Shown here: piece by piece, positions 1 through 64,000 of the stretch | How the letters are laid out: each line of letters starts with the position of its first letter | Numbering within the stretch: the first letter of the stretch is position 1 | Origin: a phage | DNA length: 64,000 nt | Assembly: GCA_011939005.1 (NCBI GenBank) | Contig: GCA_011939005.1_4858.1 | Direction: 5' to 3' (one strand) | Translations under genes and position numbers: made by a program | Notes under the pieces: model-generated | The model's input: the letters and a program-made list of their open reading frames with translations, nothing else | Database searches by the model: none | What the model was told of the DNA's origin: nothing

Positions 1-1
1 A

Positions 2-172
2 ATTGCAGCCGAAGAGTACCATCCGCACTCCACCCCGTTGGATATCGTGAAGCTCGTAGACGACGTTGATCCTAACGTTTACTTCTACGTCTTCGAATTC
101 GATAACGTGGAATATCGTGTCTTGGCCCGTAAGGCCATTTGGGATGTTCCTGCGGTAGAGCCAAAAGCCTAA
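2..172 (+). CDS. 3' end of an upstream gene (partial, hypothetical protein)
   Basis: Open frame from window edge to TAA at 170-172, ending just before the RBS of the next gene; no start in window. Confidence 0.4.
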   Translation: MAAEEYHPHSTPLDIVKLVDDVDPNVYFYVFEFDNVEYRVLARKAIWDVPAVEPKA

Positions 173-182
173 GGAGGGTTAA

Positions 183-806
183 ATGGCACAACTGTTGCCT
201 AACACGCCTCAGGTTAACCTTGAGGGGTTGTTCAAGGTTAAGGCACCTTATACGTTGCCAGATAAAGTGATTTACCGTGTTGACGCGGTACAGAACTTTC
301 CGAAACTCCAACGTAATAATATTGACGTTTATAACAAGTATTATAAACCTGTCGGCCTAACTCGTGACGACTATATCAGCGACGCTAATGTCGAAGCCTC
401 GATTGTAACATTAAAGTCGAGGGACGGTCAAGTCTACGAGTTGCCTGATACGTACATTGAGACGTATCCTGGACTGAACGGGTTAAATTATAGACGCAAT
501 GTGGTGGTTATTGACCTGGCATTAATACCCGAATACGTCGATGTCACACTGCTAACGAACGACCTGAAAAGCATTTTAGAACGCGGTTTAGGAATCGAAG
601 CACGTGTGGACATCACGTCGATGGATTACGAAGGGACGGTGACGGAAGAAGAACACTTGCAAATGGAAGCGGTGCGTAAAGCCAAAATCCGTGAGCAGGT
701 TCCTCTGACAGAACAAGTTGCAACACTCACTAAGCAGAATCAAGAACTGCAGGCGTTGAATGATGCGATGTTGAAAATCCTGAAAGATAACGGGTTAACA
801 AATTAA
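183..806 (+). CDS. hypothetical protein (207 aa)
   Basis: ATG preceded by strong RBS aaggaggg; followed by hairpin terminator at 819-857. Confidence 0.7.
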   Translation: MAQLLPNTPQVNLEGLFKVKAPYTLPDKVIYRVDAVQNFPKLQRNNIDVYNKYYKPVGLTRDDYISDANVEASIVTLKSRDGQVYELPDTYIETYPGLNGLNYRRNVVVIDLALIPEYVDVTLLTNDLKSILERGLGIEARVDITSMDYEGTVTEEEHLQMEAVRKAKIREQVPLTEQVATLTKQNQELQALNDAMLKILKDNGLTN

Positions 807-818
807 AGAAAAAAAGAA

Positions 819-857
819 CTACCTACTCCCTTGGGAGTAGGTAGGCTTTTATTTTTT
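819..857. terminator. bidirectional rho-independent terminator
   Basis: Stem cctactccc/gggagtagg flanked by A-run upstream and T-run downstream, between convergent genes. Confidence 0.7.
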
Positions 858-863
858 ATCGCA

Positions 864-1997
864 TTATTTACCGATGATATCACGGACCATTGCTTTGATT
901 GTGGCAGCAGTACGTTTCTTTTTCGGCAGCTTGCGGATTTCTGCGTACAGTTTATCCAGGTTCAGCGTTTTCTGTACCTGCGCAACAATCTGCATTTGCT
1001 CTTCGTCGATCTTCACTTCGACGGTTTGTTCCTGCATTTTGCCCAGTTCCTGAATCACACTGGCAACCGACACCGGATAAGCTGTTGATTTTGGACGTTC
1101 GATACCGAGGGTAACAAAGATTTCGTCGTCAATAAACACATTTTCGATATCAGCCAAGTTTTCCAGAATGATTTCATCGTGGTCTTCATCTTCTGACGCA
1201 TTCGGGTATGGACGTTTGTAGGTGTAATCCCACACGTCATAACCGAGTTTATCTGCGAGTTGTACGAAACCTTCCCAGGTTACTTCGCCGGGGTTGATAG
1301 TCTGACCACGGAAACCAGGGTTGGCCGTAAAGACTTTCACCCAGTCGATGTTCGCGATGGTGCGACACTCTTCCAGCGGCGCGTAGCGATCTCCCACTTC
1401 GTCATTGTCAGGCTCTTCAACATGCACTGCTTCGCAACGCTCGAAAGTGACTGAGTGTGGTTTACCGTCACCGAAGATAACGGAGGCAGCACGCCAGTCT
1501 TCGATAGTCCACTGAACATGAGTCAATTCAATGTAACAATGCCCAACTTTAACACGACCATGTGGGGCACTTACTGGTTTAATCAGCTCACCTGGTTCGA
1601 AGAAGAATTCGTCAGAATGTGCAATGGCATACCAGACACCATCAACACCTTCAACGAGAATAGACCAGTTATAAGGCGCGTGGCAATTTTGGAAAGCTAC
1701 GCCCAGCATACTTCCCCAACGGTCATCTGGCGAATATTTCAGTGGCGGCAGGTTATCAAACTGAAGAGTTTGAGAAGAAAGGCACAACTTATTACGCAGG
1801 TGCGGCAGCGGCAGATAAGCCTCCACATTGTTATCGACCAGCGCATTGTAAAGATCCGGGTTGATAACACCGGTGCCAGTGACGTGTTGTGCAATCAGAG
1901 CTTCTGAATATGCACGAATACCTTCGTAGCTAAGCACATACGCACGGTCACGTACTACACGAGCCATATCTTCGATTACGGAAATTGGAAATTTCAT
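864..1997 (-). CDS. hypothetical protein (377 aa)
   Basis: Long ORF; track start at 2021 is TTG, ATG at 1997 with AAGGA RBS preferred. Confidence 0.7.
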   Translation of the reverse strand: MKFPISVIEDMARVVRDRAYVLSYEGIRAYSEALIAQHVTGTGVINPDLYNALVDNNVEAYLPLPHLRNKLCLSSQTLQFDNLPPLKYSPDDRWGSMLGVAFQNCHAPYNWSILVEGVDGVWYAIAHSDEFFFEPGELIKPVSAPHGRVKVGHCYIELTHVQWTIEDWRAASVIFGDGKPHSVTFERCEAVHVEEPDNDEVGDRYAPLEECRTIANIDWVKVFTANPGFRGQTINPGEVTWEGFVQLADKLGYDVWDYTYKRPYPNASEDEDHDEIILENLADIENVFIDDEIFVTLGIERPKSTAYPVSVASVIQELGKMQEQTVEVKIDEEQMQIVAQVQKTLNLDKLYAEIRKLPKKKRTAATIKAMVRDIIGK

Positions 1998-2057
1998 GTT
2001 AATAGTCCTTATAAAAGTCAATGGTATTTTCAGATGATTAGTTACTGCTGTAAAAAA

Positions 2058-2324
2058 CTAGTTACGGTCGGAATTAAAGACGTGCCAGGTACTACGCCAG
2101 CGAAAGAATCGGGTCATGAAACCACGCACGTGGTAGCCTGAGAACAACATCCAGATGGCAAGAAAGAGTTGCGCCCATGGGGACGTGAGTTCCATCAGAT
2201 GTGCGACAATCGCACCGATTACCAACATTACCGTGGAGAATAGCAAACCGTACATCATCGGAATGTTGTGGCTATAGCGTTTCTCCATCCAGTAGAGAAA
2301 ATTTATTAAACGTTTCACGAGCAC
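2058..2324 (-). CDS. small hydrophobic membrane protein (88 aa, start uncertain)
   Basis: Two hydrophobic segments; GTG at 2324 or ATG at 2288, neither with clear RBS. Confidence 0.4.
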   Translation of the reverse strand: MLVKRLINFLYWMEKRYSHNIPMMYGLLFSTVMLVIGAIVAHLMELTSPWAQLFLAIWMLFSGYHVRGFMTRFFRWRSTWHVFNSDRN

Positions 2325-2332
2325 ACATCCAA

Positions 2333-2370
2333 GAATTAAATAAAAGGCGGTCAGACCCGAAGGTCTGACC
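2333..2370 (-). terminator. rho-independent terminator
   Basis: Hairpin ggtcagacc-cgaa-ggtctgacc followed by T-run on minus strand, downstream of gene 2376..2969. Confidence 0.6.
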
Positions 2371-2375
2371 GTTAA

Positions 2376-2969
2376 TTACGCTTCGGCCTCAAAGAACGGC
2401 TGGTTCGGTACCACTGCATATTCGAGCACGAAAAGATGTTCTGGGGCATCTTCTGCTCGCCACAGTTTGTGACACGTTGCCAGTTTTTCCAGGATGGTCA
2501 ACCAGCTGAGCTGGCAGAAAGCACGGTCGCCGAAGAACAGTTTCTGCAGTGCAATCGACACATCCATATACGCCTGTTTGAAGTCGAGTTCTTTATCGTA
2601 ACCCGCCGACTGTCGCCACGTCAGCACGAAACCTGCTTCGGTTTCGTTAATTGCTGGACGTAAACCACAAATCCACATCAGCGCCAGATTAACGTTCCAG
2701 TCGAATTCGATACCTTCGTCTTCGTCATCACCAAACGCCGCGTTTAACGCATCGTAGAAACCGTGGTTCTCTGCGAACCATTCGCCATACTCAACGTATA
2801 CCGGTGCTTCGACAGCTTCCCCATCGACTTCACCGATAGGACGCTCTACATAGTTCGGGTTGGTTTGAACGTGTTCCGCACCCGCGCGAATTAATTCGTA
2901 GACATCTTTGGCGGTGATTTGTGCGGCTGTTTTAAGACCTGGATACCAGGGGCGTGTTACGAGTGTCAA
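2376..2969 (-). CDS. hypothetical protein (197 aa)
   Basis: ORF with apparent TTG start overlapping stop of upstream gene; no motif recognised. Confidence 0.55.
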   Translation of the reverse strand: MTLVTRPWYPGLKTAAQITAKDVYELIRAGAEHVQTNPNYVERPIGEVDGEAVEAPVYVEYGEWFAENHGFYDALNAAFGDDEDEGIEFDWNVNLALMWICGLRPAINETEAGFVLTWRQSAGYDKELDFKQAYMDVSIALQKLFFGDRAFCQLSWLTILEKLATCHKLWRAEDAPEHLFVLEYAVVPNQPFFEAEA

Positions 2970-3688
2970 AGCAATGCTCCTTTCATGATAGTGTTATTTG
3001 CCAGTAGTGTACCGGCCGCAGGTGATATTTTGGTGTACAGCGTATCCCAGATTTTCTGAAGCTCAGCGACGCGTTGGTCGCGGTCTTCCTTCGCAAAAGC
3101 AAGCTGACGTGTTTCAGCTTTCGGTGGCGTCATTTTCGCACCGTAGAATGCTGCGTCTTTTCGGTAGCTGGCCATCCAGCGTTTCCCGACCGATGATTTC
3201 TTTTTAATCATCGCAACAGCAGCGCTCTCACCGAAGCGGTAGCCTAATGCGATTTCGGCTGTGCTCGGCTTGCGTTTGAGTTGTTTTGTCAGATGATCCT
3301 CGATGTGTTTCATGTAAACAGCAGCAAGCTGTACAGCATATTTCGGTTTATTAAGGTCTGCGTTCTTTGGGATGTTAAGTTGTTTCCCATACAGACGTAT
3401 CATGGAGCGTTTAGTGCCTGTCGTCATTTGGACAACACTACTAGCACTGCTCGATTTATTCTTACCCACGTTTTTATTAAAACGGGATTCGCGGTAAATG
3501 GTGGTCGCAAGCATCCCGGCATGTACACCTTGCTTTTGAGATGCAGAGACGATGAGAGGTTTAATCTCATTGAACTGGTCCTGGATAAGGACGAATTCTT
3601 TTTGGTGTTTGTTACTGGTGGTCTGGTAAGAAGCGTTGCTGTTGAATGTGGTCACTGCTACCAGAAGAAATAAAATGGTGCGAAACAT
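2966..3688 (-). CDS. secreted lytic transglycosylase (SLT domain) with N-terminal signal peptide
   Basis: ATG with GGAGA RBS; hydrophobic N-terminus MFRTILFLLVAVTTF; motif ESRFN...SSASSVVQMTTGT resembling the SLT catalytic-Glu region (ES..N...S.GA.GLMQ...T). Confidence 0.6.
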   Translation of the reverse strand: MFRTILFLLVAVTTFNSNASYQTTSNKHQKEFVLIQDQFNEIKPLIVSASQKQGVHAGMLATTIYRESRFNKNVGKNKSSSASSVVQMTTGTKRSMIRLYGKQLNIPKNADLNKPKYAVQLAAVYMKHIEDHLTKQLKRKPSTAEIALGYRFGESAAVAMIKKKSSVGKRWMASYRKDAAFYGAKMTPPKAETRQLAFAKEDRDQRVAELQKIWDTLYTKISPAAGTLLANNTIMKGALL

Positions 3689-3787
3689 GGATGTATCTCC
3701 AAACGGATTTATACTTTTCCGTTCCCAATCCGGGAAGACGGCGCGGACGGCATTGTGCTCCTTTGTAATGTGCCCTGATGATAATAT

Positions 3788-4288
3788 CTATTTGAAACTT
3801 TTTGGGATGATTTTCTCTGCTTCCCTCAGCAGGGTGTCCGGTAAATAGAATCGATAAGTCTGCTCCGTGTGCTGTAGTCTTTTCTGTAAGTGTATAAAGA
3901 TTTCCAATCGCTCATGGTAACGTAACCAACCGTTAGCCATCCCTAGGGGCGGTATCGCAATCCCTCCTTCTAAGTCTTCCCCTAGTCGCGCCAGCGCATC
4001 AATGCCGGACGTGACATAGTAAATCTGCGATTTATAGCGAAAATGGGTTTTAGTAGGAAGGAGTATTACCCCTTCCTCAGGATAACAATAGACCTCACCG
4101 ATAACGATTTGCTCTTTACGACATTTCTGGCGATAGTCATTATAAAGCGATGGGAAGCGTTCTCGGCACGCCAAAGCAATGCCCCTTCCCATTGCACCAA
4201 CACAGTTAACTGTAACGACCTTGAAGCGCTCAGGCGCGTTAAACAGGTCGTGGGAGATAATAGCCTCGTCGATCAGTTCTAGTGACAT
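3788..4288 (-). CDS. macro domain protein (TARG1/Poa1p/DarG-like ADP-ribose hydrolase fold)
   Basis: VNCVGAMGRGIALACRERFP matches the C-I-S...G.GIA..F...F signature of TARG1-type macro domains; later GIAIPPLGMANGW resembles the second macro motif. Confidence 0.55.
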   Translation of the reverse strand: MSLELIDEAIISHDLFNAPERFKVVTVNCVGAMGRGIALACRERFPSLYNDYRQKCRKEQIVIGEVYCYPEEGVILLPTKTHFRYKSQIYYVTSGIDALARLGEDLEGGIAIPPLGMANGWLRYHERLEIFIHLQKRLQHTEQTYRFYLPDTLLREAEKIIPKSFK

Positions 4289-4487
4289 CTATTGCCATAC
4301 CCCATTGTGAAATAACCGGAGACTGAAGCAACGATTCCAGCTCAGTAAGAACTCTGGCTTTTGCTTCTTCGCGCAACTTACGGACTTCCGGATCGGGTTT
4401 ACCTGCGCCTAAATATTGGGGTTCTGTTTGTGGGGTAGGGAAACCACAGAAAGAACTAACCATTATTCCGATGATTGTTTTTTGCAT
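4239..4487 (-). CDS. hypothetical protein (82 aa)
   Basis: ATG with AAGGAA RBS, abuts stop of upstream gene; overlaps macro gene start by 50 nt. Confidence 0.4.
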   Translation of the reverse strand: MQKTIIGIMVSSFCGFPTPQTEPQYLGAGKPDPEVRKLREEAKARVLTELESLLQSPVISQWGMAIDVTRTDRRGYYLPRPV

Positions 4488-4910
4488 TTAGCTATTCCTT
4501 TTCACCCAGGTTTGTACCGCTGACTCGAAACCTTCGTGTTCGATACCGAGTCGTTTCATTGCCAACATAGTGTTGAGGCTATTCGTAATTTCTTCACGGT
4601 AGCAATGGTCGTCCATCTTACGCCAACACTTCTCCGGGTCAACACCTAAGCGTTGGAGTAGATACGCCTCACGCACCATACCAGGCCGCCAGAATTTAGG
4701 GCGGGTAATCGCGATTTCAATCATGGGTGTCATGTCCAACGTGTGCGCGAGAATACTAACCGGCGTTTCCCCAACTTTATCACGTAACGCTAAACGTAAC
4801 CACCACTGAACGTTTGCTTTGGTTTCAGGTAACAGATCGTAGAATAAGGCTGTTTCTTCTTCTGATAAATGATCGTATAGTGATTTTGTTTCGCGAATAG
4901 CGGTAACCAT
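4488..4910 (-). CDS. hypothetical protein (140 aa)
   Basis: ATG with AAGGAG RBS. Confidence 0.65.
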   Translation of the reverse strand: MVTAIRETKSLYDHLSEEETALFYDLLPETKANVQWWLRLALRDKVGETPVSILAHTLDMTPMIEIAITRPKFWRPGMVREAYLLQRLGVDPEKCWRKMDDHCYREEITNSLNTMLAMKRLGIEHEGFESAVQTWVKRNS

Positions 4911-4928
4911 TTTAATGCTCCTTTAGAT

Positions 4929-5447
4929 TTAATCAATCTCGCGTTTAGGGCTCCTGTGAAACTTCACTTCAGGATTATCCTTAAATGTTTCCCAGATAAG
5001 GGACGCACCACCAAGCTCTTTGGTTTTCGTGGTGCGCAAGTGTGAGTCGCCGAGCATAACAGCACAACGTCCTTTTGCCATATACTTTTTAATTTTTTCA
5101 ACCATTTTAGCTTCACGAATATAAAAAGAACGGCTAAAGTTTACAGCCATTCCCTTTTTATCCTTGATATCTTTAGCGTAGGTTGCATCGCTCCAGTCAT
5201 CGATCCCAATAGCAGGGATGCCGAGTTTCTTAGCCAACTCCAGCCCCATGGGCCCAATAGAGTACATCTTCTCCTTTAATGCCTTATCTTGCGCTTTTGC
5301 AGTGTGATATTCATACGGCCCCAGTTCTTCACACAGTAAAAAATCGTATGGTTTTTTCCGATGGTTATCGATGATCGCCCATTCAACACGATTACGATCG
5401 GCCGTGGTATGAATTTCCCCATATATGTCAACACGAATGTCCGTCAT
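4929..5447 (-). CDS. hypothetical protein, possibly TraB/GumN/ChaN (Tiki-like) family
   Basis: ATG with GAGGA RBS; N-terminal IYGEIHT and C-terminal MLGDSHL resemble the GE.H...G..H pair of that family (weak, by eye). Confidence 0.6.
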   Translation of the reverse strand: MTDIRVDIYGEIHTTADRNRVEWAIIDNHRKKPYDFLLCEELGPYEYHTAKAQDKALKEKMYSIGPMGLELAKKLGIPAIGIDDWSDATYAKDIKDKKGMAVNFSRSFYIREAKMVEKIKKYMAKGRCAVMLGDSHLRTTKTKELGGASLIWETFKDNPEVKFHRSPKREID

Positions 5448-5653
5448 TTTAATTCCTCAAAAACTATAGGCACCGGCAGCGTACCAAGCGCTGCTTTAAT
5501 ACACGTACTCAGCGGAGTATCATCGAACGCAACACGACCGATAGTACCCACGTTGATGTGTTTTGGATTTACGGGTAAGAACTCCTTCGCCCGTTCGTAC
5601 TCAGCCCAACAGACATCGGTGTTTAAAGCTGAAAACCCAGGACGGTGAAACAT
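5444..5653 (-). CDS. hypothetical small protein (69 aa)
   Basis: Internal ATG at 5653 with GAGGAG RBS preferred over track start 5698. Confidence 0.4.
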   Translation of the reverse strand: MFHRPGFSALNTDVCWAEYERAKEFLPVNPKHINVGTIGRVAFDDTPLSTCIKAALGTLPVPIVFEELK

Positions 5654-5723
5654 AAATAGCACTCCTCGCGTAAAAATACCCCACTCATAGTGAGGCATAA
5701 TCGTAAGGAGTGCTAAAACAGGA

Positions 5724-6212
5724 CTATGCTACCGCAGTCCTTAAAGGTTCATCTGCTTCCGCAGGAACCTGCTTCGTAAATTCAAGCCATTGTCCGTCGG
5801 TAGAGACTGTCTTGTCAAAACCGCGAGCGGTAAAGAACGCAATACCAGCTTCCTGGCAAGCGTATATTCCCCCATGCGCATTGGTGAACTGTTCGTTCAC
5901 TTCAAGCGCATCAAAAATCTGCGTCATCGTTTTACGACGGCGTGCCATTTCAGACACGAACATCGTACGAATCTTCAGAACCCCAGCGATTACGCGATAC
6001 AAACAGTAACCAACAGGGGTACCCCCTTCCAGAGCAACACAAGCACGGTTCCCCGCCAACAGTTTCTCCAGAGTGAGGTTCGGAATCTCACCTTTTTCGA
6101 TATGGAGTATGGTACGTTGGTGGTTCAGAAATTTATAATGCAGCCCCAACAGCTGTTTATTTTGTGCTTCCGTTAAATCTGAAGATGAGGAAAGAATGAC
6201 AATTTCGGCCAT
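5724..6212 (-). CDS. hypothetical protein, possible GNAT-fold acetyltransferase (162 aa)
   Basis: ATG at 6212 preferred over GTG at 6239; C-terminal AFFTARGF resembles GNAT motif B; weak. Confidence 0.45.
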   Translation of the reverse strand: MAEIVILSSSSDLTEAQNKQLLGLHYKFLNHQRTILHIEKGEIPNLTLEKLLAGNRACVALEGGTPVGYCLYRVIAGVLKIRTMFVSEMARRRKTMTQIFDALEVNEQFTNAHGGIYACQEAGIAFFTARGFDKTVSTDGQWLEFTKQVPAEADEPLRTAVA

Positions 6213-6358
6213 GAGCTGAATTCCTAAGTGAGCTTTCACCTGCGATGAAAGCGAGTAACGAAGAATTGCGTTTGTGTTTTCTTAAGTTTACCGGTAAAGC
6301 TTAGCGGTGTATACCGCTGCAGGTAAAGACCAGTTCTCTATCGGAACCGTGTCTTTGA

Positions 6359-6637
6359 TCAACAACGTCGTTGAAAACGCTGCGATGCTGAGGTAACCTT
6401 CCGTCGCCACATTCGCTCATGGCGCTTCTGATTACCACGCCAGTCTTCCCCGACTGTACGTGAAACTGCAAAATCATCCGGCCCGCAGACTTCCGCGATG
6501 TCTGCTAGAAGGTTCTTTGAAGACCCTATAGCCATCCCCGCGCTCGAAAGAACGATACGCCGGGTTGACACGGCCGCCCCTGAACCCACGACCACGGGAT
6601 CAGAGACTGTTTCACTGTTACATGATACTTCTCCCAC
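6359..6637 (-). CDS. hypothetical Gly/Ser/Val-rich protein (92 aa)
   Basis: GTG start with strong AGGAGGG RBS 7 nt upstream. Confidence 0.4.
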   Translation of the reverse strand: MGEVSCNSETVSDPVVVGSGAAVSTRRIVLSSAGMAIGSSKNLLADIAEVCGPDDFAVSRTVGEDWRGNQKRHERMWRRKVTSASQRFQRRC

Positions 6638-6655
6638 TTCGTAATTACCCTCCTG

Positions 6656-6763
6656 TTAAAACCAACCTTGCATCAATGCAAGGATTGCGCCTAGGGCGTA
6701 TGCGCCCGCTCCTAGTATCAGGCTACAGACGATACACCCAACCCTTTTCACTAAAATAACCAT
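6656..6763 (-). CDS. tiny hydrophobic peptide (35 aa)
   Basis: Hand-translated MVILVKRVGCIVCSLILGAGAYALGAILALMQGWF; single TM; not in ORF track (below length cut-off). Confidence 0.3.
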   Translation of the reverse strand: MVILVKRVGCIVCSLILGAGAYALGAILALMQGWF

Positions 6764-6882
6764 GTTGCTACAAACGCTCCGATTGCGCAAATGATAAGCG
6801 TGATACCAACATCTGTCCATGTGGCACCGTCATACGCACCTGTTGCAATCATGGCTGCGTTGACACTATTCACGACTGTCAT
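6748..6882 (-). CDS. tiny hydrophobic peptide (about 43 aa)
   Basis: Hand-translated MTVVNSVNAAMIATGAYDGATWTDVGITLIICAIGAFVATWLF; AAGGGA RBS; overlaps neighbours by about 16 nt. Confidence 0.3.
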
Positions 6883-7069
6883 AAGCCGGGTCCCTTAAAC
6901 GCGGGGGCTTGCTCCACAGATTACCGAAGTAAACCCCTTCTAAGAACACCAAAACAACTAAGCCCCAAAAGGCAGGCGTAGCGCGAGACATGAAAATACC
7001 GAGTAGCACCACAGTGTGCATTACCACAACTGCCCAAAACTTTAAACGACCAGGTTTACGTCTTGCCAT
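6866..7069 (-). CDS. small membrane protein (67 aa)
   Basis: ATG at 7069 with AAAGGA RBS (track start 7114 is GTG); hydrophobic core FWAVVVMHTVVLLGIFM. Confidence 0.45.
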   Translation of the reverse strand: MARRKPGRLKFWAVVVMHTVVLLGIFMSRATPAFWGLVVLVFLEGVYFGNLWSKPPRLRDPAYDSRE

Positions 7070-7156
7070 GGAATGCCCATCCTTTCGTGCGGATAATCCA
7101 ACCCCAGGCACCACGAATCAACCACAGTGCAATACCGGTTAATACGATACCTTCAA

Positions 7157-7348
7157 TCATGTCCGTTCTCCTATATCTCGCCACTCACAACGCGTGTCGA
7201 ACAGACGTTCTTTAAGAGCAGCAGCTAAATAAACGACCGCAGCGATAACCACTACGGTTGCACAAAAGGAGAGGTACAGTACCATCACAACAAACTGAAG
7301 GAACTGAAAACCCCACCAAGCCCATAAGCGCCAACCTTTATGATGCAT
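7157..7348 (-). CDS. small membrane protein (63 aa)
   Basis: ATG with AAGGGG RBS; Trp-rich hydrophobic segments. Confidence 0.45.
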   Translation of the reverse strand: MHHKGWRLWAWWGFQFLQFVVMVLYLSFCATVVVIAAVVYLAAALKERLFDTRCEWRDIGERT

Positions 7349-9848
7349 ATTTGATTATTACCCCTTCGTTATACACCGGTGGAAGCGTTACACCTTCTGG
7401 TTCCACGACACAGTAGGTGGCTTCGTTAAGTTTAGAATGAACTTCCGCTTCATGCGAAACGACCAGCAATTGAGAAAACTCTCCCGACAACGCCAACGAT
7501 TTAATGAAGTTAACTAATCGGTTTTTGTGTTCTTCATCCATGCCTTCAGATGGTTCATCCAATAACAAAGGATAATTTTGTAAACCAAGTGCTTTATACG
7601 CCGTTAAACGAAACATCATGTTGAAAATGATACGCTGTGCTTTTGAACCTTTCTTCACGTCAGGCACCAGTTCTTCATGGTCTTTTAATCGCACTGGGAA
7701 TGTATAATCCAAATCCCCGTCGGTTAGATCGCATGGAATAACCTGCATCGGATATGCCCACACCATTTCGATATACCGATTCATTAAATCCATGATGCGG
7801 GTAATCGCAGCATAAAAGTAACGACGCAATAATCCTTTTTCGGGTGAGACGGCATTGATAATCAATCTGGCATGATGGTGTTCTTTGAGCAACTCAGCTT
7901 GCTCTTTTTCCAGTTCCGCTAAACGTGCAATAGCCCCTTCCATTTGACGAAACCGTTCACGAGCTGAAGTATACGCATCGAGCTTCGCTTCGCGTCGGTT
8001 TAACAACTCGCGAACCACGACGTTGTTAACGGAGATGTTCATTTCCGATACCAGATGTTCGTAGCCCTTTTGGAAACGTTCGATTGCTTCTTTGGTTTGT
8101 TGCAGTTGGGTGGTTTCGCGTTCCAGCTCATTGGCTTGTCTGCGGTATTCTATCAGTCGTCGGTTAGCCCCGTCCAGTTGTGAACGGATATGTTCAATTT
8201 TCTGGCTCAGCGCACCATCAACGTTACCTACTGCAGCAACAGCCTCTTGCCATTCCCGTTCCGCTGTTGCAAGCTTCGCCGATTGACGCAGATACATCAT
8301 GGCCGAATCTAACTCTTCAGTAAAGGCACGTGCAATGGCACCGTAACGATCCCGCGCCGTGGTGAAGATATCCAGCTCCTGCAGTTTACGGAAAAACAAA
8401 CCGATAACGGGATGATTGGAATACGACATGACGATTTCGCGAATCGTACGTAAGCTACGGACGTCCTCTTCAATCTCTTTGCGGTCACGCAAAAGACTAT
8501 CCATTTCGTCTTTCAGCTGTTTTTTCCAACCTTCATTATCGTTGATGGCCTTTTCAATTTCAGGTAACGACTTACGAATCCCAGGACGGAAACGGTGGTT
8601 ACACTGTGGACAATCAACTTCTGCAGTTTCTAAGAAGTGTTGACGGTCGTGGTATAAACCGTGTAGCACATTCTCACAACGTTGCAACTTTTCAGATAGA
8701 CCCGCAGAGGTTAAATCCATACCCTGTAAACGCTTCTCTAACGCTCCCAGGCGCTCTGTTGTCTTTAACTGGTCCAGATGCATGGACAACGGTAAATTCC
8801 AGTTACAGGCGTCGTTTAACGCGTTCTGAATGCTATCCACGTCGATGCGGGTACCTTCAAACAGAGCCGGGAACATCCAGTTCTGTTGGAATGTTGCCAG
8901 TTCCTGTTTTAAGCTGTCGATTGTTTGTTTTAGACCGGTATGGTTGCGCATCAGATACGCTTGACGCGACTCCTCATCCAGTAGCTGTGACAACTCTTTA
9001 TTGTACATGTTGCATTCAGTTTCAGCAGAGGCAGCTTGCTCGCGCCAGGCAACCACACGACTTTGAAACTCGTTAATCAGTTCGTCAGAAGGCAGAACGC
9101 CATAACGTTCCATAATGAGTTTTACAGCCGGTTGCAACGAAGCAATGCGTTTCCGGATACTATCAACCGAAACGGCGTTATCTAAACCGGGTCTCGCTTC
9201 AATGGTGCGGTTTAGTTCCTGAAGCTCAACGTCCAGTTCTTTCAAACGAACTTCCAAACGTGCACGATCTTCTTCATCGTCAACGACGCGCATTTTTGCT
9301 TCGCCGATTTTTCGTCCGGTGTGCTCAATGGCCCCACTTAAACTGGAAGCGAGTTTACGCAGACGACGATAACAACCAACAACGTACGTCAGATCAGATT
9401 CTGACATTAACGTAAACCATTTACGACGAACTTCAGTGGTGGCGTCTGTTAATAAGGTCTCACCATTAATTAACTCTTTGATTTCTTTGGTGATTCCGGT
9501 TAATTGCTCCACCATGGAGTTGTAAACTTTAGCGTTTACTGAATCTACGATGGAAACACCTTTAGTGATGTTGAAGATACTACAAGACAAAGAAGACCCA
9601 CGTCGCAGGACTTCAAACTTAAGACGGTCGTCCCCAACTAACGCGTAGTTAGTGTAGGAACCACCTTCACGGAATTCTGATTTTGCTGGAGCTAAGGGGA
9701 GAAAAACAGATAGGAGGCTTGTTTTACCGCAGCCGTTGCCACCGAGGATGATGGTAACGGTTGACTTAAGGGTGAAATCAAACGTTTCGATTTCATGTAA
9801 CCCCATGCCGGTAAATCCTTTCAAAATGATACGTTCGACCTTGAGCAT
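7338..9848 (-). CDS. SbcC/Rad50-like recombination ATPase (T4 gp46-like architecture)
   Basis: N-terminal Walker A GGNGCGKTS; long coiled-coil middle; CPQC zinc-hook-like motif; C-terminal Walker B LLLDEP. Confidence 0.8.
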   Translation of the reverse strand: MLKVERIILKGFTGMGLHEIETFDFTLKSTVTIILGGNGCGKTSLLSVFLPLAPAKSEFREGGSYTNYALVGDDRLKFEVLRRGSSLSCSIFNITKGVSIVDSVNAKVYNSMVEQLTGITKEIKELINGETLLTDATTEVRRKWFTLMSESDLTYVVGCYRRLRKLASSLSGAIEHTGRKIGEAKMRVVDDEEDRARLEVRLKELDVELQELNRTIEARPGLDNAVSVDSIRKRIASLQPAVKLIMERYGVLPSDELINEFQSRVVAWREQAASAETECNMYNKELSQLLDEESRQAYLMRNHTGLKQTIDSLKQELATFQQNWMFPALFEGTRIDVDSIQNALNDACNWNLPLSMHLDQLKTTERLGALEKRLQGMDLTSAGLSEKLQRCENVLHGLYHDRQHFLETAEVDCPQCNHRFRPGIRKSLPEIEKAINDNEGWKKQLKDEMDSLLRDRKEIEEDVRSLRTIREIVMSYSNHPVIGLFFRKLQELDIFTTARDRYGAIARAFTEELDSAMMYLRQSAKLATAEREWQEAVAAVGNVDGALSQKIEHIRSQLDGANRRLIEYRRQANELERETTQLQQTKEAIERFQKGYEHLVSEMNISVNNVVVRELLNRREAKLDAYTSARERFRQMEGAIARLAELEKEQAELLKEHHHARLIINAVSPEKGLLRRYFYAAITRIMDLMNRYIEMVWAYPMQVIPCDLTDGDLDYTFPVRLKDHEELVPDVKKGSKAQRIIFNMMFRLTAYKALGLQNYPLLLDEPSEGMDEEHKNRLVNFIKSLALSGEFSQLLVVSHEAEVHSKLNEATYCVVEPEGVTLPPVYNEGVIIKYAS

Positions 9849-9901
9849 GTTTGCCTTCTAATGAGAAAGTATTAGTCGTTCATATCCAAAAGGTCATGCG
9901 T

Positions 9902-9933
9902 AAAAAAGAAGAAATGGAACCCCGAAGGGTTCC
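9902..9933 (-). terminator. rho-independent terminator
   Basis: Hairpin ggaacc-ccgaa-gggttcc followed by T-run on minus strand. Confidence 0.6.
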
Positions 9934-9944
9934 AGAGAGGAGAG

Positions 9945-10571
9945 TTACTGCGGAATAAACTTACGGTGTCCGAGCGATTCCCAAAAACTGTCGGTGCGCT
10001 CTTTGGTTAATTCATACCACGCACGCCCGGCATCAGAATCGACAACCTTTAACGTTTCAGTAAGCAGGAATTTGAACAGTTCAGCGCTACGACCGGGTGC
10101 CACGCCGTCGAGATATATCGGGATTAAATAACCGGTTTTGATTTCTTCGTACGGTTGCGATTGGTGCTGGCCAACAACCCAGGCATCAGCAGCGCTACCG
10201 ACCAATGTGGTGTTTACAGTTAACTCATCAGAAATCCAGTTAACTGTATCAGCCATTATTGAATCGCCATTGACGTAGAAGAAAACTAAACGTTTAGGTT
10301 GCTCCACCGAACCAGCCAAATCTAATGCAGTAGTTCCGGTGAAGATCGTATTATTGGGATTACGTTCTGCAATAGGTAGAGCAAACCACGCTTCGAGCTG
10401 CCCCCAGCTACGCGGCAGTGCTTCTTTAAACCACTTCACCAATCGCGGGTATTCCAGAAACCCTTCTACCTCTTCTTCCATCAGATTGATACGCAGTTTG
10501 GTATCCTGACGATTCGCTTTCTGACACGTCACCATGTCGTCGATGAAACGAATCAGGGTAATCTCGTTCAT
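9945..10571 (-). CDS. hypothetical protein (208 aa)
   Basis: ATG with AAGGAT RBS; no Mre11-type phosphoesterase motifs. Confidence 0.65.
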   Translation of the reverse strand: MNEITLIRFIDDMVTCQKANRQDTKLRINLMEEEVEGFLEYPRLVKWFKEALPRSWGQLEAWFALPIAERNPNNTIFTGTTALDLAGSVEQPKRLVFFYVNGDSIMADTVNWISDELTVNTTLVGSAADAWVVGQHQSQPYEEIKTGYLIPIYLDGVAPGRSAELFKFLLTETLKVVDSDAGRAWYELTKERTDSFWESLGHRKFIPQ

Positions 10572-10587
10572 GTTTAATCCTTCTTCA

Positions 10588-10617
10588 ACAAAAAAAGAAG
10601 GTAGCCCGTAGGCTACC
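10588..10617 (-). terminator. rho-independent terminator
   Basis: Hairpin ggtagcc-cgta-ggctacc with T-run on minus strand. Confidence 0.6.
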
Positions 10618-10625
10618 TCTCGTAT

Positions 10626-11126
10626 TTACAGCCCCATATGCATAAGGGAAATGATTGGGACCTTACGGCCACGAATCATTGCATACGGTTCGTACATTTG
10701 TGCGTTAGTTTCGAATAACTCACAGGCCGGAATACGGTCACCGGTAGAGAGTTGTAAGACCTCAATTTGGTCGCCCCAGAAGTTATTCACTAATACGTGG
10801 TCGACAGTGTTGTCTTCACGACCTTCAGGGGTTTTGCAATAAGTGGCTGCATCGTACCAACCTTTGCGGTATACTTCATATCCCGCATGAAGCATCCGGT
10901 AGTACGGACGTAGCTGTGGGGCATTCAACGCAGCATCTAACCATTCGCTGTGGATGCTGTTAATCAGTACGGTTGCTTCTGCTGGCCAGTCGGTGCGATT
11001 GAGGGTTAACTCGCCTAACAACTTCAACTTCCAACCAGTAGAAAGAATAGCACGGGTACGTTCAGGGTTAACGTTCATCTGAGTAAAGAAAGAAGAACGG
11101 GTATCGTCGAGAATGTTCATGTTCAT
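10626..11126 (-). CDS. hypothetical protein (166 aa)
   Basis: ATG at 11126 with AAGGAT RBS; track start 11192 is GTG inside the terminator hairpin. Confidence 0.6.
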   Translation of the reverse strand: MNMNILDDTRSSFFTQMNVNPERTRAILSTGWKLKLLGELTLNRTDWPAEATVLINSIHSEWLDAALNAPQLRPYYRMLHAGYEVYRKGWYDAATYCKTPEGREDNTVDHVLVNNFWGDQIEVLQLSTGDRIPACELFETNAQMYEPYAMIRGRKVPIISLMHMGL

Positions 11127-11155
11127 TTGCTTAATCCTTACGGGTAATAGTCGAT

Positions 11156-11230
11156 TAAAAAGGACCCTGCGGCTAAGTGTTGGGGAGATCACCGCAGGGC
11201 CAAAGTGAGATGGGTCGTCATCTCACGTTA
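11156..11230 (-). terminator. rho-independent terminator (compound hairpins)
   Basis: Stems ccctgcgg/ccgcaggg and gtgagatg/catctcac followed by T-run on minus strand, downstream of gene 11256..11639. Confidence 0.5.
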
Positions 11231-11255
11231 TAACATCTGTCTGAAAACTTTTCGG

Positions 11256-11639
11256 TTACTGGTCGAGCGCTATTGAACCACGCACTTCGCCTTGTTGTTC
11301 AATAACCAGGAGGCGCTGTTTGGTTTTCGTATTGTAAGCGAGCGACGCGCGAAGCGTCGGGTCGCACGTTATTGTCTCTACCGGCACAATCTCTTGTGCC
11401 TTTGAGTTCAACAGAAAGTAGTAACCTGCCGGACAAGTTTCCTCGCCCTTTGCGTGGACTAGGATGTACTCGTCGTGCCGGCTGACTTCTTCACATCTAC
11501 CATCGTCGCCAGTACAGACTTCGAATGAAGGCGGGTTGTACTGATACGGTGTGCCCGGCAGTAAATCTTCTACGCTGGTTGTAGCTGAAGCGGAAGCGGT
11601 CAAGAACACCGCCGCGATAATACCCATAAATCCACGCAT
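11256..11639 (-). CDS. small secreted Cys-containing protein (127 aa)
   Basis: ATG with AAGGAA RBS; signal-peptide-like N-terminus MRGFMGIIAAVFLTASASA; four Cys. Confidence 0.6.
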   Translation of the reverse strand: MRGFMGIIAAVFLTASASATTSVEDLLPGTPYQYNPPSFEVCTGDDGRCEEVSRHDEYILVHAKGEETCPAGYYFLLNSKAQEIVPVETITCDPTLRASLAYNTKTKQRLLVIEQQGEVRGSIALDQ

Positions 11640-11652
11640 GTTGTTTCCTTAC

Positions 11653-12063
11653 TTAAAAGTCGAGTTTATTGATGCCTACGTTTTTCTTAATCGTAGGGTC
11701 GTACATGATAACCGTCAGGGCATTGTCGCCTGGGTCGCGAGTAAACTCGGCAACGGCTTCACCACTGCAGGCTTGGTTATCATTATAGTTCATGGATTCG
11801 GCTTGCCCGGTTGCCATGTTAATAACCCCGTATTCAGGGTCGCCACATGCGACACCGCCCATCGTTTTCACTAACAGGTAACGGTTGTTATCGGACATCG
11901 CAACGATCTGGCAGCTACCGCCTTGTACGTCAGAGTTCTGGCACCAGAACTGTCCGCCGTATTCGTGATCGTTAACAACTTTTGGTAACTCGATACTTCC
12001 AGCGCGAGCGAAGAAGCTAATGGCCAGAGTAGCAAGTAAAACTGGTAATAAAAAATGTTTCAT
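11653..12063 (-). CDS. small secreted Cys-containing protein (136 aa)
   Basis: ATG with GAGGTG RBS; signal-peptide-like N-terminus MKHFLLPVLLATLAISFFARAGS. Confidence 0.6.
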   Translation of the reverse strand: MKHFLLPVLLATLAISFFARAGSIELPKVVNDHEYGGQFWCQNSDVQGGSCQIVAMSDNNRYLLVKTMGGVACGDPEYGVINMATGQAESMNYNDNQACSGEAVAEFTRDPGDNALTVIMYDPTIKKNVGINKLDF

Positions 12064-12085
12064 AATAGCACCTCAATTTTTTGAG

Positions 12086-12577
12086 TTATTCTGAATAGTC
12101 GATTGTTTTGATGGTTTCCATACCGTAGTACATAGCGATGGAGGCCAGAGTTTTGGTATCAGGTCGCTGTACAAAACCGGCCCTGAAATCTTTGCTGCAA
12201 ATTTTCTCCACTGATAGTTCATCACGATTAGGGATAAGCCATAACGCGTCACCGTTGTGACGGTCGACTGCACCCCACCAACCACCTGGGCAATCTTTAT
12301 CGCCCGGACGGTGTACGATAGCGACACGTCCGTTGAAGGATATGTCAACTACACGACACTGTTTCTTAAGCAGCTTACGCGCATTGCACCAGAACGGCTT
12401 ATCATTAAGATTGATGGTGCGGGTATATGCTGGAATGCTGCCGTTAATACTGCCCTGGAACCCGCTGAATTCGTCAGCGCGTGCCTTAGAAATCCGTAGC
12501 CCAACAACAACTGCCATCAACAGCACAGTAAAAAGCACCACCTTAATCAGGTGGTGATTAACGTTATTGCATTTCAT
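12086..12577 (-). CDS. exported or membrane-anchored protein (163 aa)
   Basis: ATG at 12577 with GGAGA RBS; N-terminal hydrophobic stretch LIKVVLFTVLLMAVVVGL. Confidence 0.55.
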   Translation of the reverse strand: MKCNNVNHHLIKVVLFTVLLMAVVVGLRISKARADEFSGFQGSINGSIPAYTRTINLNDKPFWCNARKLLKKQCRVVDISFNGRVAIVHRPGDKDCPGGWWGAVDRHNGDALWLIPNRDELSVEKICSKDFRAGFVQRPDTKTLASIAMYYGMETIKTIDYSE

Positions 12578-12965
12578 TTTTGATATCTCCACGAATGAGG
12601 GTGATGCGACCAACGAGCACATCGTTGTGATAAAAACTCACAGCAACCAGATCTGGCAATTCCAACGGCGATACGCTGACCGAAGTGACTTTTGGTTGAT
12701 CGCACGATATGTCGATTAATCGCTGATACATTTTCAGTTTCTTATCAGCGATAACCAGCCCTGTGCAGTTCTTACCATCCGTCAGTTTGTAGATTTGTAA
12801 CTGTTCGACCTCACGCATCAGTTCCGGTTTTTCATTCGGTGCAATGCCATAATCCGAATCAGCTGATGTGTATTCAGTCACGTCTGGCTTATCGAAAGCA
12901 TAAGTTGCTGCGATACCACATGCGGCCAGAACTACTACTGCTTGTAAGAACTTCTTGATAGTCAT
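12564..12965 (-). CDS. putative lipoprotein (133 aa)
   Basis: N-terminus MTIKKFLQAVVVLAACG with lipobox-like LAAC. Confidence 0.55.
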   Translation of the reverse strand: MTIKKFLQAVVVLAACGIAATYAFDKPDVTEYTSADSDYGIAPNEKPELMREVEQLQIYKLTDGKNCTGLVIADKKLKMYQRLIDISCDQPKVTSVSVSPLELPDLVAVSFYHNDVLVGRITLIRGDIKNEMQ

Positions 12966-12990
12966 GTTTTACTCTATAGTCGATTGGTTT

Positions 12991-13019
12991 AAAAAAGAAT
13001 AGGCTACCCGGAGGTAGCC
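12991..13019 (-). terminator. rho-independent terminator
   Basis: Hairpin ggctacc-cgga-ggtagcc followed by T-run on minus strand. Confidence 0.6.
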
Positions 13020-13022
13020 ATT

Positions 13023-13063
13023 GAGTTAATCTCTTAACTCTCACCTAAGTAATATATATCTGA
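13023..13063 (-). promoter_or_regulatory. conserved element copy 1: palindrome gagttaa-N4-ttaactc plus shared 30-mer
   Basis: 30-mer ttaactctcacctaagtaatatatatctga at 13034-13063 is identical to 61077-61106; both carry the same upstream inverted repeat. Confidence 0.4.
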
Positions 13064-13069
13064 GATATT

Positions 13070-13657
13070 TTACAATGTGAACGTTGTGTTAAGAATACGA
13101 AAACCCAATGCTCGCTTAGCGATTTGCATATTTGCAGGCGTGAAGTCCACCAGTTTGATTTGAACGATCGATAAATCGTAAAGCTTGTGAAGCACTTCGA
13201 TTTTGTGTCGCCAATCTGTTTTTTGGTGCAGCTCTATCGTCGTTGGTATCTCGCCTAGTCTCGGCAACTGTGCTCCAAGTAAACGATGATGGACTTTACC
13301 GTTTATAGTTGGGGTGCCTTCCGTGACCATCAGTCGCGCATCGATGTAGTTATTTCGCTTAGCGTACTCCATAAAAGTTTTGACATTTATCTTTTCCTCG
13401 TATAGAATGCTGCGAAAGTATTCGTAAATGATGTGTCCTGCCTCCCTACCGCTTTCCGAGTCCGGAATAACCTTATCGATGAAAATCGCAGAGACCACTT
13501 CGTTCCCACGCGAATGCATTGTAATGACCCTGTCCCCGTGCTGCGCAGAAGTTATTAACCCACTTACATCAAGCCCCACTGGGAACAAGCCGCGACTACG
13601 CATTACGTGCAGGTCTTCTAACCTGTTCTCTTGCAGTCGTAAAATACGTTCTGTCAT
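13070..13657 (-). CDS. hypothetical protein (195 aa)
   Basis: ATG at 13657 with GAGGTG RBS (track start 13666 is GTG). Confidence 0.6.
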   Translation of the reverse strand: MTERILRLQENRLEDLHVMRSRGLFPVGLDVSGLITSAQHGDRVITMHSRGNEVVSAIFIDKVIPDSESGREAGHIIYEYFRSILYEEKINVKTFMEYAKRNNYIDARLMVTEGTPTINGKVHHRLLGAQLPRLGEIPTTIELHQKTDWRHKIEVLHKLYDLSIVQIKLVDFTPANMQIAKRALGFRILNTTFTL

Positions 13658-13690
13658 ATACCACACCTCAAATTAATTTGAGTTAAGTGT

Positions 13691-13731
13691 AAAAAATAAG
13701 AGGACTCCAGTAACCCTCGTGGTTACTGGAG
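13691..13731 (-). terminator. rho-independent terminator
   Basis: Hairpin ctccagtaacc-ctcgt-ggttactggag followed by T-run on minus strand. Confidence 0.6.
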
Positions 13732-13736
13732 ATAAA

Positions 13737-14267
13737 CTACACACTCAACGTTTCGATGAAAGTGATGCGCGCTGGGTGAAATGTGTGATAAGCAGTCACC
13801 GGCGTGTGCGGGCCTTCGGCTGCGTGTATTGCGCCATCGTATCCGCTCAACAACAGATGGTCATATATCCCACTGCAGTTATACGCCACCGATGCCCACA
13901 GAGGTAACTTGTCAAACTCTTTAGGGTGTTGGTGATAAATTTCCATTAAACCCTTTTCAGGATGACGCTCTTGGATACGCACCCACTCATTCGTTTTAGT
14001 GAGCAGCCTCCCTTTCTTCTGTGCCACTGTCTGGTATTGATGCGGGGAAAGAATATCGCGGAAATTACCCATGTCGACAAATGGGTCGGTTGGATCGTTG
14101 ATAAACGGATTGGTGATTTCCAAAGAAACGTGGTTGATTAGCCAGCTGGGATTCGCTTTAACGATTTCGGCAGGCACATCGATGTCTTTATAAACAACCT
14201 GTGAACGCGACAGGTTGGCTTCAGCAAAAGGTTTATCAGTAACAACGTAGCCTTCGAGTTTCATCAT
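13737..14267 (-). CDS. hypothetical protein (176 aa)
   Basis: ATG with AAGGAG RBS; ATGA-type overlap with upstream gene. Confidence 0.6.
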   Translation of the reverse strand: MMKLEGYVVTDKPFAEANLSRSQVVYKDIDVPAEIVKANPSWLINHVSLEITNPFINDPTDPFVDMGNFRDILSPHQYQTVAQKKGRLLTKTNEWVRIQERHPEKGLMEIYHQHPKEFDKLPLWASVAYNCSGIYDHLLLSGYDGAIHAAEGPHTPVTAYHTFHPARITFIETLSV

Positions 14268-14827
14268 AAAGCTCCTTTAAAGTGGTATGTTAAGCTTTCT
14301 ACGAGATGGCAGGTTTGGCTTTCAAAGAAGTGTAAAATGGGCTCAATGGGCACACCGCCGAGATTATAGACGATTACGTCCTGCTTTAATCCGGCATCGA
14401 CTTCGCTAAGAAACGATTCGGTTGCGAGTTCACTCTCTGACGAGGAAAGGGTAATCGTTGTTTCCCCATCGTCGCTACTACCAGACGCATCCTGTAAACG
14501 CAAAACGGTCGGTACGGTTTTACTGATACGAATATCTGGCGGGAGTGTAACCTCCAGTAGCGGTGTACGGACTTTACGCGCAAGATAGTTGGTGAATAGA
14601 TTGGGATCAAGCTCACTGACGCCACAGCAAATGCAGTTCAGTAAGGTCGACAAGCTTGTCGTTTTGCGTTCAAATATCCCCTTGATCTGTTTGGCCTTAT
14701 CGCTATAAAGGAACACCAACAGCTGGTCGGGGTTATCCGGTAAATCACTTTCAACTCCTTCCCACTCCGGATCGTTGCGGATGTGCTCTTGCCAGATATC
14801 GTTTCGAATTTCTAGTAAACGGAACAT
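14264..14827 (-). CDS. hypothetical protein (187 aa)
   Basis: ATG with AAGGTG RBS. Confidence 0.6.
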   Translation of the reverse strand: MFRLLEIRNDIWQEHIRNDPEWEGVESDLPDNPDQLLVFLYSDKAKQIKGIFERKTTSLSTLLNCICCGVSELDPNLFTNYLARKVRTPLLEVTLPPDIRISKTVPTVLRLQDASGSSDDGETTITLSSSESELATESFLSEVDAGLKQDVIVYNLGGVPIEPILHFFESQTCHLVESLTYHFKGAL

Positions 14828-14836
14828 ACACTCACC

Positions 14837-15418
14837 TTACGCAATGTAAATACCACGGTGGTTACGGAAACCGTGTTCTTCGGTAAGGTAGCGCGCATAG
14901 GTGTGCTCGACGGATGGGGTGTAGCAAACCAGATGCAATTCCTGACCTTCAGCTAGGCCCGGTAACATGACGTTTAGCCAATCCATCCCGCCGTTCTGCT
15001 GTAACGTATCTTGCGACAGCGTTAGTGGCTGAACAATATGCGCTGGGTTACTGTCGTCTTCGCTTTTCGTAAAACGAAGAATAGCCGGACGGGAACCATC
15101 TACTAGTACCGTGCGTGGTAAGTCAAAAGCAACCACCTTCGCTTTCTGTTCGTAGGATGATTTATAACGACGTAACAGTCCAATATCGGTATCTAGTACG
15201 GTAGCCATCACGTTATACAACATCACTAGACGGGCGTCGTTATCGATGGTGACGTGTTTTACGAACACCATCATCGGAATACCTTCGCGTTGGAATACCA
15301 CGAAGTCTGCTTCTTTGTATTTCTCGCAACCTTCTACTACCCGTGGGGCTTTCACGCGATAGCGGCGGGTCAGTTCTTCGTAGTTCATTTCATGTTGTTC
15401 AATAATTGGTTGTGGCAT
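14837..15418 (-). CDS. hypothetical protein (193 aa)
   Basis: ATG start, weak RBS. Confidence 0.6.
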   Translation of the reverse strand: MPQPIIEQHEMNYEELTRRYRVKAPRVVEGCEKYKEADFVVFQREGIPMMVFVKHVTIDNDARLVMLYNVMATVLDTDIGLLRRYKSSYEQKAKVVAFDLPRTVLVDGSRPAILRFTKSEDDSNPAHIVQPLTLSQDTLQQNGGMDWLNVMLPGLAEGQELHLVCYTPSVEHTYARYLTEEHGFRNHRGIYIA

Positions 15419-15440
15419 GGTTAAATACTCTTTACGGTTA

Positions 15441-15469
15441 AAAAATAAGAAGGGGGTACAAGACCCCCG
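15441..15469 (-). terminator. rho-independent terminator
   Basis: Hairpin gggggt-acaa-gaccccc with T-run on minus strand. Confidence 0.6.
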
Positions 15470-15478
15470 ATGGCGAGA

Positions 15479-16717
15479 TTACAGTAAACGCAAATCTGCG
15501 ACAAACAACAGTTGACGGCCGTACTTAGTCACTTCTTTCCAGCCATTGTTAACACCCCATTTGATGATAGCGTCGTAATGCCACTGTTTCAGTTCGTTGG
15601 TACCCCACGCATCCCGTACCGCCTTCGCCGACATCAAATAAGCAGGTTCGGCAACGGAGCGCATTTCAGAATCTGGCAGGCGAGAAACAACGGAACTGTT
15701 CACGCGCTGCAGTGTACCGGACACCTGTATCCAGAACGCAGGCGATATTGTATTTGTCGGTCGACAGTCAAATACCCAGGCCGTGTCATTTTCACTGGCC
15801 GGGGTCTTGCGTTTATAGATGCTTAACAGTATTTCTGACTGGATAACTTCGCGGAAAACAGCAAGAAGTGCGATGACTTTCTCATTAACCACCTCATCCT
15901 TTTCGACCTTATAGTAATCTTTAAGGTTTCCGGGCTCTGCTATCGGCATTACTGACCAAACATCGGCGTCTAACATCTCACCGAAATAATGGTTAGCGTT
16001 TTCATCAGATGTCCAGAACATCGTATTACCGTCATTGGCAGTGGTGGCTAGATCACGCAGTGCTTCCTTGGTGTCTTCGTCAATTTCCACAGGTTTGGCT
16101 GCTTCACGCGGTGCGTTTTTCGTGTAGAATCTGCGCTTGCTTACCGCTCTATTCCATACGGTAGTAATTTGGTACGCAGTGAATTCGGGGAACTGCTGCA
16201 CCAACACTTCCGCATCAACATCAAGCCGCTCTGAATTAAAGTTTTGTAATTTCTCATTAAACCCTGTATTCAGCTCTCCGCCAGTCCACCAGTTGCTGTC
16301 GCTTAGTGCAGGCATGTCAGGTGTTAACTCGAACACCGGTTTACCGGTCAGCAGAGTAAGAATGTAGTGCACCCACATTGTGTTACCCTCAGCAATGGCG
16401 CGTCCGATGTTTTGATTACCCGATAGGTAAGCTACACGCGAATCCCCTTCGAATGTCATGGTTAACTCAACCCACGGCGCTAAGTCAGAGACGTGGTGGC
16501 CTAAACGGCACTTTACTTCCCCTTTGTCAAGCAGCCGCTTTTCGACAACGGTTGAGAGCTTTTGTGGCAGGCACGCACAATCCTGCCACGTTACGTCGCT
16601 GTAAGCCATACTCCGAATATTGAACTGCATTCCCAACAGTACAATTGTGTTAGTAATTACTGCATTAAAGAATGCTTCTTTCGGTGTCTGGTAAACTAAT
16701 TCGTATTCGTTATACAT
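15479..16717 (-). CDS. hypothetical protein (412 aa)
   Basis: ATG at 16717 with AAGGAA RBS preferred over track start 16753. Confidence 0.65.
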   Translation of the reverse strand: MYNEYELVYQTPKEAFFNAVITNTIVLLGMQFNIRSMAYSDVTWQDCACLPQKLSTVVEKRLLDKGEVKCRLGHHVSDLAPWVELTMTFEGDSRVAYLSGNQNIGRAIAEGNTMWVHYILTLLTGKPVFELTPDMPALSDSNWWTGGELNTGFNEKLQNFNSERLDVDAEVLVQQFPEFTAYQITTVWNRAVSKRRFYTKNAPREAAKPVEIDEDTKEALRDLATTANDGNTMFWTSDENANHYFGEMLDADVWSVMPIAEPGNLKDYYKVEKDEVVNEKVIALLAVFREVIQSEILLSIYKRKTPASENDTAWVFDCRPTNTISPAFWIQVSGTLQRVNSSVVSRLPDSEMRSVAEPAYLMSAKAVRDAWGTNELKQWHYDAIIKWGVNNGWKEVTKYGRQLLFVADLRLL

Positions 16718-16838
16718 TTGGTATTTCCTTTTAAAGTACACTAAAGTGACCAAAAAATGTTACTAAAGAACAGTTGGTGTTTAAGCGACTGTGGGTTTAT
16801 ACACAATGCTCACTAAGATGACATCTATCTGTAAAAAC

Positions 16839-17156
16839 TTAGTATACGACCAGTACGATGCAGTCATCGATAGCCAGATTCAGTAATGAGTAGTCGTTAC
16901 TTAACCGCTGGTAACGCATCCCTTTTTCAAACCGACTTAGTTGTTCAGTCGGCATGACGTATACCGCGCTTTGCACTACTCCCGTAAACAGTTCGTCGTA
17001 GAACTGGTCTACTTCCCCGACTTTGTAAAAGCGCATTCTTTGATTGTTAGCAAAGACGCTATCTAGCTTCCCGTTACTGGCTTTCTGTAACGCAGTAAAG
17101 GCACTGTCTGCATCATTACGCTCTAATGCACTTTTAATGGTTTGAAATAAAGACAT
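16839..17156 (-). CDS. hypothetical protein (105 aa)
   Basis: ATG with GAGGAG RBS; diverges from the plus-strand structural block. Confidence 0.55.
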   Translation of the reverse strand: MSLFQTIKSALERNDADSAFTALQKASNGKLDSVFANNQRMRFYKVGEVDQFYDELFTGVVQSAVYVMPTEQLSRFEKGMRYQRLSNDYSLLNLAIDDCIVLVVY

Positions 17157-17340
17157 GGTACTGCACTCCTCGTTAGGTTAAAAGTCAAGGTCAACTACAA
17201 AACAAAAGGATGTCGGTATCCTACGGATACCTCCGTTTATGTTCGCATCCAATACATAAACCCCCTTACCCCCGTACTCTCCTCGATTGTCAAACGATGA
17301 GATCGAAACGTAAAAAAGTGTAGTATGAGAGGAGGGTGGT

Positions 17341-18273
17341 ATGAACAAATCTAAGTCAGGGTTGCACATCTTCTCGATAGGTATCGTCGCGGAAGATAAA
17401 CCTCGTGGTGCCACTCGAGTTAAAGTCATCCCTATCGAAGTTAACTTTATTAATCCAACAGCTGTCGATGCAACAGAGACGCCTGTAGAGAAGCAACACA
17501 ACAGTTTAAGTGGTACTGACAACCTTACTGTAAAGCAAGGTAATGCCATCACTGCAAAATGGATGAAGTCCAACAGCAACCGGGTTAACCCTCCGGATGT
17601 GAAAAAAGAAGACTACGTAAGAATCTGGCGTATCGGTGAAACCGATATGTACTTCTGGGAAGATTTAAACAACAGTAACGTTAAGCGACTGGAAGATGGG
17701 GTATACGCCTGGTCTGCTGACCCAGTAAACCAGATGGCCGATGACCTCTCTAACGCCTACGTACTGAATATCTCCCCGATGGATGGTCACGTTACTTTAC
17801 GTACCAGTATGACTAACGGCGAGAAAAATGCGTATTTGCTCCAGCTGAATACCCGTGACGGGTTTTGCCAGTTAGTGGATGACGAAGGGCGTAAGTTCTA
17901 CCTCAACTCTCCAGAGGATGACTTAGGGTTTGAAAACGCCTGCCGGTCGAAGATTAATATCAATAAAGAGGACGCTTTCATTTATGCTAAACGTTCTATT
18001 AATCTCGAGACAAAGACGATTAACGAGAAGTGCGAAACTCGCAACTCTACAGCGTCGAAAAACATGGCATGGAAGACTGAAGACTGGAAGACCACATGCC
18101 CAACGAATCTATTTACCGGTAACCTGGAAGTAGGTAAAGATTTCCTCTATAACGGCAAAGGTGAAGGTAAGGGCACATTCACAGTTACCGAATCGGTTAT
18201 CGGCGGCATCACCTTTACTCTTCACGTACATACTGGCCATGGTCCGGGCAACGACACCAGTACACCACACTAA
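17341..18273 (+). CDS. putative central tail spike / baseplate hub protein (gpV/gp138-like apex)
   Basis: Strong RBS gaggagggtgg; C-terminus ...GITFTLHVHTGHGPGN contains an HxH motif like the iron-binding apex of membrane-piercing spikes; assignment by analogy only. Confidence 0.5.
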   Translation: MNKSKSGLHIFSIGIVAEDKPRGATRVKVIPIEVNFINPTAVDATETPVEKQHNSLSGTDNLTVKQGNAITAKWMKSNSNRVNPPDVKKEDYVRIWRIGETDMYFWEDLNNSNVKRLEDGVYAWSADPVNQMADDLSNAYVLNISPMDGHVTLRTSMTNGEKNAYLLQLNTRDGFCQLVDDEGRKFYLNSPEDDLGFENACRSKININKEDAFIYAKRSINLETKTINEKCETRNSTASKNMAWKTEDWKTTCPTNLFTGNLEVGKDFLYNGKGEGKGTFTVTESVIGGITFTLHVHTGHGPGNDTSTPH

Positions 18274-18433
18274 GTTATTTACGTGTGTGGGGTATAATGT
18301 GACAATAAACCCCTAACTGTAACGATAACCCGAATCGCTTGTGCACAGTTAGCCACTTTTTTCGCACAAAAGCCGGTTTATTGTCAACTAATTTACGAGT
18401 CGGGGCAGTTAATATGCCTTGAAGTACAAGTAG

Positions 18434-18460
18434 TTGAACATAGGGTTCTTCTGCTATCAT
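18434..18460 (+). promoter_or_regulatory. candidate sigma70-like promoter (TTGAAC-15-TATCAT)
   Basis: Hexamers about 20 nt upstream of the 18481 ATG; spacer is short (15 nt), so weak. Confidence 0.25.
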
Positions 18461-18480
18461 TTGTTAATGGAGATAAGTAA

Positions 18481-18690
18481 ATGAGCATTCGTGAAATCAC
18501 CGCAGGCAGCGACGTTTCTGGTCTGGTAGAAGCAGGCACCGTTCAGGTTTCTGGACTGAGCACCGTTACCGAAGTTACCGAAGCGCTGGCTAAGAAAGCC
18601 GAAGCTGAAGGCGGCGTAGCATTTAAAGTTACCGCTTGCGGCGGCAACAACAAAATGTTCGGCAACGCCATCTATTACGTAAACGCGTAA
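18481..18690 (+). CDS. DUF1471 (YdgH/BhsA/McbA-like) domain protein, no signal peptide
   Basis: GTVQVSG...LAKKAEAEGGVAFKVTACGGNNKMFGNAIYYVNA matches the BhsA-family pattern G.h.LDE.LA.KA.E.GA..F+ITS....N.L.GTA.IYK; own terminator. Confidence 0.6.
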   Translation: MSIREITAGSDVSGLVEAGTVQVSGLSTVTEVTEALAKKAEAEGGVAFKVTACGGNNKMFGNAIYYVNA

Positions 18691-18702
18691 TCGGCCTGCA
18701 GG

Positions 18703-18761
18703 CAAAAAAAGATATAGGTACCCTACTCCCGTTGGGAGTAGGGTTTACCTTTTATTTTTTT
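18703..18761. terminator. bidirectional rho-independent terminator
   Basis: Hairpin ccctactccc-gtt-gggagtaggg flanked by A-run and T-run between convergent genes. Confidence 0.7.
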
Positions 18762-20014
18762 CGTGCTTTGTAGCGATGCATTTCAACAAATGGCTTACCC
18801 CAAGCCCCGAAAGGCCCGACGATTGCCTGCGCGTCGTTTACCAAATTCTGGTTATACCAACGCGCGTTCCCCAACAAAAAGTTTTCCCGGTCGAAGAATG
18901 TGGTATTAAAGACCCACTCCCCTTCTTCCCAGGTCGGCCAGTACCCTACACATTTACCAATACGGTTAAAGATAGGACCTAGCGTCTTCTTCCCATCTGG
19001 GTCAGTCGGGTCTTTTAAATAGAACCGGCCCCAGATAGCGTTGTGGCTTATTCCGTGAATCTCTTTTTCGAGATACGGGTTGTCTATCGTAAAGATAAAC
19101 GAGGATTCGTGCGTCAGCAACGCTTTTAACGTTTCTGAGTTACGAATACGTTGAACGGACGTAGGCGTACTTAAATCACCTACACCGATGGCGTCCCAAT
19201 CGTAATAGCGACGGGTTTCCAATACAATCTTCGCCACGCTAAGGTTTGGCAGACTCAGCATAATCGCACGGTCGCTGAAATAGCCCTGCGGTGGCAACCA
19301 ATGCAGAATACCCCCGATGACGAACCCAACGGTTTTCCCTGTAATGGAATCGGGTAAGGTCAACATTAACGAAGAATAGTAATCTCGCGTAGTATCGAGT
19401 TTGTTCATCGTTAAACCGGATATGGGGTAAGTCTTCACTTTACCAATATTCGCCATCACTAGACAGCCGATGTCGGGTGTGTTGGCTCTCCGCACGATGT
19501 TACCAGCACCGGTTAAGCGAACGCCCACAGGGTCAGATTGGTGCGGTACCCACTGACCGTTGATGTTGTACAGTACCCCGGTACGGTATTTTTCTTTCCA
19601 CTCATCGTCGCAGACTACAACAACGTCGTGCGCATCATCAGGGTTGAAGTCCTGAGTGTAATGGTACCCAGGAGGGCACAGGTGCGTTTCTACGGGCACA
19701 TCTGCATTAATAGACTGGTAATGTGCCTCAGCGAATTCTAACTTCGGTAGGCCTTTCCCAAGCGTTGGAATTGCGATTCCTGACTTGGTGTTTAACCAAT
19801 CTTGCAACGTGTCCGTACGGTTTTGTAAATCAGCCAGGTGATACTGGCTATAGAAGGTATATTCGGCACCTAGTGCTTCTAGTCCTACTTCGAAAAAGTG
19901 GTAGTTAGCACAAAGGGTATTTAAGGGCTGCGTGACATCGATGGTTCCCCAAGTTCGGGTGTCTCGAGAGAAGCCAAAAGCGCTGTCGGCCCGCACTTGA
20001 TAAGCAGTAGTCAC
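18752..20014 (-). CDS. hypothetical protein, probably virion-associated (420 aa)
   Basis: Long ORF with apparent GTG start and AGAGGAAA RBS; embedded in structural block. Confidence 0.6.
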   Translation of the reverse strand: MTTAYQVRADSAFGFSRDTRTWGTIDVTQPLNTLCANYHFFEVGLEALGAEYTFYSQYHLADLQNRTDTLQDWLNTKSGIAIPTLGKGLPKLEFAEAHYQSINADVPVETHLCPPGYHYTQDFNPDDAHDVVVVCDDEWKEKYRTGVLYNINGQWVPHQSDPVGVRLTGAGNIVRRANTPDIGCLVMANIGKVKTYPISGLTMNKLDTTRDYYSSLMLTLPDSITGKTVGFVIGGILHWLPPQGYFSDRAIMLSLPNLSVAKIVLETRRYYDWDAIGVGDLSTPTSVQRIRNSETLKALLTHESSFIFTIDNPYLEKEIHGISHNAIWGRFYLKDPTDPDGKKTLGPIFNRIGKCVGYWPTWEEGEWVFNTTFFDRENFLLGNARWYNQNLVNDAQAIVGPFGAWGKPFVEMHRYKARKK

Positions 20015-20081
20015 TGGCTGTTTCCTCTAAGGATTCGGGTCATAGTATGAACTCGACGCCCTCAGAGAAAAGGAGTGTAAA

Positions 20082-23000
20082 ATGGCTGTCGTCCCTGACC
20101 CGCACTATCAAGAACCGGGGAATATGCAGACCGGTGAAGCGGTAACGCCGATCGGTACTAAGTACCGGATGCTGTTCCCCGCACACGCCCCCTTTTATAC
20201 CACATCCCTGGTGGTCAAGAGTGGCGGCAAGAAATTAACATTAGGTGATGATTACGTCATCACCCATGCGTACGTTACGGGCATGGCACGCACTGGCCAT
20301 GTTTGTCACGGCGGCGTGTGGATTACCAACCCGAAATATCAGAGTGGCTTTACACTCGATTACCACGCAATTGGCATCGGTGAAGCCACTGCAGAAATGA
20401 TCGCCGCAGAACGAGAAGCGAATAAAGATCGCTATCCCGTGGACTGCCAATGGGATAACGTCATTGGGGATTTATATTTCCCACCGGTCGATATTAAGTT
20501 CGATTGGGAAAACTGGCGTGGCGAATCTGAGTTGATGGAAGCCATTGTTGCGGTTGGTGCTAAGCTCGGTGAAGCGATCAGTCGCGTTGACCCGATTGCT
20601 CGTAACACGTTAGACCTTCAATATCGCGCCGGCGTCACGCTTATCACGTCCGAGCAGTATGCGACGTACGACGGTACTGGCGGCTACACGTATAACGCGT
20701 CACGTCGTCGTTATTCGTTATCTTACCAGAACACGACATTCGATGCGTATTCGTTAGCGGTAAAATACCGTTTACCGAGCATTCCACCGGAAACAACGTT
20801 GAACCCAGGCGAGTTGATCGATTGGATGCTCTGTTACGCAAACGGTGGGACAAGTATCCTGCGTCTTCAGTTGAAGCAACGCGCGATTTATCTTACCTTA
20901 ACGACAGCGATTGGTTCCGGTTCGTCCAATTACAGCTATACGTTGACGACTGGCCTGACTGATACCGAGTTGGCGGGTGAGGTTGAGTTTAGCGTGGTCA
21001 GACGCGAAGGTAACGGCGTTTACGACATCACCGTTAAAACAAGCAAGCAAACCGTTAACTACAGCTTTAACGTTGACAACCCACCGAGCGAATTTGCACC
21101 AGGGTATCAGAAAACTGATGTCGCAAAATGGTTGAAGTTTAAATCGGGCGTCAACCTAAACTGGTGGGCAGGTGAGAACGATTACGTCCAGATTCGTTCA
21201 TTACCAGGCGCACCGGCACCTGACGTTAACAATGACGTGTACCAGCTGCTGGTAAAATATCACCAGATTGTCGATAAACTGTACCGTGATGCACCGGCAC
21301 ACACACACGTGCCGCGCAAGGATAACCCGCATCGCGATTCGTGGGGCGCAATCCGTGCTTTGGAGAATAACGGTATTGCTTCGGACGCGACACTGGTATA
21401 CGGAAAAACGCAACCGCAGCTGACAGATTACGTTAACAATCTGTTGCCGAAACTGTCAACGCTGGCGAATAAGCTTTTACGTTTACCGGCGGCTGCACAG
21501 TCTATCATCGGCACGTTCGGCATGAAGCCTGGCCTGACTTCAATAACGTCAGCAGTGGGTACCGATGAGTCTGAAGGCGTGGGTGCACAATTCACGGTTG
21601 ACCCGAGGGTTATCCGTTTTATTGGCCGCGATTCGCAAACCGTTAACGCCGGGAACAATCCGATTACATGGCAAGGTGGGGCTAACCAACTCATCCTTTA
21701 TCCGGATTCCCGTGGATTGGAGTTCAACGGTAAGAAACTGTTGGACCCTACTACGGTCGGGCCGTACCTGCCGGGTAACGAATCAGGTGGTGATGGACTG
21801 TTTTACGGAACATCCACAGCTACTGTAACCATTAACGGTAACGGTATTCAGTCTGTTCCGTTCATTTGTACCTTTGTTCCACCGGAGTCCGATGACCTTG
21901 GCCTGATGGCTGTCCGTTTGTTGGCTACTGAATTCGGCGATCGTGAGGACTTGGCCGCAACGCCGGCACTCATCAAGAAATTGGATCAGCAGTTTACGGG
22001 CAAGTTGGTTGCCGTTAAATCGTACATCAACGACATGCCACTGACGAGTTCTATTTACATCGATAAAACTAACTTCGGCTTATCGAACGTACAGAACATC
22101 CCAGATGTACAATTGCCGATTTCCCCGCTCCAACAAGCTGAGCTGGACAAGTATGCAGTCGTCGGTCACAAACACACTTCTGCCGCGTTCGGGATTAAGC
22201 GTGCAACAACGACGGAGTTCGGTTTAGTACAGTTCGGCACCGCGGTTGACGATGCCACTCTGGCATTAGACGGTGGTGAGGTCATCCGACAGGCGGACGC
22301 CATCACAGAGATAGAGAAGGTTGCGAAGACAGTCGACTCTGGTGCTTCAATCAACATTATTCGTTACGGTTTACCCGGCACGGATATCATTGAAAACGGC
22401 ATCACTTACACCGACTGGATGGTTACTATTAAAGCGAACGATTATTTCGTTGGTCGCGAGTACAAAGTACCTCTCTCCACATTTAACTTGGCGGAGCTAT
22501 TCCCAGCGACGCACGAAGATGCTGAGTTTGGCGTGTATGTTGACGCGGCGGGCGATGACGGCAAGTACATTATCTACGAAAATCCAAACACGGCAGAAAC
22601 TGAGACGATGACCAAAATAGGTTCCATCATCACCAGTGAAACCGGTGTGGTTTTTGTAGAAATCCGCAACGTGACGCGTTTAGGTGAGTTCCGTGAATTA
22701 GGCGAGCATATCGAGGATGATAACGCCCATATTCGTCGGGGCATGACGCAAGCTGAATTCGGATTTACTTACGGTACGGGCGGGCCTGTGTGGTCCACGG
22801 GCGCACCGGGTACAAAACGTATAGATGCTGATTGGCGTTACGCGCAGGCTAGCGGCTATACGCCTATGTTGAAAGCGGACTACGATCCGGCTGCTGATAA
22901 ATGGACGTTTAAAACAACCAGTTTATCTGTAACCGATTATCGTTTTGTCCACAACACGTTCCCGATGTTCCAGAATAACGGCATTACCGCAACGTGGACA

Positions 23001-23795
23001 CCTTTAACCGCAACAGCGGACAGTGTGCTAGAAACGGTAATTGGGTGTTGTCATCACTCGGCCACGTTCATGCACCGTATTTCTGTACTCGTCGCACGCA
23101 CCGCAGGACGTATTACCACTCCAGGCGGTGTGAGCACGTATGCGGGAATCGCGGTTAACTACGGACGTGCTGCGCAGGTTGTTATTGGCTTGAACGGCGT
23201 TACTGGTTCCGGCCATGACTGGACGGCACTTAATCCATCGGTGCGTTTCAGCCACGCGCGAACAGCGGACGGTATTTCGTTCGTGGGAACGATTAACATC
23301 GATTCCAAAACGATTAACTTTGAGCTGACGCTAACCGCGACAACAAAGACGCTGAAATACACCTTGCAGTCGACCGGCGAGTCGTGGACTGAGGATTTGT
23401 CTACCCGTCTCCGTCCTGACTATATCGACTTGACGAAACTGATTACCGATCCGAGTACGCCGATTTATCACGGCGTGGGTGGTTTGTTTAGTTCCGACAC
23501 AGAAGCGCGTTTGACCTACGCTAACCTGAACACGATGCCGACAAAGAATCGTTATTACGCCACGTTCCTTGACTATGCGATTAACTATTCCGGCTTAAAC
23601 CGCGCAAGATTCTTTACTGGCGTGGTGGATGCAGGTTCAACGATTAATGAGATGAACAGCGCGATGAGCAACTATTCATACAGTTCGTTCCGACCAGTGG
23701 ATACAGGTAAAATTCCACTGGTGGCACACCCATCCAAGATGATGACGTTCAATCCGAAAAACACGTCAGCTCGAACACTTATTATTCGTGATTAA
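20082..23795 (+). CDS. large virion structural protein (1237 aa; tail fibre/baseplate-associated, putative)
   Basis: ATG with AAAGGAG RBS; size and position upstream of further giant ORFs and a coiled-coil fibre. Confidence 0.8.
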   Translation: MAVVPDPHYQEPGNMQTGEAVTPIGTKYRMLFPAHAPFYTTSLVVKSGGKKLTLGDDYVITHAYVTGMARTGHVCHGGVWITNPKYQSGFTLDYHAIGIGEATAEMIAAEREANKDRYPVDCQWDNVIGDLYFPPVDIKFDWENWRGESELMEAIVAVGAKLGEAISRVDPIARNTLDLQYRAGVTLITSEQYATYDGTGGYTYNASRRRYSLSYQNTTFDAYSLAVKYRLPSIPPETTLNPGELIDWMLCYANGGTSILRLQLKQRAIYLTLTTAIGSGSSNYSYTLTTGLTDTELAGEVEFSVVRREGNGVYDITVKTSKQTVNYSFNVDNPPSEFAPGYQKTDVAKWLKFKSGVNLNWWAGENDYVQIRSLPGAPAPDVNNDVYQLLVKYHQIVDKLYRDAPAHTHVPRKDNPHRDSWGAIRALENNGIASDATLVYGKTQPQLTDYVNNLLPKLSTLANKLLRLPAAAQSIIGTFGMKPGLTSITSAVGTDESEGVGAQFTVDPRVIRFIGRDSQTVNAGNNPITWQGGANQLILYPDSRGLEFNGKKLLDPTTVGPYLPGNESGGDGLFYGTSTATVTINGNGIQSVPFICTFVPPESDDLGLMAVRLLATEFGDREDLAATPALIKKLDQQFTGKLVAVKSYINDMPLTSSIYIDKTNFGLSNVQNIPDVQLPISPLQQAELDKYAVVGHKHTSAAFGIKRATTTEFGLVQFGTAVDDATLALDGGEVIRQADAITEIEKVAKTVDSGASINIIRYGLPGTDIIENGITYTDWMVTIKANDYFVGREYKVPLSTFNLAELFPATHEDAEFGVYVDAAGDDGKYIIYENPNTAETETMTKIGSIITSETGVVFVEIRNVTRLGEFRELGEHIEDDNAHIRRGMTQAEFGFTYGTGGPVWSTGAPGTKRIDADWRYAQASGYTPMLKADYDPAADKWTFKTTSLSVTDYRFVHNTFPMFQNNGITATWTPLTATADSVLETVIGCCHHSATFMHRISVLVARTAGRITTPGGVSTYAGIAVNYGRAAQVVIGLNGVTGSGHDWTALNPSVRFSHARTADGISFVGTINIDSKTINFELTLTATTKTLKYTLQSTGESWTEDLSTRLRPDYIDLTKLITDPSTPIYHGVGGLFSSDTEARLTYANLNTMPTKNRYYATFLDYAINYSGLNRARFFTGVVDAGSTINEMNSAMSNYSYSSFRPVDTGKIPLVAHPSKMMTFNPKNTSARTLIIRD

Positions 23796-23807
23796 GGAGA
23801 TTTTTGA

Positions 23808-26800
23808 ATGAAAACGTATCCTTACGATCCTCGGGGTGTAAATCCTGAGTGTCACTTCATCGAGGAACGTATCATCGACTCCGACAATCCTAACGATCGG
23901 GTGGTGATGCTAGATCATCGCCCGTTTTTCGAAGGATTGGTGGTAAGGCTCGCCGGCTCGTCCATACCGCTTACCCGCGGGACGGACTATGAGCTGGAGT
24001 ATGCTTTAACACCGTTGGACGACTCGGTGACGACCCCGGTGTTTTGCGGGGTGCATCTTATTAACCCTAAACTGCGTGGTGCGGTGGTCTTTGAAGGCCA
24101 GATGCTCGGGGGTACGTTTTACAGTGGTTTGATTGAGATGTTGGATGAGCTAGTTAAGGCACTCAACAATCCAACGGCTGCAGATTGGCTGCTTTTAGGT
24201 AATCGACCTTCCCTGTACCCAGCCACCCCTGCAGCGGTGGCTTGGTCAGACATGCTGAATAAAAAGTATGTTGCCTCTGCAGTGCATGATGTGGAGTTAG
24301 ATGCCGGGGCGGCCAACGAGCAGATTCGTGAAAAGCTTACTGAGCTGAAAGATGCGGTTTTGGGCTTAGGAACTGAAATCGCCGCATTTAACTACCCCGG
24401 ACACATTGCGTCGACTAACCCTCATGGGACTACCGCGGCGCAGGCCGGTGCGCATCCTGTCAACCTGAAAACGCCAGATACTTTCCTGGCGTATGGAAAG
24501 ACGTTGCGTCAGTTAACCAGCGAGGTCCGTGCACTGGGTCTGCAACAATCGGATATCGACAAGTACATTTCTAAATGGGTATCGAAAGAATCCAAAGGGG
24601 TGTTTAATGCGACGATATCCGGTACTCGTGCCCTGTTCCGTTCTCCTGCTGGTGAATCCGAAATTGTGTTCTCTGCTGAGGCATTCACTCTTAAATCTAA
24701 TGGCTCTGTTGTGTTGGCGTGTGGGTATGCCGACACTACTGGAACCGTCCGGTTTATGGAGTGGAAAGCAGGCATCAATACATTACGTATTGAGTCGACT
24801 GGCAGTGCCTTGGGGATGGATAAGCTGACGCTTAATGGTACGACGTTACTGACCACAACTGCTCTCATGGGCTATCAACAAGACCCTGGTACCGGCGGTG
24901 GTACCGTTGACCCGGATGACAACAAACTGTACATTAGCGGGGTGAACGGCATCACTTTCACGGGTAAAGGGTCAAAAGCCGATCCCGTCACCGGGAAGGT
25001 CACAGCCAAACCCGCGACGACCTCTGAACCAGGCGTTGTGACGCTGACTGATAAGCCGAGCGATGTAGTCAAAGGGCAAGCAGCCACCCCGTCGGCGCTT
25101 TTGCCGTATGAGGGCGACCTGTCTTCGTACGTCAGGAAGACAACGCTGCTGAATAACCAGCCGATGAACACTGGTAGTCGAACGCTGACGAAAAAGGATT
25201 TAGGTTTAGACTTGGCTGATAACACAGCTGACGTCGATAAACCACTTTCTGATGCGTTGGCAGAAGCAGTTACCGGTCTTAGTGATAAAGGTCACCATCA
25301 CAACTTCGCTGATTTACAGATTCCAACAGCCTCTCAAACTGTGCCAGGTATCGCACGATACTCTACCAACTTAAACGGCTTGGCGGATAATCGCGGCGTT
25401 ACCCCGAATGTTCTGAACGATCTGTCAAAACGTTTAGACGTAGTTGCAGCTGCGCTAGCAAACGCGAAAGAGGATTCCGTGACCGATTTTGCCGCTGTGC
25501 GTGGTAAGACTTGGACTGTGGGATCTACACGTACCACCCTCGCCGTAACGGATTTGAATTATTTCTATCTGTTAAATGGTGCACGTAAAGAGGGGACGGT
25601 ATCTGGTTCGATAGACCTGCAAACCACCCCGATGTTCCAGTGGTTCTCTCCAGATAACCGTATGGAAAGAACGTGGCAGAACGCGGTAATTAATATCGGT
25701 GACGGTATTGATTTTAGTGGGTTTGAGGTTGCCGTCCCGGAAACGAACTACGGTGCGCAGATTGGGTTAACGGCAACCGGCATGGGTGACTTATCGGTTG
25801 TTAACCTTTTAGCAAAAACGTGGGTTCGTTGCGATACAGGTAAACTACGTATTTGGGTTCGTGGCGGTGGTGCTGTTTCTGTTTATCTGGACGGTGTAAT
25901 TATCGGTGCGGGTATTACAGAAGCGGGGTATCTGGAGGCGACTGTCAAAGAGGGGTGGAAGCAACATTGCCTGGCGTTTCGTGCGGAATGTAACAATAGC
26001 GCGAAAGCAGCTGCTATACGCTTCACCATTTACGATGGTGATTACCCGGTTGCGGTGTCGGACAAAAACACCAAAGTTGCCCGCCTGCAGGAGTTTGTTA
26101 AGACCGCGAACGGTTTACGACATTATCTTTACGTGAACATGATAACCAACGCATTGTATTCACGTGCGGAACCCATTGTGGACACGGAAGGTATTAACCT
26201 GGAGCGTGGGTACATTGGTTACATTGATGTACCCGAGACGGGATTGGTTGCAGGTACGACTTACGAGTTTGAAACGACGTTTGATTTTGGCATGGCGTCC
26301 GAACTTAAACGGCACTTCGAAACACGTCTGGCGCACGGAGTGAGTAATGCCGACTGGTCGTTGACGGATAACCCAAAAATGTTACCGCTAAACAAAGTCG
26401 ATCCGTTGCCTAAACAGTGGCTTTATGCGTACCCTAATAGTCCAGTTTCTGGTAACCACTATATTCGATTAGACCGAGGGTTATTCGATTATAAATTTGA
26501 TAGTACCATTTCAAGCCTAGTGTTTGTTGGAGCGGTTGTCTCCACAGAAAGCGCATCACCGTACTGCTGGTTTACACCAAGCAACCCGAAAGAAAAAGGG
26601 ATGGCGACGTTTGAAGGTTCTGTGGTGGTCGATGTTGATTTGTCGGAAGCACAAACAGTTCGCGTTCGCGATATCACATTAAACTTCATGGCCCCGTCTG
26701 CAGATGATAAAAGCAAGACCAGGGTACTGAGATGGAGTGGCAATCGTCCAGAATTGAATTGTGGCTTCATCACGTCTCCTTATAACCAAGCAACTGGAGG

Positions 26801-27938
26801 CATCATCTCGACCACGCAGGGCAGTGTTACAAATAAGGTGCTTGAAAATCCGAGGGTAATTAAAAACCTGACGAGCCAATCTACCGAGTGTTTAGATTTT
26901 CTTTCGGTTCATACCGATAGTGAGCTTGCGCCGCTTGGAGATCGTTGGCTTGTACGTTATCGATACATTGTTGATACGCAGGTACTGCGCATCTCAATGG
27001 TTTCTAAGTTGATAGCCAATCCGCTGGTGCAGGTTTACGAAATGGAATACGACATTCCGTTTGATGCGATCGATTACTTTAAAGGTGGGGCGCTAGCCAT
27101 CCACGTTTCCGGTATTGAAACTGGAGACAACGTGACTATTAACCACGGTTTGATGCAGCCGATCATCTCAGATGTGGATATAAATCGTTTCCATTATTTA
27201 CGTTCACTGTTTGAGTCGTATATTGAAAGGACACCAGATAGACAGTCTTCCGGCCACGAGGAGATGACAGTAACAACGGTACCTTTTGCGTCATTTGGAG
27301 ATAACGTTGATCACCCGGTTACGGAATACATCACGATGTCTGCTGCAAGTGAGGGTTATCCGGAACTTGCACCGAACGGTAAACTCCCAGCGCCGTTTTA
27401 TAAAGGGCTGCAGAAACGTGGTGCTCCGCTACTTGAGTCGGCTCCTGCCGACTATACGTCTAACGGTGGTGAATGGAAGTACGGCTTTATGCGGACTTAT
27501 CGCCCGACTCAAACTGAGCGTTTTGTGTCGGTAAATGGGACAATGCTCTCTAACTACCCCGGATATATCGTCGTGGGTAGTGAGAAAATTCCGGGTAATG
27601 TTATACCTTTCAGTGCGTCGACAACAGCTGTTCGGATATCCAGGACTCTTGCCCGCACGAAACCGATGCAGCCAATTCACATCGTGTTCGTGCCTCCGGA
27701 AGGTTCTGTGCCGCCGCTGCAAGCGAAGTTCACTATTAATGGTGTGGGTAGTAGTGGTAATCCGATGTTCGTGATTACTGAAACGACACCGGTGGAACTT
27801 CGCACGGGTGGCGAGACGATTCTCATTGAGAAGCGTAATCCATTCCACATCCCCACCAGGACATGGGATTGGATTTTACAAACGTTGGATACTGAACGTA
27901 GAAACGAAGGCAACAACTCGGGTGAGTGGGCCTCTTAG
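23808..27938 (+). CDS. large virion structural protein (1376 aa; tail fibre/adhesin-like, putative)
   Basis: ATG with AAGGAGA RBS 13 nt after previous stop. Confidence 0.8.
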   Translation: MKTYPYDPRGVNPECHFIEERIIDSDNPNDRVVMLDHRPFFEGLVVRLAGSSIPLTRGTDYELEYALTPLDDSVTTPVFCGVHLINPKLRGAVVFEGQMLGGTFYSGLIEMLDELVKALNNPTAADWLLLGNRPSLYPATPAAVAWSDMLNKKYVASAVHDVELDAGAANEQIREKLTELKDAVLGLGTEIAAFNYPGHIASTNPHGTTAAQAGAHPVNLKTPDTFLAYGKTLRQLTSEVRALGLQQSDIDKYISKWVSKESKGVFNATISGTRALFRSPAGESEIVFSAEAFTLKSNGSVVLACGYADTTGTVRFMEWKAGINTLRIESTGSALGMDKLTLNGTTLLTTTALMGYQQDPGTGGGTVDPDDNKLYISGVNGITFTGKGSKADPVTGKVTAKPATTSEPGVVTLTDKPSDVVKGQAATPSALLPYEGDLSSYVRKTTLLNNQPMNTGSRTLTKKDLGLDLADNTADVDKPLSDALAEAVTGLSDKGHHHNFADLQIPTASQTVPGIARYSTNLNGLADNRGVTPNVLNDLSKRLDVVAAALANAKEDSVTDFAAVRGKTWTVGSTRTTLAVTDLNYFYLLNGARKEGTVSGSIDLQTTPMFQWFSPDNRMERTWQNAVINIGDGIDFSGFEVAVPETNYGAQIGLTATGMGDLSVVNLLAKTWVRCDTGKLRIWVRGGGAVSVYLDGVIIGAGITEAGYLEATVKEGWKQHCLAFRAECNNSAKAAAIRFTIYDGDYPVAVSDKNTKVARLQEFVKTANGLRHYLYVNMITNALYSRAEPIVDTEGINLERGYIGYIDVPETGLVAGTTYEFETTFDFGMASELKRHFETRLAHGVSNADWSLTDNPKMLPLNKVDPLPKQWLYAYPNSPVSGNHYIRLDRGLFDYKFDSTISSLVFVGAVVSTESASPYCWFTPSNPKEKGMATFEGSVVVDVDLSEAQTVRVRDITLNFMAPSADDKSKTRVLRWSGNRPELNCGFITSPYNQATGGIISTTQGSVTNKVLENPRVIKNLTSQSTECLDFLSVHTDSELAPLGDRWLVRYRYIVDTQVLRISMVSKLIANPLVQVYEMEYDIPFDAIDYFKGGALAIHVSGIETGDNVTINHGLMQPIISDVDINRFHYLRSLFESYIERTPDRQSSGHEEMTVTTVPFASFGDNVDHPVTEYITMSAASEGYPELAPNGKLPAPFYKGLQKRGAPLLESAPADYTSNGGEWKYGFMRTYRPTQTERFVSVNGTMLSNYPGYIVVGSEKIPGNVIPFSASTTAVRISRTLARTKPMQPIHIVFVPPEGSVPPLQAKFTINGVGSSGNPMFVITETTPVELRTGGETILIEKRNPFHIPTRTWDWILQTLDTERRNEGNNSGEWAS

Positions 27939-27973
27939 GACGGACTGCCTACGGGCGGGTAGTCCGTAGGTAA

Positions 27974-28011
27974 ACCGCCCTTCCGTTATTGGGAGGGCGG
28001 TCTCCGTTTTA
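27974..28011 (+). terminator. intra-operon hairpin / possible attenuator
   Basis: Stem accgccc/gggcggt followed by ctccgttttatt between two giant ORFs. Confidence 0.4.
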
Positions 28012-28033
28012 TTACAGATTAGGAGTGTTTGCA

Positions 28034-31000
28034 ATGCCGAGAGAAGATGCGGCGCAGTTTAACGGTACCCTCAGTACCGCTACTTACCCGAACCGTTATT
28101 CGACGGTCATTCCCGTCGAAGCACCGTTCTATCGCATCGGGTTAACGTTAACCGTTACCGATAAAACAACCGGAACCAAACGCAAGTTAATAGAAGGTCT
28201 TGATTATTTCTTAGGACATTACTTCCAGGAATTAGCCGAGGCTGAGAACGATGCAATATACGGCAGCATAATGCTGCTGAACGCCACAGAGGTAGAATAC
28301 GAGTTATTGTCGGTTGGTCGACAGTATCGCATCCCTGCTTCTGAAATCGGCAAGTATCTGGTTAAGACGGATATGAAAGACCCGCGCAACTGCGATTGGT
28401 CTGAGCTGATGAAATATCCGCCGATTATCTCGCCAATCGACCCGCCAAAAGATCTCGAAGAAGCCATCCTTCGCGATGAAATCGTAAAGGCGTTGGAAGA
28501 TATCCGTCTGGGTATTTTAGAACGTGCCCACGAACTGGATGAGGCTTTTGCGGAAGTTACTGATTTGATTTATCAGAACGGTAAAAAGGTGTTTGATGAC
28601 GAAATGTATCAACACCACCTGATTAAAAATGCACATGGTTACACCTGCGGTGACATTGGCGCTCTCCCGGTACTCGGCAAAGCCGTAGATGCGACTAAGG
28701 CATTCGGACGTACCCTGGCAGAGCTAGTGACGTTAATGTCTACCAGTGGCATCCAACAGAAACACGTTGACATGCTTCTGGATAATACCCTGGGTGATTT
28801 ACTGGGCCGTATGCGTGTTCTGAATAACGACGCGATTACGTTCCAAACAACGTCTGGTCACGTTATCAGCATGAAGGGTGAGAAGTTCATCATCACCTCG
28901 ACAAAACCGCTGGTATTAAAAGCTGACCAGGATAACAACGAACCGGGTATCGCTACGGAGTTCAGTGCTGGTCTGAACACGCTTTGGGTTCACTCGGGTA
29001 AAGCAGGTGACAAGTGGGGCGCTTATGATGCAGGTGTGCTTGCACCTGTGTATAACAGCGTGTATCTCGTTACGCCGGATATGGTTAAGATGTACTTGAC
29101 CTCGGTGAAGATACTTCCAGCAAACGCCTACTTCAAGTCCAGCGACACGTTGAAGATTTACGGCTCTGGTAAAGAAACAAACAAACTTTACATGAATGCG
29201 GAGCTGCCTGCAGCAACCACAACTGTGCAGGGTTTGTTTGCGATTACTAACCTTTCGGCGTCCGCTGCAGCATCCACAGCGATTTCCCAAAAAGCTGTTA
29301 CTGACTTGAAGAACAAACTCGACGGATATGTGGACGACACGTATACAGTCAACGGTAAAGGGTTTGTATTAGATTCAAACGGGCAGATGCATCTGACCTT
29401 AACCGCGGCAGATTTCGGTATTGAGAAGATGAACAATACCGGGCCGCTGGAGAAACCGGTTACTAATGCGTTGCGCACCGTGCTATCTGGCAAAGCGCTT
29501 ACAACGCACACCCACACCATTGCCGATCTCGATAACGTGCCGTACGCATCCACGTCTGTTACAGGTTTGGCTAAACTGTGGGATGCTATTGACACCACAA
29601 CAGATAAGATGGTTACTTCGCGTCAAGGCTTCTTGCTTGAACAGAAGATTGACACGCTGAATGACAAGATTGCTACGTTATTACCGGCGTGGACTGTCGG
29701 CGGATCATCGTACGGCAACAATAACTTCTTGCCTATACCTGTCCAGGGGAACTACGAAGGGTATACCAAAAACCAAACCTGGCAGAAAGGTTTGGCGCGT
29801 TACGAGTCTGGTAAGGTTTACTCGCTCCGTAACGGTTCTAACGGGAACCCACCAGGTGACTGGGCTATCTATTACGCCTATGCTGATGTGTCGCCAAGCA
29901 ATACGCTGGAAAATATGCAGCAGACGTCCGTACGCTATCGACCCGCTGGAATGTCGGCGTATCCTGGGGTGAATCTGGTTGCTATTGTGATTACCGGTAC
30001 CGATGCAATGATCTGCTTAGGCAGTGACGGTGCGTACTACCTGGTCATCTTCGATGGGACGATTGACCATGCAAAACATCATCGTGTTGTTAAAGTGGTG
30101 TTGGGTGATTACAAGAACGGTAATGGTGCGGGCACAGTAACGACAGCACCGTGGGCTCCAAACGCTTCTACAGACGATTTGATTGTTTGTAATGAACGTG
30201 TCTACCTGTTGCGTACGGTGCTTACCTCCGGTAACTATTTCGTGAGTATGCGTAGCATCGCACTCAACGAACTTAATCTGGGTGGCAGCAACACGTTTGT
30301 GGCGGATGCGTTAACAGGCGGGATATTAACGTCGGGTGAAAACGTTTATCTGCGACAGGGACAGAAACGTGCACCTTCCGATGCGCTCCCAGCACCAGTT
30401 ACACAGATCTACGCAGACGCGTTAGCGAAGTGGAACAATGCAACCAACTTTGTACATGGTCCTGAGTGTAATCACGCGATTGGTGTTGATGGGCTGAGCT
30501 TTCGTGTTGGTTTAACTCCAACGGTTTGGTTTGCTTCTACTACAGGGCAAACTATTAACTTTAAACAATGGGTGTCAAGCTTTGTTGTCGACTGTAGCGC
30601 ATTAACGGTAACGCTGGAAGGGGCTGATCGATTCCCTATTGTGGCTGATCTTACCACGGTTCGTTATAACGGTGGTACTGAGATTGGGATTCCAAGCCGG
30701 AAGTGGGGCGAAGGTCAAGCTAATAACCGAACCTTTGCAACATCGCAAGACAAGTATATCGTTTCGCAGGGACATGCAGGCGATCGCGACCTAATGCCAA
30801 TTGTCACGATTACCACGTTAGACGACGGTGTGAGTTGGTACGAGTACCTGTCGTGCGACTACAACTTCACTGCCAGAAGTTTTAGTGCGGTAATGTTAAA
30901 CCAAGGTCGTGGTTCTATCTACGAGCTAGGTATGGCGTATCCACTGACTCTGGGAGCGAATTCCAGACTTATCTGGTTGTCACAGCCACGTTCCCGTTTG

Positions 31001-33217
31001 GCAATTGAAGTTGAGTTTGATCCGAACACCACTTACTCAGGTAAGGTGGGGTATGGCCCAACTAACAATCGTCGTGTAGTAGATTCTATCACGTATGAGA
31101 ATCTGTCGCAGATGTGCCACATTGTTACACCGGCGTCGCCTGGTACAGAGTTAAACGGCTGGTATTGCACAGGGCCAGAAACATTCCCTTACCACAACGT
31201 TTCTGGCACTTTCACGATTCATGCCGATCGGTTGACGCTGTCACAGGCCGAATGGGATAAGATGAAGCAGATGATCATCGACGGTGCACCGGCAGGCGCT
31301 GCGAATGGTTATGCTTCGGAATTTATCCTTGCCGCAAATAACGCAGGAAAGGCATTGTTCTCCGTTTGGTTCATCGGCATTGGTACGGCCACACCGCTCA
31401 CGTTAGCACAAGTAGCATGTACGCGTACTGTGAACAACGTTAACGTGTTGGATATCTACTACTTTACACTGAAACCAACAATCAGCAACGGGCAGGTAAC
31501 ATTCCCCGCAGCGATATTGGCTTTGTTTGACTTCTATAACAACCTCGACTATAGCTTGAACTATGCTACGTTGGGTGAGATAACGGGAGGAAAAACACGC
31601 CGGCCGGGACAACCTACCTTGGTGTCAGTAGATGGTACTCAGTTCGGGTTGTATCTTCCACACACGTTAACCTTGCGCCAAATTGGCGACTTGGGTGCGC
31701 TTAACTACGCTGTTGGTCTTACGCTGTCTAATGGTACTTGGACGCGTTCTTCTGCTCCACACGGCGTTGGACGTATGGCACCGTCACACACTCCAGTCAG
31801 TCCAGCTTATCTGGCACATCGCGATCAAGTGATGTTACACAACTCATCTCTCGACTACGTCTATTGTGGTGGTATCGCAACGCCGTCGAGAGATTTTGTC
31901 GCGGCTCCTAATTTTAGTGGCCCGACTGAATCGGTTGTCATTGCTGGTGTGGAAACAGCTGAAGGTTGGCTGGTATATGTGACTGAGGAAGTTGACCTGC
32001 GTTTCGGCTCGAGCACTTATAAGCTGCCTACGTGGTATATTGACCTCAGCGCAGCATTTCCAACAAACCATCAGAACCGGACATTCTACCTGCACGCCAA
32101 GGTAGAAAATGGTACACCGAAGTACGTAATGGACGTGGTTCAACATCCAGACACTGAAACGGAACTCTACATCGGGTATGTTAAAACGGGCTCGTCGCGA
32201 GTCGTCGAGACTAACGTCGAACATGCTAAGCGATTGGGGGCGGTGAAACAACTGTTGGAACATGCGGCGGTTGAGAATAAGCATGATGTGGAGGTGGGAA
32301 GGGATGCGGCAACGGGCAGACTGGCACCATTGCGTAAAGAAGCGATGGGTCCTTTGTCTATCGATGCTACGAAAGGCTATCTGGATAGTCAGTTGCTTTA
32401 TACCGTATCTGACGCACAGCGTCGCGGTAAACCGATGGTCTCCAAACGTTTCGAAGGCTTGAAAACTTTGCCGGCGTTTACTCAGGCAAACAAGTCGGGG
32501 GCGTTTTGGAAACATCCTACAACAATTGCGACGGTAACGGCCGATGAGAACGGTGAAGCGGCATCGTTGGGAATGGAGTGGGTGGGTATCCCTACGCCTG
32601 CTTTCTCTCCGACCTCAGGAATGATGATAGTGGTGATACAAAGTAAATTCGTCGTCCCAGGTACACCGGGAGTAGAAACGACCTTTAATGTCAACATCGC
32701 CCCATGGGATACGGTAGATAGATTTTTCTACAACGTCGAGGCGGAAGGTAAGGATGTTAACATTGAAGAAAATCCAGAAGTGCTAATGCCGACACCACAT
32801 ACCGTGTATCACAAACAGCATTCTCTGCCCGCAGGCGTGCCATGTACGTTTACTTTCGCTGCTGTGTTGAGTTCCCCAGCGCTTGAGATGGCCAACCAGC
32901 ATATTTGCTCTTGGCTTTTCACGGACGCGGGGGGACTACCAATCACCACCGATCTTTCGGATAGTAAGATTCAAATCTTACCATTGGGGGGAGAGACCTA
33001 CGGCACACCAGTTGTTTTGAACAGCCGTAGCTACACGTTTGTGGATGTGGCGGGTGCAATTCCGGTTGTTACCACGGGCGCTCAGGGTTTATTCCCACCA
33101 CCGATCGTGGCGTGGGATGGCGATGATCTTACGTTAACGATTGCGCACGATTGGGTGAACGAGAGAGGATGGCAACAGCCTGATATTATCCAGGTCAATC
33201 TTATGTTCCGTACCTAA
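28034..33217 (+). CDS. giant virion structural protein (about 1728 aa; tail fibre/adhesin-like, putative)
   Basis: ATG at 28034 with AGGAGTG RBS preferred over track start 27989, which lies in the hairpin. Confidence 0.8.
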   Translation: MPREDAAQFNGTLSTATYPNRYSTVIPVEAPFYRIGLTLTVTDKTTGTKRKLIEGLDYFLGHYFQELAEAENDAIYGSIMLLNATEVEYELLSVGRQYRIPASEIGKYLVKTDMKDPRNCDWSELMKYPPIISPIDPPKDLEEAILRDEIVKALEDIRLGILERAHELDEAFAEVTDLIYQNGKKVFDDEMYQHHLIKNAHGYTCGDIGALPVLGKAVDATKAFGRTLAELVTLMSTSGIQQKHVDMLLDNTLGDLLGRMRVLNNDAITFQTTSGHVISMKGEKFIITSTKPLVLKADQDNNEPGIATEFSAGLNTLWVHSGKAGDKWGAYDAGVLAPVYNSVYLVTPDMVKMYLTSVKILPANAYFKSSDTLKIYGSGKETNKLYMNAELPAATTTVQGLFAITNLSASAAASTAISQKAVTDLKNKLDGYVDDTYTVNGKGFVLDSNGQMHLTLTAADFGIEKMNNTGPLEKPVTNALRTVLSGKALTTHTHTIADLDNVPYASTSVTGLAKLWDAIDTTTDKMVTSRQGFLLEQKIDTLNDKIATLLPAWTVGGSSYGNNNFLPIPVQGNYEGYTKNQTWQKGLARYESGKVYSLRNGSNGNPPGDWAIYYAYADVSPSNTLENMQQTSVRYRPAGMSAYPGVNLVAIVITGTDAMICLGSDGAYYLVIFDGTIDHAKHHRVVKVVLGDYKNGNGAGTVTTAPWAPNASTDDLIVCNERVYLLRTVLTSGNYFVSMRSIALNELNLGGSNTFVADALTGGILTSGENVYLRQGQKRAPSDALPAPVTQIYADALAKWNNATNFVHGPECNHAIGVDGLSFRVGLTPTVWFASTTGQTINFKQWVSSFVVDCSALTVTLEGADRFPIVADLTTVRYNGGTEIGIPSRKWGEGQANNRTFATSQDKYIVSQGHAGDRDLMPIVTITTLDDGVSWYEYLSCDYNFTARSFSAVMLNQGRGSIYELGMAYPLTLGANSRLIWLSQPRSRLAIEVEFDPNTTYSGKVGYGPTNNRRVVDSITYENLSQMCHIVTPASPGTELNGWYCTGPETFPYHNVSGTFTIHADRLTLSQAEWDKMKQMIIDGAPAGAANGYASEFILAANNAGKALFSVWFIGIGTATPLTLAQVACTRTVNNVNVLDIYYFTLKPTISNGQVTFPAAILALFDFYNNLDYSLNYATLGEITGGKTRRPGQPTLVSVDGTQFGLYLPHTLTLRQIGDLGALNYAVGLTLSNGTWTRSSAPHGVGRMAPSHTPVSPAYLAHRDQVMLHNSSLDYVYCGGIATPSRDFVAAPNFSGPTESVVIAGVETAEGWLVYVTEEVDLRFGSSTYKLPTWYIDLSAAFPTNHQNRTFYLHAKVENGTPKYVMDVVQHPDTETELYIGYVKTGSSRVVETNVEHAKRLGAVKQLLEHAAVENKHDVEVGRDAATGRLAPLRKEAMGPLSIDATKGYLDSQLLYTVSDAQRRGKPMVSKRFEGLKTLPAFTQANKSGAFWKHPTTIATVTADENGEAASLGMEWVGIPTPAFSPTSGMMIVVIQSKFVVPGTPGVETTFNVNIAPWDTVDRFFYNVEAEGKDVNIEENPEVLMPTPHTVYHKQHSLPAGVPCTFTFAAVLSSPALEMANQHICSWLFTDAGGLPITTDLSDSKIQILPLGGETYGTPVVLNSRSYTFVDVAGAIPVVTTGAQGLFPPPIVAWDGDDLTLTIAHDWVNERGWQQPDIIQVNLMFRT

Positions 33218-33264
33218 CAGATAGCGCTATGGGGCAAGGAAGCCCCAATCAAAGGAGTTTGGCA

Positions 33265-34467
33265 ATGGCCGAAATCATTTATCAGTACCCGCTCGACCTT
33301 ACCGGGACATTAACGTCGAACGCCGTTACGCGGCGTATTACGTTAGGTTCTGGTAAAGTTAACCGGGCTTTTGCATTTCCTGACGGAGCTTTCTACGCGG
33401 ATACCTTCCGCTTGGCGGCTGCGAATAAACCAGGTGTCTACCCGTACAAACGCGGCACAGACTACGAACTGATTTTTGCACATACTGCATATCAGAAAAT
33501 GACCAAGAACCGCGAAGTGGTCATGGGTGTGGTGGTAACTAACTCGGCCATTCCTACTGATATCGAAGTCTCTGCGCAAGTCGTTGGTGGTTTTCAGTCC
33601 GCGAACGTCGAAGGCATCCGACAAGCGATTGCGTCGTTGAAAATTGAAGACCGCGTGGTGGACTTCAAGGATCTTCGAAACGTACCCGATACGTTCCCGT
33701 CCGCACCGACGTATAAAGACCTTGGCGATATCTACGGTTTTGAGTATATCATTACCGTACTCGCGGGGATTAAAGATGCGATTAACTCCGGCTCTGCAGT
33801 ACAGCTGGAAGAAATTAAAGGTATTCTGGGTGGTCTGAAAAACGACTTCCTCGACGCCTTAAATGCCCACATCAACGCCGAAGGTAACGTACACAATCTC
33901 GACATTCATCAGGTTAATGGCCTGACGGAGACGGAGATTCGTGCCCTGATTCAAAGTGTACAGACTGCCATTGACGCCACCATCAAAGATATCGGCGACT
34001 TAAGAGCAGCAGACACAGCGTTGGGGCAACGCATCGATGCAATTGTGGCTTCGTTAGCCGCGTGGAACGACCAGCTTAACGTGGTTGCTCAAAATTACCA
34101 GAAAATGTCGTTAGCATTAGCTAACCTTAATTCTCTGGTGTTGCAATTACAGAAGATGGTTAACGATCTTCAGTCTGCACTGAATAAAACAAATCAGCGC
34201 GTCACGGATCTTGAGAATCAGGGCAAAGACTTCCAACAGCAAATTGATAACCTGCAAGGACAAATCAACAGTCTTAAAACTCAGGTTGTAAATAACACCA
34301 ACGCAATTTCGCAGGCAAACCAGAATCTGGCGAACCATGCGGCTGCGGATAACCCACACCCGAATTACCTCCATAAACAGTATGGCGGTGTTGTGCAGGC
34401 TGCTGTTCACGTCAACAACAACCTCACCTCGCGCGACGATGTTCAAGCTGAAGCGGGTACTAAGTAA
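33265..34467 (+). CDS. coiled-coil fibre-like protein (401 aa)
   Basis: ATG at 33265 with AAAGGAG RBS; C-terminal half is a long heptad-like Q/N/L-rich coiled coil. Confidence 0.75.
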   Translation: MAEIIYQYPLDLTGTLTSNAVTRRITLGSGKVNRAFAFPDGAFYADTFRLAAANKPGVYPYKRGTDYELIFAHTAYQKMTKNREVVMGVVVTNSAIPTDIEVSAQVVGGFQSANVEGIRQAIASLKIEDRVVDFKDLRNVPDTFPSAPTYKDLGDIYGFEYIITVLAGIKDAINSGSAVQLEEIKGILGGLKNDFLDALNAHINAEGNVHNLDIHQVNGLTETEIRALIQSVQTAIDATIKDIGDLRAADTALGQRIDAIVASLAAWNDQLNVVAQNYQKMSLALANLNSLVLQLQKMVNDLQSALNKTNQRVTDLENQGKDFQQQIDNLQGQINSLKTQVVNNTNAISQANQNLANHAAADNPHPNYLHKQYGGVVQAAVHVNNNLTSRDDVQAEAGTK

Positions 34468-34477
34468 CTTGTTTACG

Positions 34478-34521
34478 AGCCGGACTATGTTTATGGACAT
34501 AGTCCGCTCGTTCTACTTTTT
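34478..34521 (+). terminator. imperfect hairpin plus short T-run (weak terminator or processing site)
   Basis: gagccggactatg / catagtccgctc stem with one bulge, then cttttt, immediately before the RBS of the first Cys-rich ORF. Confidence 0.35.
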
Positions 34522-34532
34522 AAGGAAGCGTA

Positions 34533-34925
34533 ATGGCGATATCTATTAAAGACGTCAGAAACCGCGTCCAGATAGTCGAAGCTAACATGGCGACAGGCCC
34601 CCGCGTCGACGCGCAAGTGGCCTCTAAAGCCCATAATGCGGCAGACCGATTTGGGGGTTGGACGAAAACACAGCTAGATTGCGGAGGGACATGTTCTTGG
34701 ACGTGCTCTAACGGTTGCTCGCATGGCTGTTCGAGCTGTTCAGGAAGCTGTTCTGCTTCTTGTATCGGTAGCTGTTCTTCGACGTGTGGCGGTAACTGTT
34801 CTGGTTGCTCTGGTTGTTCTGGTGGTTGCAGTAGTAGCTGTACCGGTAACTGCACAGGTGGTTGCGGTGGCTCTTGTTCTTCCAATTGTTCCGGAGCCTG
34901 CTCCGGTGGCTGTTCAGGTCGCTAA
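34533..34925 (+). CDS. Cys/Ser/Gly-rich small protein 1 (130 aa): leader-like N-terminus plus about 16 CxxxC tetrad repeats; candidate radical-SAM substrate
   Basis: ATG with AAGGAAG RBS; core DCGGTCSWTCSNGCSHGCSSCSGSCSASC...; paralogous to the next two ORFs. Confidence 0.65.
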   Translation: MAISIKDVRNRVQIVEANMATGPRVDAQVASKAHNAADRFGGWTKTQLDCGGTCSWTCSNGCSHGCSSCSGSCSASCIGSCSSTCGGNCSGCSGCSGGCSSSCTGNCTGGCGGSCSSNCSGACSGGCSGR

Positions 34926-34935
34926 GGGGGATTAA

Positions 34936-35340
34936 ATGGCAATTGGATTAAAAGAACTGAATAACCGATTAAACACGATCGATGCAAACGCTCTAAAGAA
35001 TACCACGAATGTGCAAAACTACATTCGCAATAAAGCTACGAATAACGCTGACTTGTTCGCAGGTCAAGGTCGTTCGCACTACGACTGTGGTGGTACGTGT
35101 TCTTTTAGCTGCTCAAGTTGCTCTGGCGGGTGTACTGGGTCTGCGACAGGTGGTTGTGGGTCGACTTGTTCGGCAAACTGTGTATCAGGCTGTAGCAGCA
35201 GCTGCACGGGCTGTAGCTCTTCGTGCTCTGGTGGTTGTAGCGGCACGTGCACAGGCAGCTGTTCTGGGGGTTGTGGTAAATCCTGCTCCGCAAACTGCTC
35301 AGGTGCGTGCTCTGGTGGTTGTTCAGGTCCTAACTCCTAA
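34936..35340 (+). CDS. Cys/Ser/Gly-rich small protein 2 (134 aa), paralog of 34533..34925
   Basis: ATG with AAGGGGGA RBS; same leader-like N-terminus and core start DCGGTCSFSCSSCSGGC. Confidence 0.65.
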   Translation: MAIGLKELNNRLNTIDANALKNTTNVQNYIRNKATNNADLFAGQGRSHYDCGGTCSFSCSSCSGGCTGSATGGCGSTCSANCVSGCSSSCTGCSSSCSGGCSGTCTGSCSGGCGKSCSANCSGACSGGCSGPNS

Positions 35341-35355
35341 CTGACGGAGGCTTAT

Positions 35356-35562
35356 GTGATCAGTCTCAAGACTATTCGAAACCGTCTCGTTACGGCAGAA
35401 GGTTACATTACAACCGCACAGGCAAACAACTATATCGCTAACCAGGGCACCGTGTCGACCACAAATAACCTGGCTGGCTTACCGCTTTCTCACTATAACT
35501 GTAATGGTGGGTGTAGCTGGTCCTGCAGCGGAAGCTGTAGCCGTGGAGCGGGGAATCGATAA
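35356..35562 (+). CDS. Cys/Ser/Gly-rich small protein 3 (68 aa, short core), paralog
   Basis: GTG start with GGAGG RBS; conserved leader and core start NCNGGCSWSCSGSCS. Confidence 0.5.
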   Translation: MISLKTIRNRLVTAEGYITTAQANNYIANQGTVSTTNNLAGLPLSHYNCNGGCSWSCSGSCSRGAGNR

Positions 35563-35584
35563 CAGAAAACGTTCGGAGTATTAA

Positions 35585-36472
35585 ATGAAAAACGATTTGC
35601 ATCTTGCGTATAAAACCACATTCAACCACCCGCTGCATCTATCTTCCCCAGATTCAGTGCGTGCACATCTCGCTGACAAAGTCAGACTGATTGCACAGAT
35701 TCCTGGTGAGTGGCCAAAGGTTCGTGGTCGCTTCTTGACCGACAAGAAGAACTACACCGTAGAAAATACGTTTAAGATCCGTGATATGGTTGCAGAGGCC
35801 ATCGTTATCTTTAACGGCGATGGTAACTCTCGCGGCGTGTTGGTTGACGGTAAGTATTTCTTCAGTGAAGGGATTCTGAACAACAGTGTCGATTTAGAAC
35901 TGATGTTTACACCGTTTGACGAACTTGAAGCAAAACCGATGGCGCGCCGTTGGTGGAGTCCGGACTATCTGGGCTCGTTCCCTTACTACTTTGTACTGGT
36001 ACCTGCCGATACGGAAACGTATTTCGACACCGAACCATACATCGATATCGAGGGGTATAAAGAACTCGGCATCACCCGTTTAGCGGACATGATGGCGTAT
36101 AGCTATAAGTTCGTGTGGGATAAAAAGCGTTCTGTCTGGTATGCGCTGACTGACGATTTTGAAATCACCAAGCGTATTCGTAAGCCGTGGATGCAACACC
36201 TGGTTCAAACTCGATATGGGGATTACCCGGCGACAGAAGCGGATTTGAGTAAGCTGGTAAGTTTCCTCTTAACGAAGGTGGATTTAACGAAAGAAGAAGC
36301 AGAAGCTGTTTCTGAGATTCGTGGTCGTTCGGTAACGTTGGCCGATTTGAAACGTCTGAACGAAAGACACGCCGACCTGAACAAAATTTTAGCTGCCTAT
36401 CACGACCCGATGTTACTGGTGCCTGGCGCTAACGTAGACGAAGATCCTTTATTCGCCATTGATTATATTTAA
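35585..36472 (+). CDS. hypothetical protein (295 aa) in radical-SAM cluster
   Basis: ATG with GGAG RBS; no recognisable motif. Confidence 0.65.
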   Translation: MKNDLHLAYKTTFNHPLHLSSPDSVRAHLADKVRLIAQIPGEWPKVRGRFLTDKKNYTVENTFKIRDMVAEAIVIFNGDGNSRGVLVDGKYFFSEGILNNSVDLELMFTPFDELEAKPMARRWWSPDYLGSFPYYFVLVPADTETYFDTEPYIDIEGYKELGITRLADMMAYSYKFVWDKKRSVWYALTDDFEITKRIRKPWMQHLVQTRYGDYPATEADLSKLVSFLLTKVDLTKEEAEAVSEIRGRSVTLADLKRLNERHADLNKILAAYHDPMLLVPGANVDEDPLFAIDYI

Positions 36473-36494
36473 AAATATACTGGAGCAACCTGCA

Positions 36495-37409
36495 ATGACA
36501 GATCAAGTAGAATCCAGGATCTCGTCTGAACTGTACGACAAACCGTCAATTCTGTCGGTTGTCGCAACTTCTAAGTGTAACTTAGACTGTAGCTTCTGTG
36601 GAGGGGCTTATTACATGGATAGAGAAGATACTTCTCGTGAGTTTCAACGTGAAGAGATTCTCTCGATTTTAGAGAAGAATCCGGATATCGGTGAGATTCA
36701 TTGGACGGGCGGTGAGCCGCTGTTAGCGCAGCGCAAGATTGAAGACTTCGTGAACGAGTTGAAGGAGTCTCATCCGAACCTCCGTCATCACATGTACACC
36801 AACGGTTTAAAGATGCGTAAATCACATCTGCCGTTGCTGAAACAGTTCGACCTTATCTTTGTGTCCATTGACGGCTACAAGAAGTCGGAACGTCCGTTTA
36901 TGAACTTTGTAAACGGTGGTAATCACGAAGCGCTGGAAGTGCTGTACGAGCTGGACAACTATTACACCTGGGGTGTGATGACGCGTGACCAGTTAGGTGA
37001 TAAACGCTGGTACGAAGATTTCATCGAGCTGCACCGAGCAATCTATCATTACCGTCCAGGTGGTATGTCGTTGCTGTTTGATGCGATGATGCCGAAACCG
37101 TTATCGCCAGACCACGTCATGAACTTCATGTACGGGTATTGGAAAATACTCGACAATATCGAACGCCTTAACATGCAGAACGATTCTGAATGTGGGCTTG
37201 CGATCAGTAAAATGTTCGATACCGAGTGCAACACGTGCAGTGAAGTGCTGTGGCTTAACGCCGACGGTACGCAGGAGCAAATTCAGAACGCCCCAGAGAT
37301 ATTGGAAGTCGGCTGTAATCGCCTGGCGCGTTCTATCGGCGTTGATGCGTATAACTACATCAACCGTGTAATTTCTGCTAAGCGTAAACGGGCGGCGAAC
37401 AATGAGTAA
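36495..37409 (+). CDS. radical SAM enzyme (305 aa)
   Basis: CNLDCSFC (CxxxCxxC) near N-terminus, GGEPLL and YTNGL motifs, additional C-terminal Cys (ECNTCSEV...GCN); ATG at 36495 with GGAG RBS. Confidence 0.8.
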   Translation: MTDQVESRISSELYDKPSILSVVATSKCNLDCSFCGGAYYMDREDTSREFQREEILSILEKNPDIGEIHWTGGEPLLAQRKIEDFVNELKESHPNLRHHMYTNGLKMRKSHLPLLKQFDLIFVSIDGYKKSERPFMNFVNGGNHEALEVLYELDNYYTWGVMTRDQLGDKRWYEDFIELHRAIYHYRPGGMSLLFDAMMPKPLSPDHVMNFMYGYWKILDNIERLNMQNDSECGLAISKMFDTECNTCSEVLWLNADGTQEQIQNAPEILEVGCNRLARSIGVDAYNYINRVISAKRKRAANNE

Positions 37410-38730
37410 TAGCGAACAGCAAATCCAGTACACACCACGCACGTATCAGGTTGTGACTAACCTGTCATGTAACCTGGACTGCGAATACTGCTACGAGCGT
37501 AAATATCCACGCAATAACAAAGTAGCTGACGTGATTGATTTTATCCACGCTTGCTTCGAGCGCGATAAAGATATCCCGAACGTTGAAGTCATCATCGATA
37601 TCATCGGTGGTGAGCCGTTCATGCAGCCTAAACTTCTTTTGGCGGCCTTTGAAACCGCAGAGAAGTTATGCGCAGAACACAATCGCCCGTATATGTTCAG
37701 TATCTCCACGAACGGTACACTTCTGGACCGTCCGCTGAACAAAGAAATTATCGAGCGCTGGAAAGACAAACTGTCTATTGGGGTCTCCATCGATGGTTTA
37801 CCTGAAGTCCATGACAAATATCGTATCTTTACCACGACGCGTGAAGGGTCGTACGAAGCTGCGGTACGTGGTTACAATTATCTGAAGAGTGTTGGCATCG
37901 CTGAACTGGGCGTAAAGGCGACGTTTACGATCGATACATTGCCGCACTATGCCGCCAGCATGAAATCGTTAATTGACATGTCCGGCGGTGGTACCATTTC
38001 TGGTAACGTAACGTACGAAGATATCCTACCGCGCCATATGGCGTTGGATATCGCGAACCAGATGATGGACGTGATGGACTACTGGATTGAGAAGGGTCTG
38101 CACACCAACCCGCGTAACACGATTACACACATCATCCCGGATGGCCTGAACTTTATGGCAACTTGGGACCCGGATTGGCGTGACAAACTCTTACATGACG
38201 ACTCTGTTCGTCTCGACCCAGAACGCCTGAAACCGTACTGCGGTACGTTGACGCACATGACCTGTCTCGGCTTTGATCGCAAGATTTACGGTTGTAACCG
38301 TTTCATGTCCACGGTAACTTCCCGTTCTGCTGTAGCAGAACTGGTCGGTCGTGAGTTTGTGAGCCTGGACGGTGGTAAGCTGTTAGAAGAGATTCAAACG
38401 CAGTACACCAACTACCCAGAAACCTGTTTAGGGTGTCCGATGAAACACAGTTGCGGTAGCTGCGCGGCAGCATCGTACGAAAACGGTGAAGGTACACTGG
38501 AAGACCGTAAAGCGTATCATGCCGAGCGTCGTCAGTGTGGTTGGACTACTGCGAAGCTGATGGCGGCAGAATATTGGTATCAGAAAACTGGTACGACCCG
38601 CGCATCAGATTTGCATGATAAATCCATGTGCTATTGTTCACGTTGTGTACGCCAACGTGCTGAAGCAGAAAAATTACAAAACGGAGCCCAGAATGAAGTC
38701 AATACTGATTCACAATTTTACGAAGCGTAA
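37402..38730 (+). CDS. radical SAM enzyme with SPASM-like C-terminal Cys cluster (442 aa)
   Basis: CNLDCEYC, GGEPF, STNGTLL motifs; C-terminal CLGCPMKHSCGSCAAASY and CYCSRC; overlaps previous gene by 8 nt. Confidence 0.85.
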   Translation: MSNSEQQIQYTPRTYQVVTNLSCNLDCEYCYERKYPRNNKVADVIDFIHACFERDKDIPNVEVIIDIIGGEPFMQPKLLLAAFETAEKLCAEHNRPYMFSISTNGTLLDRPLNKEIIERWKDKLSIGVSIDGLPEVHDKYRIFTTTREGSYEAAVRGYNYLKSVGIAELGVKATFTIDTLPHYAASMKSLIDMSGGGTISGNVTYEDILPRHMALDIANQMMDVMDYWIEKGLHTNPRNTITHIIPDGLNFMATWDPDWRDKLLHDDSVRLDPERLKPYCGTLTHMTCLGFDRKIYGCNRFMSTVTSRSAVAELVGREFVSLDGGKLLEEIQTQYTNYPETCLGCPMKHSCGSCAAASYENGEGTLEDRKAYHAERRQCGWTTAKLMAAEYWYQKTGTTRASDLHDKSMCYCSRCVRQRAEAEKLQNGAQNEVNTDSQFYEA

Positions 38731-39259
38731 ACTGCACTTGGTCGATCGCTTCCTGCGCAAAAGCAAGCTGTACAATGTGCACGCAATTGTGGCAGGGGAA
38801 GACTTCACTGATGAAATCCAAAGCCTGTTGATTAAATACGGGCTGAATGTGATGATCCCGGTCTACTGCGTTGAGAAAGGACACGAGTCTGTCGCAGAAA
38901 TCGAAAAGCGCAATCCTGGCTTTGAGAAGCGATTGCTCGCATACCCACGCCACAAAATCGAACTGCTACGTCATTCCATCGATGAAGCCAGTCCTGAAAG
39001 TTTAGTGGCTTTGGGCTTGTCTTTCCCGCGGATGCGTATTCGTAACTTACGCTCCAATAATCCGGTCGACGCGTATTACACAGAGCGTCAAATCTTTGAA
39101 GAACATCTGCTCCCGCAGTTGGAAGAAGAAGAGCAACACAACATTTCGTTGTTGTGGGCCGGTAACCTCGATCAGGACTTCCAGATGCTGGACTTCGGTT
39201 TGTTGTTAGAACTTGGCCTGATTGAGGAGGACGAATGTCTGTTACTGACAAAAGCTTAA
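38693..39259 (+). CDS. hypothetical protein (189 aa) in radical-SAM cluster
   Basis: ATG at 38693 with ACGGAG RBS preferred over track start 38615. Confidence 0.5.
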   Translation: MKSILIHNFTKRKLHLVDRFLRKSKLYNVHAIVAGEDFTDEIQSLLIKYGLNVMIPVYCVEKGHESVAEIEKRNPGFEKRLLAYPRHKIELLRHSIDEASPESLVALGLSFPRMRIRNLRSNNPVDAYYTERQIFEEHLLPQLEEEEQHNISLLWAGNLDQDFQMLDFGLLLELGLIEEDECLLLTKA

Positions 39260-39906
39260 CGAACGAAGAGATCCGCGCCCGTTATTTCCAGCGCAATTTG
39301 CCGATTGACCGACACGGCAACTTCATGGAACGTATCGGTGCAGAGGATCAAGGCCGTACAGGCTTTTGCGCTCTGCTCCATTATCATCTCATCGAAGGGA
39401 TGTCTGATAAAGAAGCCCTGGCACGCATGAAGCTGTATGAGATGTCGGAGATTGAAGCTAACTTCACATTGAAACGCACGAAAGAGTTTATTGCTAATGT
39501 GCTGGAGATTGACCTCGACGAAATTCGCGGGAATCTAAAATCTACCGCACGTTACATTTACGAAGACGTGCAGAAGATGCTGTTGGAACTCGACCACCGC
39601 TACGAAGATGAGCGCCATGGTTATATCGAGTTTGAAGGTAGTCACTTTCAAGCCGATGAATCGTCGCGTACCATCCTCGGTCAATACATTCAGGCAGATA
39701 CCGCACCAGAATACTGGCTCGATACGCTGAATACTAAGCACAGTCCGTTTACAGTAGACCAATGTAAAGCGTTGTTGGGCGCTATTGTTGCACGCGACCA
39801 AGTGTTGCACTCAGCAATGGCAGATAACAAACGCCAAATCCGTGAGTTAGCTGAAAAGCGCGATTACACTGGATTAAAAACATTGTCCGAGTCACTCGGC
39901 ATGTAA
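39235..39906 (+). CDS. hypothetical protein (223 aa) in radical-SAM cluster
   Basis: ATG with perfect GAGGAGG RBS; followed by terminator. Confidence 0.65.
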   Translation: MSVTDKSLTNEEIRARYFQRNLPIDRHGNFMERIGAEDQGRTGFCALLHYHLIEGMSDKEALARMKLYEMSEIEANFTLKRTKEFIANVLEIDLDEIRGNLKSTARYIYEDVQKMLLELDHRYEDERHGYIEFEGSHFQADESSRTILGQYIQADTAPEYWLDTLNTKHSPFTVDQCKALLGAIVARDQVLHSAMADNKRQIRELAEKRDYTGLKTLSESLGM

Positions 39907-39908
39907 GC

Positions 39909-39965
39909 AAAGAAAATAAAGGCCCTACCTCCCCGAAGGGAGGTAGGTACCTTTTATTTATTTCT
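39909..39965. terminator. bidirectional rho-independent terminator
   Basis: Hairpin ccctacctcccc-gaa-gggaggtagg flanked by A-run and T-run; closes the plus-strand block. Confidence 0.7.
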
Positions 39966-39987
39966 TAGAAACTACTAAGTTGTTTTG

Positions 39988-40515
39988 TTAAACGAATCCG
40001 TCCAGTTCACCGTTGGTGGTACTCAGGTCAGTTTTAACGATTGGCTGCGTTACAGTATAAACTGCAAGGCTGGCAGGCTGGTATTTAATGTGGCCTTCTT
40101 TCACCTTAACAGTGATGATTTTCTCACCACTGTCGCCGTCCTCGCGTGTAATGGTGAGTTCAGACAATGCAAACGCATCTTCCGTTTTACCGGCAGCAAT
40201 TAGATCTGCGTTGACAAAAGCAAGCACTTCTTCATCGGTATCCCATTCTGCCTGGTCAGCGGTAACTGCTTTCGCACCGATGATGTTCAATGAATCGAGG
40301 CGGGTATAATGCAGCTCTTTCTCGCCAGTAAAGTTAGCGGATTCCGCGGTGGCAGTGATGGTGAGTTTGGAGTTGCGATGGTCTCCAGAATCTGCTGGTG
40401 AATAGTCAGCAACAGCGCCGAATGTAACGTCAGCAGAAGTTAACGGACTAGACAGTCCGCTGTTTGCAGCATTAAACAGCGCAACGAGTTGGTCTTTTGC
40501 AGAGATGACTGCCAT
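39988..40515 (-). CDS. short member of the shared-N-terminal-domain family (175 aa), C-terminus ...TNGELDGFV
   Basis: ATG at 40515 with AAGGAAA RBS; N-terminus aligns with the tandem paralogs further downstream. Confidence 0.6.
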   Translation of the reverse strand: MAVISAKDQLVALFNAANSGLSSPLTSADVTFGAVADYSPADSGDHRNSKLTITATAESANFTGEKELHYTRLDSLNIIGAKAVTADQAEWDTDEEVLAFVNADLIAAGKTEDAFALSELTITREDGDSGEKIITVKVKEGHIKYQPASLAVYTVTQPIVKTDLSTTNGELDGFV

Positions 40516-40639
40516 GGTTGTTTCCTTATAGTAGGTTTGTGGTGCATACCAAATCATTCTAAAAAATACATAGTGGGGTTAATATGACAGTAAAGTTGGC
40601 TGTTAAACGAGAAAGTTTTTACCACTGAAAGGATACCTT

Positions 40640-41131
40640 ATGAAACGTCTATTTATCGTATTCGCGATTATAAACCTGTTGGTCGGTTGTGTTCAGTCGC
40701 CAAACAACATCGGGCAATTTAGCGCCACGCCAGTAAAGAATCACGACTTGGTGATTTATACATGCACAGGAACGCAGGAGAAGTTTGTAGACTACCGTCC
40801 GGTTCTGGACAACCTACAAATGATGCCGCGGTCAGTAACAGTATTGGATGTGGGTGCAAGCTGGGTAGCAACGTGGGACGGTGGCAAACTTGAGTCACCG
40901 ATGATGTTTAAAGATACAATTGGCAAAATCGACGGGAATGTTAACACCACCACAGGTGAGCGTTATTACCGTATTAATAAAACCGTAAACGATAGCCCCA
41001 CTTACTCTTTTTCGGATGTGAACCCGTATACCGGCGAAGGTAAAGGGATGACATTCTTTCGCTGCAGCAGCGGGTTTATCGGTGAAGTTCCTACCCCGAT
41101 TACGATTGTTCCGTTAGAAGAAAATAAATAA
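40640..41131 (+). CDS. putative lipoprotein (163 aa)
   Basis: AAGGAT RBS; N-terminus MKRLFIVFAIINLLVGCVQ with lipobox LVGC; divergent from the family gene at 39988..40515. Confidence 0.7.
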   Translation: MKRLFIVFAIINLLVGCVQSPNNIGQFSATPVKNHDLVIYTCTGTQEKFVDYRPVLDNLQMMPRSVTVLDVGASWVATWDGGKLESPMMFKDTIGKIDGNVNTTTGERYYRINKTVNDSPTYSFSDVNPYTGEGKGMTFFRCSSGFIGEVPTPITIVPLEENK

Positions 41132-41175
41132 TGCTTACCCACTCCCGTAAGGGGAGTGGGTAAGGGCTTTATTTA
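41121..41175. terminator. rho-independent terminator (bidirectional)
   Basis: Hairpin cttacccactccc-gtaa-ggggagtgggtaag with flanking A-run and T-run. Confidence 0.65.
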
Positions 41176-41256
41176 CCCTCTAAAACGCTCTGTAACGCTC
41201 TCTAAGCGCATTAAACGTATCAAATGATAAATGATATTACTTTTGATTAAAGTGGC

Positions 41257-41772
41257 TTAGATTTTAACTAGCTTGCTCCAATCGATGGGTTGTTGCTTAA
41301 CCACTTTAACGGTACCACGTGTCGGTGACCAGAAGGTGATATCAGGCTGGTTGCGTACGTCAACATGCAGCCAGGTAATATCGCACTCGATAAAGTGAAT
41401 AAATGGAAACTCGTCAGGGTTCGCGGCAATATAATCGTGCACTTTCTGCAACGGAGTATCAAGCATTGTTGCATCAAACGCATTACCGAATTTATGCATA
41501 CTGCCTGATTCGGCGTACAGTTTGTTTGCACGAGTTTGCCAATCGCCACCCTTTGGTTTCTCTTGATTAATAAAGAACTGCAGGGTACGCAGACTACGCT
41601 GTTGCTGGGAACTGGTTAAAATCACCATCCGCCCAAAACGATTACGAATCTGTTGGAGCGAGATTAGCAGTAACGGATTAAGGAAACGAATAGCACCTTC
41701 ACCGTATTTCGCGATGTACTCCTGCGGCATCAACTCTTTTAACGCGAAGTTGGCAGGATTCGGATGAAACAT
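41257..41772 (-). CDS. peptidase M15-family zinc peptidase (putative L-Ala-D-Glu endopeptidase-type lysin)
   Basis: SMHKFGNAFD (S.H..G.A.D) and WLHVDV motifs; ATG with AAGGAGA RBS. Confidence 0.65.
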   Translation of the reverse strand: MFHPNPANFALKELMPQEYIAKYGEGAIRFLNPLLLISLQQIRNRFGRMVILTSSQQQRSLRTLQFFINQEKPKGGDWQTRANKLYAESGSMHKFGNAFDATMLDTPLQKVHDYIAANPDEFPFIHFIECDITWLHVDVRNQPDITFWSPTRGTVKVVKQQPIDWSKLVKI

Positions 41773-41781
41773 TTTCTCTCC

Positions 41782-42423
41782 TTAAGGGGTAGTCAGGAAC
41801 GCGCGTTTGATATTCAAATACTGCACGTTTACCGGTTGCCCATTAGTAATGTCAACACGTTCGTGTTCAGGAATCGCTAACGTACGCGATGTTCTAAAGA
41901 ACAGGTAGTTGCGATTATAGGACAACGTCTTTTCTACCGGCCGGCTATAAACCACCTTAGAGTTATCGTCTACATAGGACGGCCAACCAAACTCGTGAAC
42001 GGCATGGTAGAAGGACTTACGAATAAAGGTGTCAACGCCTAATGCCTCCATGATGCGTAAGAACATCAAGTCAGCGAACGTTTTGTCACATGCACGAGAT
42101 AGATTACCTTCAACGGTGTCAGGGTAAAAGCCTACCGATGAACGTTTCTGGTAAAACAAATCATGCACACAAGCGGCAGCGGCCCAAGGCCCATCCGGAT
42201 GCAGGATAGGACGTAACGTTTCTGGAATGCTTGCCAGGTCCGTCACAAATCCTCTCGGTACCGTTACCCATAACGGGGTATCCGGATGCACACCTGCTAA
42301 TGCTACCATCGCATCCATTCCGGTCTGTTCACGATAGAGGCTGCGCAACGTAAACTCGAAATGGAAATCATCCGTGAGGATAAACCACGGCTTCTCTAAC
42401 AACTTATACTTAAGTGCTTCCAT
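41782..42423 (-). CDS. hypothetical protein (213 aa) within lysis module
   Basis: ATG with GAGGTC RBS; GFVTDLASIP segment; function unknown. Confidence 0.6.
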   Translation of the reverse strand: MEALKYKLLEKPWFILTDDFHFEFTLRSLYREQTGMDAMVALAGVHPDTPLWVTVPRGFVTDLASIPETLRPILHPDGPWAAAACVHDLFYQKRSSVGFYPDTVEGNLSRACDKTFADLMFLRIMEALGVDTFIRKSFYHAVHEFGWPSYVDDNSKVVYSRPVEKTLSYNRNYLFFRTSRTLAIPEHERVDITNGQPVNVQYLNIKRAFLTTP

Positions 42424-42426
42424 ACT

Positions 42427-42522
42427 GACCTCATGTCATATAACGCACGAGCATCGTGAGGACCATTAATCCCAGTAAAATGGGCATTAAGCCTTTCGGC
42501 CAGTCGTCGTTGTCGTATTGCA
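42427..42522 (-). CDS. tiny membrane peptide (31 aa), possible lysis accessory
   Basis: Hand-translated MQYDNDDWPKGLMPILLGLMVLTMLVRYMT with GAGGG RBS; not in ORF track. Confidence 0.3.
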
Positions 42523-42639
42523 TGGCTTTACCCTCTGACAGAAGATCGTGCGTAATAGTTTGAAGAACCCAGAATCGTAATACGTTTCCGGAACAGTTTG
42601 TACTTCGGGGAACTTAGGCGGAGTTGGACGGTGGGTCAT
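42487..42639 (-). CDS. small ORF (50 aa) overlapping the 31-aa peptide gene
   Basis: ATG with strong AAGGAGA RBS; hand-translated MTHRPTPPKFPEVQTVPETYYDSGFFKLLRTIFCQRVKPCNTTTTTGRKA. Confidence 0.3.
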   Translation of the reverse strand: MTHRPTPPKFPEVQTVPETYYDSGFFKLLRTIFCQRVKPCNTTTTTGRKA

Positions 42640-42711
42640 TACGTTTTCTCCTTGCAGCAAAAACAAGGGCGCGCCAGATAGCTTTCATTAAGGCAGCAAA
42701 CCAATTCTGTT

Positions 42712-43329
42712 TCATTTACACATCCCCAACTTAGCCACGTAGTCTGGCATTTCCTGATAGACGCGGCCATACCAGCCGTAAGTAAACTCTTCGTTATCCT
42801 CACGCCCTTCACTGATTTCCGTGTAGTACGCTACCTGATGACAGGTTAAAGCGAATATCAGTCGATTTAGGCCCTCTTCCCCACGAGCTTTGATAAAGCC
42901 TTCTAACGCTGTTAACGTACGTGGTCCAATACCACCGTCGGCATCGATATCGTCGTACAGTTTACCCTGACGGTTTAATACGTTCAGAATGCGCTGCAGG
43001 GACTTGATACAGTTGCCACGACCTGCGTTGATGCCGAAATCAAACATCCGGTCAGCTAGCAGGACATTCATTTTCATAATCTGGTCTAAGCGCATCCGCT
43101 GCCACCAGAGCTTGTTGTAAATGTCTAACGCGGTTTCTAGGCTCAGGTCACGCATATCCCCTTTATAGCCATATTCACGCGCCGTGAGTTCGGTGACACC
43201 ACGGTTCGTTGCTTTACCCAAATCTTTCGGGTTATTAACGTAACCGGCTTCGATGTTTACTTTGGCACGAATAATGCCCTCTTTACTCCAACGATCGACC
43301 ACGATAACCTCCTGCGTTGATAGGGTCAT
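42712..43329 (-). CDS. GH108-like muramidase with PG_binding_3-like domain (endolysin candidate)
   Basis: IEAGYVNNPKDLGKATNRGVT resembles the GH108 EGGYVN.P.D.GG.T..GIT motif; DADGGIGPRTLTAL resembles a peptidoglycan-binding motif; ATG at 43329 preferred over track start 43365. Confidence 0.65.
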   Translation of the reverse strand: MTLSTQEVIVVDRWSKEGIIRAKVNIEAGYVNNPKDLGKATNRGVTELTAREYGYKGDMRDLSLETALDIYNKLWWQRMRLDQIMKMNVLLADRMFDFGINAGRGNCIKSLQRILNVLNRQGKLYDDIDADGGIGPRTLTALEGFIKARGEEGLNRLIFALTCHQVAYYTEISEGREDNEEFTYGWYGRVYQEMPDYVAKLGMCK

Positions 43330-43361
43330 AAAAAGAAAGCCTCTTCCCCGTGGGGAAGAGG
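43330..43361 (-). terminator. rho-independent terminator
   Basis: Hairpin cctcttcccc-gtg-gggaagagg with T-run on minus strand. Confidence 0.6.
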
Positions 43362-43416
43362 GCATGGGTTATTCTCAGGCTTTAACCCCGTCAAGTTCCT
43401 CGTTAAATTATGATAA

Positions 43417-45585
43417 CTATTTCTTTGGCCGCACCCACGGTTTAGGGGCGGATTTGGTATACGGATTACATTCCATCATCTTACCGAGGTAGGCATCGTA
43501 ATACACGAAGCGATCGACATAGAACTTCTCCACCGGTGCACTACTGGTAGCCGATTTCACCCGGTTGCGTTCCACAGCGAGGCTAATCGCCCCGGTAGGT
43601 GCGGGTTTTAGCGTGAACATTACCGCGCGGTTGTAACGCCAAGTGTCGTGCACAATATCAAACTCCGATACACAGTGTGCCATGATACCAAACAATGTGG
43701 TGGCTGGTAAGTTGGCTACAGCATCGCCGTATGGTGTTCCCACCAAACCGCCGGGTATGTTTTGCTTTTTGAACAGCGTACCTGAAATAATCGTACCTAA
43801 GAACTCCACAACTACAGGCTTGGTTGGGTCGGTGACTTTATCTATCCCATCCGCACTGGCCAATCGGTTGGCATCTAAATCTGCGAGGTAGTCGAGGAAC
43901 TCTTGGTACTCGTCGGTAACATTCGGTTTCACCGTTCCGACGGATACCCAGTTGACGATACTTTTATTCCCACCGACAGCTTCGCCTGCCATCCCAGGGC
44001 GAGTCCATGACATCCCGTCTTCACGACCGTAGACATAGACTGGCGAGCCGGTAGCCGGGGTGTTCCATTGCTCGAACGCTGTATATCGTCCCGGCTGGCC
44101 CCAATCCCCACCCGGACCGCCATAGTAGCGACTCTGGTAGCCGGTAAATTGCGCGACGACTAACTGGGTAGCACCGCCTTTGTCACGGGACCCAGCTAAG
44201 CCGTTACGGTTATTGGTGCCGCTGGGCACCGCCGCGCCTGGCCCGAGAGGCGCACCACCAGCTCCACCGATCTTGGTGGTGCTAAACGCATAGTAGTCGC
44301 CCCCACCCCCACCACCGGCGATGGTGCCGTAGTTTTCGATGGTGACTTTGCCACGGAAGGTATCGCTAATGTGGATTGCGTCAGCTCCGTCCGCTGATGT
44401 GTTCGCAGGCATAGAGTAGACCACACCCGAACCACCACGACCAAGAATGGTTCCCCGGTTAACGAAGTTCCAAACCACCTCGCCAATTTGCGGCAATTCG
44501 TCGATAACGAACGTCGGTTTCAGGTTGCTGTCGCGATAAACGAAAGCCCCCGCATCTACGGTCACGTTAACAAACAAACGCCCGCACGCCGCATGGTTGG
44601 TCAACGTTGTGGCCCAGTAGCTGTCCGAAAGTTGCGACGTAGTTGTGTAGTTCAGGTTAAGGGTTTGCTCGTTATCTTGATAGCGTGCTACATTCAACGT
44701 GGCACTGCCCATGACTTTGTACGAACCCTCTACGGGTGCCAATTGCACTTGTCTCGGCCACTCGCCTGCCAGGTTCTCTACAGGAGCAATTTCGTTTACA
44801 TCAAAAACACTCCGAATGCCGAGTGTCTCGATGGCCAGAGCATCGTGCAGGCTACCGGTGAAATCATCCGGGACGTATGTGGTTTTGCCTGCATATGTCT
44901 CGAGTTTGTTACGTGAGAAGAACACATACTTCGTTCCAAACATCCCGCTCCCCGGTCTAGCGGTCAAAGCTACGACGCTGTTATACGCAGAGGTTTGGCC
45001 TATATCCTCCGGGGACATCGGGGCGCTGACATCGACTTTATCAAGATCCACGATCCGTTTGGTTGCATTAGAGTAGAAGTTAATCCACTGCTGCTTATTC
45101 GCAGCCTTTAGCGTGAAAATGATATTGGTAACAGTGTAGACAGTGTTGATATCCACGTCACCGTTTATCACATCTAGCGTTTGGCTGCCGTACCAGATAA
45201 GACTTGTCTGTTTCGCCTGGAACGTGATGCGCGCAGCATTGTTTGTCCAAGTGATGGGCAGGTCTTCAAAGTCGTCGGTTAAAAAGGTAATCCCTAGTAG
45301 AGTGTCTAAATGCGGCAACAGTTCGTGGATGGACGCACAAGTGGGAATGGCATCCAACTTAACCTTGGCGAAATAATCAGCAATATTTTGCTTCGTGACT
45401 TGGGCCGTAATTTGACCGTAACTAGAATACCCCGGACCCCCTGTCAGTGTGACGTCTAGGGTTTTTTCGTCACGATGCGCCACGGACACCAGGCGTACGT
45501 TAGCGGGGTCTACTGCTTTGGCGACCGCGTTTTTACGGTTGAGCGACCGAATCACGGTCGCCACTAAATCGGGAGTGTATGACAT
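43417..45585 (-). CDS. tail fibre-like protein with Gly-rich segment (722 aa)
   Basis: ATG with AAGGTG RBS; N-terminus resembles the family domain; GGGGGG and Gly-rich stretch; C-terminus SAPKPWVRPKK parallels SKTAPVPWYPAL of 45600..46919. Confidence 0.8.
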   Translation of the reverse strand: MSYTPDLVATVIRSLNRKNAVAKAVDPANVRLVSVAHRDEKTLDVTLTGGPGYSSYGQITAQVTKQNIADYFAKVKLDAIPTCASIHELLPHLDTLLGITFLTDDFEDLPITWTNNAARITFQAKQTSLIWYGSQTLDVINGDVDINTVYTVTNIIFTLKAANKQQWINFYSNATKRIVDLDKVDVSAPMSPEDIGQTSAYNSVVALTARPGSGMFGTKYVFFSRNKLETYAGKTTYVPDDFTGSLHDALAIETLGIRSVFDVNEIAPVENLAGEWPRQVQLAPVEGSYKVMGSATLNVARYQDNEQTLNLNYTTTSQLSDSYWATTLTNHAACGRLFVNVTVDAGAFVYRDSNLKPTFVIDELPQIGEVVWNFVNRGTILGRGGSGVVYSMPANTSADGADAIHISDTFRGKVTIENYGTIAGGGGGGDYYAFSTTKIGGAGGAPLGPGAAVPSGTNNRNGLAGSRDKGGATQLVVAQFTGYQSRYYGGPGGDWGQPGRYTAFEQWNTPATGSPVYVYGREDGMSWTRPGMAGEAVGGNKSIVNWVSVGTVKPNVTDEYQEFLDYLADLDANRLASADGIDKVTDPTKPVVVEFLGTIISGTLFKKQNIPGGLVGTPYGDAVANLPATTLFGIMAHCVSEFDIVHDTWRYNRAVMFTLKPAPTGAISLAVERNRVKSATSSAPVEKFYVDRFVYYDAYLGKMMECNPYTKSAPKPWVRPKK

Positions 45586-45599
45586 GGTGACACCTTAGT

Positions 45600-46919
45600 C
45601 TATAGCGCTGGATACCAAGGGACCGGGGCAGTTTTGCTATATGGACTGTAGACCATATAGCCGCCTTTGCTTGGGTCGTAATAGATGAAATAGTTACAGT
45701 AATTCGAGTAGAGGCTCGTCATTTGTTTGGATTGGTATCCGTTACGGTATAGTCCCTGGTAAGTAGTAGCTGATGTCGTGGTGGTGTAAGCAGTGTGGTA
45801 CAGTACCCGACGTCGGTTAGCAATACTTTCTTGGAACATCTCTTCGGTCGGAAACGCGTGTTGCATCAGCCGTCGAATACTCCCGGTACAGTATCGAGTG
45901 CCATACGGGGAACCCGTTAAATCATCCGCAGTTTCAGGCGATTCTGCCCGAGTCAACACGTACTCGTTTTGATACAACGTGACGCTCATCGAATTTGGGC
46001 TGGTTTCCCGGAAACTCATGTAACGCGCATAACGTTCGACGTCCTCTTCCTGCGCCAAATAGGCCACGTTATTTTTCGGACCAAAGTGCAAGAAGAACGG
46101 ACGGCGGAGATTACCCATATCCTCAGGTGGCGTCAACTTCACGCAGTAATTGTACTCCCCACGCATATCAGGGTCTAAGCCTGGGTTGTTATTGCGTGTA
46201 GCGACATACCCATAGAGGTCATACGGGTTATCAGTAGCAGCATTACCGATAGTGAACGGGATGCCCGACCATGCCGACAGCGCCGCGATGAACTGGGTCA
46301 TGTACGAGTTACTGTTTAGTCGCAGCGGGGTACCCATCTGGATATTGATTATCTGTTGGGTGTACATGCTCCAGTCGAGTCGATAGACCGTGCTGTAAAC
46401 ATCCATGGGTTCCCAAGCTCCGGTTTCGGTGGTGTGGTACAAGTCGGCAAAGCTGGGCTCTTCACGAATAAAGCTAATAGGAATGTGACCCGTGAATGCG
46501 GGGTTATCCGATTTAATCGCCACCGTCCGATCGCCCGTTGCCACAGTGATCATTGCAAACTGGCTGTCAGGATACGTTAAATCGTCAGCAGTAAGCACCA
46601 GCCCACAAGCTGCGGAAATCCGGTCGATGATGTCGCGGTAGACCGTCGCCCGATAAGGTACTTTAACCGGTACGCTGACGCCTTTAAAATACTGCGAAAG
46701 GTTTAAGCGGTCGTAGTAGATGTCCATCTTACCGCTGTAACCACCACCCTGTAATCCGTTTACCACGATACGGCTGTTGCGACCATCGCGCAAGGCATTG
46801 GTTAAAGGACCTTGTAATAACGCCACGTTGGTTGCGTTGAGCGGTTTCTTGAGCTGCGGGTTATCACGATTAATCTGATCCCAAACCAGTTGCATGACAG
46901 GTTTGTTATAGTTGATCAT
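45600..46919 (-). CDS. family paralog, C-type (439 aa)
   Basis: N-terminus MINYNKPVMQLVWDQINRDNP and VYYDRLNL motif shared with other members. Confidence 0.8.
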   Translation of the reverse strand: MINYNKPVMQLVWDQINRDNPQLKKPLNATNVALLQGPLTNALRDGRNSRIVVNGLQGGGYSGKMDIYYDRLNLSQYFKGVSVPVKVPYRATVYRDIIDRISAACGLVLTADDLTYPDSQFAMITVATGDRTVAIKSDNPAFTGHIPISFIREEPSFADLYHTTETGAWEPMDVYSTVYRLDWSMYTQQIINIQMGTPLRLNSNSYMTQFIAALSAWSGIPFTIGNAATDNPYDLYGYVATRNNNPGLDPDMRGEYNYCVKLTPPEDMGNLRRPFFLHFGPKNNVAYLAQEEDVERYARYMSFRETSPNSMSVTLYQNEYVLTRAESPETADDLTGSPYGTRYCTGSIRRLMQHAFPTEEMFQESIANRRRVLYHTAYTTTTSATTYQGLYRNGYQSKQMTSLYSNYCNYFIYYDPSKGGYMVYSPYSKTAPVPWYPAL

Positions 46920-46929
46920 TGCAACGTCC

Positions 46930-46965
46930 TAAAAAAGAAAATAGGCCCCGAAGGGCCTATTTTTA
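46930..46965 (-). terminator. rho-independent terminator
   Basis: Hairpin taggccc-cgaa-gggccta with T-run on minus strand. Confidence 0.55.
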
Positions 46966-47143
46966 GCTGTTATGGTGAAGTACGCTATCCCTTTAACTCC
47001 AGCTGCTTCGACGTCAGTTTGGATAACCACGCGGCCGTACGCTTTATTAGCGAAATTGAATCAGCGCTGATTCGACCTGCGAGTTCAGGGTTATCCCTTA
47101 CGACTTGTTGGCAGAGCAGTTCCAGTGCGCTATACAATCCCAT
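46966..47143 (-). pseudogene. decayed remnant of a family paralog (N-terminal about 30 codons joined out of frame to C-terminal about 28 codons)
   Basis: Intact RBS and ATG at 47143 encode MGLYSALELLCQQVVRDNPELAGRISADSI (compare MGLYTEPSMELLCQQIVRDNPGLAGKITADSI at 50555); region 46965-47070 is about 80 percent identical to 54051-54155 (3' end of 54050..54877) with a 1-nt deletion. Confidence 0.5.
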
Positions 47144-47154
47144 GAAGTCTCCTG

Positions 47155-48054
47155 TTAAGGCAGAACGAGTTCAAGTACCGCGATAGAACGTATTGTATTG
47201 GTTTCGTATCTACCGTACGACGGCGACTCTGGGTAGGGTGGACGGTTGTACCACTGATTGTAAATGTCAGACATAGCCGCAAAGAATGCAGATTGTTGGG
47301 CAGTAGTCGAATCGATTGAACCGACCGGAAGGTCGTCAAAGCGCGGCAACTGCCCACTGTAGTTGTACAGGCGCGCGAAAGTGTTAAACCACTCACCGTC
47401 GAGATACAACTCACTGTTACCGCTTCTAACGTTAGTCGTCCAGAATCTGTAGTCGAACAAATACGGCAAGCGCACCACGTATTCGTAACCGTTCTTCGCC
47501 ACCGTGCGGCGTTGGTTACGTGCAGTGGCCCAGCTCGGTACAAATCCATTGCCATCCTGGCCGTACATCAGCCCCTGGTTATAAATGAACTGCGGGCTAG
47601 CGTATATTATCGAGTTATCGGACATAAACAGAATACGGTTTTTGTAAATGAATTTATGCCAGGCACCAACGGCGGAACTGAACATATTCACCACGAGGCT
47701 GTTCAGTTCCGCGTTAGTGAATAACTCTGCTGGCGTTACTGTTCCAAAGTATCCAGCGTGCCAGTCGCCGTATAACAGCTTCTGGGGGCCAGGCCCGGTG
47801 TCTAAAAAGAACCCTTGGGCGGTAGGGGTGTTGAAGACACGCTCACCGTCTTTAACCGCAGCTATCCAATAACGGTAAGTGGTGTTGTTTTCCACAGCGT
47901 TGTCTTCGTACGATGTAGCGTCACCCGGAAGGGTTGCCAGAGGCGTTCCCGGTGCATTAACATCAATGGTGGCGTTGCCCGGCGTCTTGCGATAGATTTC
48001 AATGTTATCGAGCGCCTGTGGCTTCCGTTGTGCAAAGTTTAATGTAATAGGCAT
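47155..48054 (-). CDS. module protein B2 (299 aa), FN3-like N-terminus
   Basis: ATG at 48054 with GAGGAT RBS; paralog of 50569..51492 (IEIYRK...TYRYW, DTGPGPQ..GYFGTV). Confidence 0.75.
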   Translation of the reverse strand: MPITLNFAQRKPQALDNIEIYRKTPGNATIDVNAPGTPLATLPGDATSYEDNAVENNTTYRYWIAAVKDGERVFNTPTAQGFFLDTGPGPQKLLYGDWHAGYFGTVTPAELFTNAELNSLVVNMFSSAVGAWHKFIYKNRILFMSDNSIIYASPQFIYNQGLMYGQDGNGFVPSWATARNQRRTVAKNGYEYVVRLPYLFDYRFWTTNVRSGNSELYLDGEWFNTFARLYNYSGQLPRFDDLPVGSIDSTTAQQSAFFAAMSDIYNQWYNRPPYPESPSYGRYETNTIRSIAVLELVLP

Positions 48055-48056
48055 GA

Positions 48057-49046
48057 TTAATCCTCGATAAGCTCGATTACTGGAATCCAAATACCGCCCA
48101 CGGTCGCACCAGGGACATGTTGTATACGCTGGAGGTTATCCACGGTATCAGTGGAATCCGTCGTCGCTGTTCCGCGCGTCAGCCCCAACTTACGGTCTGG
48201 GTCAAACTCCTGACAATGCACCCCACGGCCACTCACCACCGATCCATTTCCGAATATGCTGATGTTCGACCGCGTTAACAGGGACATCACTTTTTTCTTT
48301 GCTGGGAACCAGGTACTTATCCCATAGATGAGTCGGTTGTATTCGCTATCGGCAGTATACGGTGACACGTCATGGATTTTTCCGTCCCACTGTGCATCGA
48401 GCGCCATGACCGGACTTTCACTGTCGTGTGTTAAACCGCGCAGCAATCGCATCCGATAGCGGTCACCCAACCACGTAAACTCCCCAGACTGGTCAACGTC
48501 AGGTAAATCACCATGACCGCCTTCCGGACCAGGTCCCGCCACACCGTACAGCAAACCCGCGTTATAAATCGCATCACGGCTATACAGCGTGTTGCCGTTC
48601 ACACGAAGACCACTAAGCAGATACAGAATTTTACCGTCTAGCTGGAACTTAAACAAGTACAGCTTAACAGTTGGGTCAATTCCAGAAAGGGCCACAAACC
48701 CTGGCGGATAATCACCCACGCTAGGCAATTCATCGTACGCCACATTCCCGTAATACGCAAAGCGGTCATCACCGTACTGTGGAGTCACGATGCCGATACC
48801 GCGACGGTTCTGAATCAGAATTGATTTCTGCGGACTGAACAGTGTCCGGCTTCCCACTGTCACGGTGGTCATGTAGTAATACGTTGTCCCCAGTATCGCT
48901 GTTCGGTCAGTATACTCAGTTTCCCCGTTAGTGAACGTTGCCAGAGGTTCAGGTAATGCCGTACGCACCAGAGGTTTGGTGTCGCGGTACAGCTTCACGG
49001 TCGAAGCCCCAGGGTTATTGTTCGTCCAACGAATTGTAAAAGCCAT
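48057..49046 (-). CDS. module protein A2 (329 aa), FN3-like N-terminus
   Basis: ATG with AGAGGTA RBS; paralog of 51502..52500. Confidence 0.8.
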   Translation of the reverse strand: MAFTIRWTNNNPGASTVKLYRDTKPLVRTALPEPLATFTNGETEYTDRTAILGTTYYYMTTVTVGSRTLFSPQKSILIQNRRGIGIVTPQYGDDRFAYYGNVAYDELPSVGDYPPGFVALSGIDPTVKLYLFKFQLDGKILYLLSGLRVNGNTLYSRDAIYNAGLLYGVAGPGPEGGHGDLPDVDQSGEFTWLGDRYRMRLLRGLTHDSESPVMALDAQWDGKIHDVSPYTADSEYNRLIYGISTWFPAKKKVMSLLTRSNISIFGNGSVVSGRGVHCQEFDPDRKLGLTRGTATTDSTDTVDNLQRIQHVPGATVGGIWIPVIELIED

Positions 49047-49058
49047 TGTCGTTACCTC

Positions 49059-50555
49059 TTATTGGAATCCATCCAACTCACCGTTAGTATCGCCCAGAGT
49101 AATTTTTGAAGGTTGGGCGATTTGGTCAGTCGTGAGAATAATCGGTCTAATCTTAACGCTAGCCATGCCTGTTACCGCGACGGAATATGCACGTTCATCA
49201 TTGTCCGTCGTGGCAAGCAGAGGACGTGGTGAGTCTGATGACGCTTCCCGTACCCAGGCAGGGGTGGCAGTTTCGGTGTTGTCGGTGTTGAAAACTAACG
49301 GACGTGGATTCGCTGCAGCGGAGGTTTCCGTAATCGGCACCACACGAAGCGATTCATTTTGGTCGATGTCCGTCAGAGTAACCACGGACGGTGCCCATGT
49401 TAGTTCTGCACCTTCGTCAATCAACGGCACAGGTTCATTGGCAACATCAATCATCTCCAAGATTGGCCAAAAGCCAGAAGAGGTGTAGATGTAGGTGTAT
49501 GAACGATAGCTCCCACTGATAGACTGGTAATACGCTTGGTCGGCACCGAACTGGTGTCGTAACCACACGTAATCCAGGAAGTTAGCATCAGTCGTGCTAA
49601 GAGTTCCCCATTCCCCATATACGTTCACCGACCCCAATTTGCTGGTCAGTGACAGGATAGAGGTGATTGACGGCGGTTTACTCCAATCAGGCGCGGCGGC
49701 GTTCTCGGTGTAATACGGGATAGACATTCTGAAATAATGCGTTCCTTCATCATCCCGTTTTACCATGTATTTCAACTGTTCAACATCGACAGGTGTGTAA
49801 GTCGACTTCGGGCGAGGTCCTGCGTCTCCGGAATCAAATATTGCACCCTTGTTGTACAGGTCTGCCCAGGTAACGTTGCAAATCGCACGGGTCGGAACAA
49901 ACACTACCGCCCCATTCAGAAAGAATTTGAGCCACTTGATAGCGTAGCGGTTAGGCCAGTTGGTGCCGTTATAGAGGGCATACACCATTTCATCAGATGT
50001 GAATAACTCTTCCGCGCTTACCAGCCCAAAAAATCCGTATAACTCATTACCGGCCATTAATCCTTTTGGCCCAGGGCCCGACTTCGGATACATCGCAATC
50101 GGTTCGTAAACATAGGTCATCTTGCATGACCCGGTATAGCACAAGGAGTTAGCGTGCGCCGTCAGAGTTACAGTTTCTGGCGTAGCGTATTTCATTAATG
50201 CAACGTTTGGACTGGTGATGTCACTCGCGGTTAAGTTCAACCCGTTCAATTCATTGAACGCCGGTAACGCTTCCGCATGGGTTTGTGCGCTACGTGGAAT
50301 ACTCACCATCTTCGGGCCAGACTTGAACAGACTGGCCAGATTCAACCGGTCGTAATAGACCGTTATTTCCCCAGCAAATCCTTTACCGGGTTTACCTACC
50401 AACGTAATCTGTGTGTTTCGTCCGTTAACGTTTTTCGCAACAGGAACACCCCTGACCCCAATGGAGTCAGCGGTGATTTTTCCTGCTAAACCGGGATTGT
50501 CACGCACAATTTGTTGGCAGAGCAGTTCCATTGAAGGTTCTGTATACAACCCCAT
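49059..50555 (-). CDS. module protein C2 (498 aa), family N-terminal domain, C-terminus ...NGELDGFQ
   Basis: ATG with GGAG RBS; TVYYDRLNL motif; about 27-aa C-terminal repeats. Confidence 0.8.
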   Translation of the reverse strand: MGLYTEPSMELLCQQIVRDNPGLAGKITADSIGVRGVPVAKNVNGRNTQITLVGKPGKGFAGEITVYYDRLNLASLFKSGPKMVSIPRSAQTHAEALPAFNELNGLNLTASDITSPNVALMKYATPETVTLTAHANSLCYTGSCKMTYVYEPIAMYPKSGPGPKGLMAGNELYGFFGLVSAEELFTSDEMVYALYNGTNWPNRYAIKWLKFFLNGAVVFVPTRAICNVTWADLYNKGAIFDSGDAGPRPKSTYTPVDVEQLKYMVKRDDEGTHYFRMSIPYYTENAAAPDWSKPPSITSILSLTSKLGSVNVYGEWGTLSTTDANFLDYVWLRHQFGADQAYYQSISGSYRSYTYIYTSSGFWPILEMIDVANEPVPLIDEGAELTWAPSVVTLTDIDQNESLRVVPITETSAAANPRPLVFNTDNTETATPAWVREASSDSPRPLLATTDNDERAYSVAVTGMASVKIRPIILTTDQIAQPSKITLGDTNGELDGFQ

Positions 50556-50568
50556 GGCTTTTACTCCG

Positions 50569-51492
50569 TTACGGTAAGACTAATTCAAAAGCAAAGAATA
50601 TCGTGGCCGAGTTCCCGACACCTGCGGTGTTACTAATCACCATAGGCACGGTGCCATACGCATAAGCGAATATGTTGTTGCTCCACAAAGGAGCTAATAC
50701 AGCGGCACCTGACTCATTCGGCTGCACAGTCGCGCCTTGTCTTGCAAGTGAGTCAATCGCACCAAGACCGAGGGCTGCGAACTGTGCACCGACAGGATAC
50801 AAACGGCCCATTGTGTTTCGCCATTCACCGTTGTTGTAATCCTGTCCTGAGAGAACAGCGTCGTACGGGACTGCGTAAGGTAATCGGATACGGTACGTAC
50901 GACCATCCTTCGTGACCTTACAATCTTGTTTAGTCGCCGTGGCTCCCTGCGGAACAATACTTCCGACATCATCGGTCCCGTACATCATACCGTACTGATA
51001 CGCCATTTGTACCGAGTTGGTTTTCGAATGCATCGTCGCTGGGAAGAAGACAATTCTCCCACGGAAAATAAACTTGTGCCATTCCTGAGGGTCGTAGACA
51101 AACATGTTTCCCTGCTGTGCAGTCAACATAAGCTTCAGCTCGGCGGTATTAAAGAACTCGGTATTCGGTACTGTACCGAAATAACCTGAAGCCCAGTCAC
51201 CACGCAAAATAGTTTGCGGACCCGGCCCGGTGTCCGGATAGAATCCTTGCGTAATCGGATTGCCGATAAGTCGTTCACTGTCCTTCACAGCAGCTACCCA
51301 ATAACGATAGGTTGTATTCTTCGTCAGAGTATCGATATTATCTACGAACTCTACCGCGTTGCCCGATAAAGTTGCGTGGGGTGTGCCTGGATTGTAAACG
51401 TCGATTGTTGCGTTCCAACCTTCCTTGCGGTAGATTTCAATCGCGGTAAGACCTTTGCTGGCTTGGGACGGCCAGCTTAACCGTATAGTCAT
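50569..51492 (-). CDS. module protein B1 (307 aa)
   Basis: ATG with AAGGGG RBS; paralog of B2. Confidence 0.8.
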   Translation of the reverse strand: MTIRLSWPSQASKGLTAIEIYRKEGWNATIDVYNPGTPHATLSGNAVEFVDNIDTLTKNTTYRYWVAAVKDSERLIGNPITQGFYPDTGPGPQTILRGDWASGYFGTVPNTEFFNTAELKLMLTAQQGNMFVYDPQEWHKFIFRGRIVFFPATMHSKTNSVQMAYQYGMMYGTDDVGSIVPQGATATKQDCKVTKDGRTYRIRLPYAVPYDAVLSGQDYNNGEWRNTMGRLYPVGAQFAALGLGAIDSLARQGATVQPNESGAAVLAPLWSNNIFAYAYGTVPMVISNTAGVGNSATIFFAFELVLP

Positions 51493-51501
51493 GACTGCCC
51501 C

Positions 51502-52500
51502 TTACTCGACCAGTTCAAAGATAGGGTAGTAACGCCCTTTCGTGGTGGGTGATAAATAGTTTATACGCTGAATCGTGGATACGGGTGTTCCACCGGCATT
51601 GTTAAAAATGCCACGATGGACCACACGGTCTTCCGCGGTGTCGTGTTCCATACAGAGAACTCCGGCACCGAAATACGTTGCCGAGGTTCCCAAATTAGCC
51701 TGCCCCAGATAAGTATAACTGTTCGCTGCCCAGTTAGCCCAACGCTGTTTCCTCGGCACCTCGTTAACCATCGTGTAAAGTAAATCGTTATACTCACACG
51801 GGTTGGTTAGAGAAGCGATTTCATCGTGGGTTTTCCCATTGTAGTCAGCTACGAAAGGATACGCAGGAGACTCGCTAGACGTCGTCAGGCCGCGAGGAAG
51901 ACGCATAATGTACGTATCCCCTTTGTGGACTATCTTAGCGTCTTGTGGAGTGGCCGGTAGCGTTCCATGGCCGTTCTCTGGGCCAGCATCGCCCGTACCA
52001 TAGACTAAACCAGCTTGATAGAGGGAAGCCCAGTCCACAGGCGTATTCGGGAACTGCGACGTGTTAGATAGCATGTAATAGATCTTCCCGTTTCGGGTAA
52101 ATTTATACAACGCCACACGATCGGTTAACAGGTTAGGGAACATCGCCAAAAATGCAGGTGGCATTTGCGACGGAAGCCACTGTTCGTCGTAAGGAACCTC
52201 ACCCATAAACCCTAAACGGTCGTTGCCGTTTAGAATAGTCATTGGGCCTATCCCGCGTTTTACCTCAATGGTATATTTCTGGCTAGACGACGCTACTGTT
52301 TTACCGTTGGCGGTTACCGTCAGAAGGTAATAATAGGTTGCGCCTGGTGTGGCGGTGGTATCACGCCATTCTGTCTCGCCGTTTGAGAGCGTTGCAATCG
52401 GTTCAGGCAAAGCGCTTGGTGTGATATCTTTAACATCACGGTAGATTTTTACTACCGTAGAGATTACGTTTGGATTTTTCCAACGCAAAGTAAAAGACAT
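51502..52500 (-). CDS. module protein A1 (332 aa)
   Basis: ATG with AGAGGTA RBS; paralog of A2. Confidence 0.8.
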   Translation of the reverse strand: MSFTLRWKNPNVISTVVKIYRDVKDITPSALPEPIATLSNGETEWRDTTATPGATYYYLLTVTANGKTVASSSQKYTIEVKRGIGPMTILNGNDRLGFMGEVPYDEQWLPSQMPPAFLAMFPNLLTDRVALYKFTRNGKIYYMLSNTSQFPNTPVDWASLYQAGLVYGTGDAGPENGHGTLPATPQDAKIVHKGDTYIMRLPRGLTTSSESPAYPFVADYNGKTHDEIASLTNPCEYNDLLYTMVNEVPRKQRWANWAANSYTYLGQANLGTSATYFGAGVLCMEHDTAEDRVVHRGIFNNAGGTPVSTIQRINYLSPTTKGRYYPIFELVE

Positions 52501-52511
52501 AGATGATACCT

Positions 52512-54002
52512 CTACTTAAAGCCGTCCAGTTCACCGTTAAGAGACGTTAACGTTGTCTTGTCAGGGGGCGTATACATTTCAGCGGTAGCCGCAATAGGTT
52601 GAAAATCGACAGTCTTCGGCAGCATTAATGCAGGCGGATGCAGTGCGAAACTGTTTTCTGAAGTAACGGCCACAGGTTGAAAATCGACAGTCTTCGGCAG
52701 CATTAATGCAGGCGGATGCAGTGCGAAACTGTTTTCTGAAGTAACAACTACCGGTTCGAAATCGGTAGTATCTGGATTACCGAGCACCAACGGCTTGAGA
52801 CTAAACGTGTTTTCTGCGGACACGCTGCACGGTTGGAGGCTGTAATCTACCGCGCCGTGGATATCTTCTAAGCCCAAGGTAACCGTGGACTTATCCACCA
52901 ACTCCAGCACCGGGAACCAGTAGTAGTTGCCCGCACTCGATGATTTTTCTAAGTTTGTCCAACTTGCTCCAGACAACGTCGCCATGCGATGATTGGCGAC
53001 GTTGGTGTTCAGTGTATCTTTCAATAAACAGAACAGCGTCCAGTAACTGTTAATCGGTTTGTCCCACGTTCCATTATACAGAAAGTTGAACATCTCAAAC
53101 TCACTACCTGCTAACTCAGCGGCAGTTGGGGTGCCGCTGACGTATGGGTCTTTCCCGGCACTAGGTAGACGAACGCGGAAGTAAAACCTTTTGTTGTCTG
53201 CGCCTGTAAAGCTAATGATGCGTCCCTGGTTAACGGGCGTCGCCGCAGGGTATTTACCATTATCATCTGTTCCGTAAACGAGTCCGTTTGTATATAACGT
53301 ATTCCAGGAGATGGAGCTAGCGACAGGACTGATCGGAAGGTAAATAACCCTACCCTGGTAAAAGAACTTGTACCAACCTTCGGCACCAGAATGTACCGGT
53401 GGTAACGCACCGGCCGATATAGTGGCATTAAGAAGTTGAGAGTGTGTAAACAACTCTGCAATTGTGGTTGTTCCGAAATAACCCGCGATAGTGTTACCTT
53501 GCAGCAACGTTTTAGGGCCAGGTCCAGAATCGGGGTAAATTGCACCGCTCGGGACGGTATAACGTATCGTTAAGCTGCCTATAAACGCAGGGCAATTACC
53601 TGAGATATTTAATTTCAACGTCTGCGGCGAAGCGCTCGGTTTAGGTAAACTTGCGTCAGGTGACTGCAAATCAGAAGCAACTAATGTAAGCCCCAATGCG
53701 TCGTTTATTGCAGGTAGCGCGTCTCGTACCGTTAAGACTGTATCTTTGATAGCCACAGTCGGCACAAAATTAAATAAAGTGGCCAGGTTAATCCGGTCGT
53801 AGTACACGGTAACATTACCTTGTACACCTGTCCCTGGATACCCGGTGAAAACAGCTTTGGTGTTACGTTGGTTTAACGTAACTGAAGTTGGGCCGCTGGT
53901 TAAAGCAGCGATAGCCGGTGTCAGCTTAACAACTAAATCAGGGTTATCCCGATTGACTTGGTCGTATACAAGCAGTGCCGACTCCTTCGAGTAAAATAGC
54001 AT
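52512..54002 (-). CDS. module protein C1 (496 aa), C-terminus ...NGELDGFK, contains 78-bp tandem duplication
   Basis: ATG with GGAG RBS; family N-terminus MLFYSKESALLVYDQVNRDNP; TVYYDRINL. Confidence 0.8.
   Translation of the reverse strand: MLFYSKESALLVYDQVNRDNPDLVVKLTPAIAALTSGPTSVTLNQRNTKAVFTGYPGTGVQGNVTVYYDRINLATLFNFVPTVAIKDTVLTVRDALPAINDALGLTLVASDLQSPDASLPKPSASPQTLKLNISGNCPAFIGSLTIRYTVPSGAIYPDSGPGPKTLLQGNTIAGYFGTTTIAELFTHSQLLNATISAGALPPVHSGAEGWYKFFYQGRVIYLPISPVASSISWNTLYTNGLVYGTDDNGKYPAATPVNQGRIISFTGADNKRFYFRVRLPSAGKDPYVSGTPTAAELAGSEFEMFNFLYNGTWDKPINSYWTLFCLLKDTLNTNVANHRMATLSGASWTNLEKSSSAGNYYWFPVLELVDKSTVTLGLEDIHGAVDYSLQPCSVSAENTFSLKPLVLGNPDTTDFEPVVVTSENSFALHPPALMLPKTVDFQPVAVTSENSFALHPPALMLPKTVDFQPIAATAEMYTPPDKTTLTSLNGELDGFK
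52597..52752 (-). repeat. near-identical in-frame tandem duplication (2 x 78 bp) inside CDS 52512..54002
   Basis: ggttgaaaatcgacagtcttcggcagcattaatgcaggcggatgcagtgcgaaactgttttctgaagtaac occurs twice with period 78 bp; encodes TSENSFALHPPALMLPKTVDFQPVAV twice. Confidence 0.8.
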
Positions 54003-54017
54003 AGGGACTCCGCATCG

Positions 54018-54046
54018 CCAAAAGAGGGGGCTCCGAAGAGCCCCTA
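54018..54046 (-). terminator. rho-independent terminator
   Basis: Hairpin ggggctc-cgaa-gagcccc followed by short T-run on minus strand. Confidence 0.5.
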
Positions 54047-54049
54047 CAC

Positions 54050-54877
54050 TTAGCTGTTATAGTGGTAGTACGCCACGCCTTTCACGCCTTCCTCATCGAT
54101 GCCCGTTTGGACAACCACGCGGTCGTACGATTTGTTAGCGAACTGAGCGGTGGATGTCGGCACATCCTGAACGGTGTTGCTGTTCAGTGGCCCCGCGTAG
54201 TTCGGAATACCCAGGTCATCCAACACCTTACGCAATCCAGCCCACTGCGGTAGGCCAGAAGCATCTACTGTCAGTAGGTTTTTATACGCGGTAAAGTCAA
54301 TACCATACGTCAACAAATCAATACACTTCTTACCGAGAGACGGTGAAATAGGCTCTTGAATCGCATTCAAGACATCCGATTTCACCGAAGTGTCTAGTAC
54401 CGGTAAACCACGGTTATAACGCAACGTCGCAGAACCGATATAAGCCGGAGATGTCGATAGCGCTACGATGTTCTGTGTATTGGTGTAATTTGGGGTATTG
54501 GGACCCGCCAGTGGGAGGTTATAGATATCGATTGCAGAGAAGTTTACTCCGTAAGTATCCAAGAGCACCGAAAAGGCTGAATGGAGGTTGGGCGCGTCAA
54601 ACGTGACGAACTGCGCCTGGACAGAAGGACCCCACGGCAATAACCGCGCTAAGTTCACACGGTCGTAGTAAACGGTGATTGCGTCTCGAAATCCGGAACC
54701 CTGAATACCGCGCAAGCGTGCCGACGTATTGCGGTTGTTGGAAGCTGCATTAACGGGAACCTGTGTCACTTTCTCCACGTAGCAGTTTGCCGGCGACGCT
54801 TTAATAGGTAGGTTTGGGTTATCCCGGTTAATGAGGTCAAAGACCAACTCGTTTGACGGCTTAGCATAGTTGATCAT
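54050..54877 (-). CDS. family paralog P7 (275 aa)
   Basis: ATG at 54877 with GAGGTA RBS; N-terminus MINYAKPSNELVFDLINRDNP; TVYYDRVNL. Confidence 0.75.
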   Translation of the reverse strand: MINYAKPSNELVFDLINRDNPNLPIKASPANCYVEKVTQVPVNAASNNRNTSARLRGIQGSGFRDAITVYYDRVNLARLLPWGPSVQAQFVTFDAPNLHSAFSVLLDTYGVNFSAIDIYNLPLAGPNTPNYTNTQNIVALSTSPAYIGSATLRYNRGLPVLDTSVKSDVLNAIQEPISPSLGKKCIDLLTYGIDFTAYKNLLTVDASGLPQWAGLRKVLDDLGIPNYAGPLNSNTVQDVPTSTAQFANKSYDRVVVQTGIDEEGVKGVAYYHYNS

Positions 54878-54880
54878 CAA

Positions 54881-55768
54881 TTATACCTCGCTTGGATCGT
54901 CCAGATCGTTGAACTGGAGATACAACGTTCCGACGATGGTGGTACAGGTAACAGGCAGTTTCAACGCCAGCACATACTTGTACTTCGCGTTTGTCGGCAT
55001 TGCAACAGGGTCATTCAGACCAACACTGATAACCTCCGCGCCCGCCAAACCGTAGGAAGCGGAAGTGGTCGCTACCCATGCAGTACCCGTGATATCTTTC
55101 AGCAGGTTAACCATATCCGTTAACGGCTGTCCGGACAGAATACCCGGCTTGTATGCCAGCAGAGCATCTCGGTACTTAGTGAAGTTGTACGGGTAGGAAT
55201 AAACCTCTGCAATGACCGCAGTAACATTTTCGGAACCCATCTGACCGTTCGGGTATTTCAGACCGGTCAGGACGTTAGTGGTGACTGCAGAGACTAACGA
55301 CTCATCACCTTTCACGACTTTAAATGTCGCCTGTCCAACCCAACCGATAGACTCTGGATGTGCAACAACACGCACAGTACCTTCGGTCTTATCACCGTTC
55401 CATTCGATATCTGCGTCCTGCAGGTCAGCTTCTTCCAGAACAAAACCGTAACGTTGGTTCAGTCCAGGAATGGCCGCATACAAGGTTTCGTTGGATGGGC
55501 CGATCGCCAACGTGTCACCGATCAGCACTAACAAGTCTTCGACTTTCATGCGGTTGTAGAAGACATTTTTCTTACCCGACCAGGTAGAGCCCGTTACCCC
55601 ATCTGCCGTAATTTTAATTTGCGTGTTACGGTTAGTCAGCGTTTCCTTCTCCGTACCACGGATGTCCTTTGGCGAGGACCAGATGATGTCAGTCATCTTA
55701 ACAGCAAGCGAGTTCTGTGCGTTCACTGCTGCCAACAGGACGTCTTTAGAAGGTTGATAAATAGCCAT
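54881..55768 (-). CDS. family paralog P6 (295 aa)
   Basis: ATG with AGGAAT RBS; conserved N-terminal domain, divergent C-terminus. Confidence 0.75.
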   Translation of the reverse strand: MAIYQPSKDVLLAAVNAQNSLAVKMTDIIWSSPKDIRGTEKETLTNRNTQIKITADGVTGSTWSGKKNVFYNRMKVEDLLVLIGDTLAIGPSNETLYAAIPGLNQRYGFVLEEADLQDADIEWNGDKTEGTVRVVAHPESIGWVGQATFKVVKGDESLVSAVTTNVLTGLKYPNGQMGSENVTAVIAEVYSYPYNFTKYRDALLAYKPGILSGQPLTDMVNLLKDITGTAWVATTSASYGLAGAEVISVGLNDPVAMPTNAKYKYVLALKLPVTCTTIVGTLYLQFNDLDDPSEV

Positions 55769-55778
55769 TCGCTAATTC

Positions 55779-56618
55779 CTAGTTGTTGTAGTGCAACATA
55801 CACTCGCCGATTACTTTCGGGTCGTTCTGAATGCCGGTAATCAGCAATACGTTATCGTACGCTTTATTGGCGGTCGCCAACTCACTCGTTTTGTAGCGGG
55901 TAATTGTGCAGTTCGTCGGATCAAACGACGGTACCCCACGTGCGACCAATGTGGCCATCAGATTGGACGTGTAACCCAAATCAAAGTTACTTCCTACATC
56001 CATTCGCCCGTTCTTAAACGAGGCCATAACCTGCACTTCATCGGTAAAGTCTTCCCCGTACGTCAAGAAGCCCATGTATTTCTTACCAGTGCTTGCTGCT
56101 GCAGGGTGGTTCAAAGCCAACAAGATGTCGTTTACCACGAGGTCTTCGAGGCTATTCTTACCCCGGATAGACATAAAGGTGATGCTGCCAGTGTATTGGA
56201 TACAGCTAGCGTTAATACGCATCGTGTTGTTTACGTTCAGATAAACGTATTGTTCTGGGATATCATCTGCAACCAGGTTTAATCCATAACGACCGTTCAG
56301 GTTCTGCGCAAACGCAGTACGTTTCGACTCCACGTTCAACCAACCGTAGGCATTCGGTGCAGTTACCTGAGGTGTCATGTTCTTAAATAAGTCGTTCAGC
56401 GACAAGCGCTTATAACGGAACGTCTGGGGACCGATATAGCCACGACCTTGACGACCACGAATGATAATCTCAGTATTGGCACCGCTTGCTGTCGGTGTGA
56501 TTGCTTTCGGCGTACCGATGATAGCATTGTCTAAACCCATCGGTAGCACAGCATCCGGGTTTTCGGCATTAATCGCATCGTACAGATATTGTCGCTGAGA
56601 CAGACTATATAAAGCCAT
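55779..56618 (-). CDS. family paralog P5 (279 aa)
   Basis: ATG at 56618 with perfect GAGGAGG RBS (track start 56636 is TTG). Confidence 0.75.
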   Translation of the reverse strand: MALYSLSQRQYLYDAINAENPDAVLPMGLDNAIIGTPKAITPTASGANTEIIIRGRQGRGYIGPQTFRYKRLSLNDLFKNMTPQVTAPNAYGWLNVESKRTAFAQNLNGRYGLNLVADDIPEQYVYLNVNNTMRINASCIQYTGSITFMSIRGKNSLEDLVVNDILLALNHPAAASTGKKYMGFLTYGEDFTDEVQVMASFKNGRMDVGSNFDLGYTSNLMATLVARGVPSFDPTNCTITRYKTSELATANKAYDNVLLITGIQNDPKVIGECMLHYNN

Positions 56619-56634
56619 AATAGCCTCCTCGGCC

Positions 56635-56680
56635 AAAAAAGAAAGGAGTAGCCGGGAGGAGGATTTCCTCCTCCCAGCGA
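56635..56680 (-). terminator. rho-independent terminator inside the paralog array
   Basis: Hairpin gggaggagga-tt-tcctcctccc followed by T-run on minus strand. Confidence 0.55.
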
Positions 56681-56687
56681 GGCCTAA

Positions 56688-57599
56688 TTAGGCATTAAAG
56701 TGCAGGTACATGATGCCCTGGAAGTTGGTGCACAGAGTGTCATCCAGCTGCAGCAGCAGAACCTGGTTGTAAGCAGTGTTTGCACCTTCAACCGGTTTCT
56801 TAGGTTCGTCGCCTGAAGCAGTGCCATCGTCAGTAGTAGAACCAACGTACAACACGTTAGCACCTTTCAGGTTATAATCCGCAGGCTCATCAGATGCAAC
56901 CCACAGTTCCGGCACAACTTTATTCAGCTCAACCGGGAATGCAGAGTCGCCAGCGATAACACCTTTCGCCTGTACTTTCAGGAATGGTGCGATTGCTGTG
57001 CAGTCTACACCGTAAGAGTAGATGTAACCCTGACCCTTCGCTTCGCTTGGACCATCTGGGTAAACCAGGCCGTCGAGCTTGGTTTGTGTTACCACCAGAC
57101 TCAGACGTTCACCAACCTGAGGCTTAGCACCGATTTTAACCGGGATGCTGCCCAGATAAGCGTAGCAGTCTTCTTTGAAGGTAATGACGTGGTCAACCGG
57201 TGCTGGGTCCGGATCGTTCGGGTTAGTCAGCGGCGGGTTGGTATTTTCCGGAATAGCCGCCGGAACAATATCATCTTCGGTCAGTTTCAGACCGTATTGG
57301 GTGTTCAGGGTCGTCAGCAGGTCGGTGGTGGTTTTCGGCAATTTAACGTCGAGGTATGCCGTTACATTACGGAACAGCGCACCGCCTTCCAGGCGATTAT
57401 AAGTCACGTCCTGAGTACCGATGTACCCGGAGTTCTTTTTCGCAGTCAGGGTCATGCTGGTATTGCGATCAGCACCTTCATCGCTAATAGGGGTCGGTGT
57501 GCCGAGCGTTATTTTAGAAAGTTCCAGTTCTGCGTCTGGGTTTTTCTCATTAATAAAATCCAGAACCAGCTTATCTGACGTTTTGTTTAAAGGTTTCAT
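56688..57599 (-). CDS. family paralog P4 (303 aa)
   Basis: ATG with AAGGAAG RBS. Confidence 0.75.
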   Translation of the reverse strand: MKPLNKTSDKLVLDFINEKNPDAELELSKITLGTPTPISDEGADRNTSMTLTAKKNSGYIGTQDVTYNRLEGGALFRNVTAYLDVKLPKTTTDLLTTLNTQYGLKLTEDDIVPAAIPENTNPPLTNPNDPDPAPVDHVITFKEDCYAYLGSIPVKIGAKPQVGERLSLVVTQTKLDGLVYPDGPSEAKGQGYIYSYGVDCTAIAPFLKVQAKGVIAGDSAFPVELNKVVPELWVASDEPADYNLKGANVLYVGSTTDDGTASGDEPKKPVEGANTAYNQVLLLQLDDTLCTNFQGIMYLHFNA

Positions 57600-57620
57600 T
57601 CTTACTTCCTTTACTCAGGA

Positions 57621-58466
57621 TTAATCAGGGTCGTTGTAATGCAAATACAAACGCCCGCCAAAATTCAGACAGTACAACGACAGCTCCACAATCAGCACGT
57701 TGTCGACTGCTGGGTTGGTTGGTAATTCCGCTTTGTTACGCCCGTTATAGACGACGACGGCTTCACGAAGGTTAAAGTCGATTGGGTTACGGTACGTTGT
57801 CCAGTTATCACCGGTGACCGTTTTGAGAATCTGCGCCAGACGTTCTGCGGTTATCGCAGCACCTAGTCGTTGAAATTCCTCCGCGAAATTATCAAAGCGC
57901 CAGGGATACGAATAAACTGCACCTTGACCGACCTTGATGTTAAAATACGGATACTCGTAAGGCATCACTGTTAACGGTTCGAAGTTTGCAGGAAGCAACG
58001 CATCGCCTGGTAACAGCTGTACCTGTTGTTGCCCTATCCAACCTAAAGAAGAGGGCGTGGCAATCAGATCCACACGCCATGTCTTCCTGTCGATTTCGGT
58101 ATTCACCACATCTGCAGGTTTAAGGCTGAGACCGTAATACTGGTTAATTAACCCGACCACGTCATGCATCTGGTAAACAGCATCGAGACGTGCAGGAACA
58201 CGTAAAGGTTGAATCCCGTCTGGGTCGGTAAACATGTCTGCGAAGTCAACACGATCGTAATAGACGGTAGTGGCACCGATAGCATTAGCCGTGGCCAATG
58301 CCTGAATGCGCACCATCGCGTTGTGACCGTTAGCTTTTGCCAAGTCTTCGTCAGACGTTGGAATCGCAGGGACACCAAAAACAACATCCTCGACTTTTAA
58401 ATCGAGATTGTTTTCGACGTTAACTTCCGCGATAATAATCTTTTCAGCTGTGGCTAAAAGTGGCAT
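57621..58466 (-). CDS. family paralog P3 (281 aa)
   Basis: ATG with AAGGAT RBS. Confidence 0.75.
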   Translation of the reverse strand: MPLLATAEKIIIAEVNVENNLDLKVEDVVFGVPAIPTSDEDLAKANGHNAMVRIQALATANAIGATTVYYDRVDFADMFTDPDGIQPLRVPARLDAVYQMHDVVGLINQYYGLSLKPADVVNTEIDRKTWRVDLIATPSSLGWIGQQQVQLLPGDALLPANFEPLTVMPYEYPYFNIKVGQGAVYSYPWRFDNFAEEFQRLGAAITAERLAQILKTVTGDNWTTYRNPIDFNLREAVVVYNGRNKAELPTNPAVDNVLIVELSLYCLNFGGRLYLHYNDPD

Positions 58467-58476
58467 GTCAAAATCC

Positions 58477-59319
58477 TTATATCGGGAGATAATGAAGGAT
58501 GAGATTACCGGCGTAGTTGCTGTCCGCAGCTAGCTTGATAATCGCCACACGCTGATAATCGGGGTTGTAACTATCGTTCGGTGTGACTGAAGTTATCCCC
58601 ATAAATCGTGCACCTTGGAGTGCAATTTGTTCAGGTTGCGCATTCGCCCCCGTCACATATGCAAACTTTAATGGCACCACTTCATTCAACAACTCAACAT
58701 CCGCTGCAGTGATTGCACGGTTGTAAACCCAATCGGTGGTGAACTGTTTTTGCAGTTCAGTCCAATCGTAACCATACGCCACATACTCGGCCTGTGGTTT
58801 ACTAGCAACCACGAACGGTGCGATTATTGCGCTGAGGTCAACATCCGTCACCACATCCGCCAAGTTCGGGAAGAACTTCGCAAAGCGTAAACGGAAACCA
58901 CCTTGCCAGGCCAAGCAACCGGGCTTAATAGTCACATCGATTAACCAGCTTTCTCCCAAATCTTTTACTGACTGGTCAACGATATCGTCGGCAACTAAAG
59001 ACAAGCCGTATTTCGCATTCAGAAACGGCAACAACTCAGAGAGTTTATTTACCGGGTCGGCAACGACTACCGGTATTACGTTCCTGAACAGAATTTCCAT
59101 TTCGATACGGTCGTATTCGAGCGTAACGTTGCCTTTGTAGCCCTTGCCGTTCAACCCGTATAAGAGCACACGTGTATTCCGGTCAGCGCCAGGCGTTTGG
59201 ACAGACTCAGGGAAGCCAGTTGCAACCTGCTCCCATGTGAGTGGATTGGCCGTTAATCCGTTCTGTCGGTTAATAGCATCTAACAACATCTCTTTCGAGG
59301 GCTTATCGTAAATAGACAC
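58477..59319 (-). CDS. family paralog P2 (280 aa)
   Basis: GTG start with strong AGGAGGG RBS; N-terminus MSIYDKPSKEMLLDAINRQN. Confidence 0.75.
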   Translation of the reverse strand: MSIYDKPSKEMLLDAINRQNGLTANPLTWEQVATGFPESVQTPGADRNTRVLLYGLNGKGYKGNVTLEYDRIEMEILFRNVIPVVVADPVNKLSELLPFLNAKYGLSLVADDIVDQSVKDLGESWLIDVTIKPGCLAWQGGFRLRFAKFFPNLADVVTDVDLSAIIAPFVVASKPQAEYVAYGYDWTELQKQFTTDWVYNRAITAADVELLNEVVPLKFAYVTGANAQPEQIALQGARFMGITSVTPNDSYNPDYQRVAIIKLAADSNYAGNLILHYLPI

Positions 59320-59329
59320 CTATACCCTC

Positions 59330-60127
59330 CTAGTTGTTAAAGTGTAAGTTGAGGCTGCCCTGGAAGTTCGTACATTTATCGGTCAGTTGCACTGACACGA
59401 CTTTCGCGAACGCCGTATTTGCTCCCGGTAAGTCTGCAGGTACGCCGTCGAATACGACAGTAGCACCACGCAAGTTATACGGGGATGGGGTATCTTCAGC
59501 CACCCAAATCTCAGGAACACATTTGTTGAGTTCGATTGCTAACGCCGTGTCATCTACTTCGATACCGACCGCTAAGAGGCTCAGGAAACGAGAGATGTGG
59601 CTACAATCGATGTCGCGCGAATAGATATACGCCTGACCCAACTGGATGTCCTGGTGATCCGGGTACAGAAGACCGCTCAACTCTGTATTGGTTATTACTT
59701 CTGCCAGAGGTGTAGCAGGTTTCAGCTCGATGACCGCTTGACTTCGCCACTCGTGGGAAGTTTCAACAGCAACGACTGTGTGAGTCTGTCCATCAATGGG
59801 GTTATCTTCGATATCCTCAGGTAAGATAGACAGATTAAAACGCTCGTTAATCGCCGCGAGTAAGTCGTGCGTGGTATGCACATCTTCATCGCCAAAGGCA
59901 ACATCGCCTGTAAGGTAGTCCTCTAATGGACGACGATGATAGTCCACAATCACTTGCGTACCTTCATCACCGCGCATTTTCGAGGTTAGTACCACCTCCG
60001 AATCACGACCGTCTACTGACACAACCTCCGGCAGTCCGATATCAACATCGTCAAAGGTAAGCGGTGGGCTTATCTTATTCTCTTCGTTGATGAGTTTTAG
60101 CAGATTCTGTTTTGAAGTAAAAGACAT
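59330..60127 (-). CDS. family paralog P1 (265 aa), first gene of array
   Basis: ATG start; palindrome ttaactcgagttaa lies 5 nt upstream on the mRNA. Confidence 0.7.
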   Translation of the reverse strand: MSFTSKQNLLKLINEENKISPPLTFDDVDIGLPEVVSVDGRDSEVVLTSKMRGDEGTQVIVDYHRRPLEDYLTGDVAFGDEDVHTTHDLLAAINERFNLSILPEDIEDNPIDGQTHTVVAVETSHEWRSQAVIELKPATPLAEVITNTELSGLLYPDHQDIQLGQAYIYSRDIDCSHISRFLSLLAVGIEVDDTALAIELNKCVPEIWVAEDTPSPYNLRGATVVFDGVPADLPGANTAFAKVVSVQLTDKCTNFQGSLNLHFNN

Positions 60128-60131
60128 CGCG

Positions 60132-60145
60132 TTAACTCGAGTTAA
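60132..60145 (-). promoter_or_regulatory. perfect 14-bp palindrome TTAACTCGAGTTAA just upstream of the array's first start codon
   Basis: Same half-sites (gagttaa / ttaactc) as the inverted repeat in the conserved 30-mer elements at 13023-13063 and 61067-61106. Confidence 0.35.
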
Positions 60146-60243
60146 GGGATTATTGAGGTCGTAAGATTTTTAGACCTCCTGCCAGCATATTAAAAGCGTA
60201 GAGCGTACCAGAATCCGAACAAGAGCAAACAAAAAGAAAAGGA

Positions 60244-60285
60244 AACAAAAAAAGAAGGGGAGCCGAAGCTCCCTTTTCTTCACGA
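60244..60285 (-). terminator. rho-independent terminator
   Basis: Hairpin gggagc-cgaa-gctccc flanked by A-run and T-run. Confidence 0.55.
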
Positions 60286-60304
60286 CTATATCCTCAATCG
60301 TCGA

Positions 60305-60523
60305 TTAACAGACCCACACAAGGCCGTTATTCTTTGGGCGGTCTTTAACACCATAGGTTACTTCAACATTGTCAATCGTTTTCTCGTCGTCTTTCATTGT
60401 ATTCATGAAAGCTTTGGCTTCTGCTGCAGACATTTTCAGCAGCAGGTCAATCATGTCGGGCTTACGTTTGGCTGCGGTTTCAACAACAGGTTTGATTTCA
60501 GATTTGGAGAACAGGTTGCGCAT
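60305..60523 (-). CDS. hypothetical small protein (72 aa)
   Basis: ATG with AAGGAA RBS. Confidence 0.5.
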   Translation of the reverse strand: MRNLFSKSEIKPVVETAAKRKPDMIDLLLKMSAAEAKAFMNTMKDDEKTIDNVEVTYGVKDRPKNNGLVWVC

Positions 60524-60584
60524 GGGATATTCCTTTTTTGTAGATTGCGGGTGAATTGGCGGGACTTTGCCCGCCGGGTTATTA

Positions 60585-61031
60585 TTAGTGTACTTCTTTT
60601 TCTAAACGCAGGCGATGTGTTGCTAAGGCAACCGCGCGGTTTTCGAATTCAAGACTGAATGGGCTGATTTGTGCCATGTATTTCTTTACGACATCGTCAG
60701 AGACAACTTGACGACGATAATCACGAATCATTTCAGCAAAGCTGCTAGTAGGAAGTTCGTCGTATTCGATTTCCATACCACGTCTATTGATGTAGTACGA
60801 AGCAATCATGTCGTTAAACATTACATCGCCGGCTTCACCTAGAGGGAACTCGTCACGTGTGGGTTCCGTAGTCTGGAACGTGGCTTCTTTGGCGTTGGCG
60901 ATAATCTCTTCGAAGTCCTCAGTAGTGAATTCGCTAGGGTCTTGTTTGTTGGCCGCCATCACGATTAGGAAAGAAATCATAATCGGGTTTTTGCTAGCGT
61001 ATTTAGTAAGTTCGTTATTCAGAATGTACAT
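60585..61031 (-). CDS. hypothetical protein (148 aa)
   Basis: ATG with AAGGAG RBS; conserved 30-mer element about 40 nt upstream. Confidence 0.6.
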   Translation of the reverse strand: MYILNNELTKYASKNPIMISFLIVMAANKQDPSEFTTEDFEEIIANAKEATFQTTEPTRDEFPLGEAGDVMFNDMIASYYINRRGMEIEYDELPTSSFAEMIRDYRRQVVSDDVVKKYMAQISPFSLEFENRAVALATHRLRLEKEVH

Positions 61032-61066
61032 GTTAAAACTCCTTAAGATAATGGTCGATTAGATAA

Positions 61067-61106
61067 GAGTTAATTGTTAACTCTCACCTAAGTAATATAT
61101 ATCTGA
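61067..61106 (-). promoter_or_regulatory. conserved element copy 2: palindrome gagttaa-N3-ttaactc plus shared 30-mer
   Basis: 61077-61106 is identical to 13034-13063; lies between a terminator and the RBS of gene 60585..61031. Confidence 0.4.
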
Positions 61107-61120
61107 AAATAATTGTAATC

Positions 61121-61160
61121 GGACTAGGCAAAAAAAAGAAGAAACCCTACTCCCGAAGGA
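61121..61160 (-). terminator. rho-independent terminator
   Basis: Hairpin ccctactcc-cgaa-ggagtaggg with long T-run on minus strand. Confidence 0.65.
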
Positions 61161-61203
61161 GTAGGGTACTGCTTTATTCGCTACCCTTGGGATAAGCGTC
61201 ATC

Positions 61204-61632
61204 CTAGTTGATGTGGAGTAGAGTGTCCTTCAACGCCTTCTGCTTTTCGTACGACTGACGACACAAGGAAGTCAGCGTCGAATACGCCGTGCCGGTACGC
61301 ACCGGTAATTCGCCACCCGCTTCGGTGGGTTCTGTACGAACAAAAGACCCTTCTTCAAACGGCGGCGCTGCGTGTGGGAAGTTCTTTTTCATGTATCGCT
61401 TATACCAGCCGGCCACAACACGGATAACTTTTGGCATCTGAGATCGTCGGTCACGTACTTTCTTCCCGTGCATCTGATTCATCTCGGAAGACATGCATAG
61501 CGAGGTGTACTGACTGAATCCGTCACTGACCCACTTACCGTCCTGGACCAGTAATTTCTTACCAACTGCTACAGCGATTCTCGGAGAGAAAATGACCGCA
61601 CCATCTTTACGTTTCTTAGGCTTAAGCATCAT
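61204..61632 (-). CDS. hypothetical basic protein (142 aa)
   Basis: ATG with AAGGAC RBS; N-terminus MMLKPKKRK resembles that of the upstream gene. Confidence 0.55.
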   Translation of the reverse strand: MMLKPKKRKDGAVIFSPRIAVAVGKKLLVQDGKWVSDGFSQYTSLCMSSEMNQMHGKKVRDRRSQMPKVIRVVAGWYKRYMKKNFPHAAPPFEEGSFVRTEPTEAGGELPVRTGTAYSTLTSLCRQSYEKQKALKDTLLHIN

Positions 61633-62425
61633 TATCGTCCTTGTATAGGGAGTCGTAAGGGCTGTTAGTGTTCATGTTAAATTCTTGTTCTACTTCAGGA
61701 TGTTGTGAAAGGGAATCCAGAAAGATCGGTTGATATCCACCCTCTGTACGTTTCTTTATCATTTCAAGGAACGACTTTCCATCAGGAACATCAGGTGTTG
61801 ATACTAACACCGTGTCAGAGACTGTCGGTAAACGCGCGCAGCCTTCAGTGTTCAGCTGTAGTACCGCGTCTGGTGCGATGTGTCTGATGTTAGGAAACTT
61901 CAACGCGATCTCTTCCATCTTCGCTTTCAATGCATCACCGTTTAGCAGCGGTACAGTCGGCGTCATATAAGCGAACTCAACATCTCGATCGGCCACATAA
62001 TCGCGTAAGTGTTTTCGGGCTGCTACTGTAGCAGAAACTTGCTCTTTATTAGCGTTTATGCCGATGTCATTAAAGCGTTTTAGTTTGTCTAAGAAAACGC
62101 TAATGTTTTCCTTCGGCATAGGGCGTGGGAACTTACGCAGAAAATAAAGTTGTTCGCGGCCAGGCACCCAGCTGAGTACCCAGCACGCTTTTAGTGTACG
62201 GAAGATATCACGATAGGGTTTCTTCTCTTGAAAGAAATCCCCTTTTAACTGGCAACGGTCTTCAACCATTGCCTGGAGTTGGGTGGCTACGTTGGCCATT
62301 GCCGACCAGGTGATAAGACGACTACGGTGTTTACCCACGTAGAGACGTCCACCTGTAACACGATGGGACTGTGGATGTACTATTTTGACAAACTGTAATC
62401 TTTTCTGTTTGCGTGGCTTTAACAT
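61622..62425 (-). CDS. hypothetical protein (267 aa)
   Basis: ATG at 62425 with perfect AAGGAG RBS preferred over track start 62494. Confidence 0.6.
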   Translation of the reverse strand: MLKPRKQKRLQFVKIVHPQSHRVTGGRLYVGKHRSRLITWSAMANVATQLQAMVEDRCQLKGDFFQEKKPYRDIFRTLKACWVLSWVPGREQLYFLRKFPRPMPKENISVFLDKLKRFNDIGINANKEQVSATVAARKHLRDYVADRDVEFAYMTPTVPLLNGDALKAKMEEIALKFPNIRHIAPDAVLQLNTEGCARLPTVSDTVLVSTPDVPDGKSFLEMIKKRTEGGYQPIFLDSLSQHPEVEQEFNMNTNSPYDSLYKDDNDA

Positions 62426-62502
62426 TTTAATACTCCTTATGGTCGTAACTAATTTGAAACTGTTGCTTTTAAGGATTAACGAACAGCCTGCCAACCTCTA
62501 AT

Positions 62503-62904
62503 TTACTCATCTTTTACCTCGAAACCGTGACTACGGAAATACTCGATGGCCGCAGAACGTTTACCTACACAGGAGAGTTTTTCATAGAGCAACTCAAGGA
62601 GTGTTTTTGGTTCCCAACGTTGCTCTATGAAATAGATTAGGGCACCCAGGTTCCGTCCTAACATCTTGTCACGCAGATCCGCATCTCGTCGGGCATCTCG
62701 TAGTTCGTCTTCGAGTTTTCGGTTCTTAGACTGTTCCTCAGAAAGTAATCGGGTAAGTTTGCGTTGTTCTTCGAATGCTGCTAACAGGTTCCGTTCCCAA
62801 ACTTCTTTGGACGCTTTCAACTCAATTTTTGCGATGTCGAGTTCCATTTCCAGCAACTCTACTTGCTGCCGCAATTGTCTCCTCTCCCGGAACACTCCGA
62901 ACAT
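62503..62904 (-). CDS. hypothetical coiled-coil protein (133 aa)
   Basis: ATG at 62904 with AAGGAGA RBS; charged heptad-like sequence. Confidence 0.55.
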   Translation of the reverse strand: MFGVFRERRQLRQQVELLEMELDIAKIELKASKEVWERNLLAAFEEQRKLTRLLSEEQSKNRKLEDELRDARRDADLRDKMLGRNLGALIYFIEQRWEPKTLLELLYEKLSCVGKRSAAIEYFRSHGFEVKDE

Positions 62905-62969
62905 GTTTTCTCCTTGCAATAGCCCTGTCGATTCTGTTACGAATTTCTGCTAACGTTAACGGTTCCCAC

Positions 62970-63290
62970 TTAAAATCCATTGCGACCTCCTTGTGCGATG
63001 TATAACGCACATTTCGCATTGAGTGCTTCGATATTAGCGATAAGTATCATCACCCCGCCGAGTGTTCGTGGTACGCGAACTGCTTCGTACTCGCGACTTT
63101 GTGTACGGACACAATACTCATCGCCCAGAAACGCGATTTCGTAATACTCAGCGCGTAGCGGCACAAATGACTGCAGCAACATATCTGCGGTTTGATAGTC
63201 GTCAGTCAGTTTCCCGCCCTCGAGTAAATATTTCTGAATCTCGTGAATGGTCAATCCCTGTAATGAAATAGACACCGGCTTCTCCTTCAT
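62970..63290 (-). CDS. hypothetical protein (106 aa, weak)
   Basis: ATG start without RBS; overlaps next upstream gene by 89 nt. Confidence 0.3.
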   Translation of the reverse strand: MKEKPVSISLQGLTIHEIQKYLLEGGKLTDDYQTADMLLQSFVPLRAEYYEIAFLGDEYCVRTQSREYEAVRVPRTLGGVMILIANIEALNAKCALYIAQGGRNGF

Positions 63291-63627
63291 GGTCGATTAA
63301 TAACAGTTCAGGTGGCACGTCATAGTCGATGGGTGCGGACTCCTCCATCACGCTATACAATCGCTGATAGAACCCTCTGGAGGTTTCCAGGTGCCCTCTT
63401 GACACGTGTCTGACATGCGGTGTATTAGGATGATAAAACTCGCCGTAGGTTATCGCTAACTCGACAAACCATAGACATAGTTCTCTTGGCCCGTATCGGT
63501 TATAAAACTTTATCACCCCAACATCAAACATCTTGTTGTAATGCGGTAAATCGCGATAACGAAGTTTTAGTGTACCTACACCGATGCGTTGAAGCTCGAT
63601 AGAGATAGCTACGTCTATGGTTAACAT
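63202..63627 (-). CDS. hypothetical protein (141 aa)
   Basis: ATG at 63627 with AAGGGTA RBS. Confidence 0.5.
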   Translation of the reverse strand: MLTIDVAISIELQRIGVGTLKLRYRDLPHYNKMFDVGVIKFYNRYGPRELCLWFVELAITYGEFYHPNTPHVRHVSRGHLETSRGFYQRLYSVMEESAPIDYDVPPELLLIDHEGEAGVYFITGIDHSRDSEIFTRGRETD

Positions 63628-63650
63628 TATCAATTACCCTTATCTACCGA

Positions 63651-63989
63651 TCAGTTAAATCCGGTATATTCGTTGATGCTACCGTCCTTGATATACACGC
63701 CTGGCGTCAGTGCAACTTTACGTGGATCGTTATCAGCACGCTCGCCGTTACACTGAACGTTCCACTCGTTGACTAAGCGCTCCATTTCGCGCGATGCATA
63801 TAGGCGCACGTCTGTAACCAGCTCGCTGGCCTCACCCAGATGCGTTGCGTGAAGCACGCTGTTCTCCAGGCTGTAGAGTTTAGCGAGCAGGATTTTGTTA
63901 AGTTCTAACGCTGCTTTTGCAACGAGTGCATACCCTTGACGTTGTCCGTCTGTGCTTGCATTCAGTAACGTCAGCTGATGGTTTTTCAT
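63651..63989 (-). CDS. hypothetical protein (112 aa)
   Basis: ATG start; ORF complete in window. Confidence 0.5.
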   Translation of the reverse strand: MKNHQLTLLNASTDGQRQGYALVAKAALELNKILLAKLYSLENSVLHATHLGEASELVTDVRLYASREMERLVNEWNVQCNGERADNDPRKVALTPGVYIKDGSINEYTGFN

Positions 63990-64000
63990 GTGTTCGATTG

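What the first reader, a model, noticed from the sequence alone, without database searches (positions are those of the whole stretch)
3788..4288. Phage-encoded TARG1/DarG-like macro domain: candidate counter-defence ADP-ribose hydrolase
The motif VNCVGAMGRGIALACRERFP fits the TARG1/Poa1p/DarG macro-domain signature rather than the canonical NAAN type. Enzymes of this class remove ADP-ribose from proteins or, in the case of DarG, from ADP-ribosylated thymidine in DNA. A phage copy could neutralise host ADP-ribosylating defence toxins such as DarT.
Basis: partly seen in the sequence, partly recalled or inferred. Interest (0 to 1): 0.6.

Follow-up and report, generated by a model that had tools for sequence, protein, structure and literature searches.

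The report
Phage anti-DarT macrodomain (AdfM ortholog)

Summary
The ORF at 3788-4288 (minus strand, 166 aa) and its motif VNCVGAMGRGIALACRERFP are real. Sequence profiles and a confident structure model (pLDDT 92) both place the protein in the DarG branch of macrodomains. DarG structures match at E≈1e-56, TARG1 at 1e-9 and Poa1p at 5e-4. The residues needed for DarG activity are present as N28 and K80, and they are invariant in 220 relatives. The protein has only the macrodomain. It lacks DarG's C-terminal DarT-binding domain and has no adjacent darT, so it is an orphan antitoxin-like enzyme.

The window is a Seoulvirus (SPN3US-like, Chimalliviridae). The protein is 69% identical and syntenic to Erwinia phage Asesino gp217, and 35% identical to PhiKZ gp104. 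Both are named AdfM in Morgan et al. 2026 (PMC13309987). That paper showed that PhiKZ AdfM removes DarT2-made ADP-ribose from DNA, enters the phage nucleus and protects against DarTG2.

What remains open is small. This clade has a conserved variant of the substrate-grasping loop (G-M-A-N-G-W instead of G-x-G-N-G-G), and its enzymatic activity has never been assayed.

The parts
3788..4288 (-). Gene for a 166-aa stand-alone DarG2-like macrodomain. It is the ortholog of SPN3US ACQ60_gp070 and Asesino gp217 (AdfM).
   Evidence: ORF. Identified as SPN3US gp070, annotated 'macro domain-containing protein'. 69.3% identical to Asesino gp217, 34.8% to PhiKZ gp104 and 30.7% to Goslar gp83. AF2 model pLDDT 92.3. 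Foldseek top hits are 5M3E, 5M31 and 5M3I, all DarG macrodomains.
4151..4210 (-). Residues 27-46, VNCVGAMGRGIALACRERFP. This is the first ADP-ribose-binding loop and contains N28 (codon 4205-4207), equivalent to Taq DarG N22 and PhiKZ AdfM N23.
   Evidence: Translation. Alignment. N is present in 219 of 220 relatives. N22A impairs Taq DarG (PMC5179494), and mutating the conserved active-site asparagine (construct gp104 N23A) reduces PhiKZ AdfM activity (PMC13309987).
4040..4057 (-). Residues 78-83, PTKTHF. K80 (codon 4049-4051) is the catalytic lysine. T79 contacts ADP-ribose. F83 replaces DarG W83, the proposed thymine-stacking aromatic residue.
   Evidence: Translation. K is present in 220 of 220 relatives. 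K80A inactivates Taq DarG (PMC5179494).
3923..3952 (-). Residues 113-122, PPLGMANGWL. This is the second, mobile diphosphate-grasping loop. G116, N119 and G120 are conserved. M117, A118 and W121 are clade-specific replacements of DarG A/C118, G119 and G122.
   Evidence: Translation. Residue mapping and frequencies. W121 is found in 61 of 113 macro-only relatives but only 1 of 57 full-length DarG-architecture proteins. The loop's role is taken from PMC5179494.

Best explanation
The gene encodes an AdfM-type orphan antitoxin: a single DarG2-like macrodomain that works as a DNA ADP-ribosylglycohydrolase. When an E. coli or Salmonella host carries a DarTG2 system, infection releases DarT2, which ADP-ribosylates thymidines in single-stranded phage DNA and blocks replication and packaging. 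The phage enzyme binds the ADP-ribose moiety with its two glycine-rich loops. It uses K80, with help from N28, to cleave the thymine-ribose bond and restore unmodified DNA. It has no DarT-binding domain, so it can only erase the modification and cannot sequester the toxin. By analogy with its 69%-identical Asesino ortholog, it is probably imported into the phage nucleus, where the replicating genome sits. What is shown here: the ORF, the fold, the DarG-subfamily placement, conservation of the catalytic residues, the macro-only architecture, orthology and synteny with named AdfM proteins, and purifying selection. What is inferred: the enzymatic activity and substrate of this particular protein, its nuclear import, and protection against DarTG2.
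For: Subfamily placement: the family profile against PDB gives DarG macrodomains 5M3I at 1.9e-56 and 5M31/5M3E at 1.2e-53, T. africanus DarTG 7OMU at 1.4e-35, then TARG1 at only 1.3e-9. PADLOC DarG scores 4e-32 and NCBIfam antitoxin_DarG 9.7e-31. Fold: the AF2 model has pLDDT 92.3 and pTM 0.89, and Foldseek ranks 5M3E, 5M31, 5M3I and 7OMU ahead of TARG1. Active site: of the 17 Taq DarG ADP-ribose-pocket and loop positions mapped, 9 are identical (L15, T26, N28, T79, K80, H82, G116, N119, G120), 4 are conservative changes (D14, R35, I37, F83) and 4 differ (A40, M117, A118, W121). N and K are invariant in the family. Orthology: the protein is 69.3% identical to Asesino gp217 in the same position next to the endolysin/transglycosylase gene, and it matches PhiKZ gp104 (3e-17) and Goslar gp83. 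All three are listed as AdfM in PMC13309987. Published function of the family: PhiKZ AdfM removes DarT2 ADP-ribose from DNA and rescues DarT2 toxicity, and its deletion costs 3-6 logs of titre on DarTG2 hosts. Asesino, PhiKZ and PhiPA3 AdfM localise to the phage nucleus. Host relevance: E. coli (EPEC) has a functional DarTG2 that modifies TTT/TCT in ssDNA (PMC7003065). The phage is a chimallivirus: it is 99% identical to Seoulvirus genomes, and Seoulvirus is classified in Chimalliviridae. Selection: dN/dS is 0.14.
Against: No activity, localisation or phenotype has been measured for this protein or any member of its clade. For Asesino gp217 only localisation was reported. The mobile substrate-grasping loop differs from DarG and from the assayed PhiKZ AdfM: it reads G-M-A-N-G-W rather than G-x-G-N-G-G or G-C-A-N-G-G. 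It also carries A at the position where G119E impaired Taq DarG, although PhiKZ AdfM has A there too and is active. In a rough NJ tree the clade does not group with PhiKZ AdfM, so function transfers across about 35% identity. Taq DarG also acts, more weakly, on uracil-ADP-ribose in RNA (PMC13036486), so DNA may not be the only substrate.
Confidence: 0.8

Rival explanations
1. The macrodomain acts on other macromolecular ADP-ribose conjugates. One option is uracil-linked ADP-ribose on RNA. Another is protein-linked ADP-ribose, as with TARG1. In either case it would counter a different host ADP-ribosyltransferase or tune a phage-encoded one.
For: TARG1 is the next closest solved relative. Taq DarG and SCO6735 hydrolyse U-ADPr on ssRNA in vitro (PMC13036486). 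The clade-specific loop changes (W121, M117, F83) could shift specificity.
Against: The DarG match is about 45 orders of magnitude better than the TARG1 match. Taq DarG is less efficient on U-ADPr than on T-ADPr. No ADP-ribosyltransferase was detected among the seven flanking ORFs. The assayed family member, PhiKZ AdfM, acts on DarT2-modified DNA and its deletion phenotype is DarTG2-specific.
Confidence: 0.1
2. It degrades small soluble ADP-ribose derivatives, such as ADPr-1''-phosphate, O-acetyl-ADPr or cyclic ADPr immune signals like those of Thoeris. This is what Iyer et al. 2021 proposed in general for jumbo-phage macrodomains, and it is implied by the 'phosphatase' and 'Appr-1-p processing' annotations.
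For: PHROG 335 is labelled 'phosphatase'. Several records carry 'Appr-1-p processing' or 'ADP-ribose 1-phosphate phosphatase' labels. Iyer et al. made the general proposal (PMC7824862). Poa1p is detectable as a distant relative.
Against: Poa1p matches only at E about 5e-4 with the profile, against 1e-56 for DarG. The labels are inherited names, not tests. The catalytic Lys/Asn pair of the DarG/TARG1 glycohydrolase mechanism is invariant. The family member that was tested acts on DNA.
Confidence: 0.07
3. It is a non-catalytic ADP-ribose reader or a decaying remnant with no enzymatic role.
For: The bulky W121 and M117 in the normally glycine-rich loop might occlude the pocket. The Pfam Macro score is just below threshold.
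Against: K80, N28, T79, G116 and G120 are invariant, and W121 itself is conserved in 61 of 61 clade members. dN/dS is 0.14. The gene keeps its place in a conserved gene block even in a distant marine relative. The apparently broken copies in SPFM phage records are a scrambling artefact of the records.
Confidence: 0.03

Closest known systems
AdfM (anti-DarT factor macro) of chimalliviruses: PhiKZ gp104, PhiPA3 gp108, Goslar gp83, Asesino gp217 (Morgan et al., Cell Rep 2026, PMC13309987)
   Same: It is a stand-alone DarG2-like macrodomain of about 160-185 aa encoded by a nucleus-forming jumbo phage. The catalytic Asn and Lys are conserved. It is 69% identical and syntenic to Asesino gp217, and matches PhiKZ gp104 at 3e-17.
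   Different: Only about 35% and 31% identical to the biochemically and genetically tested PhiKZ protein and to the Goslar protein. Its loop 2 reads G-M-A-N-G-W instead of G-C-A-N-G-G. It sits in a different genomic neighbourhood from PhiKZ gp104. It does not cluster with PhiKZ or Goslar in a rough NJ tree. Activity is untested in this clade.
DarG2 antitoxin of the DarTG2 toxin-antitoxin system (T. aquaticus, M. tuberculosis, EPEC; PDB 5M31, 5M3E, 5M3I)
   Same: Closest solved structures and best profile matches. Same fold, same K80/N22 catalytic pair and the same ADP-ribose-binding loops.
   Different: It has no C-terminal DarT-binding domain: it is 166 aa, whereas the PADLOC and NCBIfam DarG models are 329 and 338 positions long and match only through positions 6-150. 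The NCBIfam score is 107 bits against a cut-off of 250. There is no adjacent darT. It is encoded by a phage, not by a bacterial TA operon. It therefore cannot sequester the toxin, the second mechanism shown for EPEC and Taq DarG.
AdfN (orphan DarG1-like NADAR proteins of T4-like phages; Johannesman et al. 2025, PMC11825919)
   Same: Same strategy: the phage carries the enzymatic half of the host antitoxin as an orphan gene to erase DarT-made ADP-ribose from its DNA.
   Different: AdfN has an unrelated fold (NADAR, not macro) and a different target (guanine-ADPr made by DarT1). AdfN does not counter DarTG2.
TARG1 / C6orf130 (human terminal ADP-ribose glycohydrolase) and SCO6735 (Streptomyces macro-only T-ADPr hydrolase)
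   Same: Same macrodomain sub-branch with a catalytic lysine. SCO6735 is likewise macro-only.
   Different: Much more distant: the profile gives E=1.3e-9 for TARG1 and 16-19% identity in structural alignments.

Membership tests
Macrodomain superfamily (Pfam PF01661) | Sequence match to the Pfam Macro model at or above the gathering score | tested here: inconclusive
   The score is 21.7 bits against a cut-off of 22.0, E=2e-4, covering profile positions 2-105 of 118. Several 62-63%-identical homologs carry a precomputed PF01661 hit.
Macrodomain superfamily (Pfam PF01661) | Three-layer alpha/beta/alpha macro fold | tested here: met
   The AF2 model has pLDDT 92.3 and pTM 0.89. All top Foldseek PDB hits are macrodomains, with TM 0.76-0.84 to DarG macrodomains.
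DarG2 antitoxin (type II TA DarTG2) | DarG-type macrodomain with the catalytic Lys (Taq K80) and Asn (Taq N22) | tested here: met
   K80 and N28 align to Taq K80 and N22. DarG structures are the best PDB matches. PADLOC DarG scores 4e-32.
DarG2 antitoxin (type II TA DarTG2) | C-terminal DarT-binding (toxin-sequestering) domain, giving a full length of about 330-390 aa | tested here: not met
   The protein is 166 aa. It matches only positions 6-147 of 329 (PADLOC) and 7-150 of 338 (NCBIfam). The NCBIfam equivalog score is 107.3 bits against a cut-off of 250.
DarG2 antitoxin (type II TA DarTG2) | Encoded in an operon with a darT ADP-ribosyltransferase gene | tested here: not met
   The flanking genes are an SLT transglycosylase, a GNAT acetyltransferase and hypothetical proteins. 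No ART domain was found in the seven flanking ORFs.
AdfM (chimallivirus anti-DarT factor macro) | Encoded by a chimallivirus (nucleus-forming jumbo phage) | tested here: met
   The tested 2.5-kb stretch (3000-5500) is 97.8-99% identical to SPN3US-type Seoulvirus genomes. Seoulvirus is classified in Chimalliviridae. The chimallin gene itself lies outside this window and was not examined.
AdfM (chimallivirus anti-DarT factor macro) | Homology to PhiKZ gp104 and the other named members (the paper defined the family by PSI-BLAST from PhiKZ gp104) | tested here: met
   tblastn gives PhiKZ gp104 at 34.8% and 3e-17, Goslar gp83 at 30.7% and 3e-11, and Asesino gp217 at 69.3% and 7e-74. The identity of those genes was checked in the records against the accessions listed in the paper. 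Whether SPN3US itself appears in the paper's Figure S1 could not be checked, because the supplements are not held.
AdfM (chimallivirus anti-DarT factor macro) | Removes DarT2-made ADP-ribose from thymidine in ssDNA and neutralises DarT2 toxicity | not testable with these tools
   Shown for PhiKZ AdfM only. Here it is inferred from the conserved active site.
AdfM (chimallivirus anti-DarT factor macro) | Imported into the phage nucleus (PicA-dependent) | not testable with these tools
   Shown for the Asesino, PhiKZ and PhiPA3 proteins. The paper notes that import signals co-evolve with the cognate PicA, so this cannot be read from the sequence.
   The profile gives E=1.3e-9 for TARG1 and 5.3e-4 for Poa1p, against 1.9e-56 for DarG. 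Foldseek gives the same order.

The most novel reading that the evidence does not exclude
The Seoulvirus/Erskinevirus-type macrodomains, together with related marine jumbo-phage proteins, may form a separate and long vertically inherited lineage of macro-only DarG-like enzymes. Its mark is a remodelled substrate-grasping loop (G-M-[AV]-N-G-W) and F83 in place of the thymine-stacking W. This lineage could have arisen from DarG independently of PhiKZ AdfM. It could also have a shifted specificity, for example for different DarT-family products, sequence contexts, or uracil-ADPr on RNA, rather than being a simple AdfM equivalent.
Probability: 0.12. Interest if true: 0.5.

Novelty: already known. 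Interest (0 to 1): 0.22.

Why it matters
The finding shows that a tool-free reading of raw sequence correctly predicted a counter-defence function that was demonstrated experimentally for this protein family in 2026. For phage biology, it extends the AdfM story from Pseudomonas phages to SPN3US-type phages of Salmonella and E. coli, which are being considered for biocontrol. Such phages should resist DarTG2-carrying hosts, and loss of this gene should narrow their host range. The only new angle is the clade-specific active-site loop, which is untested biochemically and could be used to probe how DarG-type macrodomains recognise the modified base.

Tried and rejected
1. Single-sequence AlphaFold gave pLDDT 38 and was discarded. 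The model built on a 66-sequence alignment was used instead.
2. The BFVD viral fold search returned only generic phage and RNA-virus macrodomains and added nothing.
3. The sigma-70 promoter and terminator scan around the gene was at chance level, with 4 sites against 2.3±1.6 expected and 2 against 1.5±1.3. These phages use their own RNA polymerases anyway, which I state from general knowledge.
4. A Pfam scan of the seven flanking ORFs, looking for a partner ADP-ribosyltransferase, found none.
5. The apparently truncated or frameshifted copies in SPFM phage records were considered as evidence that the gene is dispensable. I rejected this, because the SPFM12 record has its 60-nt blocks in reversed order, which is a deposition artefact.
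6. I tried to show that the window clade and PhiKZ AdfM derive independently from DarG. The full-data NJ tree separates them, but bootstrap support for the exact W clade is only 46 of 100 and deeper relationships are unresolved. I report this as tentative.
7. The AdfM paper's supplementary list of chimallivirus homologs is not held, so I could not confirm that SPN3US is explicitly listed.
8. There are no tRNAs in the window.

Full report
**1. The observation**

The window carries an ATG-to-stop ORF at exactly 3788..4288 on the minus strand, encoding 166 aa. The quoted motif VNCVGAMGRGIALACRERFP is residues 27-46, at window 4151-4210.

**2. Where the window comes from**

The stretch 3000-5500 is 99.0% identical to Escherichia phage vB_EcoM_EC001 and 97.8% identical to Salmonella phage SPN3US. 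The protein is 100% identical to that of Escherichia phage vB_EcoM_Lh1B and 98.8% identical to the SPN3US protein. In the SPN3US RefSeq record the gene is ACQ60_gp070, already annotated 'macro domain-containing protein'. Other records call it 'hypothetical protein', 'phosphatase' or, wrongly, 'protein-ADP-ribosylation protein'.

Seoulvirus is classified in Chimalliviridae, the nucleus-forming jumbo phages. Judging from the SPN3US annotation, the rest of the window is mostly virion structural genes. Chimallin and PicA lie outside the window.

**3. What the protein is**

The generic Pfam Macro model scores just below threshold, at 21.7 bits against a cut-off of 22. Subfamily-specific models are unambiguous:

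| Search | Best match | Score |
|---|---|---|
| PADLOC | DarG | E=4e-32 |
| NCBIfam | antitoxin_DarG | E=9.7e-31 |
| PHROGs | PHROG 335 | E=6.6e-30 |
| PDB, single sequence | M. tuberculosis DarG macrodomain 5M3I | E=1.9e-20 |
| PDB, single sequence | T. aquaticus DarG macrodomain 5M31/5M3E | E=8e-19 |

The identities of the PDB entries were confirmed in PMC5179494.

A profile built from 66 homologs separates the sub-branches cleanly:

| Solved structure | E-value |
|---|---|
| DarG, 5M3I | 1.9e-56 |
| DarG, 5M31 | 1.2e-53 |
| T. africanus DarTG, 7OMU | 1.4e-35 |
| TARG1 | 1.3e-9 |
| Alphavirus nsP3 macrodomains | about 1e-5 |
| Poa1p | 5e-4 |

The single-sequence AlphaFold model was useless, with pLDDT 38. 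With the alignment, the model reached pLDDT 92.3 and pTM 0.89. Foldseek against the PDB gives the same order as the profile: 5M3E, 5M31, 5M3I and 7OMU, then TARG1.

**4. The active site**

I mapped the Taq DarG residues described in PMC5179494 onto the window protein using the alignments:

| Taq DarG | Window | Note |
|---|---|---|
| N8 | D14 | conservative change |
| L9 | L15 | identical |
| T20 | T26 | identical |
| N22 | N28 | identical; catalytic helper |
| K29 | R35 | conservative change |
| V31 | I37 | conservative change |
| Q34 | A40 | differs |
| T79 | T79 | identical |
| K80 | K80 | identical; catalytic lysine |
| H82 | H82 | identical |
| W83 | F83 | aromatic retained |
| G117 | G116 | identical |
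| A118 | M117 | differs |
| G119 | A118 | differs |
| N120 | N119 | identical |
| G121 | G120 | identical |
| G122 | W121 | differs |

The catalytic lysine is present in 220 of 220 relatives and the asparagine in 219 of 220. The relatives came from an exhaustive search that found 4244 hits at E≤1e-3.

The PhiKZ protein, which is active, also has Ala at the G119 position, so that change is tolerated. The real difference lies in the mobile loop that grasps ADP-ribose. This clade has G-M-[A/V]-N-G-W where DarG has G-x-G-N-G-G. W121 occurs in 61 of 113 macro-only relatives but in only 1 of 57 proteins with the full-length DarG architecture.

**5. Architecture and context**

The protein is a macrodomain and nothing else. 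It matches only the N-terminal half of the DarG models, positions 6-147 of 329 and 7-150 of 338. Its NCBIfam score of 107 bits is far below the equivalog cut-off of 250. No ADP-ribosyltransferase was found among the seven flanking ORFs. The neighbours are an SLT transglycosylase (2966..3688), a GNAT acetyltransferase (5724..6239) and hypothetical proteins.

The protein is therefore not a DarG antitoxin in the strict sense. It is an orphan copy of DarG's enzymatic half. DarG's second mechanism, toxin sequestration through its C-terminal domain (PMC5179494 and PMC7003065), is not available to it.

The gene is under purifying selection, with dN/dS of 0.14 against the STsAS ortholog.

**6. Relation to what is known**

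Morgan et al. [quoted passage not shown] For PhiKZ gp104 they reported that it:
- removes DarT2-made ADP-ribose from DNA;
- loses activity when the conserved Asn is mutated;
- rescues DarT2 toxicity;
- is needed for plating on DarTG2 hosts, where its deletion costs 3 to 6 logs of titre.

They also showed that AdfM from PhiKZ, PhiPA3 and Erwinia phage Asesino localises to the phage nucleus.

The window protein is 69.3% identical to Asesino gp217 and sits in the same position, next to the endolysin/transglycosylase gene. It also matches PhiKZ gp104 (34.8%, 3e-17) and Goslar gp83 (30.7%). I confirmed from the records that these hits are the genes named in the paper. The same orphan-antitoxin strategy is known for DarTG1, where T4-like phages carry the NADAR protein AdfN (PMC11825919). 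E. coli strains do carry functional DarTG2 (PMC7003065).

**7. What is slightly new**

- In a neighbour-joining tree of 220 macrodomains, the 61 W121-bearing macro-only proteins form one clade. It contains the window protein and Asesino gp217. It excludes PhiKZ gp104, Goslar gp83 and the DarG references. The nearest neighbours of PhiKZ gp104 are full-length bacterial DarGs.
- Bootstrap support is modest. The exact clade is recovered in 46 of 100 replicates, and PhiKZ is never its sister. Independent origin is therefore only a possibility.
- A 37-41%-identical clade member on a 129-kb marine metagenome contig keeps the same gene block: an SMC/SbcC-like ATPase, the macrodomain, an SLT gene, and further on an Rv2179c-like exoribonuclease. 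The window and SPN3US share this block. This argues for long vertical inheritance within a phage lineage.
- No member of this clade has been assayed for activity.

**8. Rival explanations**

- Action on RNA uracil-ADPr or protein-ADPr is possible, because Taq DarG has weak U-ADPr activity (PMC13036486). The very strong DarG-specific signal and the DarTG2-specific phenotype of PhiKZ AdfM make it less likely.
- Degradation of soluble ADPr derivatives was the older general proposal for jumbo-phage macrodomains (PMC7824862) and is the source of the 'phosphatase' labels. It rests on names rather than tests.
- A non-catalytic or decaying protein is contradicted by the invariant catalytic residues and by purifying selection. 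The broken copies in SPFM records are an artefact.

**9. Verdict**

The gene is an AdfM ortholog, which is already known. Interest is low to moderate. The only open points are the untested biochemistry and the unusual loop of this clade.

Noticed in passing
L012 (LR535911.1, Salmonella phage SPFM12, record 67923-68960); also proteins P0037, P0038, P0042, P0043, P0047, P0050 and P0052 from other SPFM records: In the SPFM12 record the macrodomain gene appears as consecutive 60-nt blocks in reversed block order, with each block still in forward orientation. It looks as if the lines of the sequence file were reversed. This creates bogus truncated 'proteins' in databases. It is a deposition artefact, not a pseudogene. 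Only SPFM12 was inspected directly; the other SPFM entries are presumed to share the cause.
   Followed up: partly
window 4239..4487 (-): An 82-aa ORF (SPN3US gp071) ends 50 nt inside the start of the macrodomain gene, in another reading frame. An unannotated 99-aa ORF in Asesino (L003:2751-3050) is 43% identical (E=5e-16) and overlaps gp217 by the same 50 nt. The small gene and the unusual overlap therefore look conserved. It has no Pfam match.
   Followed up: partly
L007/L008 (marine metagenome contigs, 30.6 and 129 kb), genes at 5486-10035; window 2966..9848: A distant homolog (P0056) lies in the same block as here: an SMC/SbcC-like ATPase, the macrodomain and an SLT transglycosylase, followed by a DUF7194 protein, an Rv2179c-like exoribonuclease and RNase H. 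This indicates a conserved jumbo-phage gene block shared between enteric and marine phages.
   Followed up: partly
window 4929..5447 (-): A 172-aa ORF two annotated genes upstream of the macrodomain gene has only a sub-threshold match to DUF5694 (17.7 bits against 27.5, E=0.005). Its function is unknown.
   Followed up: no
window about 36459..38730 (+): Two adjacent ORFs correspond by position to SPN3US gp102 and gp103, both annotated 'radical SAM domain-containing protein'. This is an unusual enzyme pair to find among tail and structural genes of a jumbo phage. The correspondence is by coordinate mapping only.
   Followed up: no
window about 47155..60127 (-): There is a long run of about 13 similarly sized genes (265-500 aa). 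In SPN3US most are annotated as virion structural proteins (one is 'hypothetical protein'), which suggests a tandem paralog array. Paralogy was not tested.
   Followed up: no
proteins P0014 and P0016: Homologs 62-63% identical to the window protein sit on 79-kb and 226-kb contigs labelled Salmonella enterica in NCBI. These are probably genomes of a distinct, uncharacterised jumbo-phage lineage hidden in bacterial assemblies.
   Followed up: no
window 3788..4288, database annotations: The same gene is variously labelled 'phosphatase' (PHROG 335), 'Appr-1-p processing protein', 'protein-ADP-ribosylation protein' and 'hypothetical protein' across phage records. None of these labels reflects the DarG-type glycohydrolase assignment.
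   Followed up: yes

What the first reader, a model, noticed from the sequence alone, without database searches (positions are those of the whole stretch)
7338..9848. SbcC/Rad50-like ATPase without an adjacent Mre11/SbcD-type nuclease
The 836-aa protein has Walker A, coiled coil, CPQC hook and Walker B, but the flanking genes are a terminator-separated 208-aa unknown upstream and tiny membrane proteins downstream, none with phosphoesterase motifs. In T4 (genes 47/46) and T5 the nuclease partner is adjacent. The partner may lie outside the window, or this ATPase works with a non-canonical partner.
Basis: partly seen in the sequence, partly recalled or inferred. Interest (0 to 1): 0.35.

Follow-up and report, generated by a model that had tools for sequence, protein, structure and literature searches.

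The report
Known split phage Rad50–Mre11 gene pair
This is the already described, essential SbcC/Rad50-type DNA-end-processing ATPase of SPN3US-like giant Salmonella phages; its Mre11/SbcD nuclease partner is encoded about 147 kb away in the same genome, as in all phiKZ-related phages, so the finding is ordinary.

Summary
ORF 7338..9848 (-) encodes an 836-aa, 95.7-kDa Rad50/SbcC-type ABC ATPase with Walker A, a long antiparallel coiled coil, a CPQC zinc hook, a relaxed signature motif (GSKAQ), Walker B, D-loop and H-loop. No metallophosphoesterase gene lies next to it or anywhere in the 64-kb window.

The window is a Seoulvirus (SPN3US-like jumbo phage, about 97-98% nt identity). The gene is the orthologue of SPN3US gp186, with 4 aa differences. 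In 36 related phage records, and on six IMG/VR contigs that carry both genes, an Mre11/SbcD-like gene (SPN3US gp27) lies 87-148 kb away. I confirmed that gp27 is a true Mre11/SbcD: PHROG E=1e-52, family profile against T. maritima Mre11 E=9e-13, AF2 model pLDDT 93, and Foldseek top 28 hits all Mre11/SbcD.

About 290-298 phiKZ-like phage genomes carry both genes. They were far apart in all 18 records where I could compare positions.

Thomas et al. 2016 (J Virol) already reported gp186 as the essential SbcC subunit, gp27 as SbcD, and their 'drastic' genomic separation. Novelty: already known. Interest is low.

The parts
7338..9848 (-). Gene for the 836-aa SbcC/Rad50-family ABC ATPase. It is the orthologue of SPN3US gp186 and phiKZ ORF165.
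   Evidence: ORF and translation. phrog_77 'SbcC-like subunit', E=9e-96, full length. Best PDB sequence hits are P. furiosus Rad50. AF2 model. Foldseek top hit is C. thermophilum Rad50 7zr1_D, E=1.8e-20. Four aa differences from SPN3US_0186.
9720..9743 (-). Walker A / P-loop, GGNGCGKT (aa 36-43)
   Evidence: Coordinates. G36, N38, G39, G41 and K42 are invariant in 21 family members, including phiKZ-like, PhiPA3-like, Goslar and Miami.
8580..8618 (-). Zinc-hook region, VDCPQCNHRFRPG (aa 411-423), at the apex of the coiled coil
   Evidence: C413, C416, F420 and G423 are invariant; P414 and P422 are nearly invariant. It lies in the hairpin between helices 367-407 and 428-476 of the model.
7635..7649 (-). 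ABC signature motif in relaxed form, GSKAQ (aa 734-738). The canonical form is S-G-G-[QE].
   Evidence: Aligns to S-G-G-E of PfRad50. S735 is invariant and Q738 nearly so. Positions 2-3 vary across the family (SKAQ, STAQ, SDSQ, SKGQ, SGGE).
7536..7571 (-). Walker B PLLLDE (aa 760-765) and D-loop SEGMD (aa 767-771)
   Evidence: P760, L761, D764, E765 and D771 are invariant. Coordinates.
7452..7457 (-). H-loop / switch, SH (aa 798-799)
   Evidence: S798 and H799 are invariant. Aligned to the PfRad50 H-loop.
9915..9934 (-). Terminator-like GC-rich hairpin plus T-run. It lies between the upstream 208-aa gene and the ATPase gene, and about 65 nt of spacer and an AGAAGG Shine-Dalgarno sequence follow it.
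   Evidence: This is a pattern match only; function was not tested.
7157..7348 (-). 63-aa single-pass membrane-type ORF (SPN3US gp187 homologue) that overlaps the ATPase stop by 11 nt. It may be translationally coupled. Any association with the complex is speculative.
   Evidence: Thomas et al. 2016 compare it with T4 gp47.1. No such gene lies downstream in Miami, PA1C, the phiKZ-like MKR2 or Goslar.

Best explanation
The ORF is the Rad50/SbcC subunit of a phage Mre11-Rad50 (SbcCD-type) complex in an SPN3US-like, nucleus-forming jumbo phage (genus Seoulvirus). By analogy with Rad50/SbcC, two ATPase subunits join through the CPQC zinc hook at the tips of coiled-coil arms of about 270 residues. 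Their ABC heads bind and hydrolyse ATP and clamp DNA ends. The nuclease subunit is the Mre11/SbcD homologue gp27. It is encoded about 147 kb away in a separate gene cluster and is supplied in trans. The complex most likely resects double-strand ends to start recombination-dependent replication and repair of phage DNA, as T4 gp46/gp47 does. Shown here: the identity and architecture of both proteins, their co-occurrence across the phage family, their genomic separation, and purifying selection. Shown by others: gp186 is essential in SPN3US and ORF165 is essential in phiKZ. Inferred: physical pairing of gp186 with gp27, the biochemical activity, and the role in recombination-dependent replication. 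The unlinked gene arrangement is a lineage-wide trait of phiKZ-related genomes and does not indicate a missing or unusual partner.
For: The window is 97-98% identical to Seoulvirus genomes. The gene is SPN3US_0186, with 4 aa differences and 78 synonymous against 4 non-synonymous codon changes. ATPase identity: phrog_77 E=9e-96; best NCBIfam hits are ASRP and Rad50 equivalogs, all sub-threshold; PDB sequence hits are Rad50. Walker A, CPxC hook, signature Ser, Walker B, D-loop and H-loop are invariant across 21 homologues down to 20% identity. The AF2 architecture fits and Rad50 is the top fold hit. Partner: SPN3US gp27 matches phrog_100 at E=1e-52. In 67 homologues the phosphoesterase motifs D22xH24, GD58xxD61, GTPSH101D, H180 and GH212xH214 are invariant or nearly invariant. 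The family profile hits T. maritima Mre11 3qg5_C at E=9e-13 over nearly full length, and all 16 PDB hits are Mre11/SbcD. The AF2 model has pLDDT 93.1. The Foldseek top 28 hits are all Mre11/SbcD, the best being E. coli SbcD 7yzo_A at E=2.5e-14. Co-occurrence: 298 phage records hold the ATPase and 290 hold the nuclease, with matching genus counts (Pseudomonas 81/81, Erwinia 62/62, Serratia 21/21, Aeromonas 19/19, Klebsiella 16/16, Ralstonia 13/13). Separation: at least 38 kb, mostly 80-115 kb on a circular map, in 18 of 18 records listed in both searches, and 87-148 kb on 6 of 6 IMG/VR contigs. Literature: gp186 is an essential SbcC subunit, gp27 is SbcD, and the genes are 'drastically separated' in SPN3US, phiKZ and relatives (PMC5105663). 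phiKZ orf165 is required according to antisense knock-down (PMC12571901) and TnSeq (PMC12676376). SbcC plus SbcD are near-universal in jumbo phages (PMC7824862).
Against: No direct evidence here or in the papers read shows that gp186 and gp27 bind each other or have nuclease activity. Curated HMM thresholds are not reached: Pfam SMC_N 28.4 bits against a cut-off of 40, NCBIfam Rad50 57.6 against 1087, and Pfam Metallophos 15.1 against 21.5 for gp27. The nuclease has Ser instead of the metal-binding Asn in motif III, and the ATPase has a non-canonical signature motif, so activity could differ from the textbook enzymes. The window's own genome outside these 64 kb was not available, so gp27 is inferred from relatives.
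Confidence: 0.88

Rival explanations
1. The protein is a stand-alone SMC-like ATPase of the SMC, RecN or Lamassu/Wadjet type. It would organise or sense DNA with a non-Mre11 partner, for example the adjacent 208-aa protein or the small membrane proteins, and would not be functionally tied to gp27.
For: No nuclease gene is adjacent or present in the window. The best Pfam hit is SMC_N and GenBank records call the protein 'SMC domain-containing'. Fold hits after Rad50 include Smc5/6, condensin, MukB, Lamassu and JetC.
Against: There is an invariant CPxC hook where SMC proteins have a hinge domain. Rad50 is the top hit by both fold and PDB sequence search. An Mre11/SbcD homologue co-occurs in essentially the same set of about 290 genomes. 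The flanking genes differ in phiKZ-like, PhiPA3-like, Goslar and Miami phages, so no conserved adjacent partner exists. The 208-aa neighbour matches only a PHROG of unknown function and no Pfam family.
Confidence: 0.04
2. This is the same Mre11-Rad50 complex, but its main job is membrane-associated degradation of host DNA rather than phage recombination. The overlapping 63-aa membrane protein (gp187) would act as the anchor, as proposed for T4 gp46/47 with gp47.1.
For: T4 gene 46/47 mutants fail to degrade host DNA, and gp47.1 was suggested as a membrane anchor (as summarised in PMC5105663). The gp187-like ORF overlaps the ATPase stop codon by 11 nt and has a strong hydrophobic segment.
Against: The small membrane ORF is not found downstream of the ATPase gene in more distant family members, whereas the ATPase and nuclease are core genes. 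T4 46/47 mutants are also deficient in recombination and DNA replication, so the two roles are not exclusive. No localisation data for gp186 or ORF165 were found.
Confidence: 0.07
3. The ORF is a decaying or chance ORF, and the motifs are coincidental.
For: None beyond the sub-threshold curated-HMM scores.
Against: Against SPN3US, 78 codon differences are synonymous and 4 are non-synonymous. Full-length homologues exist in 163 or more phage records. All catalytic motifs are invariant. The gene is essential by amber mutation.
Confidence: 0.01

Closest known systems
Salmonella phage SPN3US gp186 (SPN3US_0186, 'putative SMC domain-containing protein', the SbcC subunit) with gp27 (SbcD subunit)
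   Same: Same gene. It has 836 aa and 95.7 kDa, differs at 4 aa, and has the same neighbours (gp185 upstream; gp187, gp188 and gp189 downstream). In SPN3US the nuclease gene gp27 lies at 21,020-22,168 and gp186 at 168,900-171,410.
   Different: Only about 3% nucleotide divergence, mostly synonymous. The window's genome is a different isolate, not present in the searched collections.
Pseudomonas phage phiKZ ORF165 (SbcC-like) and its unlinked SbcD-like gene; homologues in PhiPA3/PA1C, Goslar, Miami, RAY-like Erwinia phages and others (Chimalliviridae core genes)
   Same: Same length class (about 815-830 aa). Walker A, CPxC hook, signature Ser, Walker B, D-loop and H-loop are all invariant. The ATPase and nuclease genes are likewise far apart. 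ORF165 is required for infection.
   Different: Only about 20-25% identity. In phiKZ-like and PhiPA3-like genomes the gene sits divergently next to the gp164 baseplate gene. In the window about 7.4 kb of small ORFs separate it from the baseplate gene homologue.
Phage T4 gp46 (Rad50) / gp47 (Mre11)
   Same: The same two-subunit logic, an ABC ATPase with coiled coil plus a metallophosphoesterase. Both are essential, with a presumed role in end resection for recombination-dependent replication (established T4 biology).
   Different: The T4 genes are clustered, separated only by two small ORFs, and gp46 is about 300 residues shorter in the coiled-coil region. No BLASTP-detectable similarity exists (PMC5105663). 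Here the genes are about 147 kb apart.
E. coli SbcCD and archaeal/bacterial Mre11-Rad50 (P. furiosus, T. maritima)
   Same: Fold and motif architecture of both subunits agree. The gp27 model is best matched by E. coli SbcD in the SbcCD head complex and by the T. maritima Mre11 sequence profile. The ATPase is best matched by Rad50.
   Different: The cellular genes form an sbcDC or mre11-rad50 operon. The cellular nuclease has GNH[DE] in motif III where the phage family has GTPSHD. The cellular signature motif is SGG[QE] where the phage has GSKAQ. The phage proteins fall below the curated family HMM cut-offs.

Membership tests
Rad50/SbcC family (SMC-like ABC ATPase with zinc hook) | Split ABC ATPase head: N-terminal Walker A; C-terminal signature motif, Walker B, D-loop and H-loop | tested here: met
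   GGNGCGKT 36-43, GSKAQ 734-738, PLLLDE 760-765, SEGMD 767-771, SH 798-799. The key residues are invariant in 21 homologues. The signature motif is relaxed to S-x-x-[QE].
Rad50/SbcC family (SMC-like ABC ATPase with zinc hook) | Long antiparallel intramolecular coiled coil between the two head halves | tested here: met
   The AF2 model has helices at 138-407 and 428-667 between the lobes at 1-130 and 670-836, with pLDDT 82.6. This is a prediction, not an experiment.
Rad50/SbcC family (SMC-like ABC ATPase with zinc hook) | CxxC zinc hook at the coiled-coil apex, in place of an SMC hinge domain | tested here: met
   CPQC at 413-416, mid-protein, in the apical hairpin. C413 and C416 are invariant across the family. 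Zinc binding itself is not testable here.
Rad50/SbcC family (SMC-like ABC ATPase with zinc hook) | Q-loop glutamine after lobe I | tested here: inconclusive
   No invariant Gln is evident in the expected region. Invariant R141 and nearly invariant T134 lie there instead. I did not make a residue-level structural superposition.
Rad50/SbcC family (SMC-like ABC ATPase with zinc hook) | Score above the curated family HMM thresholds | tested here: not met
   Pfam SMC_N scores 28.4 against 40, and AAA_23 19.5 against 27. NCBIfam Rad50 PRK02224 scores 57.6 against 1087. The phage-specific phrog_77 'SbcC-like' is matched at E=9e-96. This reflects divergence and does not show a different fold.
Rad50/SbcC family (SMC-like ABC ATPase with zinc hook) | An Mre11/SbcD-type nuclease partner encoded in the same genome | tested here: met
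   Absent from the 64-kb window. Present in 36 related phage records and on the same contig in 6 of 6 IMG/VR genomes that hold both genes. For this exact isolate it is inferred.
Rad50/SbcC family (SMC-like ABC ATPase with zinc hook) | Operon linkage with the nuclease gene (typical of the family, not defining) | tested here: not met
   The two genes are 87-148 kb apart in all relatives compared. This is a known trait of phiKZ-related phages.
Rad50/SbcC family (SMC-like ABC ATPase with zinc hook) | ATP-dependent complex with Mre11/SbcD that cleaves DNA ends or hairpins | not testable with these tools
   This needs biochemistry or at least a multimer structure prediction. Only single-chain prediction was available.
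Mre11/SbcD nuclease family (partner gp27, outside the window) | Calcineurin-like phosphoesterase motifs I-VI | tested here: met
   D22xH24, G57D58xxD61, G97-T-P-S100-H101-D102, H180, G211H212xH214 are invariant or nearly invariant in 67 homologues. Motif III has Ser where the canonical motif has Asn, plus a two-residue insertion, as seen in the alignment to T. maritima Mre11.
Mre11/SbcD nuclease family (partner gp27, outside the window) | Mre11 fold: phosphoesterase domain, capping domain and C-terminal helices | tested here: met
   AF2 pLDDT 93.1, pTM 0.83. The Foldseek top 28 hits are all Mre11/SbcD, E down to 2.5e-14. The profile aligns to T. maritima Mre11 residues 2-342. Pfam Metallophos alone is sub-threshold, 15.1 against 21.5.
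SMC proper (Smc, MukB, condensin-type) | Globular hinge dimerisation domain at the coiled-coil apex | tested here: not met
   Only a hairpin of about 20 residues with CPQC separates the two coiled-coil arms. SMC-type structures rank below Rad50 in the fold search.

The most novel reading that the evidence does not exclude
The Mre11-Rad50 machine of phiKZ-related (nucleus-forming) phages might be a mechanistically distinct variant. Its nuclease invariably has Ser in place of the metal-ligand Asn of motif III, within a GTPSHD loop. Its ATPase has a relaxed signature motif, S-x-x-[QE]. The two subunits are always made from distant transcription units. Together these could reflect separate timing or separate import into the phage nucleus, and an altered metal or ATP coupling. 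None of this is excluded by my data, and none of it is supported beyond the sequence features.
Probability: 0.08. Interest if true: 0.4.

Novelty: already known. Interest (0 to 1): 0.07.

Why it matters
It matters little as a discovery. The gene, its essentiality, its SbcD partner and the unusual genomic separation of the two were published for SPN3US in 2016, and both proteins are recognised core or near-universal jumbo-phage functions. The value here is negative: an 'orphan' Rad50 seen in a partial window of a phiKZ-like genome should not be read as evidence for a missing or non-canonical nuclease, because functionally linked genes are routinely scattered in this lineage. The family-wide motif variants (Mre11 motif III Asn to Ser; Rad50 signature SKAQ) are modest leads for anyone studying the biochemistry of this complex.

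Tried and rejected
1. Pfam and NCBIfam on the ATPase and on gp27 gave only sub-threshold hits. I moved to PHROGs, family profiles against PDB, and structure prediction.
2. A single-sequence phmmer of gp27 against PDB gave only spurious netrin-receptor hits at E of about 1. The 67-sequence profile then gave clean Mre11/SbcD hits.
3. I used the SPLA3 copy of the nuclease first. Its N-terminus, including motif I, is split off by a short duplication or assembly error, which explains the empty Pfam result. I switched to SPN3US gp27.
4. I looked for the window's exact protein in the assembly collection, and it is not on record. No phage record exceeds about 98% nt identity over long stretches. The '>=99%' records are fragmented SPFM assemblies aligned in many short pieces.
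5. I tested whether the neighbours could be a conserved alternative partner. The 208-aa protein and ORF 4929..5447 have no informative Pfam hits and match only PHROGs of unknown function. The neighbours differ in phiKZ-like, PhiPA3-like, Goslar and Miami phages. The downstream genes there are not hydrophobic.
6. A literature search for 'gp165' plus 'phage nucleus' returned the PhiPA3 tail sheath protein, which is unrelated. The RAY 'putative exonuclease gp064' that is cytoplasmic in Prichard et al. is, from its gene number against the roughly 197-kb position of the SbcD-like gene in RAY-like genomes, probably a different protein. I did not verify this.
7. Rfam and tRNA scans of the whole window found nothing.
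8. The sigma-70 promoter scan was not enriched over shuffles, and it is not appropriate for phages that use their own RNA polymerases.
Full report
**What is there.** ORF 7338..9848 on the minus strand starts with ATG and encodes 836 aa, with a calculated mass of 95.7 kDa. The sequence shows these motifs directly:
- Walker A: GGNGCGKT, aa 36-43
- CPQC, aa 413-416, almost exactly in the middle of the protein
- A signature-like GSKAQ, aa 734-738
- Walker B: PLLLDE, aa 760-765
- D-loop: SEGMD, aa 767-771
- H-loop: SH, aa 798-799

An AlphaFold2 model built on 22 homologues has mean pLDDT 82.6. It has globular lobes at residues 1-130 and 670-836, long helices at 138-407 and 428-667, and a short hairpin at 408-427 that carries CPQC. 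This is the Rad50/SbcC architecture.

**Flanks.**
- The upstream 208-aa ORF (9945..10571, minus strand) has no Pfam hit and matches only phrog_9964, of unknown function.
- A GC-rich hairpin followed by a T-run (9934..9915, minus strand) lies between that ORF and the ATPase gene.
- Downstream there is a run of very small hydrophobic ORFs: 7157..7348, 7056..7184 and 6866..7114, and probably also 6751..6882 and 6656..6820.
- ORF 4929..5447 matches only phrog_14325 (unknown function) and a sub-threshold DUF5694.
- An HMM of the phage Mre11-like family found nothing at E<=10 among all 503 six-frame ORFs of at least 50 aa in the window. The only GNH[DE] string lies in an ORF that lacks GDxxD.

So the statement 'no adjacent Mre11/SbcD' holds, and it extends to the whole 64 kb.

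**Where the window comes from.** The region is 97-98% identical at nucleotide level to Seoulvirus genomes. These are SPN3US-like jumbo phages of about 240 kb that infect Salmonella and E. coli, such as EC001, the SPFM series, SPLA3 and SPN3US. The gene corresponds to SPN3US_0186. Against that gene it differs at 82 nucleotides, which give 78 synonymous and only 4 non-synonymous codon changes. That is clear purifying selection. The exact isolate is not in the collections I could search.

**The partner exists elsewhere in the genome.**
- SPLA3 annotates an 'SbcD-like subunit' at 32.9-33.9 kb, whereas its SbcC-like gene lies at 179.8-182.3 kb.
- In SPN3US the genes are gp27 (21,020-22,168) and gp186 (168,900-171,410), on the same strand and about 147 kb apart.
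- A megablast with the nuclease gene found it in 36 related records.
- gp27 overlaps the end of gp26 inside a different co-oriented gene cluster, so the two subunits must be transcribed separately.

**Is gp27 really an Mre11/SbcD?** Pfam gives only a sub-threshold Metallophos hit (E=0.032), so I tested this properly.
- gp27 matches phrog_100 'SbcD-like' at E=1e-52.
- In an alignment of 67 homologues down to 25% identity, the phosphoesterase motifs are invariant or nearly so: D22-x-H24, G57-D58-x-x-D61, G97-T-P-S100-H101-D102, H180 and G211-H212-x-H214.
- A profile of that alignment hits T. maritima Mre11 (3qg5_C) at E=9e-13 over nearly its whole length. All 16 PDB hits are Mre11 or SbcD.
- The AlphaFold2 model has pLDDT 93.1.
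- The first 28 Foldseek hits in the PDB are all Mre11/SbcD. The best is E. coli SbcD in the SbcCD head complex, at E=2.5e-14.
- The model ends with helices after the capping domain, where Mre11 proteins carry their Rad50-binding helices. That reading is an inference.

One departure is family-wide. Motif III reads GTPSHD, with Ser aligned to the canonical metal-binding Asn of GNHD and a two-residue insertion.

**Is the ATPase really Rad50/SbcC rather than another SMC-like protein?**
- It matches phrog_77 'SbcC-like' at E=9e-96 over its full length.
- The best PDB sequence hits are P. furiosus Rad50.
- The best fold hit is C. thermophilum Rad50 (7zr1_D, E=1.8e-20), ahead of Smc5/6, condensin, MukB, Lamassu and JetC.
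- I aligned it with homologues from phiKZ-like, PhiPA3-like, Goslar and Miami phages, at about 20% identity. Walker A, both hook cysteines, F420, G423, the signature Ser, Walker B, D771 and the H-loop are all invariant.
- There is no hinge domain.
- The curated Pfam and NCBIfam thresholds are not reached. I attribute this to divergence.
- The signature motif is relaxed in this family to S-x-x-[QE]: SKAQ here, SDSQ in phiKZ-like phages, SGGE in Miami.

**The unlinked arrangement is a trait of the lineage.**
- tblastn finds the ATPase in 298 phage records and the nuclease in 290, with matching genus counts: Pseudomonas 81/81, Erwinia 62/62, Serratia 21/21, Aeromonas 19/19, Klebsiella 16/16 and Ralstonia 13/13.
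- In all 18 records listed in both outputs the two genes are at least 38 kb apart, and mostly 80-115 kb apart on a circular map. Examples are a phiKZ-like phage at 50 against 215 kb, Miami at 71 against 241 kb, PCH45 at 68 against 193 kb, and PhiEaH1 at 152 against 18 kb.
- On six IMG/VR contigs that carry both genes, the distances are 87-148 kb.
- Identity to the query falls in parallel for the two proteins across these genomes, for example 63/74, 58/66 and 50/63%. This fits vertical co-inheritance.
- The neighbours of the ATPase gene are not conserved. In phiKZ-like and PhiPA3-like phages the neighbour is a divergently transcribed baseplate gene. In Goslar a RuvC-like resolvase lies two genes downstream. 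In Miami there is a small soluble protein and a transglycosylase. No alternative adjacent partner emerges.

**What is already published.**
- Thomas et al. 2016 (J Virol; PMC5105663) isolated an amber mutant in SPN3US gene 186 and showed that the gene is essential.
- They call gp186 the SbcC subunit (phiKZ ORF165 homologue) and gp27 the SbcD subunit.
- They also note the 63-aa transmembrane gp187 downstream and compare it with T4 gp47.1.
- phiKZ orf165 scores as required in an antisense screen (PMC12571901) and tolerated no transposon insertions (PMC12676376).
- Iyer et al. 2021 describe SbcC plus SbcD as practically universal in jumbo phages and as part of their core recombination apparatus (PMC7824862).

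**Most likely mechanism.** A gp186 dimer joined at the zinc hook carries a gp27 dimer on its ATPase heads. By analogy with T4 gp46/47 and SbcCD, the complex uses ATP binding and hydrolysis to engage DNA ends and resect them. The resected ends then feed recombination-dependent replication and repair of the phage genome.
- Shown here: the identity and architecture of both proteins, their co-occurrence, their separation, and purifying selection.
- Shown by others: essentiality.
- Inferred: the physical pairing, the enzymology, the cellular location and the pathway.

A role in host DNA degradation, possibly membrane-associated through gp187, is not excluded. However, the small membrane ORF is not conserved beyond close relatives.

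**Verdict.** The case is already known and is ordinary for this phage family. The only mildly interesting residues of the analysis are the family-wide motif variants in both subunits.

Noticed in passing
window 6656..7348 (- strand): Directly downstream of the ATPase gene lies a tandem run of four to five tiny ORFs (63, 42, 67-82, 43 and 54 aa), each with a strongly hydrophobic, transmembrane-like segment. They correspond to SPN3US gp187-gp189. The 54-aa ORF 6656..6820 is not annotated in SPN3US, MET_P1_082_240 or SPLA3, and the 43-aa ORF 6751..6882 is annotated only in SPN3US. Their function is unknown. The first overlaps the ATPase stop codon by 11 nt.
   Followed up: partly
window 6240..6650: A stretch of about 400-650 bp between the GNAT acetyltransferase gene (5724..6239) and the small hydrophobic ORFs has no gene annotated in MET_P1_082_240 or SPLA3, and only a 40-aa ORF in SPN3US. 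It gave no Rfam or tRNA hit. I did not examine it for a regulatory region or a small RNA.
   Followed up: no
L006:5901-7049 (SPN3US gp27) and alignment A1: All 67 aligned Mre11/SbcD-like proteins of this phage group have GTPSHD in phosphoesterase motif III. Ser sits where canonical Mre11/SbcD has the metal-binding Asn (GNHD), and there is a two-residue insertion. This may explain why Pfam Metallophos misses most of them.
   Followed up: partly
window 7635..7649 (aa 734-738) and alignment A2: The ABC signature motif of the ATPase is GSKAQ rather than SGG[QE]. Across the family only the Ser and the [QE] are kept (SKAQ, STAQ, SDSQ, SKGQ, SGGE).
   Followed up: partly
L003:32679-33921 (Salmonella phage SPLA3, OR413581.1): The SbcD-like gene of SPLA3 is split. 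A short duplicated segment separates the N-terminal 71-aa piece, which carries motif I (DIH), from the annotated 352-aa CDS. This is probably an assembly or sequencing artefact. Its annotated protein lacks motif I and gives no Pfam hit.
   Followed up: partly
SPFM1, 5-10, 12, 14, 15 and 20 records (LR5359xx): About a dozen SPFM phage records align to both genes only in 17-37 short pieces, and their proteins appear frameshifted (for example P0032, P0158-P0165). This suggests indel-rich assemblies. These records inflate the '>=99% identity' counts in megablast summaries.
   Followed up: no
window 9945..17156 (- strand) versus L008/L009: In phiKZ-like and PhiPA3-like phages the SbcC-like gene is divergently adjacent to the gp164 baseplate gene. 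In the window about 7.4 kb holding 12 co-oriented ORFs of unknown function lies between the ATPase gene and the baseplate-gene homologue (17341..18273, +). This looks like a lineage-specific accessory insertion.
   Followed up: partly
window 11256..12622 (- strand): Three adjacent small ORFs (127, 136 and 178 aa) are weak paralogues of one another (BLASTP E=1e-6 to 2e-4, 26-28% identity).
   Followed up: partly
window 33229..34467 (+ strand): This 412-aa ORF gave a weak hit (E=1.5e-4, 15 bits) to the SbcC-family HMM. It is probably coiled-coil or compositional similarity.
   Followed up: no
L010 (Escherichia phage Goslar, MK327938.1 6054-9955): In Goslar the SbcC-like gene is followed, after one ORF, by a RuvC-like Holliday junction resolvase and a thymidylate kinase. 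This small recombination-related cluster is not seen in the Seoulvirus arrangement, where the RuvC-like gene lies elsewhere (SPLA3 97.6 kb).
   Followed up: no
window 2966..4288 and 5724..6239 (- strand): Other recognisable genes near the finding are an SLT lytic transglycosylase domain protein (2966..3688), a Macro-domain protein just under the Pfam cut-off (3788..4288), and a GNAT acetyltransferase (5724..6239).
   Followed up: no

Follow-up and report, generated by a model that had tools for sequence, protein, structure and literature searches.

Does a 10-nt sequence that recurs ahead of start codons in a jumbo phage act as a promoter, or does it work in the leader of the mRNA? The question arises from a 64,000-nucleotide stretch of DNA (the window) of an SPN3US-like, phiKZ-related jumbo phage, where a first-pass annotation had noticed the sequence at minus-strand gene junctions and proposed a phage promoter or UTR element. 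Sequence-based prediction in phiKZ-like jumbo phages works only for the AT-rich early promoters; middle and late signals are said to elude it (PMC7598289). The phage reportedly has genes for two multisubunit RNAPs, and post-transcriptional control in this group is almost unexplored; a sharply defined, non-AT-rich element shared across genera offers a concrete and easily testable handle. We found strong support for a functional, strand-specific, conserved cis-element ahead of start codons. As to the choice between promoter and UTR element, the evidence leans slightly towards the RNA level, because the motif is tightly locked to the SD, lies in predicted early 5′ leaders and inside operons, and would as a promoter give atypically short leaders.

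Copies of the motif in the window

Read on the plus strand, the 11-mer AATAGTCGATT is exact at 11146-11156 and 12094-12104 and matches at 10 of 11 positions at 12975-12985, as the first-pass annotation had it; on the minus (gene) strand the 10-mer AATCGACTAT is exact at all three sites (Table 1). Chance had been considered an improbable source of these copies, and the numbers bear this out: three exact copies compare with 0.12 expected (uniform model; P(>=3)=2.8e-4), and matches to AATAGTCGATT with at most one mismatch number 5 in the window against 1.23 expected, a count of at least 5 being reached in 0 of 100 shuffles. The distance of 20-40 nt given for the start codons holds when counted from the motif start (20-41 nt) but not from the motif end, from which the ATGs are 10, 31 and 20 nt away. 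Nor are the three genes consecutive, as had been thought: they are the orthologues of gp180, gp182 and gp184 (starts 12965, 12063 and 11126), the start of the gp181 orthologue in the window having no copy and that of gp183 only the weak variant ACTCGACTTT, which is not conserved in relatives and may be due to chance.

The three copies differ in conservation. At the junction of copy 1 the orthologous sites read AATCGACCAT in STsAS and ATTCGACTAT in Asesino; the 10-nt gap is kept there, the flanks have diverged, and the motif is retained in the absence of the early box. STsAS (AATCGACTAT) and Asesino (TATCGACTAT) keep copy 3, again preceded by the hairpin and T5, with compensatory changes in the stem, the site ahead of gp184 being conserved across three genera. 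Copy 2, which does overlap the last codons of the upstream gene (...ACA ATC GAC TAT TCA GAA TAA), as had been noted for one copy, lies 20 nt from its SD, GAGGTG (12069-12074); not being conserved in STsAS or Asesino, it is lineage-specific. Among the more distant variants that had been listed, AATCGACCAT indeed precedes the starts at 61031 and GTG 63275, but the one assigned to 63989 is caATCGAACacATG, a sequence without the GAC core that lies at the edge of the window. Two further variants, AATCGACGAT and CATTGACTTT, lie beyond that list.

Table 1. Motif copies and associated features in the window
Feature	Position	Strand	Context
Motif copy 1, AATCGACTAT	12976..12985	-	ATG 12965 (gp180 orthologue) 10 nt on; followed by A-GAG, weak SD
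Motif copy 2, AATCGACTAT	12095..12104	-	Last codons of gp181 orthologue; ATG 12063 (gp182 orthologue) 31 nt on
Motif copy 3, AATCGACTAT	11147..11156	-	ATG 11126 (gp184 orthologue) 20 nt on; SD TAAGGA at 11135-11140
Weak variant, ACTCGACTTT	11656..11665	-	ATG 11639 (gp183 orthologue) 16 nt on; overlaps upstream stop codon
Motif copy, AATCGACCAT	61051..61060	-	Complete type-B cassette; ATG 61031 19 nt on; SD TAAGGAG 61039-61045
Motif copy, AATCGACCAT	63289..63298	-	Fused to SD GAAGGAG; GTG 63275 13 nt on; within upstream coding sequence
Motif copy, AATCGACGAT	60297..60306	-	Followed by T-GAGGA; GTG start 13 nt on; orthologue of SPN3US 114807
Variant, CATTGACTTT (Machina-type TTGACTTT)	2014..2023	-	ATG 1997 16 nt on; compare Machina copies
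Type-B early-promoter-like box, CAGATATATATTACTTAGGTGAG	13040..13062	-	Agrees with the early-promoter consensus predicted in the literature for 201phi2-1/phiKZ (…TATATTACDWHDGTG; PMC7058600)
5′ stem-loop, GAGAGTTAagagatTAACTC	13023..13042	-	Begins at predicted early transcript 5′ end
Terminator-like hairpin, GGCTACCtccgGGTAGCC and T-run	12991..13019	-	5 nt upstream of copy 1; called by terminator scan
Type-A-like early box, CAGACAGATGTTATAACGTGAG	11222..11243	-	Upstream of copy 3; compare cagATAGATGTTATctcagtGA at SPN3US 109971; kept in STsAS
5′ stem-loop, GAGATGacgaccCATCTC	11207..11224	-	STsAS: GAGACG…CGTCTC, a compensatory change
Long hairpin, GGCCCTGCGG…CCGCAGGGTCC and TTTTT	11157..11201	-	Abuts copy 3; segment dG -32.9
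Type-B early-promoter-like box, CAGATATATATTACTTAGGTGAG	61083..61105	-	61-kb cassette
5′ stem-loop, GAGAGTTAACaaTTAACTCT	61066..61085	-	61-kb cassette

Conservation, position and cassette context

The complete SPN3US genome (93.6% coding) carries 8 exact copies of AATCGACTAT, all on the sense strand, compared with a mean of 0.52 and a maximum of 3 in Markov-1 simulated genomes; the motif is among its most frequent 10-mers, together with early boxes and SD words, and the phage genome contains no exact reverse-complement that could serve as an antisense partner. A same-strand start follows within 45 nt for 6 of the 8 (p=7e-9) and for 13 of the 30 copies with at most one mismatch (p=1.4e-13). The first-pass annotation would have been overturned by a motif no more frequent in intergenic than in coding sequence; instead, 5 of the 8 exact SPN3US copies are non-coding (p=4.9e-5). 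Two exact copies lie deep within genes (93795 and 222528), with no plausible start downstream.

Seoulvirus, Erskinevirus, Machinavirus and uncultivated relatives all keep the motif, with a core of GAC[T/C]AT and a consensus of AATCGACTAT-Y-R, and across these genera it stays while its flanks, hairpin arms, loops, spacers and coding sequence diverge. The motif is a real, conserved control element of SPN3US-like giant Salmonella/Erwinia phages. It has apparently not been described before: a literature search gave no mention of it in a phage, the listed matches to the exact 10-mer being eukaryotic and apparently primer or construct sequences.

Its position was surveyed in 46 different copies close to a start codon, drawn from SPN3US, Machina, STsAS, Asesino and uncultivated relatives. 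The gap to the start codon is 13-14 nt in 21 copies, in the arrangement motif-C-[A/G]AGGA with the SD 1 nt away, 18-22 nt in 13 copies (the Seoulvirus type, SD ~7 nt away) and 10 nt in 3 copies; by lineage, motif and SD are 1 nt apart in most and ~7 nt apart in SPN3US-type phages. (A collection scan anchored on motif plus SD returned mostly chance 15-mer matches in unrelated contigs and was left out of the results.) About 14 genes per genome have the motif adjoining their ribosome-binding site. In predicted folds the motif has a mean P(unpaired) of 0.70, versus 0.36 for the upstream leader, and no consistent pairing partner. Many copies stand alone, without hairpin or promoter, and others occupy tight junctions between stop codon and SD with no upstream terminator, and therefore lie inside operons. 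The genes that carry the motif are a subset of early type, 'early' being judged from their promoter boxes; replication and structural operons lack the motif. No common function was found among the downstream genes, the only one of known function being SPN3US 94310-94675, which encodes an HTH_3/Cro-C1 domain protein.

The motif is also one module of a larger conserved cassette, beyond the view of the first-pass annotation, that consists of an early-promoter box, a 5′ stem-loop, the motif and the SD. Strong type-B boxes are followed by stem-loop and motif in 7 of 7 cases in SPN3US and 6 of 8 in Machina, and the coupling is almost exclusively to this type, only 1 of at least 12 type-A boxes having the motif. 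Predicted early (virion RNAP) promoters read TATATTAC in phiKZ, …TATATTACDWHDGTG in 201phi2-1 and …AKATATTATYWWADTG in OBP/N1M2 (PMC7058600); type-B boxes are 201phi2-1-like and type-A boxes OBP-like. The similarity to these published consensus sequences suggests that the boxes are active early promoters and hence that the motif is transcribed. Unlike such promoters, the motif itself lacks the AT-rich ~10-nt box (TATATTAC/ATATTATY, then …GTG, ~10 nt upstream of the TSS); it stands apart, 25-60 nt downstream of the box, and occurs where there is no box as well. Box-to-motif distance varies (about 25-60 nt), and motif-to-SD distance is fixed. The SPN3US leaders at 65455 and 94280 are near-identical over 27 nt, and some copies are therefore of recent common ancestry. 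In the window, terminator-like hairpins stand between 5′ stem-loop and motif, so that copies 1 and 3, which follow a strong hairpin and T-run, would be on mRNA only by read-through.

RNA-level control and transcription initiation

We favour, tentatively and with a probability of roughly 0.4, the reading that the motif is a site of RNA-level control beside the ribosome-binding site in part of the early mRNAs, an operator or cleavage site following the logic of T4 RegA/RegB. The element AATCGACTAT(-Y-R) would then be a strand-specific cis-element in the translation-initiation region of these genes, lying unpaired in the 5′ leader or the intercistronic spacer, immediately ahead of the SD, and frequently forming the third module in the order early-promoter box, 5′-terminal stem-loop, motif, SD and ATG. 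A sequence-specific protein, probably phage-encoded, would recognise it on the mRNA and either control ribosome access or cleave the leader, giving common post-transcriptional control of early messages, for instance a timed shut-off like that of T4 early mRNAs by RegA/RegB. That the motif is read as RNA by a trans-acting factor we infer from its locking to the SD, its presence in predicted early leaders and inside operons, its unpaired state and the restriction of exact copies to the sense strand, as well as from the unusual geometry that it would have as a promoter and its absence from replication and structural operons. It is less likely than not, by our estimate, that SPN3US-like jumbo phages use AAUCGACUAU, at the 5′ border of the ribosome-binding site, as a tag on a defined subset of early messages, which one dedicated phage protein would switch off or process in the course of infection. 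On that reading these phages, which have transcription machinery of their own, would also possess a post-transcriptional regulon of sequence-specific type, and tag and 5′ stem-loop would together define a modular early expression cassette.

In T4 the RegB cleavage lies within GGAG, and RegA recognises degenerate, AU-rich sites. Like these sites, the motif is a short linear sequence in or by the ribosome-binding sites of a subset of early messages, with early status here deduced from the boxes; unlike them, it is a distinct sequence of 10-12 nt located 5′ of the SD, and its action on RNA is conjectural. A precedent for conserved leader motifs in jumbo phages is AR9, where conserved motifs of unknown function lie inside the mapped 5′ UTRs of early and late transcripts (PMC5312081, Fig. 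S3). If the motif acts on RNA, it would delimit a regulon and supply the bait for its factor (RNA forms AAUCGACUAUUAAUCU or GACUAUCAAGGA). The whole cassette of early box, stabilising stem-loop, motif and strong SD could also be a ready-made module for engineering these phages.

Several features of the motif sit awkwardly with RNA-level control: near-invariance over 10-12 bases in a single genome is more usual for promoters than for the sites of RNA-binding proteins, the motif is flanked by pyrimidine-purine steps as at transcription start sites, copies 1 and 3 follow a hairpin and T-run, and copy 2 is 20 nt from its SD. The main rival, possible though doubtful, is that the motif is a start-site-proximal promoter for a phage multisubunit RNA polymerase, either the non-virion RNAP or an alternative form. 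AATCGACTAT would then span roughly -11 to -2, transcription starting at the purine 2 nt downstream, or else be transcribed as +1 to +10; it would provide a second, hairpin-less transcript for genes with early promoters ('continuous' expression) and an internal promoter in early operons. Strand specificity, position upstream of starts, strong enrichment and rank among the most frequent 10-mers all suit a promoter, as does the location of copy 2 within upstream coding sequence, where internal promoters often are. Copies 1 and 3 abut a hairpin and T-run, at gp184 in three genera, which would also fit; however, in SPN3US this adjacency is non-specific, since of 24 genes whose start is within 35 nt of a preceding terminator-like hairpin 22 lack the motif, and 'terminator then motif' therefore does not discriminate between a promoter and an RNA element.

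A further argument for a promoter comes from AR9, whose polymerases have homologues of the same family encoded by SPN3US and whose non-virion RNAP late promoter is 5′-AACA-N6-T-A/G(+1) (PMC5312081, PMC7598289). In 20 diverged copies of the motif, with the purine 2 nt after it taken as +1, A(-11) is found in 15, A(-10) in 17, Y(-1) in 19 and R(+1) in 18, which on that assumption would match the AR9 register. The Y-R step is also seen in the spaced class, free of any constraint from the SD, and the R of SD-fused copies belongs to the SD as well. Another pyrimidine-purine step precedes the motif. Both would be 12-nt start-site-proximal elements found in tandem with early promoters and internally in early operons, tandem early and late or middle promoters being documented in AR9 and, as an early and middle pair, at PHIKZ054 of phiKZ, which shares phage group and polymerases with SPN3US. 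The motif differs from the AR9 promoter, however, in having T (16/20) and C (11/20) in place of C-A at -9/-8 and in conserving the N6 itself (GACTAT); moreover, AR9 recognition needs template-strand uracil, and AR9 late promoters precede virion genes, which the motif does not. If the motif were a promoter after all, it would represent a new specificity class for these polymerases with an AR9-like register.

Geometry tells further against a promoter. Dozens of independent sites show the same fixed spacing of 1 nt or ~7 nt between motif and SD, and a TSS just after the motif would yield leaders of 9-20 nt that start at the SD, versus 24-39 nt for other SPN3US promoter-like classes and outside the ranges measured in AR9 (>=26 nt; PMC5312081, PMC7598289) and phiKZ (mostly 31-40 nt). 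A TSS at the motif start would instead require 10 conserved transcribed nucleotides and nothing conserved upstream of them. Middle and late promoters should be found ahead of replication and structural genes, but these lack the motif and have other motif classes at those positions: early, late (TATG) and post-terminator T6ACG classes are separately visible in SPN3US, and candidate sites of the gTATGAC type lie upstream of its structural genes, apart from the motif. The almost exclusive coupling to type-B boxes likewise counts against a promoter. A literature search found no TSS map or transcriptome for the SPN3US clade.

Known signals and minor alternatives

Known types of signal were compared with the motif and rejected. 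The phiKZ late promoter is T-3 A-2 T-1 G+1 and the middle promoter a TACT centred at -22 (PMC7598289, PMC8244752); the former needs all four TATG bases, and the base after TAT of the motif is C in 13, T in 6, A in 1 and G in 0 of 20 copies, while with the ~22-nt spacing of the latter the TSS of SD-fused copies, whose genes start 13-14 nt after the motif, would be at the start codon or inside the gene. A scan of 10500-13300 for sigma-70 promoters (-35/-10, 16-18 nt spacing) gave 0 sites on the minus strand and 1 in total, on the other strand, versus 4.5 expected. The likeness of AAT-CGACT-…TATAG to a T7-type promoter (23-nt consensus, CGACT at -12..-8) fails in that 3-4 nt are missing between CGACT and TATA; for a single-subunit T7-like RNAP, a scan of one ORF, the sole unassigned 'polymerase', gave no Pfam match. 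Pairing with 16S rRNA reaches -8.2 to -9.3 kcal/mol in the best duplex, which 26-50% of shuffled motifs equal or better, and the longest perfect complement is 6 nt. An RNA switch in which the motif pairs with SD or start is at odds with its predicted unpaired state (0.70) and with the lack of a recurrent partner. As for known RNA families and riboswitches, no Rfam match passed gathering thresholds, the only sub-threshold hit being isrD over the segment from box to terminator.

An improbable alternative is that the motif is a double-stranded DNA operator through which a phage protein, such as one of the Cro/C1-type HTH class, blocks or modulates early transcription beyond the early promoter. 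The motif does lie downstream of early boxes, and autoregulation is conceivable for the HTH gene of SPN3US, which bears the cassette. The motif is non-palindromic, however, and used in one orientation only (8/8 sense), it keeps its distance to the SD and not to the early box, and copies exist with no promoter nearby.

Very improbable is a nut-like site for processive antitermination, formed by hairpin plus linear box, with which the polymerase from type-B promoters would read through downstream terminators. The order promoter, hairpin, conserved linear box resembles boxB/boxA, the many terminator-like hairpins inside operons need read-through, and antitermination has been suggested for 201phi2-1. 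A lambda-type nut, however, combines a conserved hairpin with a linear box at short, constant spacing and precedes the terminators that it overrides. Here the box keeps its spacing to the SD, its distance from the hairpin ranging over 0-25 nt; the hairpins are not conserved in sequence, many copies have neither hairpin nor promoter, and the terminator-like hairpins of the window, lying after the 5′ stem-loop, precede the motif.

Least probable of all is a functionless motif, either a passenger of a duplicated promoter and leader cassette, as in T4 PeSL and as the near-identical SPN3US leaders might suggest, or chance in the window: the shuffle and simulated-genome statistics exclude chance, and the passenger is already largely refuted by conservation across genera as the surroundings diverge, by retention at the gp180 junction of STsAS and Asesino with the early box gone, and by the many standalone copies. 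The T4-type PeSL cassettes of Arbiol et al. (2010) are reportedly promoter-early stem-loop modules with sigma-70 promoters. They differ from the cassettes described here in having no reported conserved linear box by the SD; like them, they repeat an early promoter and stem-loop at the 5′ borders of early gene units, and homology between related genomes resumes at the cassette, as it does at the gp180 junction.

Motif copies at gene starts

Around the motif copies, a 6-kb stretch shares 97% identity with Salmonella phage SPN3US and with some 35 close relatives, a group (Seoulvirus) of phiKZ-related jumbo phages with genomes of about 240 kb. The plus strand of the window is the minus strand of SPN3US, and therefore the minus-strand motif genes of the window are sense-strand genes in the reference. 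The 11-mer described as recurring by the first-pass annotation is present exactly at 11146-11156 and 12094-12104, and as a 10/11 match at 12975-12985; the 10-mer AATCGACTAT occurs exactly three times on the gene strand inside 1.84 kb, against 0.12 expected per window (P=2.8e-4), with 10 nt (12965), 31 nt (12063) and 20 nt (11126) to the start codon. The three genes had been taken as consecutive but are alternate ones, the orthologues of gp180, gp182 and gp184; the reported overlap with an upstream gene was borne out, as the 12095 copy sits in the final codons of the gp181 orthologue. Of the related variants listed earlier, those before 61031 and 63275 stand, and that at '63989' (AATCGAAC, window edge) lacks the conserved core; additional variants lie at 60297 and 2014.

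For a genome-wide test, the SPN3US reference was assembled with 264 coding sequences. AATCGACTAT occurs 8 times in it (0.46-0.52 expected), always in sense-strand orientation. Five copies fall in non-coding DNA, which is 6.4% of the genome (p=4.9e-5), and six are followed within 45 nt by a start codon on their own strand (p=7e-9); allowing one mismatch, 13 of 30 copies are start-proximal (p=1.4e-13). The 10-mer ranks among the commonest of the entire genome, beside Shine-Dalgarno (SD) and early-promoter words, and unbiased 8-mer enrichment of gene-upstream regions also recovers it. This placement and enrichment clearly contradict the possibility that the motif is no commoner between genes than in coding DNA.

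Two exact sense-strand copies lie deep within coding sequence of SPN3US NC_027402, one at 93795-93804 inside the gene for thymidylate kinase and the other at 222528-222537. A pyrimidine-purine step follows both, no plausible start codon was found downstream of either, and neither was found in Erwinia phage Machina; they are possibly chance or internal sites. The SPN3US gene annotated at 23886 has an in-frame ATG at 23859 with a GGAG SD, 18 nt past the motif; its start is probably annotated 27 nt too far downstream, 23859 fitting the usual motif-to-start spacing.

No mention of the motif sequence was found in the phage papers searched. Unexplained conserved 5′-UTR motifs were reported earlier in AR9 (PMC5312081), and this sort of element therefore has precedent. 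We class the motif as a control element of phage leaders or promoters.

Cassette anatomy and conservation across genera

Alignment of the sites shows the motif, a real and conserved element, to be one module of a cassette: type-B box, stem-loop from GAG, short and often T-rich linker, AAtCGACTAT, TAatCTtAAGGAGTATT and ATG. In SPN3US the motif lies downstream of every strong type-B box, seven in total, and almost never downstream of the second box family, type A. Type-A leaders there are short and lack a hairpin; type-B leaders all start with a stem-loop. Type B resembles the early-promoter consensus predicted for 201phi2-1/phiKZ (…TATATTACDWHDGTG) and type A that for OBP/N1M2 (…AKATATTATYWWADTG) (PMC7058600), from which we infer transcription from the boxes, both types being putative active early promoters here. 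Two multisubunit RNA polymerases are encoded by SPN3US-like phages, a virion one for early genes and a non-virion one for middle and late genes, and a 2020 review considered sequence-based prediction possible for AT-rich early promoters only (PMC7598289).

Predicted folding reaches -5 kcal/mol or lower in 81% of the stem-loops of 43 diverged cassettes (loci L011-L095) versus 20% of shuffles, and the stem begins at the first base past the box in 36. The arms differ among cassettes (GAGAGUU/AACUCU, GAGAUU/AAUCU, GAACUU/AAGUU, GAGCGUU/AACGCU and others), which therefore indicates compensatory change; the 5′ stem-loop is real. TTTT often follows it, and it may be an mRNA stabiliser or weak attenuator.

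Coordinates and consensus sequences of boxes, cassettes and hairpins
Feature	Sequence or location	Strand	Remark
Type-B box consensus	tttcAGATATATATTACyTAGGTGAG		ends in GAG, where the stem-loop begins
Type-A box consensus	cAGATAGATATTATCTyAsnGA		at least 12 SPN3US sites, commoner than type B
Type-B boxes, window	13040-13062, 61083-61105	minus	
Type-B boxes, SPN3US NC_027402	4432, 56299, 65418, 94244, 113991, 165692, 223282		
Type-A boxes, SPN3US NC_027402	upstream of 7435, 15768, 23886, 29014, 72738, 92653, 100864, 109971, 162031, 184093, 191651, 238229		
Copy 1 cassette, window	box 13040-13062, stem-loop 13023-13042, terminator-like hairpin and T-run 12991-13019	minus	complete, with extra hairpin
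Copy 3 cassette, window	type-A-like box 11222-11243, stem-loop 11207-11224, long hairpin and T5 11157-11201	minus	
Cassette of 61051 copy, window	box 61083-61105, stem-loop 61066-61085	minus	plain type-B cassette
Hairpin, window	10598-10619, before ATG at 10571		gene start soon after hairpin
Hairpin-preceded genes, SPN3US NC_027402	33403, 57770, 131835, 135425, 168177, 225670		examples

At 12991-13062 (minus) of the window, box, stem-loop and GC-rich hairpin with T-run stand in tandem ahead of the gene, where premature termination could yield an early small RNA of 50-70 nt. The segment gives a sub-threshold Rfam match (22.6 bits, E=0.17, where the gathering score is 37) to isrD, a Salmonella Hfq-binding sRNA, probably driven by the terminator hairpin. 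A conserved and unusually long ribosome-binding context, CTTAAGGAGTATT, recurs across SPN3US with or without the motif (61039-61045 in the window, for example), and 17 of 20 genomic copies of TTAAGGAG in SPN3US lie upstream of genes.

Machina, with a 77% identical capsid protein, carries eight type-B cassettes, six with (a/t)T-n-GACT(A/T)T joined straight to the SD (GACTATCGAGGA…ATG), and one further standalone motif copy. Scanning IMG/VR with the type-B box returned 63 distinct cassettes; GAC[T/C][A/T]T is found in 20 of the 46 having a recognisable SD and start, the remainder including the near variants AACCAT, GATTAT and GACAAT. The consensus of 20 diverged cassette copies is A-A-T-C-G-A-C-T-A-T, with a pyrimidine next in 19/20 and a purine after that in 18/20; the SD is either 1 nt (12/20) or 5-8 nt (8/20, Seoulvirus type) away. 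In the orthologous exported-protein cluster of STsAS (71% nucleotide identity) and Asesino, the motif of the gp180 orthologue is kept (AATCGACCAT and ATTCGACTAT) with the 10-nt gap unchanged and no early box nearby. That of the gp184 orthologue is kept in both, behind the same hairpin, in the stem of which compensatory changes are seen. Neither phage conserves the 12095 copy or a weak variant at 11656. A census of start-proximal motifs in jumbo-phage DNA of SPN3US, Machina, STsAS, Asesino and uncultivated relatives gave 46 distinct copies. A box lies upstream of 22; the other 24 have none, and many of these are found in short stop-codon-to-SD junctions lacking a terminator. The gap to the start codon is 13-14 nt in 21 copies, 18-22 nt in 13 and 10 nt in 3.

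RNA-level site or promoter

Weighing the arguments for and against a promoter, we tentatively place slightly first, at a probability of roughly 0.4, a site that acts on the RNA level and borders the ribosome-binding site on its 5′ side. A sequence-specific factor, the existence of which we infer, would bind the site as an operator or cleave it; a logic similar to that of T4 RegA/RegB is proposed. A start-site-proximal promoter, ranked second and rather doubtful, is suggested by the strict strand specificity, the near-invariant sequence across 10-12 nt and the pyrimidine-purine steps on both sides. The register (A-11, A-10 … Y-1, R+1) coincides with the one in AACA-N6-T-A/G, the late promoter of the AR9 non-virion polymerase; tandem early and second promoters are on record in AR9 and at PHIKZ054, and copies 1 and 3 (gp180 and gp184 orthologues) sit directly past hairpins with T-runs. 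This adjacency, however, is a weak argument: 24 SPN3US genes begin at most 35 nt past a terminator-like hairpin and T-run, and 22 of them lack the motif. Nor does a promoter sit well with the fixed SD linkage at dozens of independent sites. Transcription starting just past the motif would give leaders of 9-20 nt beginning at the SD, but leaders elsewhere are longer (24-39 nt for other SPN3US classes, at least 26 nt in AR9, mostly 31-40 nt in phiKZ), and starting at its first base would need 10 conserved transcribed nucleotides without a conserved upstream element. Moreover, the motif is tied to type-B early boxes, hardly to type A, and is missing from replication and structural operons, which other motif classes occupy.

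Below these two we rank a DNA operator, a nut-like site and passive hitch-hiking. When 20 complete leaders were folded, the motif came out mostly unpaired (0.70) and without a recurrent partner, so it is not in an RNA switch; an Rfam search gave no family match, and complementarity to 16S rRNA is no better than for shuffled versions. There is no sigma-70-like site on the gene strand of 10500-13300, resemblance to a T7 promoter is loose and wrongly spaced with no sign of a single-subunit polymerase, and in SD-fused copies transcription directed by a phiKZ-middle-like element at -22 would begin within the gene. The motif does not match the phiKZ late signal (TATG, G as +1), for which SPN3US has separate candidate sites.

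Downstream genes and other upstream sequences

The genes downstream of the motif are small, and apart from one that encodes a Cro/C1-type HTH protein their functions are unknown; the set fits early genes and has no shared theme. Four consecutive small-protein ORFs fill 11256-12965 (minus) of the window (12564-12965, 12086-12577, 11653-12063, 11256-11639). Read by eye, their N-termini resemble signal peptides or transmembrane segments (MTIKKFLQAVVVLAAC…, which has a lipobox-like LAAC; MKHFLLPVLLATLAISFFARA; MRGFMGIIAAVFLTASASA); all four match PHROGs of unknown function, and none has a Pfam domain.

The 0-35 nt between hairpin and start in the hairpin-preceded genes leave no space for a recognisable promoter, and polymerase must often pass through such hairpins, or else they act as 3′-end stabilisers after processing. 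Sites of gTATGAC/A lie 24-39 nt upstream of starts, mostly of structural genes (SPN3US NC_027402 19976, 38521, 59713, 64444, 87749, 99613, 154958, 158739, 227140), and by their sequence are candidate phiKZ-type late promoters. Directly past terminators, a T-run followed by ACG occurs upstream of SPN3US NC_027402 5534, 11544, 85648, 88449, 93524, 95846, 168900 and 181064. The genes that follow serve replication, recombination and nucleotide metabolism, and some of the sites have CTTATAG about 20 nt further downstream. These are a possible middle-promoter class; of the 13 copies of TTTTTTAC, 6 lie upstream of SPN3US genes, an enrichment with p=1.8e-5.
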